Shown here in pieces: positions 1 to 63,765 of a stretch of DNA of 63,765 bases; within the stretch, counting starts at the first letter, position 1, and each line of letters starts with the position of its first letter. The stretch spans positions 274,350,236 to 274,414,000 of the forward strand of contig CM097882.1 of assembly GCA_044892505.1 (NCBI GenBank). The letters are read 5' to 3'. The translations under genes were made by a program, and so were the position numbers. The notes beneath the pieces are model-generated. The model searched no databases. It was not told the origin of the DNA and saw only the letters and a list, made by a program, of their open reading frames with translations. This DNA is from Schmidtea nova (lineage: Eukaryota).

Positions 1-1531
1 TTATTAAATTAATTAATAAATAAGTAACAAAATAAGCCTTTGCTGCAAAAACAATTTTATTAAGTGAGAAAATTTTCGATTATAAAATAATCCTCGTCAA
101 TCTCTAATTCGGCAAATAACTGGTATCTTCATTCATTCTGTTGTTTCTTTTTTCGTGATTTCTCTTCCTTTTCATTGGATGTTAATCTGATTAATATAAA
201 TTTTTTAAATTTTTAGTTGTTTTTAAAATGTTTTTTGTAAAAATTTTAAAAATATAAAATAAAAACTCTAAAAATTCTTAAAAACTTTTTCTAAAATTTT
301 TTTCAGAATAAATAAATTTATCCTTTTTTTTTAAAAAATTGAAAATTTTTAAATTTTTCTATTGTCTGTATTCTACACTTTTAATTTTCCAACCCTTTAT
401 ATTTGTATTTTATTTTTTTATTTTAAAATTTAATTATATATCTTTGAAATGCCCGTAAATTCTCTGTACTATCACTTTTCTTTCTCCTTTTCTATGTCTT
501 CCTTTTACTTTTATACTTTCTTCTTTGTAGAACCATATGTTTTTTAAACAAGATAGTAAGTGGGGGATTTCACTAACTTCCTCTTTAGAGTTAATTTTTG
601 GGGGTTTGGCTCTAATGAAAATTGCTTCTTTAAGTCTGGGATATTTTTCGTCGTTTTCGTTTGTCAATATTTTCACTGATATTAATTTTTCCTTATTTTC
701 TGTCTGACATTAGTGAAGAGGTCTCTATACAGATGACTTTCAACCAAAATCAAGATGTTCTTTAATTCTCTGATGCAAAGTCCGAAGTGTGCTTCCGATG
801 TAAATTTCTTTGCATTTATTACACATGATGCTATAGACAATGTTCTTGCGAAAGCATAATTTCTTTGGTGTTTAGCAATCTTCCATCTTACATGTATTTT
901 CCTTTCTCGCGTTGTTAGCTAGAGCTTGCCTTAATGTCTTATATCTATGTGCCAAACGAATAGGAAGGCCAGTGAGATTAAGTTCTTTGATGATCATGAA
1001 ATTTATTCGGTCACTGATGAAAGGAATTCGAAGGTAGAAATATTTCTTTTCCTTTTGTAGGTCTTTCTGCCTTCTCTGGTTGAATTTTACTTTGTTAATC
1101 TGGTTAATATTGCAGGACTTCTGTAAATATCCTTTGTTGTACTGAATTGTCCTCTTCCTTTGTGCATCGATTAGCTATCCTTTGTCTCTCATTTCTAATG
1201 ACGTTTACCTTCTGCAGATGAGGAAGTGCTGATCTTTGGTGCATAAATATTTCTTTGCGGGCTGATTTTTTGTAGAACCCATATGCTGGTGTGTCTGAGT
1301 TTATTTTTATTCTCAGATCTAATAGTTCGAGGGATCCGTCTTCTTTCGGGTATTCAATATCTTAATATTCTCGGAAAGAGCCACACCTTCGAAGGACCCA
1401 GAAACTTTATTAATTTTTCTTTTGATTCATTAGCGAAAATAATTTGTTTGGTTTCAATGCCATATTGTGTCTTCAACACTTCAAATATTCACACAAGTAC
1501 AGAAAATGGAATGCTAAAGACCCTAAGAATA
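1..1531 (-). mobile_element. Penelope-like retroelement remnant (RT C-terminus + GIY-YIG endonuclease + pLTR-type end)
   Basis: Minus-strand translation gives IVYSIMCNKCKEIYIGSTLRTLHQRIKEHL (GIY-YIG, ~750-850), LKEAIFIRAKPPKINSKEE, YLRIPFISDRI and IEYPKEDGSLELLDLRI, with frameshifts and stops. Bases 1-190 recur at ~10130-10330, 14770-14824, 17595-17700 and 42545-42657. Confidence 0.8.
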
Positions 1532-1875
1532 GATTTGTTGGGTCCACCATTTGGTCAACATTTAACGTACAAAACATAATAATAGGAAAACAAATAGGAA
1601 TGAAGAAAATATTAATGTATTTAAATAAATTCCATTGAAAAAGGAATTAAAAGTAATAGAAAGATAAATGATATGGTGAAATCATAAGAAATAAAATTGA
1701 AAATGTTAAAAAGTCATAAGAAATAATATCTAAATAACATAAATTGGTTAACAATAGAATTTAATAGTTAAATTAAGAGAAAAATTAAAGAAATTTTAAG
1801 TTAATTGAAACAAAAAATAAATAGATTTTATTTTTAAAATTTATTATTATTTTGAAATAAAATTGTATTCATTGA

Positions 1876-1932
1876 TGATCAGCTTCACGCTGATTGGTCA
1901 GTGAACTGATCTGATCAGTATAAATACTGATC
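1876..1932 (+). promoter_or_regulatory. LTR promoter: CCAAT box (ATTGG) and TATA box TATAAATA at 1919-1926 inside a palindrome
   Basis: ctgattgg...GATCAGTAT-AA-ATACTGATC. The same arrangement occurs in copy B at ~17175-17250 on the minus strand. Confidence 0.6.
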
Positions 1933-2141
1933 CAGATTCAGATGATTTAAAATGTTAAAATTAACGTTAACTTTTTATGCTTTTATGCTTCAAGAAGTTT
2001 GAACTTTGAATCAACAGAGGTATGGAATTTGATTGTTTTATTATTTTTATATGTAATCTATCATGATTTTTTGATTATTTCTGTCATTGCTATTAATTAA
2101 ATAAATTTTTATGAAGAAATTTTATTATTTGAGATTTGTTT

Positions 2142-2349
2142 GAGCTTCTTCCACTGTGTAATCAGTGGAAGGAGGCAAATGTATTAAATTATTTTATTTG
2201 AAGTTTTATTCATGATTTAATTGAGCTTCTTCCACTGTGTAATCGGTGGAAGGAGGCAAATATATTTAATTGATCTTACATATTACAGTATAGATGTAGA
2301 TTATTATTCAAGGGGGCTCATGTTCATCGTGAAATCGATGAAAGGAGGC
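2142..2349 (+). repeat. Hairpin repeat array A in LTR copy A (2 full units + 1 variant)
   Basis: gagcttcTTCCACTG-TGTAAT-C(A/G)GTGGAAggaggc at 2142 and 2223; variant TTCATCG-TGAAAT-CGATGAA-aggaggc at ~2314-2349. Confidence 0.85.
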
Positions 2350-2763
2350 AGACTGTGCCGAGTAGATAACTGCTCCATACAGTTAGGCCGTCCGACTGGT
2401 ATAAAGTGCCACGAGGGGGGTAGAATTATAATAACCATATTTCTAACAATTTATCACTGGACAGTATAGCCAGTTTAATTTGGTTTTTATGTGAAAACAG
2501 TTTTATTTTTGAACGAAATTTCATCTTTGTCAATAAAGTATTATCATGTTCTTTGCGATTGTCACATCTGGGGTTTGTTCGCATAAAGCGGCTAGTATCA
2601 AATTTAGAAATAAGTGTAGAATGCACATCAGAATGCAAGAATGCAAAAAAAATCAATAACCCTAATAGAGTAGTTTAAGTGGGTCATTGATCTACCACAC
2701 AATAAAACACAATTGATCTGATGCTCAACACAAACTAAATAACATTGAAATTAATCTACTAGG

Positions 2764-2903
2764 CTGATCCCTGTATATAGGGCAGTAATTTCGTAAGATC
2801 TTCGAATTTAAATTGATATCCTGATTGCTGTAGATAGCACAGGCATGAATGAAAGGAAATAAAGTACCAAATGAATTTATCTGATCGCTGTACATAGCGA
2901 CAG
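2764..2903 (+). repeat. Hairpin repeat array B in LTR copy A (3 units, 57-60 nt period)
   Basis: CTGAT-CCC-TGTATATA-GGG-CAG (2764), CTGAT-TGC-TGTAGATA-GCA-CAG (2821), CTGAT-CGC-TGTACATA-GCG-ACAG (2881). Confidence 0.85.
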
Positions 2904-3015
2904 TGTTAAAATATAGAATGTATTTTATTTCTCTTCCTAGTTTTAAATATGAAACGAAATCTGTTAATTCGAATCAGCCGAAAATTATAATTAATGCCAC
3001 CAATTAATTCAGAAA

Positions 3016-3605
3016 ATGTCAAACAACGCAATCAATCTTCAATCCGAATTGGACAAGGCTTGGCGAATCATTCACAGCCTTGAGAAAGAAATATTGAAAA
3101 AATCAGAGAAGCTGAACACAGCAAAAACTACAACCTCTCAATTAAAGAAGAGCTGGTTTAGTCCAGACCAAATGAAGGCCCAGCTCATGAAGAACCAACG
3201 CTCTCAGCGAGCAAATGATGAGTTTAGAACCGAACTCGAAGCCACAAAAATAGAATTGAGAAAATGTTTAAAATCCGTAACAACATCTTTCATCAACAGC
3301 GAATTAAAACAGCTCATACGCCCAATCACGTACCAGCGTTGGTCAGAAGAAAAGTCTGAATGTACTAAAGGAACCAACACGGAAGAGCCATCTCAGGTTC
3401 GAGAAATACAAATTCAAATTGCACCAAAGAATGCAGAAATTTCCGAAAGCAAGAAAAAGAAGAAGAATAAGATGTGCGCAAGACAACACATTGTAAGAAG
3501 CAAGTAATGCAACAGCTGATCCAACATACGAAGGAATTTCCCGAAATCGATTTAACTACGGATTTCTCAGTGGATGATGAGGATTTCCTCAAATATTTTG
3601 AATAA
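3016..3605 (+). pseudogene. LTR-encoded ~196-aa coiled-coil/basic/acidic-tail protein, one -1 frameshift near 3490
   Basis: The 163-aa ORF continues in another frame as KKQVMQQLIQHTKEFPEIDLTTDFSVDDEDFLKYFE* (TAA 3603-3605), matching the C-terminus of copy B. Confidence 0.8.
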
Positions 3606-3696
3606 GAACTTGAAAATTTCTTGTCATTAAGTTTTGTACAAAATTTTAGTTTTATTATATTTTTGTTTTGTGATTATTTTATTATAAAGTATTTGG

Positions 3697-3702
3697 AATA
3701 AA
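3697..3702 (+). terminator. Putative LTR polyadenylation signal AATAAA
   Basis: Lies 90 nt after the ORF stop. The context aaagtatt(t)ggaa(a)taaagtattttattaaaaaattt is conserved in copy B (~15265-15290, minus strand). Confidence 0.5.
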
Positions 3703-4438
3703 GTATTTTATTAAAAAATTTAAAATTAATTAAATGCAAATTATAATTGACAATAGTGTTGATACATATGATTAATAATAAACAATAGGAACAGTAAAGC
3801 GATGATATATTGTAATCTATTGGAATAATTTGTTGATATTGTAAAGAAGGGGGCAGAGGGAAAAATTAAACAGAAAGATAATGTAATGAATAAATTAAAG
3901 TGAAAGTGAAGCGTAAGTCCTTCTATCGGCAGCAGACGAACCCGTGAACATAAATGGGGAGTAGTTTTAGCAATAGAGCTCACCTGCCCATCATTGTTCA
4001 AACACCTTGCACATTTCCAACTCGATTATTCCAGGGAAATAGTCGAGGGTGCTCGTGTGTCACGTAAGCATTTTGTTTTTGGTCTTGGATGGAGGCATCC
4101 CTAGAGCGTTTATTTATTTTCTACTTTTGTTTTAACCCATCCAAACGCCCAACAGATTATTGAAATCTCGAATCAACTAATGAAGACTTGCAATACGTTC
4201 AATGTTTATGAATCACATGCGATTCATGCTTTTATTATGCACATCATTTCAAAATGAACTTTAATGTTGTTTTTATTTACACATAAAGTATTATCTTATA
4301 GAAAAGATTTATGAATATTATTAAATGATATTAGTTTTAAAGAATTAAATCCCCACTAATATCTCCAATATCTTCAATTATATCTCCAAACATAAATGAC
4401 TTTGCCGTTCCACAACCAGATGCTTTTGCTTTTCCAAA

Positions 4439-4561
4439 AATATAGTATATAAACTTACCTGTCTCAAACGTGACGCTACTTACATAGGAGAAACACATAG
4501 AACTAATCGCACACGACTTAATGAACACACTAAAAATAAAACCAGTAATTATTACGAACAC
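4439..4561 (+). pseudogene. Penelope GIY-YIG endonuclease fragment
   Basis: NIVYKLTCLKRDATYIGETHRTNRTRLNEH. Confidence 0.7.
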
Positions 4562-7094
4562 TGGAAGAACTTAATTTTAATCTTATTTTTAATATGCAAT
4601 ATTATTTTCAAAAATTAAATTATTATTTTAATTATATAACATAATGAAGTAAATTAAGCTTTTTTTTCAAAAAAATTGATAAGAAGGCCTTTTAACATTT
4701 CAGTCTAGGGCCTCCTTAAGGGTAAATCCCTGACTGTCGCTCGCGCTGATCAATTATATCCCTGCAAAACGTTATTGTGAACTGTCAATTTCAAATATCG
4801 AGTAAAAAAGAATATGGAGCCTAAAGGGTATCTGTTTGAAATCTAAAAGTAATTATTTTATTATTACTTAATTTTTGTATGGGGTTACCTAATATTTTTT
4901 TATATGGGGGAAGATATTTAGATTTAATGTAGTAAAAGACTTTCAAAGAAAATATTTACTAGTGAAAATAAGAAGTTCAAAACAAATAATTCAAAGAAAT
5001 ATTTTTTAAGCTGCCAAATTTCATAAGTCGCCACAAGGTGTATGGGGACTACACCTCTCATTCGAAGGAAAGCAGAAGGAATTGCCGTATACCGCTATAT
5101 ATTCTCCATTACGGATATTACATTATTATTTGGAAATATATGGAAACATTTAAGACACTAATTTGTGGAAAAAAATAATTTTATTTAAGAAGATCAAAAA
5201 AATTAGAAATGAAAAAGAAATAAAAGCAGTTCAATCACCATTTGACTTGCTATAACTCGGAGTTCTTACATTTCCTCTTCGTGTTACTTTTACGTAATTA
5301 TTTCGTTTTATTAGAATTTTTGGGAATTAATCTTAATTTTGTTTCTGGTTGTCTAATTTTATAGAATATAAAAATCTATGAATCATTAATTTCTAAAAAA
5401 ATTTGTAATTAAAAATCATTTGAATAATGTTCCATTATAATTTGTACGGCACAGAAATTGTTTCCGCCTTTACGGGGTCTCCTCGGGAAAATGATCAGAC
5501 AAACATTTAATTGATGAACTTCATTAAATATCATACTACGATTTTTTGGTGTCCATATATTTTTAAAAAGAAACTTTGATCCATCGACAGTGAGGGTAAG
5601 TTAGGCACCTTAATACCTTCAATCTGGAAACTTGAATTTCCGACTGAATTAATTGCCCATACGATTTTTATATTTCTGCAATTGAAAATTAAAATAGACA
5701 ATTCCTATTTCAATTAAACCTATTAAAATATCCTCTTTACCGAACTACCAACTTTGATTGGAAATGAATAAAAGAAATGAGCGGACTTCAAATAATGACA
5801 TTGTTTCGTGTTTTGTCATTTATCAAACAATAACATAAGAAAAATACATAAATTGAAAAGCTTTTCTTGGAAATCTATCATTTTATTTGATTGATTAATT
5901 TTGTTTCAATTTCCATTGTCGCGCTGAATTGAATGGTTCAGTCAATTTCAATAAAACCTTTTATACTTTATTTGCTCCTCCTTCTTTCAACAATTTATGG
6001 NNNNNNNNNNNNNNNNNNNNNNNNNNNNNNNNNNNNNNNNNNNNNNNNNNNNNNNNNNNNNNNNNNNNNNNNNNNNNNNNNNNNNNNNNNNNNNNNNNNN
6101 NNNNNNNNNNNNNNNNNNNNNNNNNNNNNNNNNNNNNNNNNNNNNNNNNNNNNNNNNNNNNNNNNNNNNNNNNNNNNGTAATGATTTAATAATAGAAAAA
6201 CGCCAACTCAGTCAATTCAACATAAACGCGATATATTTCGATTGTATAACAATCTTCGTCAAGCAACAATCAGGATAATCAATAATAAAACAGAAAATAT
6301 GCTAAATTTAAACAAATTAATCAATAATAATCATCTCCATACTATATCAGAATTTTAATTTAAAAATTTAATTTATTTATTTTTATTTTATCACAAAAAA
6401 ATTTTTAAATTTAATTAAAAAACAAACATTTTACATAGAACAACATACGTATTATTTTTAAAAAATAAAATTTAATTTAATAAAATTTTAACATTCAACA
6501 TAAAATTTACAAATTTAAAAAAAAATTAAAAATTTGTGAGAGCCGTGGTTCAACTCCAAAGTTGGAATTTTAAAATATGATCATTTACTTGATAAACGAC
6601 GAAGTTGTGCGAAGTTTAGCGCAACGGTACAGTGGTTCAGAGGTTAAGAGGTTCAGTGGCAGTGGAAGTACATGTGATAATGGGTTAGTATGTGTGAAGT
6701 GATGATGTAAATGAGTAACCACGTGTATAAGTTAGTACGCGTGTCACAGCATAGCAACTAAAGTTCAATATGTACAGGTCAACTTTGGTCAAAGGTCAAT
6801 AACGATACAACAGCGTCCAAAGGTCAAGTATGATGTAACCAGGGTTAATATTATGTTATTGGGGTCATATATGATGTTATTGTGACCAATTGTTATGTAA
6901 CAATGTTAAATGTAAAGTGAGCGGGGTCTAATATGATGTATTTGTGTAAAGTGTTATGTAATGAGGTCAATCATTTTGTGATATTATTTAATTTATTTTG
7001 TAATAGATGTCAAGTGCCAAATATTTCGTAATCCTTGGGGGTATTGTATCTGACCGGGACACATCCTACTCATATTCCAAAAAATTCTTTCCAC

Positions 7095-7380
7095 ATCTTG
7101 CAAAGTTAGCAGTATGTTCACTAATAAATGTCCAACACCAGTTGGTCTGTGTTCTGAGGTCGTGTATCAATTTTCATATAATGTATGTATTATCACATAC
7201 ATTGGAGAGACTACCCGTCATTTTTGCACTCGAGTTCTTGAGCATTGTTGACTGAATGGATTGGCTAATATTGATGATCATTTTAGGAAATGTATTAGTA
7301 AAAAATAGGTATCTCTGCTCAAGGCATGCTGAAGTTTCTGGTTCTACGAATATTTTGAATGTGTTTAAGTAACTAGGTGT
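7095..7380 (+). pseudogene. Penelope GIY-YIG endonuclease fragment
   Basis: KVSSMFTNKCPTPVGLCSEVVYQFSYNVCIITYIGETTRHFCTRVLEH*, in a different frame from the listed 7007 ORF. Confidence 0.75.
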
Positions 7381-7904
7381 TGCATGTTGTGAATTTTGGA
7401 ATGTTGTGTTTTTGGTATAAGTCGGTTTGTTATAGAGAATATTTTATAAATTTTGTGTTTTAAAAGAAAATATTTTTGTTTTCAATTTCGATAAAAAATT
7501 CAAATTTTCATGTTTTTTTAAAATATACTTTTATAAAAAAAATTATTTGAAAGTTTTGTGTGAAGAATTTATTTTTAAAAATTGAATTTTGATACAATTT
7601 GAAGACGATTATTATTGATTAATTTTTTTGAATATTTCGTTTTATCTATTTATTATTGATAANNNNNNNNNNNNNNNNNNNNNNNNNNNNNNNNNNNNNN
7701 NNNNNNNNNNNNNNNNNNNNNNNNNNNNNNNNNNNNNNNNNNNNNNNNNNNNNNNNNNNNNNNNNNNNNNNNNNNNNNNNNNNNNNNNNNNNNNNNNNNN
7801 NNNNNNNNNNNNNNNNNNNNNNNNNNNNNNNNNNNNNNNNNNNNNNNNNNNNNNNNNNNNNNNNNNNTTTGATCTTTTTTTATTATTATTATCAATAATT
7901 CTCA

Positions 7905-8053
7905 TAATGACTATAGATCAAAATTTTTTTTTATAAACAATAACACAATATTTTGGCACAGCCTTTATCAAGTGTGTATTTCACACTTGATAAAGGCTGT
8001 GCCAAAATATTGTGTTATTGTTTATAAAAAAAAATTTTGATCTATAGTCATTA
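7905..8053. repeat. Perfect 72-bp inverted repeat with 5-nt loop; member of a dispersed palindromic family
   Basis: Arms 7905-7976 and 7982-8053, loop TATTT. Related arms occur at ~18880, 38110-38220, 43070-43190 and 45420-45490. Confidence 0.85.
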
Positions 8054-10129
8054 NNNNNNNNNNNNNNNNNNNNNNNNNNNNNNNNNNNNNNNNNNNNNNN
8101 NNNNNNNNNNNNNNNNNNNNNNNNNNNNNNNNNNNNNNNNNNNNNNNNNNNNNNNNNNNNNNNNNNNNNNNNNNNNNNNNNNNNNNNNNNNNNNNNNNNN
8201 NNNNNNNNNNNNNNNNNNNNNNNNNNNNNNNNNNNNNNNNNNNNNNNNNNNNNNNNNNNNNNNNNNNNNNNNNNNNNNNNNNTATAGCAAGATGTTATTT
8301 TATGGCAACCAAATAACTATTGATGTAACTGATTAGTTACCCGTTGCAAGCAATGTTGGTGCTATAACTAACGGGTGAAAATACTCGCATCAATTGAGCA
8401 CTGCTACAAGAAATGTATTTGCTCGAGTACTTTTTCTGGATTCACGAGCTATCGATAGAAGATCTAAGCTCAATTTTGATGTATGGTCCCTTTCTATTTC
8501 TATTTCGTTCTAATAATTTTTAAATCAGGTTTTAGGTTTTATTTAGGTCCTTTTTTGACCATGTCATTGTTTTTATCTAAAGAAATAAGGTTTACTAAAT
8601 CATGACATCATGGTTTTGGGATATAGGATTTTTAATGAAAATTGATGCGAGAATAATAAGAAAATACAGAGTTTTATGCTAAGATTAATAAACTAAATTA
8701 TTTAGAAAGATGTATTTATTTTTCAAGAAAATTAGTAGAAATTTTAGTTAAGATCAAGTCAGATGTTTTTGCTGACCAGGTTTATTATGCAGCATGCTAC
8801 GCATGAGTAAGTTCAATTCTTAAGGTAATAATTTATAGATTTTATAAGTTGTAATTTTCGATGTTTCAATATTATCAGAATTTCTCAGATTTCCGATCAT
8901 CTCATTGCATCACAAGTATTTCGCATCGATTTATTTTTAGATTTTAACTTCTTCAATTAATATTCACTCGATTTAGATGTATATTTTTATGATCGTCAGA
9001 AATTGTCTTAAATTTTGTTGGAAAAATTATAGGTATTTATTTTATTTGGGGGTCTATTTGACAGCATGGGGTCGGACAGTTGAAGAGAATCCATTCTGCA
9101 CACGTTATCCCACATTGACTACGTGCACTGCAAAAAGCTGGGAATGTCACAGCGAGATTACAGCTCGGAAGGTCTGGAAGATAATAAAATTTAAAAAAAC
9201 AAAAAGATTTGATCATTTTATGTATGCAACATTTTAGACAAATATCGAGAATAGATCGAATTTTGAATCAATGAAGTAATGATATAACATAGACAGCCAG
9301 GGTATGGGACAGTGCCAAATAAAAATAAATTATGATAGACAAAACATCAAACTGGCATACCTAGCATGCTCAGTATGCTACCGTCCCTCCAATAATCTGA
9401 ACAGCAATGCTCACCGATATAGTTTTTCCAAATATTTGATTTCTCAGAATGCTCACTTCTCTCAAACAAGAGTGTCTTCAAAAAATGTTCATGTAAAAAG
9501 TCTTCTTTTTTCAAAAAAAAGTGTTTTTCAAAGTGCTCAACTTTTAGAACAGAGTGTTTAATGACTGAAAATGGCATAACTATATAGATACCATTTTCAG
9601 ACCATTTAATTTAAGTGATGCAGTAAAACAAGTTTTTTATCGTTATTTTTACTTAATTTAATTTATTTTAAAAGTTTTATTTTATTTTTGCTAAAATGAA
9701 TTTATATTTATAAATAAAATTTTATTCTATACTTTAACAAATTTTATTTTTATTAAATTTTTATATTTTACTTAAATTTCAACTACTTAAATTTATTTTT
9801 ACAATTTACTTTTGCATTTTTTACATTTATACTAATAAAATTGAGATAATTATTTATAAAAATTATGAATTTTTTGTTTATTTATTTATTTTATTAGATT
9901 TTCTTGTTAATTTGTTTTGTTTGTGTTTTTTCATGTTTACTTCTTGTATTTGTTTATTTTGCACTTTACTTTTGTTTTAATTAATTTTTACATATGCACT
10001 GTTTATTATTTTTGCTTATCTTGATGTTTTCCTTTAATATTTGAGTATACTTCTTGCATTGTCACTACATGTTATATTTGCATTCACTCACAAATCAATG
10101 AACTTCAGTTTTTACCCAACAATTATAAT

Positions 10130-10870
10130 AAAATGGTGATTTGTTTGTAGCAGCAATAATTAAATATTAAATAAATAATAAATAACAAAATAAGCCTTTT
10201 CTGCAAAATTTCATTTATAAAGTAATACTTGTCAATCTCTAATACAGAATATAATTGGAATCTTCATCGTGTACTGCTATTTCTTTCTCTTGAATTATCT
10301 CTTTTTTTATTGGATGTAAATTTGATTAAAATAAATTTTAACACTTTTCTTTAAAATATAAATCTATAGGGATACCACATCGAGGCTAAAGTAGTAATTG
10401 AATTTGCATGGGTTGTTTTATTTGTTTTATTCAAGTTTCACATGAGGCAGTCACTGCTTTGAATATGGTGTGGTACTTTGTTTAAAAAAGAAGACAAATA
10501 ATCTTGTTTGTTGGACCTTTTTTTATTCGATACAATTGGTCTAATCTTGATCATGGGGCCTTCTTTAGGAGTTTTAATTAAACAGTTAAATTTTGGAAGG
10601 TTGGAAATTTGTGTTATGAAGATTTTGGCAGATTTTTCCCTGATACCTTTATTTTGCCAATTTTTTTGAATGCTTTGTTAATCTTTCCTTTAATGATGTT
10701 TGCTAAAAAGCATTTCATCTCTTGATTTGTATTTGTGTCGTTGAGATGTTTTTAGGCTTCTTCACAATAAAGGAATTTCTAAATTTTAGGTAAAATAATT
10801 TCAAAATTTATATTAATCAGATTTACATCTTATGAAAAAAAGAGATAATTCAAAAGAATGAAACAGCAAT
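10130..10870 (-). mobile_element. Penelope-like RT N-terminal fragment plus pLTR-type end
   Basis: Minus strand gives IRPIVSNKKGPTNK, DYLSSFLNKVPHHIQSS and YFSLDVVSL*. Bases 10130-10330 are homologous to 1-190. Confidence 0.65.
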
Positions 10871-11589
10871 ACACGATGAAGATTCCAGCAATATTCTAAA
10901 TTAGAGATTGATAAGAATTATTTCATAATCCATAATTTTCACTTAATAAATAATTTAATTATTTCATTTATTAAAATAAATAATTTAAATATTAAAATAA
11001 ATAAACGAATTAAATTATAAATATTCCTATTTAATGAATAGAATACATAAGCGTAAAACAAAAATAGTATAAATAGAAGCTGAAAAATCATAAAATTAAC
11101 TTTAATTTTGCTAACGGTCATTGATTTGAAGTTTTCTCGCTTTCCAGCCCACATCGGTATTGGAATTGATCACTCTAGTGGAATGGAATAAGTATGTGTT
11201 ATTGTTTGAATAACTAATAATTCAGAAGTTTTTATGTAATAAATATTTTGAATCTGGTTTTTGGTTAATGCTCTGTATCATTTGATTGTCCTGATTAAAC
11301 TGATCTAGGAAGAGCTCTGACGGCCCTCCGGTTATGAGTTCCTGATCGGGTGGAGAATCTTGAACCGAACAATCTGGTCGAGTCCTCAGATCATTGTTTT
11401 ATTAAATTACACAGATCGATTGGGGAAAAGGTAATAAGGAATGTAATAGAGAATTGAACCAGGATGTATAAGCGGAATGCTATTTAAGATATTTTTGGGA
11501 ATTATTAGGTGCAGATGTTAGATAGAAGAAGCAGAAGCTATAAAAAGTCACGAGTTGATAAAATTTAAATACCTTTGATAGTAAACAGT

Positions 11590-11768
11590 TTCTATCGGCA
11601 ACAGAAACCCGAAAAATCGAATACAATGAGGAGTAGTTTGGCAACTAAGCTCATCTGCTCATCAAAATTTCGCACCACTGTGTACATTACTAACAGATTA
11701 CTAAGGAGTAACTATAGGTATACGAGTAAGGGCGATTTAACAATTTCATAATGGTATATGGGTTAATG
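11590..11768 (+). mobile_element. Diverged fragment of the 3' part of a related long LTR, interrupted by the hAT (resumes 14407-14445)
   Basis: ctatcggcaacagaaacccg...gagtagtttggcaactaagctcatctgctcatc aligns with copy A 3922-3995. After the hAT, ttttaacaacccatgcaca resembles the LTR end. Confidence 0.5.
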
Positions 11769-14398
<2,630 letters not shown>

Positions 14399-14674
14399 GG
14401 TTAATGTAATCCTTAGTAACAACAATTTTTAACAACCCATGCACAAACAATACTGTTGTTTACAAATATGGAAATATTTATAAATTATTCTTAAAAAATA
14501 TTTTTTTTAAAAATCGGGTATTTTAAAATTAATTTATTTAAATTAAAACATAATTTTATTGTTTTAAAAGTTTTTAATATTTTATGTAATTTTATATAAA
14601 TTATCTTTAACAATTATGATAAATTTTTTTTTAAATTGATTATTTTGATTTATATTAGAATCGCTAACTGAAAG

Positions 14675-14715
14675 GCACCTGATGATGAGAAATCGTTTCT
14701 TGAAATATATTGTGC
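14675..14715 (+). ncRNA. Minimal type I hammerhead ribozyme (Penelope type)
   Basis: GCAC-CUGAUGA-U-GAGAAA(UCG)UUUCUU-GAAA-UAUA-UU-GUGC: stem I GCAC/GUGC, both core motifs and a palindromic UAUA replacing stem III. It lies next to the Penelope-associated repeat. Confidence 0.65.
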
Positions 14716-15375
14716 AGAACAAAATTTTGGATTGGCGTTTGTTTTTAATATTATTATTATTTTAACAATAATAAATTAATTAATAAATAAGTAACAAAAT
14801 AAGCCTTTGCTGCAAAAACAATTTTGCTGGAGTATTGGATGGGTTAAAACAAAAATAGAAAATAAACTAAACGCTCTAGGGATTCCTCCGTCCAAGACCT
14901 AACATAAAATGCTTACATATCACACAAGCACCCTCGATCATTTCCCTGTAATAATCGAGTTGGAAATGTGCAAGGTGTTTGAACAATGATGGGCAGGTGA
15001 GCTCTATTGCTAAAACTACTCCCCATTTATGTTCACGGGTTCGTCTTGCTGCCGATATAAGGACTTACGCTTTACCTTTACTTTAATCTATCCGCATTCC
15101 TTATCTTTTAATTCAATTTTTCTTTCAGCCCCCTTCTTTACAATATCAACAGATGATCTTCAATCAATTACAATATGTTATCTCTTTAATGCTCCTATTG
15201 TTTATTATATTTATGTCAATCCTATTGTTAATTATAATGTACATTTAATTTAATTAAATTTTTTAATAAAATACTTTATTTCCAATACTTTATCATGAAA
15301 TAAATACGAAAACAAAAATTATAATCAAACTAAATTTTTATGCACAATTTAATAATACTAAAAATTCTCAAGTCA

Positions 15376-15982
15376 TCATTCAAAATATTTGATAATATCT
15401 TCATCAGTTACTACGAAATCCATTGTCAAATCAATCTCGGGCACTTCCTTTGAGTGTTGGATTAATTGTTGGAGTACTTGCTTTTTCCAGCGACGCTGAC
15501 GCGCGCCCATCTTACTCTTCTTCTTCTTTTTGACCTCTGCAATTGCTACGCTTTTTGGTGTGGTTGATGCTGTCGTTGCTTGAACCCGAGGAGTGTTCAT
15601 CCGTATTCGTTCCTTTTGAACAGCCTGATTTCTCTTCAGCCCAATGCTGATAGGTAATTGGACGGATGAGTTGTTTCAGCTCTTGATTGAGATAAGAAGC
15701 CGTTACCGATTTCAAACACTTCTTCAATTCCATTTTAGTGGCATCGAGTTCCATCTTTAGTTCATCGTTTGCTCGCTGAGAGCGTTGATTTTTGATGATT
15801 TGCGCCTTCATTTGCTCTGGACTAAACCAGCTCTTCTTTAAATTTGATATTGTGAGGTCAGCTTCTTTTATCCTTTCAGATTTTCTCAACATCTCTTTCT
15901 CCAGGCTGCGGATAATGCGCCACGCCTTGTCCAATTCTGTTTGAGGAGTTACTGAGTTGATTGACATTTTTCTAGAATTCAA
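15376..15982 (-). pseudogene. LTR-encoded protein, copy B, one +1 frameshift near 15595
   Basis: ORFs 15512..15982 and 15376..15600 join into one protein homologous to copy A (about 70% identical over the first ~124 aa by hand alignment). Confidence 0.8.
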
Positions 15983-16094
15983 AATGATTTATCAATATGA
16001 ACTTGGGCTTTTGGCTTGAATAACTCTCATAATTTCTACGATTGTTAATTTCTAATTCAGGAAAAGAAATAATATACATATTATAATTTCAACA

Positions 16095-16230
16095 CTGTCG
16101 CTATGTACAGCGATCAGATACATTCACTTGATAATACATTTCATTTATTCACGCCTGTGCTATGTACAGCAATCAGGATAAGGAATTATTAAAATTAACT
16201 AAGATCTACTGCCCTATGTACAGGGTTCAG
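16095..16230 (-). repeat. Hairpin array B in LTR copy B (3 units)
   Basis: Reverse complements read CTGAA-CCC-TGTACATA-GGG-CAG, CTGAT-TGC-TGTACATA-GCA-CAG and CTGAT-CGC-TGTACATA-GCG-ACAG. Confidence 0.85.
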
Positions 16231-16708
16231 GATAAGCAATTATTTTAATTCTCTGTGTTGAATATCTGATCCTTTAGCCTATTGATGGTATTCTACTTGC
16301 GTGGTAGATCACTGAACCACGCTATTAAAGTTATCGATTTTCTTGTTATTTCTCTTGTTCAAAGGTGTATTTTATGCTTAGTTCTAGACTTTATATCTGC
16401 CGCTTTATGCCCACAAACCCCAGATGTGACAATTGAAAAATAGGATACTATTTCGCTAACCAAATGTGAAATCAGATCAATAATAATCACGTCTATTATT
16501 ATCTCAAAATAAATTAAAACTCAAACTTAACTTCAAATTCATAATAATCAAATCTATTATCTTCTCAAAAATCAAACTTCAACTGGTTATACTATCCAGT
16601 GATAAAAACGTTAGAATTCATGGTTAATACAATCCTACCCTCCTCGTGGCGCTTTACACCAGTCGGACGGCCTAACTGTACGGAGCAGTCTTCTACTCGG
16701 CACACTAT

Positions 16709-17000
16709 GCCTCCTTTTCACCGATTTCACGATGTTCAGGAGCCCCTTGAATAATATGTATATATCTACAGTAACTACTCTACATAAATAATATATATTC
16801 GCCTCCGTCCACCGATTACACAGTGGAAGAAGCTCGACCAAAAAATGCTCATAAATAATATAACTCATGCCTAATTATTCACTGAATATAATAATGTTGC
16901 CTCCTTCCACCGATTACACGGTGGAAGAAGCTCAATAAAATATCAATACACGTTTAAATATCTTCGTCTCCTTCCACCGATTACACAGTGGAAGAAGCTT
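16709..17000 (-). repeat. Hairpin array A in LTR copy B (3 full units + 1 variant)
   Basis: gcctccttccaccgattacac(a/g)gtggaagaagctc-type units at 16801, 16899 and 16966; variant at 16709-16745. Confidence 0.85.
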
Positions 17001-19249
17001 AAATAATTCTAAATTCAAAAAATAAATCATATATAAAATTTCATAAATTTTAATTATCTTTACACAATGGTGACAGAAATCATGATTAACATAACAATAA
17101 AAAGAAAATCAAATATACCTTCAAATTGCTGCACAAAATTTTCAAGATTTTAACAGTAAAATTTTATCGTAATTATCTGAATCTGGATCAGTATTTATAC
17201 TGACCAGATCAAATTTTGAACCAATCAGCTTGAAGCTGATCATCAGACCAATACAAATAATAAATTTTATTAAAAAATAAAATCGATTTATTTTGTTTTA
17301 AATAGCTAACTTTTCTTGTTTTGATTTCTAGAATTTTATTAATTCTTTTTTCTTTATTACTTATTTATTTCACTTTCTTTTTATTTAAATATAATTACAT
17401 ATCATTCTTCTTAACACTTTTGACAGTTTCAATTCTATTTCTTCTAATTCTTTTAATATTCTTAATATCTTTTAATACTTTTAATTCATTTTTTCTGAAA
17501 TTTCTCGTAATTATATTAATATTAATTTATTCCTATTTATTTCTTAATGTTATTATTTTTACATCTAACTGTTGACCAAATGGTGGATCCAACAATTTTC
17601 TCACTTAATAAAATTGTTTTTGCAGCAAAGGCTTATTTTGTTACTTATTTATTAATTTATTTAATACTTAATGCTGCTACCAAGGAATCACCATTTTATA
17701 CTATAACAATAATAAAAATAATAATAATTATTATTAAATAATTATTAAATATCAAAATAAGCCTTTCCTGGAAAATTTTCACATAATAAAAAAATTTGCA
17801 GAAAAGACTTATTTTGTTAATTATTATTTATTTAATATTTAATTAATGCTGCTACCAAGAAATCATCATTTTATATTATTATTATTTTTATTAATATTAT
17901 TATTAAAATTATGAATAAAATTTTCTCATAAAATATTAAAATTTATGACCAATGTAAAATGCATTGTGGGTATACACTCCAACACATATTGTAGAAATTT
18001 GTTTTTCATTATACATGGATATTAAAATTATACGTTTATTAAAATTACAAATAAACAGATAATTTTGAGTGGTTTTAATTTAAATATCTGATTTGCAGCG
18101 GAAGCATATACTATCTGAAAAATATTTAGAACCATTAATTTAGTTATTTAAAAATAGTTTATAAATAAAATCAATTCTTTTATGAATTTCGGATGACTGT
18201 TTGATTAAAATAAAGTTTTGTTAATTGTTAAACATTAGACTATATAAAATAGCAAACACACATACATACTCTAACACAACACGCACCCCAGCTGTCCCAA
18301 AACAATTTCAAAGGAGACTCGACTGGGCTCGACAGTTTCCTTATATATACAGTCTTTAACAATTATGTTGAGATTCCTAGAATCTAAATTTGATGATTCG
18401 TATATAAAAAACACAAATCCTGCTTACTAAGTTTTATTTATCTATTACAATATTTTACAAGCTGATAAAAATTACCTTTTCATAAAAATGAAATTTTTAA
18501 CAATATATATGTATATATACACTCGTGTTTATAAGTGTTATGTAAGTGAATGCAGTGTTCTGACCTAGGATGTGTAAACTTTGCATGCTCTAATTTATTT
18601 TACAAATGTCGTCTACCGAAATTGTAGCTCTTCTTAGATTATAAGATTTAGGGAGTTATTTAACTGAAAAATCAGTCAGTTTATATACTAATTTTTAAAG
18701 CACTTAATCTGCCAATAATGATTGTTATTTTTCTACTTCAGTTGATTGAAATTGTTTTCAAAACAGAATTGTTTTTAACCTTGGAATTATTTCATTTTGC
18801 TGACTTTGTAGGTCATAAATATAATTTATTTAAACAAACAGTAATTTATTTATTTTAGTTTATTTAAACAATCAGTATTAATACACACTTGATAAAGGCT
18901 GCACCTAAATATTGTGTACTTATTTAAAGAAATTTTGATCAATAGTCAAATCAATGGGAATAATTGATATTAATATTTTATTTTTATTATTATTTTTAGT
19001 AATATTGCTATAATTTATTTTTTTTGAATTAAAACATAAATCAAAATATAAACCATTTTACAAATAGTTAAAAAAATTAATTTACATAAAATATTTTCAA
19101 AACGAAATATTCTTTTAAAATCACATAAAATTTTATCATTAATTGTGTCCACCGCCATAAGATAAAAAAATGTCAATAAATGTTCACAAGATCACAAATT
19201 GTAAATTGATAAATTATCATAATTATATTGTCAAAAATTAAATTATCAT

Positions 19250-19700
19250 TCGATCCATTGTATGATCTTGATTGCCGTCCACATATACATTATTCTATAT
19301 TTTAATTCCTCTTCTGTAGTCACCTTTAATTTTGAATGTGTCGAATATTCTTGCTGCATCTAACAATTATATGCTTGGGTTGGGTCAATAAGTCACTGGA
19401 TTCAATTCCGGATGAAATCGAGTTTCTTACATGGTACTAAGTTTAAAAAGCTTCTGGCACTGGAAATCGCATCGAATACTACAACAAGATTTTATTTTAA
19501 TCAGTAAGTTAACCAAATCCAAAAACCAAAGGAAGATTTATTTATGATCATTTGGTTCAAATACTTGTAACACCTTTAGATTGGAAATGTGGAATGAATA
19601 GAGTCAGACCAGTTTAATAACTATGGAGATATACCAAATTACCATCAGAATGAACTGATTTGTCAAATTCTCATGGTAAATGTTCATGATCACATTGAAT
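19250..19700 (-). pseudogene. Possible Tc1/IS630-type DDE transposase remnant
   Basis: Minus-strand FHPELNPV and EEELKYRIMYMW resemble the DDE_3 C-terminal motif, but the sequence is highly degenerate. Confidence 0.3.
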
Positions 19701-19973
19701 CTGAAATAATCAAGTATTATAATTAATTTTTTCATTAAATTTATATAAATATCCTTATAATAGCTGTACTATCTCGGCAATAATTATAGGGACAGTTAGT
19801 TAAAAATGCAAAGAAAAAAAGGCAATGAATTATTTAATGAAATAACAAATACTGATTAAAATAGTGAAAACAGTGGGATAAATTAATATTTGGTAGGAAA
19901 ACAATACAATAATTTCCATATTGATTTTTGTAAGACTCTAAATTAAAAATAATTTTTTATTTGGTACAAAATA

Positions 19974-21134
19974 AGTAGTAGGAAGTGAGCCCGCCAGATA
20001 TAGGTCAAGACCCCCCCCCTAGAAAATTTTTTTTATGTAGGTCAAATTTATGTAGGTCAATTTAAGGTCAAATTTTTTGCTTAAGGACACTTTAAGGACA
20101 CTTTAAGGACACTTTAAGGTCAAATTTTTTGCTTAAGGTCACTTTGAGGACACTTTAAGGTCAAAAAAGTAGGTCAAGGTCGTTTCAGGGACACTTTAAG
20201 GTGAGTTTAAGGTCAAATTTATGGTTTAAGGACACTTTAAGGACAAAAAAGTAGGTCAAGGTCGTTTTAAGGACACTATAAGGTCAAAAAGAATGCCAAT
20301 TTAAGGTCACGATAAGGACAAATTAAGTAGGTCAAATATTTTTAAGGTGAATTTAAGGTTAAAATAAGTAGGTCAAATATAATTTTCAAATTTTTTCTAT
20401 GTCAGAAAAAAGTAGGTCAAATATTTTTAAGTTGCTATGACAACGAATAAGTAGGTCAACTTTATTTTTTCAAAATTTGGTAGTTGCTATGACAACGAAT
20501 TAAGTAGGTCAATAATAATTTTGAAAATTTTTCTATGTCAGAATTAAGTAGGTCAAATATAAAAACTTAAAAATTTTTTTATGTCAGAAAAAAGTAGGTC
20601 AACTTTATTTTTTCAAATATTTTTCTATGTCAAAAATAAGTAGGTCAACTTTATTTTTTCAAAAATTTTTCTATGTCAGAAAAAAGTAGGTCACGAAAAT
20701 TTTTCTATGTCAGAAAAAAGTAGGTCTCAAAAATATTTCTATGTCAGAAATAAGTAGGTCAACTTTATTTTTATAAAAATTTTCCTGTGTCAGAATTAAG
20801 TAGGTCAAATATAAAATTATTCAAAGTTATAATATATTTAAAATATTTTCTATGTCGGAATTAAGTAGGTCAATTTAAGGTCAATGTGAGGACGAAATAA
20901 GTAGGTCAATTTAAGGTCAAGGTGAGGACAAATTAAGTAGGTCAATAATAATAATTTCTAAAATTTTTTCTATGTAAAAATATAAGTAGGTTAATAATAA
21001 ATTTCGAAATTTTTCAAAGTCAGAATTAAGGGTACATTCAGGGTACTATAAGGTCAACAAAGTAGGTAAAATATATTTTTTCTGTCAGAAAAAAGTAGGT
21101 CACGAACAATTTTTCTATGTCAGAAATAAGTAGG
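19974..21134 (+). repeat. Left terminal inverted repeat, rich in AAGTAGGTCA and TTAAGG(T/A)CA units
   Basis: Reverse complement of ~36990-38108; roughly 20 GTAGGTCA-type motifs by eye. Confidence 0.93.
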
Positions 21135-21674
21135 NNNNNNNNNNNNNNNNNNNNNNNNNNNNNNNNNNNNNNNNNNNNNNNNNNNNNNNNNNNNNNNNNN
21201 NNNNNNNNNNNNNNNNNNNNNNNNNNNNNNNNNNNNNNNNNNNNNNNNNNNNNNNNNNNNNNNNNNNNNNNNNNNNNNNNNNNNNNNNNNNNNNNNNNNN
21301 NNNNNNNNNNNNNNNNNNNNNNNNNNNNNNNNNNNNNNNNNNNNNNNNNNNNNNNNNNNNNNNNNNNNNNNNNNNNNNNNNNNNNNNNNNNNNNNNNNNN
21401 NNNNNNNNNNNNNNNNNNNNNNNNNNNNNNNNNNNNNNNNNNNNNNNNNNNNNNNNNNNNNNNNNNNNNNNNNNNNNNNNNNNNNNNNNNNNNNNNNNNN
21501 NNNNNNNNNNNNNNNNNNNNNNNNNNNNNNNNNNNNNNNNNNNNNNNNNNNNNNNNNNNNNNNNNNNNNNNNNNNNNNNNNNNNNNNNNNNNNNNNATCT
21601 TATAAAAAATGGAACAATCAAAAACTAAAATTTAAATTACTAACATTTATTAAATAACATTTATAAAATAACAT

Positions 21675-22142
21675 TTATGCATATCGTGCACTGTCAATTC
21701 TCCAAATTGGAGTTATAACATCTTTTGTATCTACTTTATAACCCTGAATAATTATATTAATGAACCAGTGTTCTTGATCCTTGTATTCGATTGATTGGAA
21801 TGCATCATGAAAACGAGTTTTTCTGTTGTTGATGTATATTGTTTCTTTGCAACTTAAATTTTTATTGATTTTCAATAAAATTTTATTTAGTGCAACAACA
21901 TCTTCTTTAGATATATTTGCAGCTAAACTGTCATACAATGATTTTGTTAATTTAACCGGATACAATAATCTAAAAGGTATTTCTTCTACCAAGAAATAAA
22001 TTTTATAGTCATAATACATTTGGACTGGTTTGACTTCTGTCTTGATTTTTCTTTTAATTCCTTCTTTCTTGTTTTCTTCCCCATTGATTGGGTTGTTAAA
22101 AATATTATCATAAGTAGGAAAATTTTCTTTGTAAGATTGCAT
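21675..22142 (-). CDS. Polinton accessory protein, 155 aa; possibly a ssDNA-binding OB-fold
   Basis: Intact ORF with a TATAAATA about 45 nt upstream. The C-terminal WFINIIIQGYKVDTKDVITPIWRIDSARY pattern is reminiscent of viral SSBs (inference). Confidence 0.6.
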   Translation of the reverse strand: MQSYKENFPTYDNIFNNPINGEENKKEGIKRKIKTEVKPVQMYYDYKIYFLVEEIPFRLLYPVKLTKSLYDSLAANISKEDVVALNKILLKINKNLSCKETIYINNRKTRFHDAFQSIEYKDQEHWFINIIIQGYKVDTKDVITPIWRIDSARYA

Positions 22143-22688
22143 TTTAATAATTGTGACATTATCTAAAAAATAGCTTTGTATTTATAGTCATGAGTTTATG
22201 TCTTTGTCCAATGAAAATGAAGCATTCACATTGTGTGTTATGGATGTGTGTATGTTATGCGTGTGTGTATGTCTTTGTTACATGTTTTTTGTCGAATGTG
22301 TGTATGTCTTTGTTACATGTTTTTGTCACATGTGTATCTTTGTCACATGTGTATCTTTGTCACATGTATTAAATAATTGATCATGTGTGCGTATTTTTAT
22401 TTAGTTAAATGTTTTATTTAATGTCTTTATTTAAAATGTTTATGTATTTAGTTAATATTTATATTTCTTTATAAGTCAAATTGTTTTAATAATGAAAACC
22501 TCTATATTAAGAAAAACATTACTATTTAAAAAAAATAAACTAAAACCTGAACTTTAATATAAATTTATAAACAAACTAAAATACTAATACTAATAAATTT
22601 ATTAAATGAAAACTAAAAAAGGTAATTATAACACACAAAAACATAAATAATAACAATAAAAATAACATAAAACATAAAATATATACAA

Positions 22689-23210
22689 TTATTTCTGTGG
22701 TGATGATTGATTGCAATCTATCATTTCACGATTGCATTCTTCGTAATCTGGAAGATCATCGGTAATCTTGCGATGACATTCCTCACAATTAGGTGATTCT
22801 GGCGAATCGCCGCATTGTGACAATTTATCACATTGAATCGATTCGTCTGTAGGACCCGAACAATCAGCGGATCCATTGTAATCAGGAGTACTATTGGGCC
22901 ATATTTTAGGTTCTTCTTCTTCTTTTGAGGATTCTAATTCGAATCTTTTTAGTTCCGTCCGCAAAATCCATATACAGAACCTCTCAATTCGGTCAGTACA
23001 ATGACCGCATTGATAGGCACACAGGATGTGCTCGGCCATGAAAGGGATTTCGACATTTAGATTTGCGAGGTGGTCCAGCAATATTTGATTAATATCTATT
23101 CCCGTAATACACTGGATCTTATACGGGAGTAGTTCCGGTGCTGTGTAAGTCAGCTGCGTCATCAAATTGGGGAATATTTCTTCCAGTTTTCTGTATAATA
23201 CAGCCATCAT
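22689..23210 (-). CDS. Polinton orphan protein, 173 aa, Cys-containing with acidic C-terminal half
   Basis: Intact ORF (CAYQCGHC; CEECH). A possible upstream ATG micro-exon with a GTAAAT...AG intron lies at ~23211-23263. Two CCAAT boxes at ~23372 and ~23426. Confidence 0.6.
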   Translation of the reverse strand: MMAVLYRKLEEIFPNLMTQLTYTAPELLPYKIQCITGIDINQILLDHLANLNVEIPFMAEHILCAYQCGHCTDRIERFCIWILRTELKRFELESSKEEEEPKIWPNSTPDYNGSADCSGPTDESIQCDKLSQCGDSPESPNCEECHRKITDDLPDYEECNREMIDCNQSSPQK

Positions 23211-23457
23211 CTTTTCTAAAAAAGTAAATTATAAAAAATGTAAACAAGTAATTTTTTAATTTACCATTTTTGAGTTTTGTCGATGTGAGACTCATTTTAG
23301 ATATAAATTATCACAAAATGTTCATGGTACGATAGTAACACACACAACATATATGAAATAATACACACATAACCAATCAGATTCGAGTGCACGTAATATG
23401 TCTTTATCTGATAAATACATACACAGCCAATCAGAATCGTGCATTACTATTGTAGGT

Positions 23458-23943
23458 TTATTGCAAACATGAGTCACATGATAATAAAAAATCTAAAAAG
23501 TCTTTATCTTCAATAATTGATTTTATATCGATAATAATACTATCAACTATATTATAATAATCCCTATTTTTTAACCCTAATATCACTACTTTACCGCTTG
23601 CAAATATATTAACACACATAGGATTATATTTTATATATCTCAAAGCTGGAAATATTTCTGGCTCGTAAACACAATCCATTAATTTAGCTAAAACATTTAA
23701 ATTACAACTAAATCCCAAGTCTACCGTTACAGTAATTGATTGTATTTTTAAATCATAAATCTTTATTTTTTCATCACTAATAAATTCCTTGCATCCCATT
23801 ATTCTAAATCTTCCGGTCTTAAAAAATATTATCGGGTACTTACCACTTCTATCAATAATTTGCTGCGGTTTCCCCTTTGGGAAATTCAAGTGAGATACAT
23901 CAGTTTTACCCTTATAATTTATGTTGCTAATCATTACTTTCAT
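23458..23943 (-). CDS. TATA-binding protein (TBP)-like protein, 161 aa
   Basis: Two TBP repeats: ISNINY...IIFFKTGRFRIMGCK and KIQSITVTVDLGFSCNLNVLA...YEPEIFPALRY...NIFASGKVVILGLK, compared with canonical KIQN...YEPELFPGLIY...LIFVSGKVVLTGAK. Confidence 0.88.
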   Translation of the reverse strand: MKVMISNINYKGKTDVSHLNFPKGKPQQIIDRSGKYPIIFFKTGRFRIMGCKEFISDEKIKIYDLKIQSITVTVDLGFSCNLNVLAKLMDCVYEPEIFPALRYIKYNPMCVNIFASGKVVILGLKNRDYYNIVDSIIIDIKSIIEDKDFLDFLLSCDSCLQ

Positions 23944-24030
23944 GAATATTTTTTAAATATGAGAACTGTAATGAAAACTATTATTTAAAACAAATATAAA
24001 CAATAATACTAAAATAATAAAATAAAAAAT

Positions 24031-24654
24031 ATGGAATTAAGAAATGATGCAGTGTTTCAAATTGTTGGACCGAGCGGGAGTGGGAAAACTTTATTTGTTT
24101 GTAAATTATTACAATCAAAATTATTTAAATTAAAGTTTAATAAAATTTATTGGCATAGGGGTGCGGATGATGAACATGGAATGACTCAAGATCAATTTTG
24201 TAAAATAAAAATGACTATAATAAAAGGTTTCGATAAAAATTGGTCATCTAGATTACGACAAGGTGATGTGATTATTATTGATGATTTGTACCAAGAAGCA
24301 AATAAAGAAAAGGATTTTAATAATTTATTTACAAAAATCGCTAGACACAAGGGTGTTACAGTTATTTTTATTACTCAGAATTTATTTCATCAGGGTGGTA
24401 GTCATCGAACTCGTAATTTGAATGTTCAATATCTTGTTGTTTTTAAAAATCCTAGAGATGCAACAGTTATTGATTTTCTTGCAAGACAAGCATACCCTTC
24501 TAATCGTAATTTCTTGATTGATGCATTCCAAGATGCCACAAAAGCCCCTCATGGATATCTTTTTCTTGATTTCACGCAACAATGTAGTGATGATTTACGA
24601 GTTAGAACAGATATTTTCAACAAGGAAGGAGCAATGGTTTATAAACAAAGTTAA
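24031..24654 (+). CDS. A32/FtsK-like genome packaging ATPase
   Basis: Walker A GPSGSGKT, Walker B VIIIDD, ARHKG and ITQNLF motifs. Confidence 0.95.
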   Translation: MELRNDAVFQIVGPSGSGKTLFVCKLLQSKLFKLKFNKIYWHRGADDEHGMTQDQFCKIKMTIIKGFDKNWSSRLRQGDVIIIDDLYQEANKEKDFNNLFTKIARHKGVTVIFITQNLFHQGGSHRTRNLNVQYLVVFKNPRDATVIDFLARQAYPSNRNFLIDAFQDATKAPHGYLFLDFTQQCSDDLRVRTDIFNKEGAMVYKQS

Positions 24655-24674
24655 CTGGATGTATATTATCAATC

Positions 24675-25215
24675 ATGTTAATGAAATCTAGAGTAAAGTT
24701 TGAGCGCTTGATAAAGGCTAGAAAAATGAAGAAACCGGGAAAGAAATTAGTTTCAAAGAAAGTATTTACAAAGAAAACAAAGAAACCAGTTTCAAAAACC
24801 AGTTATACACCATCTAAAAAATTACTTATTGATAATATCCCAAAAAGTAATCGTATTCAAAATACTTACAAACCAAATCCGAAACAAATACATCATCGTA
24901 GTTTCCCATTTTTCAATGCATTACTTAAAGCCCCTAGTATTAGAAGAATGAGTATTTTACAATCATTTCCTAATTATGTTATTGACGATTTACTAATGAT
25001 TTATTAAAGTTGTTAGAGGTAAAATCAATATAAGTGAATCTAATAGAAGAGTTTTGAACAAACACAAGAAACCATTGTTATCACTTGTAAAAACCAAAAA
25101 TAGAAAATTAATGCGTAAAATAATATATAAACAACAAGGAGGGTTTATTGCAGCATTGTTACCATTAGCATTATCACTATTAGGAGGTGCTGGTTTATTA
25201 GGAAAACAGTCATAA
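24675..25215 (+). pseudogene. Basic core protein with C-terminal adenovirus pX-like QQGGFIAALLPL motif; one-base insertion near 25000
   Basis: Removing one T in ATGATTTATTAAAG joins the K-rich 110-aa ORF to KVVRG...KQQGGFIAALLPLALSLLGGAGLLGKQS* (179 aa in total). Confidence 0.7.
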
Positions 25216-25270
25216 ACAATGGGACAATCGTTGCCTAATCTTAATTTAAACTTTAAATCTTCTTGTTGTA

Positions 25271-50731: not shown

Positions 50732-51184
50732 TAGTTGAATATAATTTATACTTAATTTAATTGCCTTTGTAAATAAATAAATATTAAGCTTAAATATTTA
50801 ATAATTAGTTTTTTATCCTTTTTGTAATTTAATCTTTATTTATTATTCAATAAGATTTGTAATCTTTCATTTATTTGAATTTTTACTGATCATTTATTAA
50901 ATATTAATAATAACTTAAAATTTCATTATAATCAATTACTTATATGTATTATTTAAATTTTTCATTATTTTTTCAAAAGATTTATAATACTCATTATTTG
51001 AAATTGAAATTAACGAAAATTTTAATGATTATTGTAATGATCAAGATTTGTGTGATTTATTTATTTTGGGATGATTTATTTAGTTCGTGTGTTGTATATT
51101 CCTTCCCCTTTTTGTCGATAATGTTTATTATTTTTTTGTATTAAATATTAAATTAAATATTAATATTAAATATTAAATTTTAAA

Positions 51185-51240
51185 TAATAAATTTGAATTT
51201 GGCTTACTATAGCAATTTGCTATAGTAAGCCAAATCACAA
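51185..51240. repeat. Palindromic dispersed repeat (TTTGGCTTACTATAGCAA-T-TTGCTATAGTAAGCCAAA)
   Basis: Perfect 18-bp arms; an inverted, diverged copy lies at ~61500-61545. Confidence 0.7.
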
Positions 51241-51796
51241 ATAAAAAATAATCAATTCAGAAAATATATTTAATTAAAATTTTACGAAATTCCTTGCAAT
51301 AGCTTTTTGCTAATTATATATCGACAATAAAGAACTTTATAAAAAAGACAAAACCTATTTTTGTGTGAAGAAAAATTGCTCAAAATTACAGACAGAAGTG
51401 GAACGTTACAAATCTGAAATTAAATCCTTACATTCAATTTATAAAAGAAATTTATAAAGAAGACAAAACCAATTACAAAATCAAACAAAAGAACTTATAT
51501 CCGTGAGTAAACTTATTTAAAACTGTTATTTTCAATAAAATTGGTTATAAAATTGGTTATAATTTTGTTATCGTTAATTGAGGTATCTAATTTTTTTATC
51601 CAGACATATTTTTTATTTAAACTCATCCACAAGCACATACTCAGCAAGCACCCAATCGTCCCCACAACAAGTTTTGGGAGACTCTTTTGGGTTCTTAATA
51701 TTCTCTTTTCACACTCTTTGACATTAATAAGCACCAAACTCATACTACACCGCTAAAACTAACCCATAATAATTATCATAAAGTCGTAATGATCTA

Positions 51797-53084
51797 CGTG
51801 GTGCACCCAATAAGTACTATCACTCATAAAGAAAGGCATTCTCAAAACTCAAGGTATTTTGAGGATTCAACAGAAACCCAACTTATAGTCTATTTCTCAA
51901 AATAATTTCCATACAGGTCCATACACTTTTTCCAGGTAGATGAGAATTCCAGGAAGGCTTTTGTGAAGAATTCTTGAGGCTTATTCTTGAAGAACTTCTC
52001 CACTGCACGAAGAATATTTTCTTTGTCAGTAAAGTGCTTGCTTCTCAAGCTTCTTTTCAAGTGGTATAACAAGTAAAAGTCCGAGGGAGCAAGATTTGGA
52101 CTGTATGCATGGTGCGTTAACAATTCCCACCCACAGTCCTAAATTTTTGATCTGGAAGCAGCACTTGTGTGAACCGGGGTGTTGTCATGCAAATAATAGA
52201 GCTTGCATACTCTGCTCTTCCGTCTCAGCTTTCTTGTCCTTTTCAACAGATTTGAGTAATAGGCAATGTCTATTCTCACACCATTTTCAGCGAAATCTGT
52301 AAAATTAATGCCTTTGTCGTACCAAAAACAGACAACATCAAATACTTTCGGTAAGTTGCTGATGACCTCATTTTTTTCGTAATAGACTTGAAAAGCAATT
52401 TCCACTTGAAGACTCTCTCTTGGACTCTGTGATGTATAAAGACAATGGTGTTTCGTCCTGAATTATGATATTTTCTAAAAAGCGCTGACGATACTGTCAA
52501 TAATTTTCAAATTCTCTTTACGACTTTCGAAACTATTAAACTGCAATTCAGCCGTTAAAAACTATGGCAAGAACCGAGAACATAATTTGCGAATCCCGCA
52601 AGAGGCAACGAGAGAAGAAACAGTGCTTTTACTAACATTTAGACGAGATGTCAACTCTCTGCTGGTAATTCTCTGCTCTGACTGAACGATTTTAACCAGC
52701 TTTTCAGTTATTTCTCCATTAAGTTTTGGCGGCCTTCCACACTTCTCTTCATTCACAACTGACGTTCTGCCATTCTGAAATTTACTGTACCGACGATATA
52801 TTGTGCCTTTTGATGGACATTCTTCTTGGTAAATACCACGTAATTCAGAAGTAACTCCTTCACGGTCCATTCCCTTCAAAACGAGAAAGCGGATGACACT
52901 GCGATTTTGAACTGCTTCGTGAGACATTTTTGAATTAGTTCTCTGAAAACAAACAAAAAATTGGAATATAATCAAACGAACTAATATTTCTATACTTATA
53001 TAAACACAAGTATATGGGTAAAATTTTGATTTACATGTCATTTTTATTTCTATATAAGTGACAGTACTTATTGGGCGCACCACG
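51797..53084 (-). mobile_element. Full-length mariner element (1288 bp), transposase frameshifted
   Basis: TIRs CGTGGTGC(A/G)CCCAATAAGTACT with TA on both sides; HTH ...RSVIRFL...YSKFQNG...GRP; LHDNTPVH; YSPNLAPSDF. Confidence 0.93.
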
Positions 53085-53086
53085 TA

Positions 53087-53770
53087 TTTAGAAGAATCAA
53101 AAGGAATATTTCCATATAACTTTGTCACTAGTCAAAAAGTTCTGGAAACAACAACAAAGTTGCCTCCGATCTTGGAAAATGTTTCTGAAGAAAAATATGA
53201 AAAGGCCAAACATATATGGGAAGAAAATAGTTGTGAAACATTGGTGGATTATCAATTAATTTATTTGAAACTTGACGTGTTTCTTTTAGCTGATTTCTTT
53301 CAGCAATTTTGAGCCAAGTCCATAGCTCATAATAGATTGGAACCATTGAACTTTTACGGAATCCCTGGAATATCTCGGGTATCACCACTTATGACTAAAT
53401 GAACTGATAGAGTTAATACATGAAATGTAAATCTAACTTTTATGAAGGAGAAATTCGTGGTGGTCCTACTTTTGTAAACAAGTATTATGTTAAATTAGGT
53501 GAAACTACATAGTTATTGTATATAGACATCAATAACTTTTATGCATGGGATTTAAGTCAATACTTGCCGTGTGGAGATTTTTATTGGGTTCATTCAGATC
53601 TAGATAAAATCTTAGAAGAATGTAGAATTAGAAACGCTTCCATATGGTTATACCGTAGAAGTTGACTTAGAGATCTCTTAAGAAATTCATGTAGCAGCTG
53701 AAAAGATGTGTGCTCTAGGATCTAAAGTAGAAAAGCTGATGTTTACTCACTATCCAAAGAAAAGTTATAT
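53087..53770 (+). pseudogene. Degenerate pPolB fragment from a second, related Polinton
   Basis: KGIFPYNF...LKLDVFLLADFFQQF...PLNFYGIPG...IRGG.TFVNK...LLYIDINN.YAW...KVEKLM.THY, colinear with 34130-34830. Confidence 0.85.
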
Positions 53771-54049
53771 GTTAGATAAATGTTAGATAATTATTTAGTT
53801 TTATTTATTTATGTGTAATAAATGGGATATAAGCTAAACTAATATTTTAAAGCACAGTTGAAACAAACTGCGACCCGATATCAATTAAAACTCAATTGCA
53901 AATAATGCATAATGAAGAAAAGTTAGAATAATTTGTCAAAGACTTTGTGGAAAATAAAATAATAGATAAATGTAAATAACCTTGGAGAAAAGAACTTTTG
54001 ACATTAGAATGTGTCTAGATTTTAAAACTTTGAATTCAAATACGATTAG

Positions 54050-54440
54050 ACCAGCTTTTCCAATTCCAAATGTCGTTAGGATGCATGATTCTCTAAATGA
54101 GTGAAAATACTTTTCATCGAAAGATTTAGGAAATGTTTATTATCAAGTTGAATTCGATAAAGAAAGTGAATTTAAAACACCACTATCAAAAAGACAAGGT
54201 CAATTTTTCTTTAAAAGAGCACCTTTTGGAATAGCAGCTGATCCATCAGCGTTTCAAAAACTAATTACATTGAAAATTTGAACTATGATGTGAGATTAGG
54301 CATTGATCTATTTAAAAGATATTTGATTTTTTTTAGAATTCAGTTGAAGAACACAAGGAAAGAATTAATGAAGTTTTTCTTACGATTTGAAAGACTGGAC
54401 TTAAAAGTTTTTAGAAAGTTTCTGGGTCAAATAATTATTA
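54050..54440 (+). pseudogene. Gypsy reverse transcriptase remnant
   Basis: AFPIPNV...KYFSSKDL..VYYQV...FKRAPFGIA..PSAFQK; YLKD in place of YLDD. Confidence 0.8.
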
Positions 54441-55428
54441 AGGATATAAAAAGAAAAAACTACTATTGATACAGAAAAATACAGTATAGAATCAAGAAAA
54501 AATGAAATATTAATGAATATTAAATCAATGAATCGTATCAATTATCATCAAGAAAATAGAATTCATAGAACGTTTAGTGCTTGTGAATTAGTACGCTAAG
54601 ATATTATGAATTAAGAATTAAGATATCCGAAATAAACAAGACAATAGATATTGTTTACCTTTTCAAATAATGGAAAGAGTTCATAAAATAGTTATTTGTT
54701 AAGGAACGGCGATGGTTAATTTATGAATATAAATGTAGAATGGCTAAAGCCTTGATGTTATGTGAAGGGAGTCGGTATTTGATTGTTCTGGTTCTTAGGC
54801 TATCTTTTGCAAATTATTTTAACTATTGATTTGGAATGTCTAGGGCTATTTATTTCTATTACAATGTCGAAATCCTTTGGCCGCAGATGCTGTCCAAAAG
54901 TGTTGTTAATACTAGAAAATGTTTAACTTTCGAAATATTGGGGCCATAGAATTAAGTAAACAATTAAATAGAGTTTTGGACCCGCAATAAACTGCACACG
55001 GCGGTAAAGGGTTAATGAAAAGAACATTATATCTAAATTTCTAAGGTTATGATAATCCACTTAGTCGCGCCTAGCTGTGGCCATAGTAAAATTAAAATAA
55101 AATAAATTTTAATTAATAAGAGTTGATGGGATTTTGATTAGTATAAGGGATTTAGAAGCAAAAACTAAAAAAAACAAGGGGATTTGTAAAAAAATTAATG
55201 AAGGATAAGAAAAATTTATTTAAATGATTGTTAAAAAATAGTTCGACAAATAATGTTTTGTTTTGTCGAACCAGTGAAATAATTTTTTGGCGATTTATTC
55301 GCTTTAGTAAATTTAAAACTGTAATTTTTTGAAAAATAACAAAATTTGAAATTTGAAATTTGTTTGGAATTTTAAAGAAATTTTGATAATAATTGTACGA
55401 TATTCATACGAATTTGAAATTTAATTCA

Positions 55429-55950
55429 ATGTGTCTAGTAACACTATTGGCATAAATTTGAGTACTAACTATGCATGCGTTCAAGTGCTCAACATGGCAA
55501 AGTGGAAATTATTGCTTACGAACAAGGAAATCGTACAACTTTCAATTATATAGAATATACCGATACAGAGCGATTGATTGGAGATGTTGCAAAATACGAA
55601 GTTGCAATGAACCCAAATAATAGAGTTTTTGACGCTAAAAGATTGACCGGCCGCAGATTTGAGGAACCGTCAGTGAAGACTACCGGGATCTTGAAAGTTT
55701 AAAGTCGCAGGCAGAAGATTGCTTACTGAAAAGCAACGTAACCAAATTCCTTATCAAATGAGAACCTTCGCATCTGAATTTGTTTCTATCAAAAGTCGTT
55801 ATTGGTACTTCATTCGTCAATTGCACAAAGTGAAGAAAGGAAACGATGAAATTAACGATTTCAAAGAAATTCACGATAAGAGATCAACGCCTGTCAAAGA
55901 TTTCTGAATCTGGATCAAATTCTACAGTAGAAGTGGTATTCACCAACTTT
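55429..55950 (+). pseudogene. HSP70: HSP70 pseudogene fragment (N-terminal ATPase start, probable large internal deletion)
   Basis: [11 protein letters not shown]...[17 protein letters not shown]...[29 protein letters not shown], with frameshifts. Confidence 0.85.
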
Positions 55951-56837
55951 AAGAAAGCTACAGTATATGCATCTATCAAGAGCTGCAACAAGTCCATCTC
56001 TATAAAGGTGTATGTGAGAAAGCTTTATCAATCGTGAGCAGCCTTGTCAATGATGTGTTTGATAGAAAGGAGATTCCGAATGCTAAAATATTTATCTTGC
56101 ATGCGAAAACCACCACTTGTAATCTAAATTGCTAACCATTTGATCTTTGCCATTATTTATGATCAGTTCTACGTCTGTTTCTTGTCAACCAGCACCGTCA
56201 GGTCCCATATCGCTTTAGTTCTCTGTAAAGTAAAATTTCCTACAAGCCTCCGTTAAAATAAATTCGAATTTCTAGAATAATATCAAAAATTTTTTACTTT
56301 GAATTTGTTGTCACTAATCAAATATTTTATGTCACCTTTGCCAACCTTTTATGCATCTCTTTAACTAACCTATCCTTTAAATACATTCGAGATATAAAAA
56401 TTTAATTTAAATTTACATTTAATTATATTTTTCCCTATAATGATTTTAATTACTATATAGTACTGATTATAGTAAGTAGATTCGTAACTGACGTTAAATG
56501 AATTTATTATAAAATTATTATTTAGAATATTAATTTTTTCGCTGAAATATAAGATATTACCCGAATATATAAATTACATTGATACACAATATTATAAAAG
56601 TAGCTGGTTCTGGAGCGGCTATTGCGCTAATGTAAAAGTTATTATAAATTATTTTTTTTATTGTTAAAAACATCCTTTAAAAATTTTATTTTAAAAAAAC
56701 TGTTAAACTTTAAAAAATTAAATGTTTTTAACTCTTCCGAGGTTTAACCATTTTTATAAAATTTTCAACAATTTAATAGATTTAGCGTTACGCACAAACA
56801 GACAAACACTACTGGAGTATATATATATGTGTGTGTG

Positions 56838-57367
56838 TATGGGGATTGCCAGACGTCCCGGTTTTCAAGTCAATGTCCCGGTGTCCCGAAAGAGGTTTTC
56901 GGGACGCTCATTCGTCCTGGTTTAAATTTCTTTTAAATCAAAGAAATTCGAAAACGTTGCGCTTTTTTTCTTTTAATTTTTACGTCGATGTATTTTGCAG
57001 GGATATATTTTTTGCTGGGTTTTTATAAATAAAACGTAATAAATTTTGAATCAACATTTTGCTGGACTTAACCATAACATTAGCGATGTTATGTGTTACT
57101 TTGTGTGTAAATTTTTAAGTTTTATAAATAAACGATATATGCAACTAGAAATAATTTAGTATACTTGTGTTGCTTCCTAATAATAATAAATTTTTAATTA
57201 CTGTGATTATAAAATATATAAATATATAAATAATATTTCAAAATTGGTTATTATTATAACATACATAAATTATTTAAATTCTCTGCTTTTTAAATAGTTG
57301 TAAGTAGGGTTGCCAGGCATCCCGGTTTTCCGGTATTGTCCCAGTTGGTCGTTTTAAAAATCTGGCA

Positions 57368-57373
<6 letters not shown>
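56838..57373. mobile_element. Non-autonomous hAT-like element(s) with TAGGGTTGCCAG-type ends
   Basis: gggattgccagacgtcccgg (~56842), tagggttgccagg (~57304) and ctggcaacctta (~57362-57373). Confidence 0.4.
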
Positions 57374-57409
<36 letters not shown>

Positions 57410-58262
57410 AGCATTTCGAATAATTCATTTGTCAATCGTGATGCTGGTCATGTGAATTACCCTGTGGACATAAAAATTGAATCCTAAGGATTATAATATG
57501 CGCCTATTTTTTTCTGGTTTATGTAGTAGCCAAAGAATAGATAAATTATAAACTTAAGTGTTCTTAATTTATCATGGAACTGTAAGTTGACAGTGTTCAG
57601 AAATCCGCCATAAACTTTCAGTGACATCAAGTTATATACCAGGTTTTCATACAAGTAATTGTCCCTAATAAGTTGTTAGGGTTGAACAAAAAATACAGTA
57701 TTTATTAATAATCAAACAATGTAAAAATTATTATTTTCGGCAGGTTAAGTGAAAAAAATGACAGGGCCTGTGTCATAAATTGTCACCTGCGCGAGTTGTT
57801 GTATTGTCGTGTTTTTGTCAGTGATCGTCAGAGTGTACGCAATTAGTGGTCTTTAACGGGGCGACAAAAGGTTGAAGATTATCGGTGTAAATAATTAAAT
57901 AAATAATTTTATTTTCACAAAAATAGCGACCTTTTCAAGAACACAATCACAAATCTCAATTAAAATAATAAATTATCAAACACAACAATTAACAAAAAAA
58001 TAATGATATAACGAATAAAAATGAATATTATGTCTCTACCTAACGCGACCAGGTAAACACGAAATAAAATAAAAGAATTATTTTAAAATGAAAAATTATC
58101 AAACAGATATTTAGTTATTTTTCCATAAATATAAATGTAAATTTATAATAAAATTTATAAAATTAATAAGTTTTCATTTTTTTATAAACACTAGATCAAA
58201 ATTTTTTTTAAAAATTTGTTGATGTAGTCTTTATAAAAAATGAAAAGAAACTAAAATATTAA

Positions 58263-58480
58263 CCCTTAAATTCATGATTTTTTGTTTTGAATTTTAGAAT
58301 ATAGTTTTATATAGTCAAAAAAATATAACTTACTGCCTAAAGTAATGTCAATTTTTTTTATCTCACATTAGACTTATTGTCTGTTTACCGATGTGTGTTC
58401 GTAAATGCGTACACTCAGCTTTTTGATAAAATTAAATAAAACTGGAATGTAGACAATTGGCAACAAGATGCATTTAAGGG
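58263..58480. mobile_element. piggyBac-derived MITE, 218 bp
   Basis: TTAA on both sides; TIRs CCCTTAAATTCAT / ATGCATTTAAGGG. Confidence 0.8.
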
Positions 58481-58865
58481 TTAAAGGTAAAAATAAAAAT
58501 AAAAGATTTTAAAGATAATTAACAAACTATTTCAGATGAATTCTACGAATTTCTTTGCAAAATCATCAGTTTCGTCAAAATTTATATTTGTTTTAATGTT
58601 GCATTCTATCACTAAAATAGCTCAAACTGTTAACCATTCTTGGGCTATTGAAAACCTTAAGTAATTTTTAATAAATTTAACTTTAAAAATGATTGTTCTA
58701 TACTAGTAAACAGTCATAAAAAGAGTTAACAGAATTTGCAGTGATATAAACACTTTAGGAAATTTTTCAGTCAAATGATTTTTTTATTTATAATTCTAAA
58801 CTTCCAATGGTAACATACCTACTTTTAAAATAGTTTTAAATATTAAGAATTTGATATAAATAGAG

Positions 58866-59739
58866 CAGTGGTTTCCAACCTTTTTGTACCGGCGCCCCCC
58901 TTTTAAAAAAAAAGTTGGTGCGACATCTTTAAAAAACAAATTGTTGCGTCCTTCTAATTTATCTAAAAATCAAATTATATAAATACTCAACTGATATTAT
59001 AAATTTTATTTAATGGGCTACAAAATAATATACAATATTATGTAAAAATATAATATATTTATTATAAGAAATATAATAACAAAACAAAAAAAAGAATATA
59101 TAATTAATACTACTACAACATAAAAATTTAATGCGACGGTTGAGCTTGTTTTTCAGCACAAATTTTCTCAAACCATGGTATTATTGAAGAAATCGCGGTT
59201 CTCAGTTCCTTTTCAATCATTAAGCGAGATCGATACTTTGTTTTTAAGAGAGCTACTGTAGAAAAACCAGTTTCACATAGGTAAGATGTTACAAATGGCA
59301 ATAAAATTTAAATGGCAATAAAAAAATTTCTATTCTGAATGGGTATAGTTAAATTATAAAGACATAGTAATAGGTCTCCGTAGGATTTCCCACCCTTAGG
59401 TAACAAAAAAAAACAAAGATTCTGTTTACTGAAGTTTGGCGCGAGTAAGCACGAGAATACCCGGGTTGCTGCGAATGCTTATCTTTTGATTCCACGCCCC
59501 ACCGATGCTCGGCTCCAAACGCGAAAGCGAGATATTTCGTTCCAAGAAGAGTATGGATGGGATGTTTTAACATTTGTACCCAAAAAATTCGCGGCGAGGA
59601 TTGTGGATTACGTATACCGCTGATTCATTTTTTTGACACCTATTCGACTTTTTTGGTTTGTATTCGAAAATGATATTTTGGAAACAGCTGCATGCCCCCT
59701 TGCCACAGTCTCACGCGCCCCACAGGTTGGAAACCACTT
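58866..59739 (-). mobile_element. Internally deleted hAT/Buster derivative
   Basis: TIRs CAGTGGTTTCCAACC / GGTTGGAAACCACTT; TSD AAATAGAG on both sides; retains the transposase C-terminus (LPFVTSYLCETGFS...QAQPSH*). Confidence 0.9.
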
Positions 59740-60299
59740 AAATAGAGGCTATTTCCGGTCTGAAACACTACCCGTTGTATGAATGTTATGCAATCGCTTG
59801 GATTTTGCAGAGTATATGGATAATTCACTATTATGTAATATTCGAGTTCAATATACCATACAAGATTATATAATTACCATGTAACATTTATCGGCCTTAT
59901 GCATCAGACCAACAACCTTCAAAGAATTGAAATTCATTCACGATCGAAGACAAATTATTTTATGGAGGCGTTTAACATCCACCTCCCTAGACAACGAATT
60001 TGCTCACACAATCGCAGAGGAAAGTGTTAACCATATCGCTCAGGATGGACCCCGCCAATGTATCGCTAAGGGATCGAATTTAGGTTCATCAAATCTTTTC
60101 ATATCGAAACATTTTGTCTGTGGACTAAAAGTGGTAGCGTGTATATAAACGTTATGTGTTGACTTTAAAATTGTATAATTATGTATGTAATAATAGTCAT
60201 AAATCCCGTTGTAGCAAGGGAGAGAGACGGAATCTATATATTAGAAATTAAAATTTGCTTATTAGTTTTGTTATACAAACATTTACGGGTTAGAACTTT

Positions 60300-60870
60300 G
60301 CTTAGGAATATCAGGTATAACCATCAATCACGTTGTTATTGTTCGAGAAAAACGAGAAAGAAGTATCCAGGAGAGAGAGAGAGAGAGAATGAGCAGATAA
60401 AACTCCAGATCACCAGGTTGTCAATAGGAAGCACTAAACTGCAGCGTAAATTATTTACCCCCGAACAGATGAAGCCCCAAATCATGCGTACCGAACGAGC
60501 CAAGCGTGCAACATCTGAGGTCCAAAAAGAGCTGGACGCTGTGAAGATAGAATTGAGCAACTTTCTTAATAAGGTAACGGGGTCATACATCGAATCCAAA
60601 CTGCGGTTGTGCATCTGGCCTTCGATTATCAACATTGGACGGAAGTCGAGAGAACCAAACAACTGGTTGGAACTGATACGTCTGAATTACTCGCGGAACT
60701 GCCTTTCCTCCCGAAAGCCTCAGTACAAAATAGAAGTGTTTCCATAAGCGGCTCAAAGAGAAAGCGTATCGGATCTAAACGCCGAAAGCAGAAGAAGGCA
60801 TGGGCGCAACATCTAACGTCTCGAACGATCGCTTAAGGGATTTAGTCGAACTAGATCTGTTAGCAGAGAT
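60300..60870 (+). pseudogene. Third, diverged homologue of the LTR-encoded protein, frameshifted
   Basis: FTPEQMKPQIMRTERAKRA..E...ELDAVKIEL...VT.S; after the shift DYQHWTE...GTDTSE...KRKRIGSKRRKQKK. Confidence 0.75.
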
Positions 60871-60897
60871 TATCCCGCTGTAATCGAAATCCCACGT

Positions 60898-61038
60898 TGT
60901 GATTTAATATATATTATTATGTTTAGTGTTTGTTAGTTAATGTTAAGTATAATAGGAGATGTTGTAGTGCCCGAGAGAGTCTTACAAAAACAGTGTGTAG
61001 ACACTCGGGGTGCTTGCTGTGTAATGCACAAATTTACA
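60898..61038 (-). mobile_element. Short (~140 bp) solo LTR related to the LTR at 62559
   Basis: Reverse complement shares acacagca.gcaccccgagtgtc...gactctctcggg..ctacaa with 62559-62660. No clean TSD; a further degenerate copy lies at ~51630-51750. Confidence 0.5.
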
Positions 61039-61124
61039 ATAAATCCAAAAATAAAAAATAATTAACAAACAACCAAATTCCAATAACAAACTATATTTTG
61101 TAAAAGAAAAAACACTTCACTCAC

Positions 61125-61366
61125 TTAATCAGTTAATCGTTTCTGGATTTGTGACTTTTGACTCTTAGAATACTCCTTTAATCAGTTAATCGTTTCTGGA
61201 TTTGTGACTTTTGACTCTTAGAATACTCCTTTAATCAGTTAATCGTTTTTGGATTTGTGACTTTTGACTCTTGGAATACTCCTTTAATCAATTAATCGTT
61301 TCTGGATTTGTGACTTTTGACTCTTGGAATACTCCTTTAATTAGTTAATCGTTTCTGGATTTGTGT
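61125..61366 (+). repeat. 53-bp tandem repeat, ~4.5 copies
   Basis: Unit ttaatcagttaatcgtttctggatttgtgacttttgactcttagaatactcct. Confidence 0.95.
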
Positions 61367-62065
61367 TCATCTTCTGTTGAGTGTTATATTAAACATTCCA
61401 CATAATTCGACTAATTCACGTTGGGAAATTGAATTTAAGATATATTTCTTTATAGTAATTTTTTTAATGTTTTAAAAACAATCAATTTCATTAATTTGTG
61501 TTTTGGCTTACTATAGTTATTTACTATAGTAAGCTGAATTCAAATTCATAATTTGAATTGTAATAATTAAAATTATTTCACCTAAAAATAGAAAAATAAA
61601 AATTAACAACAAAAAGGGGGGTTCCGGTATACACAATACCATCCACAATAATAATAAAAACAGCCATGCCAATCATTCATGAACACAACATATATATATT
61701 GTGGATGTCCTATATTATGGTTATTTTATTTTGTTGTTACTCGTTTATGAGATTGTAAGCGCCGTCATTACTATGGATGGTGCCCTAGCAGTCACCAGGA
61801 ACCCCCCTTTTTTCTGGTGTATGCAATTTTTTATGATTATTATTATAATTAGGTAATAATTAAAAAAAATAAATTTAAATTTAAATCAAAATGTAATCAA
61901 TTCCTATAGTAATAAAAAATTACTATAGGAATTAGAAATTACAAAACAAATCAGAAATAAAAAAATTGATTTTAAAAATTGTAATTATATTGTCACAGTA
62001 AACTGAAGTGTATTAATTTATAAATAAATGAATTTCTTCTATTTCGAATTGGAATAATATTAAAA

Positions 62066-62415
62066 CTGAAAAGAGAAAGCCAAGTCATTGAATCTCCTAT
62101 TCCGAAATATTTCGTAAACGAAGTCTGAAAAGAGAAAGCCAAGAAATTGAATTTCCTATTCCGAAATATTTCGTAAACGAAGTCTGAAAAGAGAAAGCCA
62201 AGTCATTGAATTTCCTATTCCGAAATATTTCGTAAACGAAGTCTGAAAAGAGAAAGCCAAGAAATTGAATTTCCTATTCCGAAATATTTCGTAAACGAAG
62301 TCTGAAAAGAGAAAGCCAAGACATTGAATTTCCGATTCTGAAATAGTTTGTAAACGAAGTCTGAAAAGAGAAAGCCAAGACATTGAATTTCCTATTCTGA
62401 AATATTTTGTAAATC
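62066..62415 (+). repeat. 59-bp tandem repeat, ~6 copies
   Basis: Unit ctgaaaagagaaagccaag...ttgaatttcctattccgaaatatttcgtaaacgaagt. Confidence 0.95.
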
Positions 62416-62558
62416 CTAGCCAATTTTATTTATACTGAAGATTGAGCTGTTTTCTCCGAAACACTATAAAGTAACTTCTGTAAAATTGTATATTTGACAA
62501 TATCTTGTTATAGTTAATAATTAATTTATCACTTTGTTTATTATTTTATTTTGTCACT

Positions 62559-63765
62559 TGTAATCTACCAATACACAGCATACACCCCGAGTGTCCCCAC
62601 AACAATCGGGCTGACTCTCTCGGGATCTACAATTCTCCTCTACATCACACACTCAACAAACTAAAATCCAAATTAGAACTGCGCATAGACTATAATAACT
62701 GGTGTCAGAAGTCAACACACACACACACTCGCCGTTTTTTTCAAGCGTTAACGCCTTTAGAATACCTATTATAGAGGTATAAGGATTAACGTTACTTTTA
62801 GCCGAACACAGTAGGCTATATCCTTCAGTCAAGCTCATTTTTTTCACATAAAAAAACAACATAACAAACAACAACAATACAAATCAAATGGCATCAAATC
62901 AAACAAACTCAAATACCATACAAACACCCATTGACAACGAAAATACACAACCCCAACACCCAAACAACAATTTTTATTACAACGACGAAAACACCCAAAT
63001 ACAAAGGGAAAGTAGCCACTATTATTTTAACCCAGAAAACACTCACACAATTAATCCAATGATTAACCCAATCCCAAATTTTTTTATCAACGAAGAAGGT
63101 TCGGTGCAAACATGGTTGAAACTAGCCAAATTGACATTAACCTTGAGCGGGATAACCTCATCAAGACTAATATGCTCACAAATATTCACAGCACTCCCAA
63201 GCAATATACACAAATCAATTGCGGATCAAATAGACACAATTTTCAATTGCAATAACCCATTTGAAAAACTGTGCAGCATATTAGCAAATAGGGACGAAAC
63301 AAACAAAAAAGAAATACAGGAACCTTTCACAAACAACAGGCAAAAGGATAATACCCAAAATAATCTTTCAGGTCCACTAAAACAGAATTTTGAGTACGAC
63401 CAAACAAAATTAGCAAACATTGATGTAAATGAACGGAGATCATGCCAAACATTAGCAACTAAAAACAATGAAACCGAAAATAAAAGGTGGACAGACATGG
63501 TCGATAAAATAAATGCAGGAGATTACCCCAGTATTAATAGTACTCATGACTACAAAAACAAAATACTGAACCATGAACAAGATGAGAATGAAGACGAAAA
63601 AACAGAATTTAACGAAACAAATAAAATCCTAAATAACTTGATAAGTCAACTTGACAAAATCGCAACTGAAAATAAAAGGTTCAAATCAGAACTAAAAGAA
63701 ATTAAAGAAAAAAATCTAAAACAAAACTACTGTCCAAATCAAATATCGTACAGGCTCAATAGGCC
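62559..63765 (+). mobile_element. 5' end of a Gypsy (Mag-like) retrotransposon: short LTR ~62559-62699, tRNA-Leu PBS at 62700-62712
   Basis: TGTAAT start; PBS TGGTGTCAGAAGT is complementary to the 3' end of tRNA-Leu; a gag ORF follows. Confidence 0.75.
62888..63765 (+). CDS. gag: Gag-like ORF, open to the window edge (absent from the ORF track)
   Basis: At least 292 uninterrupted codons; PNFF...VQTWLKLAK...GITS...ALP...I...NPFEKLCSIL resembles the Gypsy Gag N-terminal (DUF7041-type) pattern. Confidence 0.7.
   Translation, partial: MASNQTNSNTIQTPIDNENTQPQHPNNNFYYNDENTQIQRESSHYYFNPENTHTINPMINPIPNFFINEEGSVQTWLKLAKLTLTLSGITSSRLICSQIFTALPSNIHKSIADQIDTIFNCNNPFEKLCSILANRDETNKKEIQEPFTNNRQKDNTQNNLSGPLKQNFEYDQTKLANIDVNERRSCQTLATKNNETENKRWTDMVDKINAGDYPSINSTHDYKNKILNHEQDENEDEKTEFNETNKILNNLISQLDKIATENKRFKSELKEIKEKNLKQNYCPNQISYRLNR

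Follow-up and report, generated by a model that had tools for sequence, protein, structure and literature searches.

The hairpin array found twice in the window (i.e. the whole stretch of 63,765 nucleotides of Schmidtea nova DNA that was analysed) is real, conserved and absent from Rfam. A reading as strongly conserved RNA signals, multimerised within an LTR, is supported, if modestly, by the sequence, and the array very probably acts at the RNA level, on the strand of an open reading frame (ORF) carried by the same LTR; its setting hints at a control circuit of the HIV Rev type. Of the original prediction of a multimerised protein-binding RNA element, a multimerised, ORF-sense RNA element of variable copy number inside an LTR is retained, whereas protein binding is putative.

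As had been predicted, a stem of about 12 bp occurs twice in one copy of the LTR (copy A) and three times in the other (copy B), and these are the five exact matches to the stem-loop pattern in the whole window (starts at 2148 and 2229 on the + strand and at 16808, 16906 and 16973 on the - strand), the chance expectation being 0 in 100 shuffles even when three mismatches are allowed. On folding, each of the five canonical units forms a 12-bp stem with the loop UGUAAU (stems at 2145-2174 and 2226-2255 (+) in A; three within 16808-16994 (-) in B), with energies of -18.5 to -22.8 kcal/mol (z -3.5 to -6.0) on the sense strand and of -8.2 to -18.7 (z -1.0 to -5.3) on the opposite one, the sense strand giving the more stable fold in all five. 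Most units also have a part that had been missed, namely a 3-bp lower stem past a purine-rich 2x1 internal loop (AG/G). Copy A thus carries unit A1 (2140..2178 (+); 3-bp lower stem, AG/G internal loop, 12-bp stem, loop UGUAAU) and unit A2 (2221..2259 (+)), and copy B carries B1 (16962..17002 (-)), B2 (16895..16935 (-), with C-G as the variable pair and the first UGU absent) and B3 (16797..16837 (-), with C-G in the lower stem and a previously unmentioned U/C mismatch within the stem). One variant unit follows each array, both with the loop UGAAAU: A3v (2312..2353 (+)) has the 7-bp stem with two compensatory changes that had been described, and B4v (16705..16747 (-)) contains two A/A appositions that had not been.

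Sites within an array are spaced by 67-98 nt, and the spacers are unrelated, as stated in the original prediction: 20 of the 21 spacer pairs are without significant likeness, and the exceptional pair, the last spacer of A against that of B (p 0.002), is orthologous. A covariance model was built from the seven units (five canonical and two variant), the matches of which are there by construction, and its scan of the window returned nothing else above 16 bits. Comparison of positions 1-20000 with Rfam, a check suggested at the outset, yielded 18 matches at E up to 10, none of them over any unit, and so no known family. The hairpin pattern had no match in viral contigs or in prokaryote genomes, and two matches in metagenomes were put down to chance, each being a lone hairpin with unrelated flanks in GC-rich DNA of bacterial appearance. 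In the databases searched, no convincing relative of the array or of the LTR ORF was found beyond the window.

Between the two LTRs the units are 92-95% identical and the spacers 53-61% (p about 1e-5 for unit identity against the spacer level), which argues for selection on the sequence and not on pairing alone. Because the unit sequence is nearly invariant, covariation is scarce: 11 of the 15 pairs never vary among the five canonical units, and their covariation was matched by 183 of 500 shuffles. With the variants added, there are three pairs in which both partners change, and a score as high came up in 2 of 500 shuffles, a lenient control in that related sequences can pass it without any structure; pair-keeping changes are then seen at three stem positions. 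The stem pair said to alternate between U-A, U-G and C-G does so (U-G in three canonical units, C-G in one and U-A in one); the same series recurs at the middle pair of the lower stem, and the variant adds a C-G/U-G/U-A series at another stem pair. The series had been regarded as diagnostic of the strand; RNA on the ORF strand is supported modestly, but such a series alone is weak evidence for it because it amounts to just the two single transitions from U-G. In a strand-neutral search for stems, G-T and A-C appositions stood at 8:2 in A and 15:2 in B, against 105:106 elsewhere in the window, and after correction for base composition the G-T excess had p 0.13 in A and p 0.02 in B, the units being non-independent.

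The unequal copy number had been ascribed to independent amplification in each LTR lineage, which the units contradict: B2 differs from A2 at 1 of 39 bases and from B1 and B3 at four each, the B units differing among themselves at four bases. Since A2 and B2 are near-identical and the last spacer is orthologous, a more fitting history is an old duplication under strong selection, after which one unit was gained or lost (or conversion occurred).

Self-comparison of the window shows that 1536-4154 (+) and 17594-14825 (-) are one and the same element, present twice. No primer site or gag-pol is attached to either of them, for which reason each, at 2.6-2.8 kb, is taken to be a solo LTR; the window contains no full-length member. 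The PBS, gag and RT from which a lineage might be assigned are absent, the Osvaldo lineage (Metaviridae), for example, being recognized by its RT/RNase H/integrase phylogeny and a tRNA-Lys PBS. Copy A (1536..4154 (+), 2619 bp) runs from TGTTGGG to CCCAACA, where homology to B ends, has inverted ends that are perfect over 7 bp and is flanked by the 4-bp target duplication GATT (1532-1535, 4155-4158). Copy B (14825..17594 (-), 2770 bp, TGTTGGA...TCCAGCA) is delimited by its termini and inverted flanks; its inverted ends have one mismatch, and its 4-bp target duplication, AAAT, is less certain in an A-rich, palindromic flank. Short inverted ends of the TGTTRNR...YNYAACA type, with TG...CA, are found in LTRs (PMC3601003). 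The dS of the ORF (1.8) indicates that the two LTRs belong to old, separate families. Among known elements, Osvaldo-lineage gypsy LTRs (about 1-2.1 kb, mostly with 4-bp target duplications; PMC3286476) are alike in length class and duplication, but A and B are longer still (2.6-2.8 kb) and coding. The planarian Burro and plant Ogre giant elements are alike in very long LTRs (1.9-6.5 kb in Ogre) and in carrying accessory ORFs; these extra ORFs, however, are placed in the internal region, and hairpin arrays are not described in the available part of that source (PMC6431247).

The surroundings are AT-rich, transposon-rich and eukaryotic, and each copy adjoins fragments of a single abundant Penelope-like family, found at 1-1400, 10128-10950, 14769-14825, 17594-17915 and 42545-42657 (RT end, GIY-YIG by eye). 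A and B as a Penelope terminal repeat was considered and rejected, their own TG...CA ends and duplications arguing for LTRs; a continuous Penelope frame across copy A was looked for and not demonstrated. Copy B sits between two inverted Penelope-like pieces, an arrangement that may reflect a fold-back or an error of assembly, and the database protein P0122, which matches the Penelope-like RT end, joins a WD40 fragment to it and is probably a mis-called gene. Between 36 and 48% of the words of the window were found in four public runs of one study; no RNA run was listed as containing them, which has no bearing on expression.

In the direction of the ORF, one strand of each LTR presents in order an AT-rich start, CCAAT and TATA boxes, a donor-like site, the array, two conserved blocks, a second array, an acceptor-like YAG, the ORF, AATAAA signals and a terminal block that is 94% identical. 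The block taken to be a promoter (1886..1945 (+), 85% identical in B, where the TATA is at 17199) comprises a reverse CCAAT box and TATAAATA (1919-1926), both of which also lie within palindromes. The splice-donor-like AG/GTAT (2018..2025 (+); 17118 in B), a putative donor, is the sole AGGT between TATA and array in each copy and is aligned within a spacer of 53% identity. Just after the array a conserved structured block (2352..2440 (+), 89% identical) folds into a pair of stem-loops that contain U-G pairs and tandem G-A appositions and in which A and B are set apart by one double change, A-U to G-C; a further conserved block (2551..2595 (+), 84% identical) is without significant fold. The equally putative acceptor-like CAG (3010..3012 (+)) lies 3 nt before the ATG (in B, TAG, 4 nt before), and 24 ATGs in A and 14 in B are found between the TATA and the ORF. 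Past the ORF an AT-rich stretch (3697..3782 (+)) has AATAAA signals at 3697 and 3777, so that TATA (1919) and AATAAA follow each other on one strand, AATAAA being common in AT-rich DNA.

The most conserved block (3909..4144 (+), 94%) contains stem-loops, including one with a GCAA tetraloop, the stem of which is compensated in a third relative at 11590-11745. This third relative (11590-11745 and 14400-14450 (+)) shares the 3' block alone (about 65-70%) and is split by a hAT transposon (602-aa ORF at 11982-13790; 8-bp duplication by eye). A small LTR at 62509-62699 was tried as a relative giving the orientation and dismissed, the similarity to the 3' block having p 0.24-0.99; the lowest p of the 15 tests, 0.047, was against another part.

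The second array (2764..2903 (+); 16095-16230 (-) in B) has three units per copy, each made of a 3-bp stem, a bulge of 1-2 nt and a 4-bp stem, a topology that recalls the TAR and phage boxB hairpins. All the changes in the upper, 4-bp stem are compensatory (0 of 500 shuffles as high), and the loops of all six units carry the exact Pumilio element UGUANAUA, varying at N alone, which makes binding of a host protein to LTR RNA plausible. It is here, and not in the hairpin array in question, that the exact match to the Pumilio element lies.

The ORF of about 200 codons (3016..3605 (+); 15967-15376 (-) in B) would encode a two-helix coiled coil of about 110 residues, a linker, a K/R-rich motif and an acidic hydrophobic tail. 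Both copies are frameshifted in the last third, at different places (near 3490 in A, near 15590 in B). Over codons 1-126 the comparison of A with B gives dN/dS 0.09 at dS 1.8, with 62 of the 95 differences at third positions, and the low ratio points to strong purifying selection, i.e. to a protein that mattered. The single-chain structural model (mean pLDDT 81, pTM 0.36) predicts helices at residues 8-47 and 50-117. The K/R-rich 18-mer has 3 Arg and 8 Lys in B, 4 and 6 in a distant copy and 2 and 7 in A, where it is broken; an NES-like pattern is matched once in the tail of B and in none of the A frames. Relatives of the ORF were absent among 22 candidates and from metagenome and viral contigs, Pfam reported weak coiled-coil families alone, a fold search gave 0 matches at E 0.001, and an Atlas search brought up coiled-coil look-alikes from bacteria, of low recognition, and no match to the tail. 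The one match among 1.84 billion sequences, a 4261-aa coiled-coil repeat protein (E 5e-5), was taken as non-specific. The distant copy is a frameshifted relative at 60390-60890 (+), 44% identical over 64 aa and with a K/R-rich motif of its own; TATA-like and donor-like motifs are seen by eye upstream of it, and the covariance-model scan detected no hairpin units near this locus, which is interrupted by other insertions.

In retroviruses the export factor is encoded by a spliced mRNA, and Rev, Rex and Rec multimerise on intron-retaining RNA at a structured element that it carries (PMC10746203); a nematode example is Cer1, in which the accessory protein CERV is made from a spliced mRNA and is needed for export of the genomic RNA (PMC10309623). 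By analogy, the array may be a multimerised RNA element that acts in cis within transcripts of the long LTR of a gypsy-type retrotransposon, each unit offering the same docking site (12-bp pyrimidine/purine stem, 2x1 purine loop and GNRA-like loop) and the spacers merely keeping these sites apart. The LTR promoter would give rise to a spliced mRNA, joined from the donor-like site upstream of the array to the acceptor-like site at the ATG and therefore devoid of the arrays, from which the protein would be made; the protein could then multimerise on the arrays of intron-retaining RNA and bring about export, stability or read-through. With 14-24 upstream ATGs the ORF would be hard to reach without splicing, and a spliced mRNA dropping both arrays appears to be the simplest route, given also that the donor-like and acceptor-like sites are kept in both copies. 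It is in this sense that we infer transcription, splicing, the strand of the genomic RNA, the ligand and the outcome; the genomic transcript may start so as to have a very long R region, or the gene may be wholly in U3.

That the ligand of the array is the LTR's own basic coiled-coil protein, following a Rev/Rex-like logic, is the leading proposal, put forward tentatively and as something short of probable. Counted against it are a basic motif that is Lys-rich (3-4 Arg of 18) and weaker than the classic arginine-rich motif, an NES-like pattern in the tail of B only, a distant ORF relative with no hairpins nearby, and an ORF with no homologue. The likeness to Rev/RRE, Rex/RxRE and Rec/RcRE lies in a small protein with a basic motif and a putative multimerisation surface, apparently made from a spliced mRNA, and in an RNA structure that has purine-rich internal loops and would offer several docking sites (PMC10746203). 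Here, however, gene, promoter, putative intron and RNA elements are all within one LTR, the RNA consists of identical, separate hairpins in a row as opposed to a single branched structure, the motif is Lys-rich, the NES is not conserved, sequence similarity is nil and the function is predicted. With CERV of Cer1 the element shares an invertebrate, gypsy-type setting and an accessory protein, but its ORF has about 200 codons, is inside the LTR and lacks a Cys loop.

A further step, that the LTR is a self-contained circuit with a promoter, an intron bearing two arrays and a protein that binds one of them (Rev/Rex- or Tat-like) while the other offers Pumilio sites to the host, is rather doubtful; if true, each solo LTR would be a portable gene for a trans-acting regulator. 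Control of genome export or transcription by a protein and an RNA element is a hallmark of complex retroviruses, and an LTR with a gene and repeated 39-nt docking hairpins would be, if confirmed, an independent and unusually testable instance. In the literature searched, outside which most subscription journals lay, one worked case of such control came up among invertebrate LTR retrotransposons (CERV of Cer1, with no RNA element named in the parts of the sources available), and no description of hairpin arrays together with a conserved gene inside an LTR.

Most of the evidence for the array as RNA, i.e. the sense-strand fold, the conservation and the covariation, applies equally if the array is bound by a host protein, as a CTE-like export element, a signal for a dsRNA-binding transport adaptor or a repressor site, the ORF being otherwise employed. 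A host ligand would account for a sequence that hardly varies between two old LTR families, CTE-type elements need no viral adaptor and function as multiple copies (PMC10746203), and the Pumilio sites of the adjoining array render host binding plausible; against this, Rfam has no match, the specific PUF/FBF version fails and the retention of a basic coiled-coil ORF in the LTR is left unexplained, so that the proposal is judged unlikely. Even though the array lies 120-330 nt past the donor-like site, where a packaging or dimerisation signal for Gag/nucleocapsid, made of tetraloop hairpins just past the splice donor and present in unspliced RNA only, might be sought, such a role is improbable: the array is within the LTR, 1.8 kb from its end, its loop lacks self-complementarity, neither a complement nor an 11-nt receptor was singled out in both copies at an evidently homologous place, and a search for kissing partners of the loop gave many chance complements, none of which stood out. 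Repeated tetraloop hairpins and GGAG-rich strands are nonetheless typical of retroviral packaging signals.

The near-invariant stem would suit a dimer-bound DNA palindrome equally well, with inverted half-sites 10 bp apart recognized by a dimeric transcription factor and the array acting as an enhancer 200-400 bp past the TATA; the invariant stems, variable copy number and free spacers are as in enhancer arrays, the CCAAT and TATA block is close by, and the factor might possibly be the basic coiled-coil protein that the LTR itself encodes, which would then be a transactivator and the acidic hydrophobic tail of which could be an activation domain. What speaks against DNA is that single-side changes keep G-U on one strand, with no A-C in the canonical 12-bp stems, that the variant units alter both arms yet keep pairing, and that the flanking blocks behave as RNA (the double change, the compensated GCAA hairpin and the second array), which makes a DNA element quite unlikely. 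The two roles named in the original prediction, FBF-type PUF sites and small-RNA precursors, are very unlikely even when taken jointly. Most units were said to contain CUGUGUAAU, which is true of four of the five canonical units but of only four of seven when the variants are counted; in these, UGUGUAAU fits the first eight positions of UGURNNAUA, the 9-nt FBF element of single-stranded RNA (PMC6351103). No unit, however, matches all nine positions, the ninth base being C, the UGU is half buried, its first U and G being paired (unpaired probability 0.00-0.01 on folding), the UGU is absent from B2 and both variants (three of seven units), and the 8-nt pattern is common by chance, with a frequency elsewhere in the window of about one per kb (61 on +, 52 on -); nor is FBF known from the host. 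A UGU-containing motif is what the array has in common with the FBF and Pumilio elements, and FBF binding, given a failed 9-nt FBE whose first two bases are paired, is highly improbable. The change from UGUAAU to UGAAAU is more readily explained by a U-U-closed GNRA tetraloop, a motif that we take to fit the loop core U-G(U/A)AA-U and in which the change hits exactly the free position, N. Precursors of miRNA-like small RNAs would be expected to be stable and conserved in their arms, as these hairpins are, but a duplex of about 22 nt needs a hairpin of roughly 60-70 nt, and 12+3 bp in 39 nt are far too short; furthermore, the loop is conserved as well as the arms, and Rfam (1-20000) places no miRNA family match at the positions of the units, so that this role is scarcely credible.

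Other elements were observed along the window. Minimal-hammerhead-like motifs are seen by eye or pattern at 14675-14720 (+), a motif that Rfam (range 1-20000) did not report, and at about 44480-44515 (-). A perfect 72-bp inverted repeat between two gaps (7905-8053), with sub-threshold miRNA matches, is likely a MITE end or an assembly artefact. Another LTR family with a conserved hairpin is represented at 62509-63765 (+), 60928-61095 (-), 51590-51740 (+) and 18274-18348; behind its small LTR at 62509-62699 lie a primer-binding-like site, at 62700, and, from 62888, a gag-like ORF (by eye; no Pfam match). Finally, a Maverick/Polinton at 19974-38108 has inverted ends of about 1 kb, an A32 ATPase, a double-jelly-roll capsid-like ORF, a chromodomain ORF and a TBP-like ORF at 23458-23943 (Pfam E 1e-15).

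Follow-up and report, generated by a model that had tools for sequence, protein, structure and literature searches.

A cluster of three short bulged hairpins, each with a match to the Pumilio response element (PRE; consensus UGUANAUA) at its top, recurs in two giant solo LTRs, L1 and L2, within a 63,765-nt stretch of the Schmidtea nova genome (hereafter, the window). Comparing the two copies points to a real, selected, and apparently undescribed cis-element, the ligand of which is plausibly Pumilio. We propose that a host PUF protein, gated by the weak hairpins, controls the translation or stability of the accessory-gene RNA and the genomic RNA, a reading to which we give roughly an even chance.

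Two Giant Solo LTRs

The array lies inside two LTR copies with the following landmarks (window positions; landmarks after the first two refer to L1):

1536..4154, plus strand: solo LTR L1, 2619 bp, TG..CA ends, 7-bp terminal inverted repeat, 4-bp TSD GATT
17594..14825, minus strand: solo LTR L2, 2770 bp, TG..CA ends, 4-bp TSD (ATTT on the plus strand)
1868..1945, plus strand: conserved palindromic block with the TATAAA at 1919, a putative promoter
3697..3702, plus strand: candidate poly(A) signal AATAAA, conserved, ~90 nt after the ORF stop
3890..4110, plus strand: best-conserved LTR block, structured, with a donor-like GTAAGT at 3913

L1 and L2 are ~72% identical and lie in opposite orientations. 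Both have the ends typical of integrase-mediated insertion, i.e., TG..CA, a 7-bp inverted repeat (with one mismatch in L2), and a 4-bp TSD; L2 inserted into the center of a palindromic MITE. An earlier sequence-only reading of this DNA had treated them as ‘both LTRs’ of one element, a view that we reject because the orientations are opposite and the TSDs separate: they are two independent solo LTRs. No PBS or PPT was seen in the inspected flanks of L1 or L2, and the internal region of the family is absent from the 63,765-nt window. A gag element at 62891 was considered as that internal region and set aside: its LTR is a different, short one, and as far as BLAST shows, it does not belong to this family. 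Except for one position in L2, the ends match TGTTRNR..YNYAACA, a pattern described for LTR ends in the available text of PMC3601003; together with the TSD length, they suggest a Ty3/gypsy family. A Ginger DNA transposon was also considered and rejected, the inverted repeat being only 7 bp and the ORF lacking an integrase domain, whereas Ginger elements have 40–270 bp TIRs and an integrase-like transposase (passages of PMC2836005).

The sense-strand order of TATAAA (1919) followed by AATAAA (3697) is kept in both LTRs, and the TATAAA at 1919 is the only one common to the two. Two layouts are candidates: a long R beginning near 1950, or a U3 with a promoter and gene of its own, in which case the genomic RNA would start close to the poly(A) signal. 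In either layout, the hairpin array would fall both in the 5′ leader of the accessory mRNA and near the 3′ end of the genomic RNA. The block at 3890–4110 carries changes consistent with G.U pairing on the plus strand, among them those in a hairpin at 4021–4047. The conserved AATAAA in L1 can itself be folded into a weak hairpin (3677–3716, −7.0 kcal/mol), and the donor-like GTAAGT lies 216 nt downstream of it, an arrangement reminiscent of retroviral poly(A)-site control.

The LTR-Encoded Accessory Gene

Each LTR contains an ORF, of which the window holds a third, decayed relative:

3016..3605, plus strand: accessory ORF of L1, ATG at 3016, frameshift near the 3′ end (~3485–3490)
15376..15967, minus strand: accessory ORF of L2, frameshift elsewhere (~15590)
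60430..60621, plus strand: decayed homologue of the LTR ORF, 44% over 64 aa

Over 126 shared codons, pS is 0.66 and pN 0.15, giving a dN/dS of ~0.10, although the corrected dS is near saturation and hence unreliable; the 35 tail codons behave alike (0.66 synonymous, 0.13 nonsynonymous). Purifying selection at this level (dN/dS ~0.1) argues that the ORF encodes a real protein, in which a disordered linker, a Lys/Arg patch, and an acidic tail accompany two long helices. The AlphaFold model shows two helices, with a pTM of 0.30. In both copies, the tail reads IDLT followed by acidic and aromatic residues (~3540–3602; 15379–15440, minus strand), which we take to resemble a SUMO-interacting or activation motif. 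By eye, the protein carries no clear export signal.

Database searches returned no RNA-binding domain or homologue among Pfam, protein, and PDB entries. Pfam had no match for the L1 ORF, one sub-threshold match for the L2 ORF, and no integrase domain for either. In a search of 5.8 billion proteins, limited to near lengths, none of 22 candidates was confirmed with the single protein and none of 686 with a three-row alignment. PDB sequences gave one match, at E 0.96, and the Atlas matches were bacterial with a recognition score below the reliability line. A match in the representative library to a 4261-aa coiled-coil/ankyrin protein (E 2.8e-4) was discarded as a match of coiled coils; none of the Pfam hits of that protein is an RT domain. 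Upstream of the third ORF copy, the hairpin array is missing, and a lone UGUANAUA tops a hairpin at 60140.

Architecture and Predicted Fold of the Hairpin Array

We refer to the PRE-bearing hairpins as class B, to tell them apart from a second hairpin family described below. The six units are:

2764-2785, plus strand: class B hairpin 1 of L1, 2-nt bulge, motif UGUAUAUA at 2772-2779
2820-2843, plus strand: class B hairpin 2 of L1, motif UGUAGAUA at 2829-2836, G at N5
2881-2903, plus strand: class B hairpin 3 of L1, single bulged A, motif UGUACAUA at 2889-2896
16230-16209, minus strand: class B hairpin 1 of L2, AA bulge, motif UGUACAUA
16177-16154, minus strand: class B hairpin 2 of L2, motif UGUACAUA
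16117-16095, minus strand: class B hairpin 3 of L2, motif UGUACAUA, 135 nt before the ORF ATG

Hairpin 3 of L1 sits 120 nt before its ORF ATG. Much of what had been claimed about this array is borne out: all six units are located, including the paralogous set in L2; the loop 8-mers are TGTATATA, TGTAGATA, and, four times, TGTACATA; the spacing, claimed as 54–60 nt, measures 57 and 60 nt in L1 and 54 and 59 nt in L2; and the upper stems CCC/GGG, UGC/GCA, and CGC/GCG are recovered. The AU/AA bulge supposed to be common to all units fails in unit 3, which carries one additional A and is predicted to fold with a 1-nt bulged A. The fold also contradicts the idea that the motif is presented as an open loop. 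In the prediction, U1 pairs with A8 (P = 0.97) and G2 with U7 (P = 0.70–0.71), leaving a UANA tetraloop. These two pairs come with the UGUANAUA sequence itself and are invariant, which means that they give no sign of selection for burying the motif.

The units are weak, with predicted energies of −6.2 to −8.4 kcal/mol, and the 147-nt array is no more stable than its shuffles (z of −0.11 and −0.01). By itself, TGTANATA is common in this AT-rich window, with 31 matches versus a shuffle mean of 21.1, a count attained by 1 of 100 shuffles. A stem-bulge-stem descriptor with TGTANATA at the top selects 6 of the 609 window sites of the same architecture, exactly the six units, where 300 local dinucleotide shuffles average 0.11 such sites and never exceed 2; since the descriptor was written post hoc from units that are homologous, this test shows only that they form a repeat family. 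A covariance model built from the six units found no seventh member in the window, the next best score being 16 bits against 38–47 for the training units. At the gathering threshold, Rfam gave no match over the array in 1–20000 or 2100–3020. Comparison with the motifs of the IRE, Roquin CDE/ADE, Smaug SRE, and K-turn/SECIS led us to drop each of them on inspection.

Selection, Covariation, and Strand

Between L1 and L2, the class B units are identical in 68 of 71 columns. In spacers and flanks, the figure is 95 of 122 when gapped columns are left out (Fisher p = 7.6e-4) and 95 of 148 when they are counted. The comparison covers two LTR copies with three paralogous units each. The units are under strong purifying selection, because they retain this identity while the synonymous sites of the ORF differ at 66%. 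Only three differences separate the orthologous units: one in the bulge and two in the loop, the latter both at N5. The stem covariation that had been proposed is real but thin. Paired double changes do occur, but at two of the five upper-stem pairs only, with one event each. Both events lie among the three paralogues; orthologous units show none. Upper-stem pairing is kept in 30 of 30 cells among the paralogues.

The strand is harder to read from the class B units themselves, which fold about equally on either one (differences of 0.1–0.8 kcal/mol). Neighboring elements are more informative. Upstream of class B, both LTRs carry a second family of hairpins, class A, which the sequence-only reading of this array had left unmentioned, followed by a GC-richer block:

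2145..2255, plus strand: class A array of L1, two 12-bp hairpins (2145-2174 and 2226-2255) with an open hexaloop UGUAAU
16803..16997, minus strand: class A array of L2, three 12-bp hairpins with the loop UGUAAU
2300..2470, plus strand: conserved GC-richer multi-hairpin block of L1 (L2 counterpart at ~16760-16580)

The class A hairpins are five nearly identical copies of −18 to −22 kcal/mol, and one of their stem pairs occurs as U-A, U.G, and C-G across the five. Such G.U-consistent changes in the neighbors (class A and the hairpin at 4021–4047), together with a bias of conserved TGTA toward the sense strand (10 versus 2 on the antisense strand), support an RNA element on the sense strand. In the block at 2300–2470, a conserved irregular stem-loop shows internal loops of the tandem G.A type, a hairpin capped by AAA, and a double change from A-U to G-C. 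The block has no Rfam match, was dropped as a hammerhead, HDV, twister, pistol, or xrRNA on inspection of their motifs, and may act as a domain of the IRES, export, or nuclease-resistance type.

Match to the Pumilio Element and Its Accessibility

All six loops match UGUANAUA, as had been claimed, but only five match UGUAHAUA, a stricter form given in the available text of PMC11162807; unit 2 of L1 fails it because of its G at N5. The seven fixed PRE positions are invariant in all six units, confirming that the N position alone varies. That both loop substitutions fall at N5 has a p of 0.016–0.06, depending on how many positions are deemed free, and a G at +1 is present in 6/6 units; this pattern reflects three paralogues in two copies each, and the conservation of G(+1) is confounded, because the same base is the closing-pair partner. 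N5 is the position at which PUM2 does not discriminate, and a G at +1 gives the tightest PUM2 binding, according to passages of 10.1101/403006. The chance of a stem top reading TGTANATA is roughly 0.0003–0.002 per motif, rising to ~0.05 once 30 known motifs are allowed for. With its seven fixed positions, its substitutions at N5, and its G(+1), the match of class B to a Pumilio element is hard to dismiss.

Accessibility is the main difficulty. PUM1/2 recognize RNA in its single-stranded form, and their binding in vitro is weaker when the RNA is structured (available text of 10.1101/403006, 10.1101/571588, and PMC6521599), yet section 16 of 10.1101/403006 reports PUM2 occupancy in cells to be unchanged by predicted structure up to ~4 kcal/mol. 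Under the 8-nt constraint used for that figure, freeing the motif here has a computed cost of 2.2–2.3 kcal/mol; opening one flanking nucleotide on each side as well raises it to 5.8–6.5 kcal/mol, about 10^4-fold. Location bears on the question too: ~90% of the strongest PUM2 sites are in 3′ UTRs (10.1101/403006, in part), and the class B array precedes the accessory AUG while probably also lying in the 3′ end of the genomic RNA. As Pumilio can also stabilize an mRNA (a passage of PMC8948244), the sign of any regulation could go either way. The sequence-only reading had proposed an RNA element that recruits a PUF protein and/or the LTR-encoded basic protein. A selected sense-strand element, a PRE match, and a real basic protein encoded nearby all speak for it; the motif, however, is half buried rather than exposed.

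Proposed Mechanism and Alternative Readers

The array would act as a multivalent control element in the RNA of a giant LTR, within which an accessory gene is also encoded. It is on the strand of the ORF, 120–250 nt upstream of the accessory AUG, and would lie in the 5′ leader of an LTR-internal mRNA running from the TATA box at 1919 to the AATAAA at 3697; in the 3′ LTR of a full-length element, it would belong to the untranslated 3′ end of the genomic RNA. Each unit would cap a Pumilio element and its G(+1) on a weak bulged stem, which a host PUF would melt at the top upon binding, so that the hairpins act as a threshold gate, responsive only where PUF is abundant, as it would be in germline or stem cells. 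Binding would then repress or time the translation and turnover of accessory and genomic RNAs, while the invariant CUG-A bulge and lower stem are perhaps read by a second factor in the closed state. Against PUF gating, the stems are conserved in sequence, a feature that PUF binding does not need; one unit has a G at N5, the class A loops have UGUA yet do not form PREs, and the distant third copy of the ORF has no such array.

Conservation of the stems is what a different reader would explain. The folded hairpins may be recognized by a non-PUF protein, most attractively the basic coiled-coil protein of the LTR itself, in a Tat/Rec/Rev-like feedback on export, splicing, or its own translation, with the PRE match a coincidence; we consider this rather unlikely, though it is the main rival. 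It accounts for the invariance of the stem sequences and of the bulged A, for the covariation in the stems, and for the presence of both hairpin classes: one reader would recognize UGUA-AU in class A, and in class B the same bases around a flipped-out N (UGUA-N-AU). Since the class A loop shares UGUA and AU with the PRE and lacks the N and the final A, class A hairpins are not Pumilio sites, and they are the best evidence for a possible other reader common to both classes. The selected LTR ORF, with its Lys/Arg patch and long helices, fits such a role, and the available text of PMC11379458 gives a precedent in HERV-K, where the structured RcRE in U3 is bound by the accessory protein Rec. Yet this reader demands a seven-base PRE coincidence along with variation confined to N5 and a G(+1), and the LTR protein has neither a detected RNA-binding domain nor a homologue in the searches above, a model of two helices only (pTM 0.30), and a third gene copy that lacks the array. 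PUF gating and a structure-specific reader can coexist. In a combined form, which we hold unlikely, the LTR would be a self-contained regulatory gene, made of a promoter, two UGUA-hairpin arrays, a poly(A) site, and a basic coiled-coil protein for which no homologue was found, and its bulged hairpins would be two-state, closed by the LTR protein at the bulge and opened by host Pumilio at the top. If true, a Tat/Rev-like feedback loop would be wired to a stem-cell or germline translational regulator and would be active even from solo LTRs.

Other explanations dispense with both proteins. UGUA is common to all 11 hairpins and fully unpaired in class A, and CFIm25/68 has UGUA specificity; recruitment of this host 3′-end and export factor could tune LTR poly(A) use or the export of unspliced RNA, and AATAAA and GTAAGT are both conserved downstream. 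We find this improbable, as the arrays are 800–1550 nt upstream of AATAAA, which is far beyond the usual CFIm range, the invariant AUA is left unexplained, and open-licence PMC and bioRxiv text, as far as it is available, yielded no such case. The near-equal folding of class B on either strand and the array z-score of ~0 would suit imperfect DNA palindromes bound by dimeric transcription factors as an enhancer array, with folding incidental, and U3 regions do carry repeated factor sites. Two double-sided changes that keep pairing across an asymmetric bulge, and G.U-consistent changes of the neighbors on the sense strand only, make this distinctly improbable. Repeated small hairpins also serve packaging or dimerization in retroviruses, and those here could do so through UGUACA kissing loops (the palindrome is present in 4 of 6 units) or Gag binding to the repeated tetraloop hairpins. 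Such a role is very improbable: unit 2 of L1 (UGUAGA) is unable to self-pair, the UG lies in the stem, and a long distance separates the array from the structured 3′ block, at which a leader would be expected to start.

Relation to Known Systems

The Pumilio motif is already known, as are LTR RNA elements with accessory proteins in retroviruses. The Pumilio response element and PRE arrays such as the NORAD repeats share with class B the 8-mer with its free position 5 and preferred G(+1), and the clustering of repeated sites. In the available text of PMC4947167, the PREs and stem-loops of NORAD are listed as separate repeat motifs, whereas here each site caps a bulged stem that covaries, and the array belongs to a mobile element and precedes an AUG. 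The Rec/RcRE pair of HERV-K resembles the present case in combining structured LTR RNA with a small accessory protein; there is no sequence similarity, the RcRE is a 433-nt element in U3 (PMC11379458, in part) as opposed to short repeated hairpins, and the ORF described here is wholly within the LTR, between its own TATA and AATAAA. Proteins of the Rev/Rec type combine an Arg-rich RNA-binding motif, oligomerization helices, and an export signal, and bind an element in the viral RNA; the Lys/Arg patch and long helices may make the LTR protein a candidate of this type. HTLV Rex/RxRE and MMTV Rem and Sag are comparable systems of LTR RNA or accessory protein.

A likeness to TAR had also been drawn. 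TAR lies at the transcript start, and the Tat/TAR pair is lentiviral. The class B units share with it a bulge a few bp below a 6-nt loop, a basic protein nearby, and possibly a division between a bulge reader and a loop reader. The TAR-like placement does not hold, as the array is ~850 nt downstream of the only conserved TATA box rather than at the predicted transcript start, and it further differs from TAR in being triple, in its purine-first bulge and its loop, and in having no Rfam match.

Kilobase-scale LTRs are themselves familiar from Osvaldo, Ulysses, and Woot. Long-LTR Ty3/gypsy elements such as plant Ogre (1.9–6.5 kb) and planarian Burro also have TGTTRNR..YNYAACA-type ends, but the extra ORFs described for them are in the internal region, in contrast to the ORF inside the LTR here (passages of PMC3601003 and PMC6431247). 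Open-licence PMC and bioRxiv text, available mostly as titles and the starts of abstracts, yielded no published case of PREs on covarying bulged stems in a giant LTR, so that triplicate PRE hairpins in such an LTR with an orphan protein are apparently undescribed.

Retrotransposons need germline or stem-cell activity to spread, and their known targeting is mostly transcriptional. If the PUF reading is true, a PRE array in an LTR would be a post-transcriptional cell-type sensor and a natural test of the use of hairpin-capped sites by PUF proteins. Because the LTR holds a whole accessory gene, every solo LTR is potentially an expressed gene acting in trans.

Other Elements in the Window

A Maverick/Polinton at 19974–38108 has ~830-bp TIRs and matches to an ATPase, an integrase, a capsid-like protein, and a C5 protease; an ORF that it carries at 23458–23952 (minus strand) matches one repeat of the TATA-binding-protein domain (Pfam TBP, E 1e-15). 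A separate short-LTR element at 62506–63765 has a PBS-like motif (62700) and, starting at 62891, a gag-like ORF, for which a protein database search matched 0 of 865 candidates. Just after the third copy of the LTR ORF lies an inverted short-LTR relative (60898–61398, minus strand) with a possible 6-bp TSD containing one mismatch, and upstream of that copy, a MITE at 58867–59740 is inserted in TATA-like sequence with an 8–9 bp target duplication. Transposon remains are found at 430–1500 (minus), 4400–4615, 11982–13835 (minus), 49682–50434 (minus), and 52142–53131 (minus). They include a decayed Penelope-like element around L1, with a GIY-YIG match, a hAT-like transposase that has no Pfam match and appears intact by eye, and Tc5/pogo and mariner fragments.

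Follow-up and report, generated by a model that had tools for sequence, protein, structure and literature searches.

A selected accessory gene inside the long terminal repeats of Burro-like Ty3/gypsy elements of Schmidtea nova, with a possible role in RNA processing

Long terminal repeats (LTRs) are usually taken for control DNA that encodes nothing, and when only a solo LTR is left, the element's genes are considered lost. In the 63,765 nucleotides of Schmidtea nova DNA analysed here (hereafter the window), two solo LTRs nevertheless carry versions of the same reading frame of about 196 codons. What is such a frame, to what element does it belong, and what might its product do? We find that the accessory frame is real, under selection and unusually placed among the accessory genes of complex retroelements.

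Copies A (1536–4154, plus strand, 2,619 nt, TGTTGG..CCAACA ends) and B (14825–17594, minus strand, 2,770 nt, TG..CA ends) are solo LTRs: both have terminal TG..CA and 4-bp target duplications (GATT at 1532–1535 and 4155–4158 for A; AAAT for B), and internal genes are absent. They lie as inverted repeats of each other and are 69–80% identical blockwise. LTRs of the copy A type, which we assign to a Burro-like Ty3/gypsy element, also flank gag-env-pol elements at other genomic loci. Both ends were found for 22 genomic LTRs; seven are 5' LTRs, and the 15 without a primer site have an exact 4-bp duplication in 13 cases and a single mismatch in two. A 5-bp duplication was rejected, as the A at −5 is absent in 7 of the 13 exact cases. 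Copy B sits in a palindromic repeat; frequent targets of these LTRs are one another and palindromic AT-rich repeats (L026 at G000:C1:441.87 Mb; L031). One locus, L062:127–7898, is a tandem of three LTR units, two of which end at the same point of the conserved 3' block; it is the sole such locus, and its shortened junction at 4008 was not used for placing the R region. At L033:5403–8339 (minus strand), a 979-aa frame with ubiquitin and Hsp90-like pieces is flanked by two duplicated LTR fragments. The window also holds a 617-aa frame at 11982–13835 (minus strand), a putative transposase of the hAT type.

The parent of the LTRs that carry the accessory frame is a Burro-like giant Ty3/gypsy element, matched to Burro by its published description. 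Two pairs of LTR matches, 35 and 50 kb apart and with LTRs 98–99% identical, are whole elements of the lineage to which copies A and B belong (lineage 1, below); three closer pairs were rejected as whole elements, being nested or duplicated solo LTRs. The lineage-1 examples span 35–52 kb including nested insertions of other transposons, and a lineage-2 element with few such insertions runs 28.6 kb end to end in the same gene order. Pfam matches in the lineage-1 parents comprise a gag with a CCHC knuckle, a fusion glycoprotein, ankyrin repeats, zf-TRAF and MATH, joined in one of the two by RT, RNase H and integrase. The glycoprotein (PF24664, Monjiviricetes-type) stands as env between zf-CCHC and the protease in lineages 1 and 2, in frames broken by stops, and the pol order in the parents, PR-RT-RH-IN, is that of Ty3/gypsy. 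A RING frame lies 3' of the primer site. No match to BIR was found in the parent element, and the lineage-1 parent gave no Pfam match to BCL2-like or ubiquitin-like modules; a weak Bcl-2 match (E 3.4e-04, under the cut-off) sits in a nested element of opposite orientation. The planarian giant Ty3/gypsy element Burro/GYPSM1 is described as near 30 kb long, with CCHC knuckles in gag, PR-RT-RH-IN, an env-like fusion glycoprotein between gag and protease, ankyrin, TRAF/MATH, a RING frame and accessory frames (PMC6431247). Size, gag, env, pol order, ankyrin, TRAF/MATH, RING and accessory frames are thus common to both, whereas the TRAF/MATH of the parent here occupies a separate frame downstream of pol, unlike that description, section 7 of which names no LTR-internal gene (PMC6431247).

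The primer site of these elements begins 6 nt past the LTR and is complementary to the end of a genomic tRNA-Pro(TGG), and the 3' LTR junction has no plain purine run, which is why purine-tract and adjacent-TGG patterns missed the parent. From G000:C1:459.61 Mb onward (L152), tRNA-Pro genes are repeated in a long tandem array whose period is 308 nt, with 1,106 pattern matches genome-wide; the arrayed tRNA-Pro is the primer tRNA of these elements. The window further contains a Maverick/Polinton (20011–38070) with terminal inverted repeats, a protein-primed polymerase (31942–35904), integrase, ATPase and capsid-like frames, relatives of which are nested within Burro-like parents.

The accessory frame occupies 3016–3605 on the plus strand in copy A and 15376–15967 on the minus strand in copy B, opening at 3016 and 15967. 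As the initial annotation had described, the same frame of about 196 residues is broken in each copy by one frameshift at a different place, near 3488 in A and, as a net shift in the linker, near 15565–15595 in B. Its claim that the ancestral frame was intact is borne out by 14 of the 30 best genomic loci, which hold an intact 196-aa frame. The identity of about 70% that it had given for the N-terminal 124 residues is 89/124 (72%) at the protein level, and the many synonymous changes are likewise there: other codons encode 36 of the 89 identical residues, with the GCT/GCG, CGA/CGC and CTT/CTG pairs all present. Over the first 124 codons, A and B differ 16, 16 and 60 times at codon positions 1, 2 and 3, with dN 0.17 against dS 0.83 and a reversed ratio in both shifted frames, which served as controls. 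A search of the same genome gave 8,569 first-look candidates, of which 150 were scored; all 150 match at E ≤ 1.3e-53 with 74–100% identity. Among intact copies dN/dS is about 0.2, in agreement with the purifying selection proposed from the two window copies. For 33 distinct intact frames (528 pairs), dN/dS with transition weighting is 0.19–0.27 in all bins above dS 0.05, and 0.09–0.20 without it (120 pairs saturated), values that come from non-independent pairs and, as intact frames only were used, are biased slightly downward. The 3–7 closest pairs give 0.36–0.65, a rise expected if copies decay after insertion. Within the lineage-1 protein, dN/dS is 0.14–0.21 in the helices, 0.50 in the linker, 0.08 in the basic motif and 0.27 in the tail. 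LTR identity, intact copies and selection together uphold the view that this is an accessory gene of the retroelement; the initial annotation's wider reading, an uncharacterised trans-acting regulator, is supported in part.

A distant, degraded homologue from an older lineage lies at 60367–60833 (plus strand) and matches the family profile; its first stretch was included in that profile, and 60573–60833, which was not, matches at E 8.5e-05. Further copies of it are 50–69% identical, and LTR ends were looked for around the window copy and not found. Beyond it, a short inverted pair near 60966–61065 and 62513–62665 precedes an open frame of at least 292 aa (62888–63765, plus strand), which stands behind tandem repeats, runs off the window and has no Pfam match.

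The gene extends beyond lineage 1. The genome holds 166 junctions between an LTR end and the primer site, and among the 30 examined, 16 carry the lineage-1 frame, 6 carry homologues at 34–37% identity and 8 give no match. In a tree of 34 rows, the accessory proteins fall into four lineages, each a supported clade, with 24–38% identity between them and a branching order that rests on long branches; dN/dS in lineages 2–4 is 0.14–0.28. Upstream of the accessory frame, lineages 2, 3 and 4 carry a second LTR frame of 150–190 aa (L098:4053–4526, L095:4175–4630 and L118:2417–2980), likewise constrained, with dN/dS of 0.14–0.31 and in some cases an acceptor-like site of its own. It has no match in lineage 1 and none in Pfam, and its structure model (pLDDT 44) is too poor for a fold search. 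Lineage-4 loci have LTR-like termini, and some of these loci form pairs 31 and 38 kb apart. Four related LTRs with the tRNA-Pro primer site are gene-less, with a TATA box 645–909 nt from the end and no frame there, so the clade either replicates without the accessory gene or keeps it elsewhere. A separate locus, L032:5438–6076, holds a frame of 213 aa with a coiled coil and, towards the C terminus, a basic stretch. This frame is about 20% identical to the accessory protein, and the family profile gives no match to it.

The protein is laid out as a coiled coil (aa 2–100), a linker, a basic helix (aa 145–174) and an acidic and hydrophobic tail. The N-terminal coiled coil that had been read from the sequence is supported by structure models: AlphaFold predicts, for the monomer, helices at 2–47, 50–100, 103–114 and 155–174 and a short end helix (pLDDT 74, pTM 0.29), with a linker predicted to be disordered (pLDDT under 50 at aa 115–147). 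The homodimer is modelled as a parallel, in-register coiled coil over residues 2–95, scoring 0.51 against 0.00 for the best of three controls, on a mark reached by 21/30 solved pairs and 0/23 single chains, by 17/29 in eukaryotes, and by only 1/7 where an older solved relative is missing; at least 66% of contacts are shared between runs, and pLDDT is at least 60. The motif KKKKK..ARQRRWKK, attributed to both copies, is complete in B together with the tail, but copy A reads ARQH at its frameshift. Its description as an Arg-rich, Rev-like motif stands in part: a basic stretch is present in all four lineages and is Arg-rich in lineages 2 and 4, but it is Lys-rich in lineage 1 (at locus L003, 11 K/R in 19 aa, of which three are the R residues of RQRR), and likeness to Rev in sequence or fold is absent. 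The acidic tail (8 D/E and 1 K/R in 33 aa, plus bulky hydrophobics) is similarly a feature of lineage 1 but missing in lineage 3, where the export-signal-like tail is not conserved, and is thus not universal.

Outside the genome, the protein has no match among 5.8 billion proteins close to it in length (64 candidates; a mostly microbial collection), and Pfam, PDB sequences, and PDB and viral folds gave no real homologue. The sole match among 1.84 billion mostly microbial representatives (E 1.6e-07) was set aside as non-specific, being repetitive, helical and akin to a bacterial surface protein. None of Rev, Rex, Tat and Tas was matched in Pfam (E ≤ 1), in a PDB profile search or in fold searches including viral structures, so 'Rev-like' can be used here as a functional analogy only. 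A match to Gag or a host gene, which the initial annotation had named as one of the findings that would count against it, did not appear: the best profile match among 542 internal frames has E 0.12. The accessory and second LTR frames represent two protein families without recognised relatives.

Around the frame, the LTR carries what look like the signals of a transcription unit. A predicted promoter at 1890–1926 combines a reverse CCAAT box (1890–1899) with a TATA box (1919–1926) set in an inverted repeat. The TATA motif occurs in 36 of 38 lineage-1 LTRs; CCAAT and TATA are also found in lineages 2–4, and inverted repeats flank TATA in lineages 1–4. A predicted splice donor, AG/GTATG (2018–2024), would start an intron at 2020; its columns agree with copy A in 19–22 of 22 copies, against 5–17 of 22 for 12 upstream flanking columns (copy A as reference and 22 full copies, with one rearranged copy and 15 partial loci excluded). 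A predicted branch point, TTAAT (2991–2995), and an acceptor CAG (3010–3012), three bases before the ATG, have their TTAAT and AG columns conserved in 21–22 of 22. YAG stands at −5 to −3 of the start in 36 of the 37 lineage-1 copies in which the start was found, and an acceptor-like YAG right before the start codon recurs in four lineages, though the DNA there is unalignable; in lineage 4 the ATG is often immediately preceded by a pyrimidine tract and AG. An alternative acceptor at 2939–2940 was dropped as poorly conserved (8–10/22), as was AATAAA at 3697–3702 as a poly(A) signal. The candidate signal retained, ATTAAA (3710–3715, within 3707–3715; columns 20–22/22), would end both the accessory mRNA and the R region. 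A poly(A)-like hexamer follows soon after the stop codon in lineages 1, 2 and 4, 400–520 nt from the LTR end: 19 of 20 lineage-4 loci place AATAAA or ATTAAA at the stop codon, and of the LTRs shown, 2/2 from lineage 2 and 1/2 from lineage 3 have, about 520 nt from the LTR end, AATAAA followed by a GU-rich tail. Since the region is AT-rich, single hexamers are weak evidence, and position and conservation carry the argument. A second AATAAA (2100–2105), within the predicted intron, could be a premature or alternative poly(A) signal; it is found in 22 of 23 lineage-1 LTRs (columns 20–22/22) and is not clearly kept in other lineages. Taken together, the predicted promoter, the two splice sites and the poly(A)-like hexamer around the frame make each LTR resemble a complete spliced gene. 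No poly(A)-tailed retrocopy was found at the 3' block. The predicted splice joint was absent among the 15 of 23 joints listed from four runs of contigs of unrecorded kind, uninformative on expression; these runs cover all 30 bins, the predicted intron included.

Three sets of RNA structures can be drawn in the LTR. Within the predicted intron, three repeated hairpins with a UGNAAU loop (2142–2176, 2223–2257 and 2315–2349) form a candidate response element. They fold with z of −4.8 and −4.9, and over 35 distinct instances the six stem positions free to vary hold 49 G-U against 2 C-A cells, an excess that points to structure in the sense-strand RNA; these lineage-1 hairpins give no alignment to lineages 2–4. 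Further along the predicted intron, three short bulged hairpins (2764–2785, 2821–2842 and 2881–2903) present in the loop the octamer UGUANAUA, which resembles the Pumilio element. The octamer is kept at each of the three places in 22–23 of 23 LTRs, and the stems vary among the repeats yet still pair. Taken whole, this region has no folding advantage over shuffled sequence (z −0.07). The most conserved block of the LTR, at 3910–4075 (column identity 98–99%), contains GTAAGT (3913–3918) and an RNA structure that bears a GNRA-type loop and covaries, with double changes at 16 of 37 predicted pairs in three lineages. In 5' LTRs this block precedes the primer site; it is common to gene-bearing and gene-less lineages, has no Rfam match and is probably a packaging or priming element.

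Coding sequences that overlap an LTR, and are thereby duplicated in both LTRs, are known for MMTV sag, HIV nef and foamy virus bet; these occupy U3, upstream of the main promoter, and the 3' LTR is the copy from which they are expressed. The accessory frame is likewise duplicated, but its place is downstream of TATA, and since it has a predicted intron and a poly(A)-like hexamer of its own, even a solo LTR would amount to an entire gene. By analogy, the product resembles HIV Rev, HTLV Rex and Tat in being small, basic and predicted to oligomerise, with a spliced early mRNA and structured intron RNA predicted here as well; it is unlike them in its long coiled coil, its Lys-rich motif in lineage 1, the absence of a sequence or fold match and a gene wholly inside the LTR. 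A Rev-like function in an invertebrate Ty3/gypsy element is already known from CERV of C. elegans Cer1, an element that also has a tRNA-Pro primer site (PMC10309623). CERV is reported to be made from a spliced mRNA, to be nuclear, with a zipper, a basic signal and predicted self-association, and to be required for genomic RNA export (PMC10309623). CERV and the accessory protein are thus alike in zipper/basic layout, Ty3/gypsy host and primer tRNA, and export is the function proposed below; CERV is, by contrast, the product of an internal gene and differs in size and position (PMC10309623). Plant LTR retrotransposons also carry conserved additional frames, described as obscure in origin and function (PMC7264820). 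Narrow phrase searches and the pertinent passages of PMC8532177, PMC11410931, PMC13524379, PMC13465017 and PMC7264820 gave no LTR-internal gene in Burro or other Ty3/gypsy elements; Grohme 2018 and Lee 2026, on Burro1, fall outside that scope and may annotate the frame.

We tentatively favour, at a little under an even chance, a reading in which the accessory product acts, by analogy with Rev and Rex, as an RNA-processing switch of the Burro-like element. By default, any LTR (5', 3' or solo) would give a short RNA, begun near 1950 and spliced to remove a 993-nt intron, whose 3' end would fall about 450 nt short of the LTR end; the gene would then sit within an R region of about 1.75 kb. Genomic RNA would have to retain the intron, which is needed for rebuilding the LTR, and to read past the poly(A) signals in the 5' LTR. 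Dimerised by its coiled coil, the protein would reach the nucleus through its basic helix and bind the repeated intron hairpins, favouring intron retention, read-through and export. The outcome would be a switch from early, spliced to late, genomic RNA, which solo LTRs could also throw in trans. The strong constraint, with its lowest dN/dS in the basic motif, is consistent with such a switch, as are the conserved acceptor, the poly(A)-like hexamers, the G-U bias of the hairpins, the basic stretch, the dimer model and the precedent of CERV as a Ty3/gypsy protein of this kind (PMC10309623). Against it, the basic stretch may be just a nuclear localisation signal, the gene-less relatives and the want of hairpins common across lineages count as adverse, the intronic AATAAA permits a different R boundary, and no intron-less LTR was found in the genome. 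The searches that failed to match Rev, Rex, Tat or Tas also count against it, as does the loss of the export-signal-like tail from lineage 3.

The main rival, which we consider rather unlikely, is a transcriptional activator of the Tat, Tas or Tax kind: the basic helix of the dimer would bind the TATA palindromes or a nascent hairpin, and the acidic, aromatic tail would activate transcription, with early LTR transcripts feeding back positively. The inverted repeats beside TATA in lineages 1–4 and the coiled-coil dimer model suit it, as does the acidic composition of the tail with its bulky hydrophobics, but lineage 3 does without that tail, the basic region lies C-terminal to the zipper and past a disordered linker, the reverse of bZIP, and the nuclear exit of intron-bearing RNA is left unexplained. 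It is unlikely that the protein instead addresses the host or the particle, whether by antagonising silencing or defence or as a coiled-coil adaptor, and is encoded in the LTR for early, abundant production. The strongest constraint falls on the basic motif and the predicted intron holds conserved RNA hairpins, both of which speak against a host-directed factor, even though the parent already has host-directed modules (RING, TRAF/MATH, ankyrin), the gene is dispensable in some lineages, and a RING-BIR product of Burro1 is reported to protect stem cells (work cited in PMC13465017).

Two further alternatives concern the map and the gene itself. If RNA 3' ends formed just past AATAAA 2100–2105, R would be about 175 nt long and a U5 of 2 kb would contain the gene; the donor would suppress 5' polyadenylation and the protein would help read-through. 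The near-invariance of this hexamer in lineage 1, 80 nt past the donor, and a foamy virus precedent (PMC3694450) argue for such a map; we regard it as very unlikely, because the hexamer, unlike the post-stop signal, is not clearly kept in lineages 2–4 and because the post-stop signal and that of the gene-less LTRs match in distance from the LTR end. That the frame arose by chance, or is a piece of Gag or of the host captured passively, is hardly credible: both window copies are broken and coiled coils have low information content, but dN/dS near 0.2 in four lineages and the reversal of the codon pattern in off-frame controls refute it, and the internal-frame comparison and the absence of a database homologue agree.

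More broadly, if the Rev/Rex-type reading is extended to its full scope, a complete spliced regulatory cassette encoding one or two new protein families would sit in R as a Rev/Tat-style switch outside the Retroviridae, and each of thousands of solo LTRs would be a self-sufficient mini-gene able to influence, in trans, both the elements that survive and RNA processing in the host, a prospect that we hold possible but doubtful. In these elements, the LTR seems to hold a whole gene, and in some lineages two, kept down to a divergence of about 25% identity. If solo LTRs are expressed, this element-rich genome would have in them an extensive source of a nuclear basic protein. The locus also opens a standing question to direct test, namely by what route an element produces and exports a 30-kb RNA that contains an intron and carries poly(A) signals at either end.

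Follow-up and report, generated by a model that had tools for sequence, protein, structure and literature searches.

By its sequence and its modelled structure, the protein encoded at positions 23458-23943 of the window (the whole 63,765-nucleotide stretch of Schmidtea nova DNA analysed here) is a remodelled TATA-binding protein (TBP) carried by a Polinton. We consider that this protein, vTBP, probably serves the widespread Polinton family that carries it as a late-promoter specificity factor, which would recruit host TFIIB and RNA polymerase II (Pol II) in the manner of the herpesvirus proteins ORF24 and BcRF1, and we put the probability of this reading at roughly 65%. The candidate promoter element is the box YATAAACR, found before late-type genes. 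The original prediction, made from the letters of the window, had proposed that an element without an RNA polymerase uses such a protein to redirect host Pol II and TFIIB to its own very AT-rich promoters. The first part stands, as a remodelled TBP is present in a Polinton in which neither an RNA polymerase gene nor a TFIIB gene was seen. The redirection has gained a candidate promoter box and a weak model of TFIIB binding, but the AT-rich target had to be given up, since the box is distinguished by a C.

The element is a Polinton/Maverick of adintovirus-like type that occupies positions 19974..38108 (18,135 bp), starts with AGTAGT, ends with ACTACT and is flanked by a perfect 6-bp target duplication, AAAATA, at 19968-19973 and 38109-38114. 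Polintons are recognised by long terminal inverted repeats, AG..CT ends and a 6-bp target duplication, all of which are found here. The terminal repeats and genes are as follows.

19974..21135, plus strand: left terminal inverted repeat, about 1.1 kb, repetitive, running into masked N, with 30 AGGTCA half-sites
21675..22142, minus strand: OB-fold protein, predicted single-stranded DNA-binding protein (SSB) of T7 gp2.5/Enc34-like type (structure comparison Z 7-8, middling), with a canonical TATAAATA 44 nt upstream
22689..23210, minus strand: ORF173, 173 residues, with a Cys/His cluster
23458..23943, minus strand: vTBP, the TBP-like gene, with a conserved start at 23934 (158 residues)
24031..24654, plus strand: A32/FtsK-like packaging ATPase, open (Pox_A32, 1e-6)
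24675..25216 (end approximate), plus strand: cluster C3 gene, encoding a conserved basic protein downstream of the ATPase, with a frameshift here
25271..26310 (end approximate), plus strand: retroviral-like integrase, broken here (rve, 8e-10)
26283..27329, plus strand: putative penton/minor capsid gene, with a stop at 27015, named from its position and with no family match
27322..27687, plus strand: 121-residue ORF common to relatives, pX-like by eye only
27684..28904, plus strand: double jelly-roll major capsid protein, open (DJR-like, 0.0015, below the cut-off)
28981..29363, plus strand: adenain-like protease (Peptidase_C5, 2e-5), its 5' start inferred
29396..29782, plus strand: cluster C2 gene, exonuclease-like by eye only and with no Pfam match, with a stop at 29537 here
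31969..35904, plus strand: family B DNA polymerase (PolB) with an endonuclease VII-like insert, open
36980..38108, minus strand: right terminal inverted repeat, about 1.1 kb, repetitive, with 27 AGGTCA half-sites

The core set described for such elements (PolB, rve integrase, FtsK-like ATPase, adenain and double jelly-roll capsid; PMC8502044) is thus present, with rve, Pox_A32 and Peptidase_C5 above the Pfam cut-off, the double jelly-roll match below it, and PolB. At E 0.1, the window PolB gave no match to PF03175, the Alpha-adintovirus PolB class, which fits a Beta assignment; it is 33% identical to the PolB of metagenome locus L072, itself matching PF03175, and vTBP also occurs in relatives with a PF03175 PolB or PLA2X. 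The structure matches of the 155-residue OB-fold ORF were mostly SSBs among the tied top rows. Five lesions were found in the approximately 11 kb of coding DNA of this copy, namely two in the integrase (a stop at 25316 and a frame change near 25811-25825), one in the penton gene (the stop at 27015), one in the cluster C3 gene (a frame change near 24990) and one in gene 29396 (the stop at 29537). A 43-nt GT..AG stretch at 25659-25701 within the integrase, present in all three sister copies checked and in none of 15 metagenome integrases, is by its sequence likely a spliceosomal intron rather than a further break.

Several other observations were made along the stretch. The 5' end of the protease holds a short intron-like GT..AG stretch (about 28986-29034), which unlike that of the integrase was not confirmed in sister copies, and 30366-30950 looks like a gene, with AT-rich GT..AG introns between several short exons that in part repeat one another; a TATAAACA at 30189 precedes the first ATG of this multi-exon candidate by 177 nt. 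The AGGTCA arrays of the terminal repeats contain 19 copies each in the form WAWNTAGGTCA, compared to 13 AGGTCA on both strands of the 43.6-kb flank, and are shorter in a sister subfamily. WAWNTAGGTCA matches the monomer site of the ROR/Rev-erb nuclear receptors; through the arrays a host nuclear receptor might act on the element, or they may be repeats of a replication origin. The flank also contains an open 602-residue hAT-like transposase with weak Pfam matches (11982-13790, minus strand) and two related ORFs in inverted orientation (3016-3507 and 15512-15967).

The vTBP gene was read, as originally described, as an open 161-codon ORF on the minus strand, inside the terminal inverted repeats and divergent from the ATPase gene across a gap of 87 bp (23944-24030). 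The frame is indeed open, but the length of 161 residues is likely too long by three, as the first ATG is private to this copy: it is found in 0 of 27 full-length sisters, while the ATG at codon 4 is present in all 27, and the real start is therefore probably at 23934. The protein matches Pfam TBP (PF00352) with an E value of 9.9e-16 and 57.8 bits (curated cut-off 22.9), all 83 members of the family match the same profile at E <= 0.001, and 35 TBP-containing sequences in the PDB are matched at E below 1e-10. The structural check that had been proposed, an AlphaFold model built here from an alignment of 83 relatives (pLDDT 94.6), yielded a two-lobed TBP saddle, residues 1-145 of which superpose on residues 161-337 of human TBP with a Z score of 12.7 and an rmsd of 2.6 A over 144 residues. 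Foldseek likewise matched TBPs over both lobes (E about 1e-9), and in the ESM Atlas the matches of vTBP were exclusively TBP clusters; for the SSB ORF the Atlas gave no useful match. The 158 residues are wholly accounted for by the TBP fold, leaving no N-terminal tail.

The residues of vTBP were compared using a profile alignment to 37 canonical TBPs and column counts over the 83 family members, with yeast numbering set by an offset that reproduces A100, F116, P191, I194, V203 and L205 (PMC1636458, PMC7221094). The features first noticed by eye in the two repeats were all recovered: repeat 2 has the YEPEIF stirrup at 93-98 and both DNA-intercalating phenylalanines, F98 and F114, while repeat 1 is shortened, has lost its first phenylalanine (now P26) and has QS in place of QN at 68-69. 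Three of the four intercalating phenylalanines are therefore kept, F41, F98 and F114 (F116, F190 and F207) being found in 83 of 83 members each, and the first is proline in 80. Also kept are N69 (75 of 83), P191 (74) and the two TFIIB-binding stirrup glutamates, E94 (E186; 77) and E96 (E188; 82). The changes found throughout the family, with the numbering of this copy and the count out of 83 in brackets, are V71→N (70), T73→K/R (69), F99→P (P26; 80), V122→R (R47; 82), T124→M (M49; 83), N159→S/T (S/T69; 83), V161→T/S (81), I194→R (R102; 67), V203→C (C110; 69) and L205→N (N112; 83). In canonical TBP the minor groove is contacted by N69, N159, T124, T215, V71, V122, V161 and L205; of this set the window vTBP keeps only N69, and most of the other changes are family-wide. 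Most of the residues changed across the family presumably face DNA, judging from TBP-TATA structures. Read from the alignment, the family has rebuilt its DNA-reading face.

R102, C110 and N112 correspond to I194, V203 and L205, the three positions altered in TBPm3, which thereby gains binding to TGTA (PMC1636458). Repeat 1, the N-terminal one, reads the 3' half of the box, where a C is disfavoured by TBPm3 (PMC1636458). The family is in this respect a natural experiment on TBP specificity, in which the three TBPm3 positions have changed together with the half that reads base 7. In this copy the model has no helix in residues 1-62, so that both repeat-1 helices (H1 and H2), the site of a basic regulatory patch in canonical TBP, are gone, and the repeat-1 spacers measure 20 and 19 residues compared to medians of 31 and 34. 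Helix loss is not family-wide, as about 14 of the 83 members (by eye) have full-length spacers, and the changes on the DNA face are for this reason probably older than the loss of the helices.

At least 150 copies are present in the 1.25-Gb genome, the best-scoring matches all being 97-100% identical and open, and an intergenic 21-mer has 157 exact matches; other subfamilies in the genome carry versions of vTBP that are 64-94% identical. When a Polinton lacking TBP was sought in this genome, both copies opened (2 of 99 matches) were found to carry vTBP. The family signature was seen in 116 of 176 proteins compared, and more than 100 related protein clusters lie outside this genome. Among the metagenome loci (the best 80 of 117 matches), 45 have a Polinton core gene on the same contig, as do 28 of the 36 on contigs of at least 3 kb, and vTBP is spread over at least three ATPase clades. 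In some of these elements (L054:1918-3327 and four more loci) a 470-residue leucine-rich-repeat protein is encoded two genes downstream of vTBP. Scans of viral contigs returned no vTBP relative, the single TBP found being archaeal-looking, and no close capsid relative; the only four ATPases, all distant, were used solely as an outgroup. Contigs of unknown kind from four runs gave cover in all 30 bins, with no intron joint among 15 listed of 238, and are neutral on expression.

The search for sister Polintons, which had been suggested together with dN/dS, thus found many that carry vTBP, and the NG86 dN/dS values were 0.16 and 0.18 against two subfamilies in this genome, with a median of 0.17 and a maximum of 0.42 across 48 non-independent metagenome pairs; against two near-identical copies, where very few changes are available, they were 0.68-0.69. 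In the sequences compared, vTBP is conserved across sister elements under purifying selection. This does not extend to the particular copy in the window. That its ORF is intact while integrase and penton are broken had been part of the original argument, yet by a hand calculation five lesions in about 11 kb spare a 0.49-kb gene by chance about 80% of the time, and intactness here is consequently uninformative. Selection of this copy was also rejected on the evidence of its sisters: among copies picked by the non-coding 21-mer (the first 30 of 157), vTBP is open in only 17 of 27 full-length ones (17 of 23 if a five-copy tandem array is counted once), and the corresponding figures are 17 of 20 for the ATPase and 27 of 30 for ORF173. 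The array consists of five tandem 4.1-kb repeats of the left part of the element (G000:C1:172.09-172.11 Mb, L163-L167), and in each of the five the ATPase is truncated and vTBP has the same late stop. It is the replicating lineage that is under selection and not the copy inserted here.

The phylogeny with host TBPs, likewise proposed at the outset, placed vTBP apart from host TBP1 and TBP2. In a quick tree of 83 rows, a single branch separates the family from every cellular TBP (SH-aLRT 99), and the same branch received 100/99 in a tree of 37 of those rows under LG+G4, in which long branches were flagged. Which database proteins are labelled 'eukaryotic' or 'archaeal' is the analyst's reading, and the trees include no named giant-virus TBP. 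AU tests on the 37 rows, again under LG+G4, rejected a clade of the window vTBP with host TBP1/TBP2 (p-AU 2e-66) but were compatible with the whole family grouping with two divergent host paralogues (p-AU 0.14, long branches flagged). At least four TBP-like genes (L112, L113/L115, L114, L116) are present in the host, and two of these are divergent. A recently captured, neutrally evolving fragment of host TBP could draw on the existence of several paralogues and on the latter p-AU, but the rejected clade, the 100/99 branch, a dN/dS of about 0.17 and the occurrence in many unrelated elements leave it next to no probability, and recent capture is refuted by distribution, dN/dS and tree. Since the grouping with the two divergent paralogues is compatible and the long branches are flagged, the origin may still be an ancient host gene.

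The box (T/C)ATAAAC(A/G) was first seen when reading upstream of ATPase genes. It was counted within 90 nt upstream and 30 nt downstream of the first Met, after removal of near-duplicates and with dinucleotide shuffles as the null. ATAAAC[AG] was present before 26 of 27 ATPase genes (1.3 in shuffles), 10 of 10 capsid genes and 16 of 17 cluster C3 genes, and before PLA2-like (11/13), integrase (11/16), penton (9/15) and cluster C2 (15/22) genes. It was scarce before vTBP (3/58, with 2.6 in shuffles), SSB (2/17), the small pre-capsid ORF (1/6) and protease (2/6) genes. Pooled, with a late/early grouping that was chosen after the per-gene counts had been seen, 83 of 98 genes of packaging, capsid and integrase type have the box in front of them, compared to 6 of 83 of TBP/SSB type; the 15 late-type genes without it include the protease of this element. 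ATAAAC is the top 6-mer before late-type genes (85/98, with 10.4 expected), and the modal distance from box to ATG is 33-37 nt. The early-type genes are instead enriched for CCAATC, their top 6-mer, and for TATAAA, and TATAWAW precedes 34 of 58 vTBP genes compared to 14 in shuffles. In the element itself, the boxes are located as follows.

23995..24002, plus strand: TATAAACA, candidate late-promoter box, its ATAAAC 35 nt before the ATPase ATG
24640..24647, plus strand: TATAAACA box, 34 nt before gene 24675 and within the last ATPase codons
25211..25218, plus strand: CATAAACA box, 59 nt before the integrase ATG
26239..26246, plus strand: GATAAACA box, 43 nt before the penton ATG
27221..27228, plus strand: TATAAACA box, 100 nt before ORF 27322
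27642..27649, plus strand: TATAAACA box, 41 nt before the major capsid ATG
29359..29366, plus strand: TATAAACA box, 36 nt before gene 29396

The 6.3-kb late block of the element has 10 sites on the plus strand and none on the minus strand, whereas the 43.6-kb flank has 15 and 17, respectively, and a sister subfamily, with a capsid protein 85% identical, displays the same layout. No box was found in this element before the protease, which has TATAAATG, or before PolB, vTBP, ORF173 and SSB, and a canonical TATAWAW is absent upstream of its own vTBP gene. Two CCAATCAG boxes lie between vTBP and ORF173, at 23370-23435.

The Forkhead consensus is RYAAAYA, and ATAAACA fits it. The box might accordingly be a host Forkhead-type site or some other signal, with vTBP doing an unrelated job such as bending DNA at replication termini, for which it could be noted that the gene often adjoins that of the SSB (20 of 80 metagenome loci). 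We consider this improbable, as 83 of the 98 late-type genes have the box in forward and none in reverse orientation, the spacing keeps to 33-37 nt and GTAAAC[AG] is found before only two of the 98, a pattern like that of a core promoter and not of an enhancer. The Forkhead site as such was rejected for its strict orientation, fixed spacing and lack of GTAAAC[AG] enrichment. It is somewhat less far-fetched, though still distinctly unlikely, that vTBP is a repression-proof stand-in for TBP at all promoters of the element, the box reflecting a mild preference or a second factor. The repeat-1 helices, with their surface for Mot1, TAF1, TFIIA and Brf1 (PMC7221094), have been lost in this sub-lineage, as such a stand-in would favour, and some late genes of this element do have a canonical TATA. 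However, the members that keep the helices share both the DNA-face changes and the box, and TATAAA[AT] precedes only 14 of 98 late genes compared to 34 of 83 early ones.

A set of 11 control contigs was picked by ATPase alone, irrespective of TBP. In the two with vTBP, 10 of 11 late-type genes are preceded by the box, with scattered spacing in one of the two contigs. No vTBP was seen in the other nine, and there the box precedes 0 of 27 such genes; these nine are fragments, most of them GC-richer, whose missing parts could contain a vTBP, and in one of them a site lies 13 nt inside a capsid ORF. Eight of the nine ATPases without vTBP were placed on the tree and form a single clade (97/82), which includes locus L110, where vTBP is present but the ATPase has no box, and because of this single clade the control comes close to one independent contrast. 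The control Polinton pieces (L180-L190) sit in bacterial or archaeal metagenome bins, into which contigs of eukaryotic viruses were probably sorted by mistake.

A crystal structure of wild-type TBP with a C(-25) variant of the TATA box exists, according to the title of PDB entry 1qn3. On this account, host TBP may read the box itself. We assume here that C(-25) of that structure is position 7 of the box. In the main rival reading, which we regard as unlikely, YATAAACR is then a weak TATA variant for host TBP and vTBP a decoy, which binds TFIIB or other factors and dampens host transcription. TATAAAC does contain the TATAAA core, the stirrup glutamates are kept, and the loss of one intercalating phenylalanine abolishes TATA binding by TRF2 (PMC10005294). 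A decoy would, however, not need about ten near-invariant, family-specific residues on its DNA face, and the box follows gene class within elements and the presence of vTBP across elements. Moreover, 8 of the 27 ATPase boxes, about a third, begin with C.

The preferred reading, that of a late-promoter factor, also requires a partner. TFIIA, TAF1, Brf1 and Mot1/BTAF1 contact the N-lobe of TBP, while TFIIB is contacted by the two glutamates (PMC7221094). No TFIIB gene was found among the 12 ORFs of the element or in the 80 metagenome loci, where masked N and fragmentary contigs leave room for one, nor was a repeated TFIIB found in the genome, which holds only six PF00382 matches in all; these look like TFIIB and Brf1 paralogues. 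The 155-residue neighbour was rejected as a transcription partner, as it folds like an SSB. The complex model with TFIIB that the original prediction had called for was built from vTBP 1-150 and the core of the TFIIB P0192, which shares 97% identity with a host exon. It scored 0.58, compared to 0.00 for the best of three controls, with contacts agreeing at 96% and partner pLDDT of 84 or more, but it falls within a weak score range: 51 of 78 solved pairs reached the mark, as did 2 of 108 mismatched ones, and scores of 0.60 or under comprise only five solved pairs and all four passing mismatches. The model lends weak support to binding between vTBP and TFIIB, and memory of solved TBP-TFIIB structures may explain its score.

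Under the preferred reading, the early genes (vTBP and SSB) would be transcribed by host TBP/TFIID from promoters with CCAAT and TATA. vTBP would then bind the minor groove of YATAAACR. Its repeat 1, altered by F99→P, V122→R, T124→M and V71→N in yeast numbering, would tolerate a C at position 7, which ordinary TBP would disfavour, while the intact C-terminal stirrup would recruit host TFIIB and hence Pol II. Loss of the repeat-1 helices would remove the surface for Mot1/BTAF1, TAF1, TFIIA and Brf1, allowing the late complex to escape host control of TBP, and the outcome would be an early-to-late switch from one protein of 158 residues. More broadly, we judge it slightly better than an even bet that a wide group of Polintons are self-sufficient nuclear viruses, whose early-to-late cascade is switched by this small TBP reading YATAAACR, recruiting TFIIB and Pol II and blind to the host regulators of TBP. 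For the way in which animal Polintons express their capsid genes, alone or with a helper virus, the present reading offers a specific factor and a specific promoter, which one small protein suffices to check. If true, it would amount to a swap like that of sigma factors in a eukaryote and to a natural orthogonal pair of TBP and promoter, and vTBP and its box could be used as an orthogonal promoter system.

The element resembles the adintoviruses (Starrett et al. 2021) in its PolB, rve integrase, FtsK-like ATPase, adenain and capsid genes and in its inverted repeats (PMC8502044). The original prediction had counted an existing description of TBP-bearing Polintons against itself. Of the family and the box no description was found in the literature outside subscription journals and Repbase, but the legend of Fig. 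5 in that paper, in a section on non-animal datasets, carries the label 'TBP' for a gene, possibly of this family, in a MELD virus or related element (PMC8502044). The label, known here from the legend alone, occurs once, without further discussion and without family, host range, residues, promoter or function, and does not recur in the text extracted from Suppl. Fig. S2, which maps animal adintoviruses (PMC8502044). Among the papers listed from the same literature, only this one and its preprint were seen to link TBP to such elements, and a term look-up in the accessible text of PMC12220804, PMC11131425, 10.64898/2026.10.13.758929 and 10.1101/2023.08.22.554363 gave no mention of a TATA-binding protein. 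The gene label has thus already been printed, while the family, its remodelling and its promoter are new as far as the literature was searched.

With cellular TBP and its relatives TRF2/TBPL1 and yeast TBPm3, vTBP shares the fold, the YEPE[IL]FP stirrup and the equivalents of F116, F190, F207, N69 and P191; it differs from cellular TBP in its changed DNA face, in lacking the N-terminal tail and, in this copy, in having lost the repeat-1 helices. The TBPs of the Nucleocytoviricota (mimi-, asfar-, irido-, phycodna- and poxviruses) are alike in their two-lobed fold and diverged N-lobe regulatory surface (PMC7221094), and Foldseek matched vTBP to the viral TBPs of BFVD at E values of 1e-8 to 1e-3, with an identity of only 8-23%. 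The known viral TBPs have, however, also diverged at the TFIIB glutamates and pair with a TFIIB of their own (PMC7221094), whereas vTBP keeps both glutamates and neither the element nor the 80 loci yielded a viral TFIIB.

The closest parallel in function would be the TBP mimics of beta- and gammaherpesviruses (KSHV ORF24, EBV BcRF1 and HCMV UL87), which work with TATT late promoters (PMC6541308). There, as would be the case here, a virus without an RNA polymerase of its own co-opts Pol II through a TBP fold and a modified TATA placed before late structural genes. The mimics differ in that they themselves contact Pol II and depend on five further viral proteins (PMC6541308), are larger (577 residues for BcRF1 and 733-1005 for the UL87/U58 type, compared to 158) and have only weak fold similarity to vTBP (E about 0.02); the box here is YATAAACR and not TATT, no partner genes were seen, and vTBP is near cellular TBP in sequence. 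If the reading is true, the system would be far simpler than the six-protein late complex of herpesviruses or the sets of TBP, TFIIB and polymerase of giant viruses. By analogy, vTBP likely works like the herpesvirus TBP mimics without being a member of their group.
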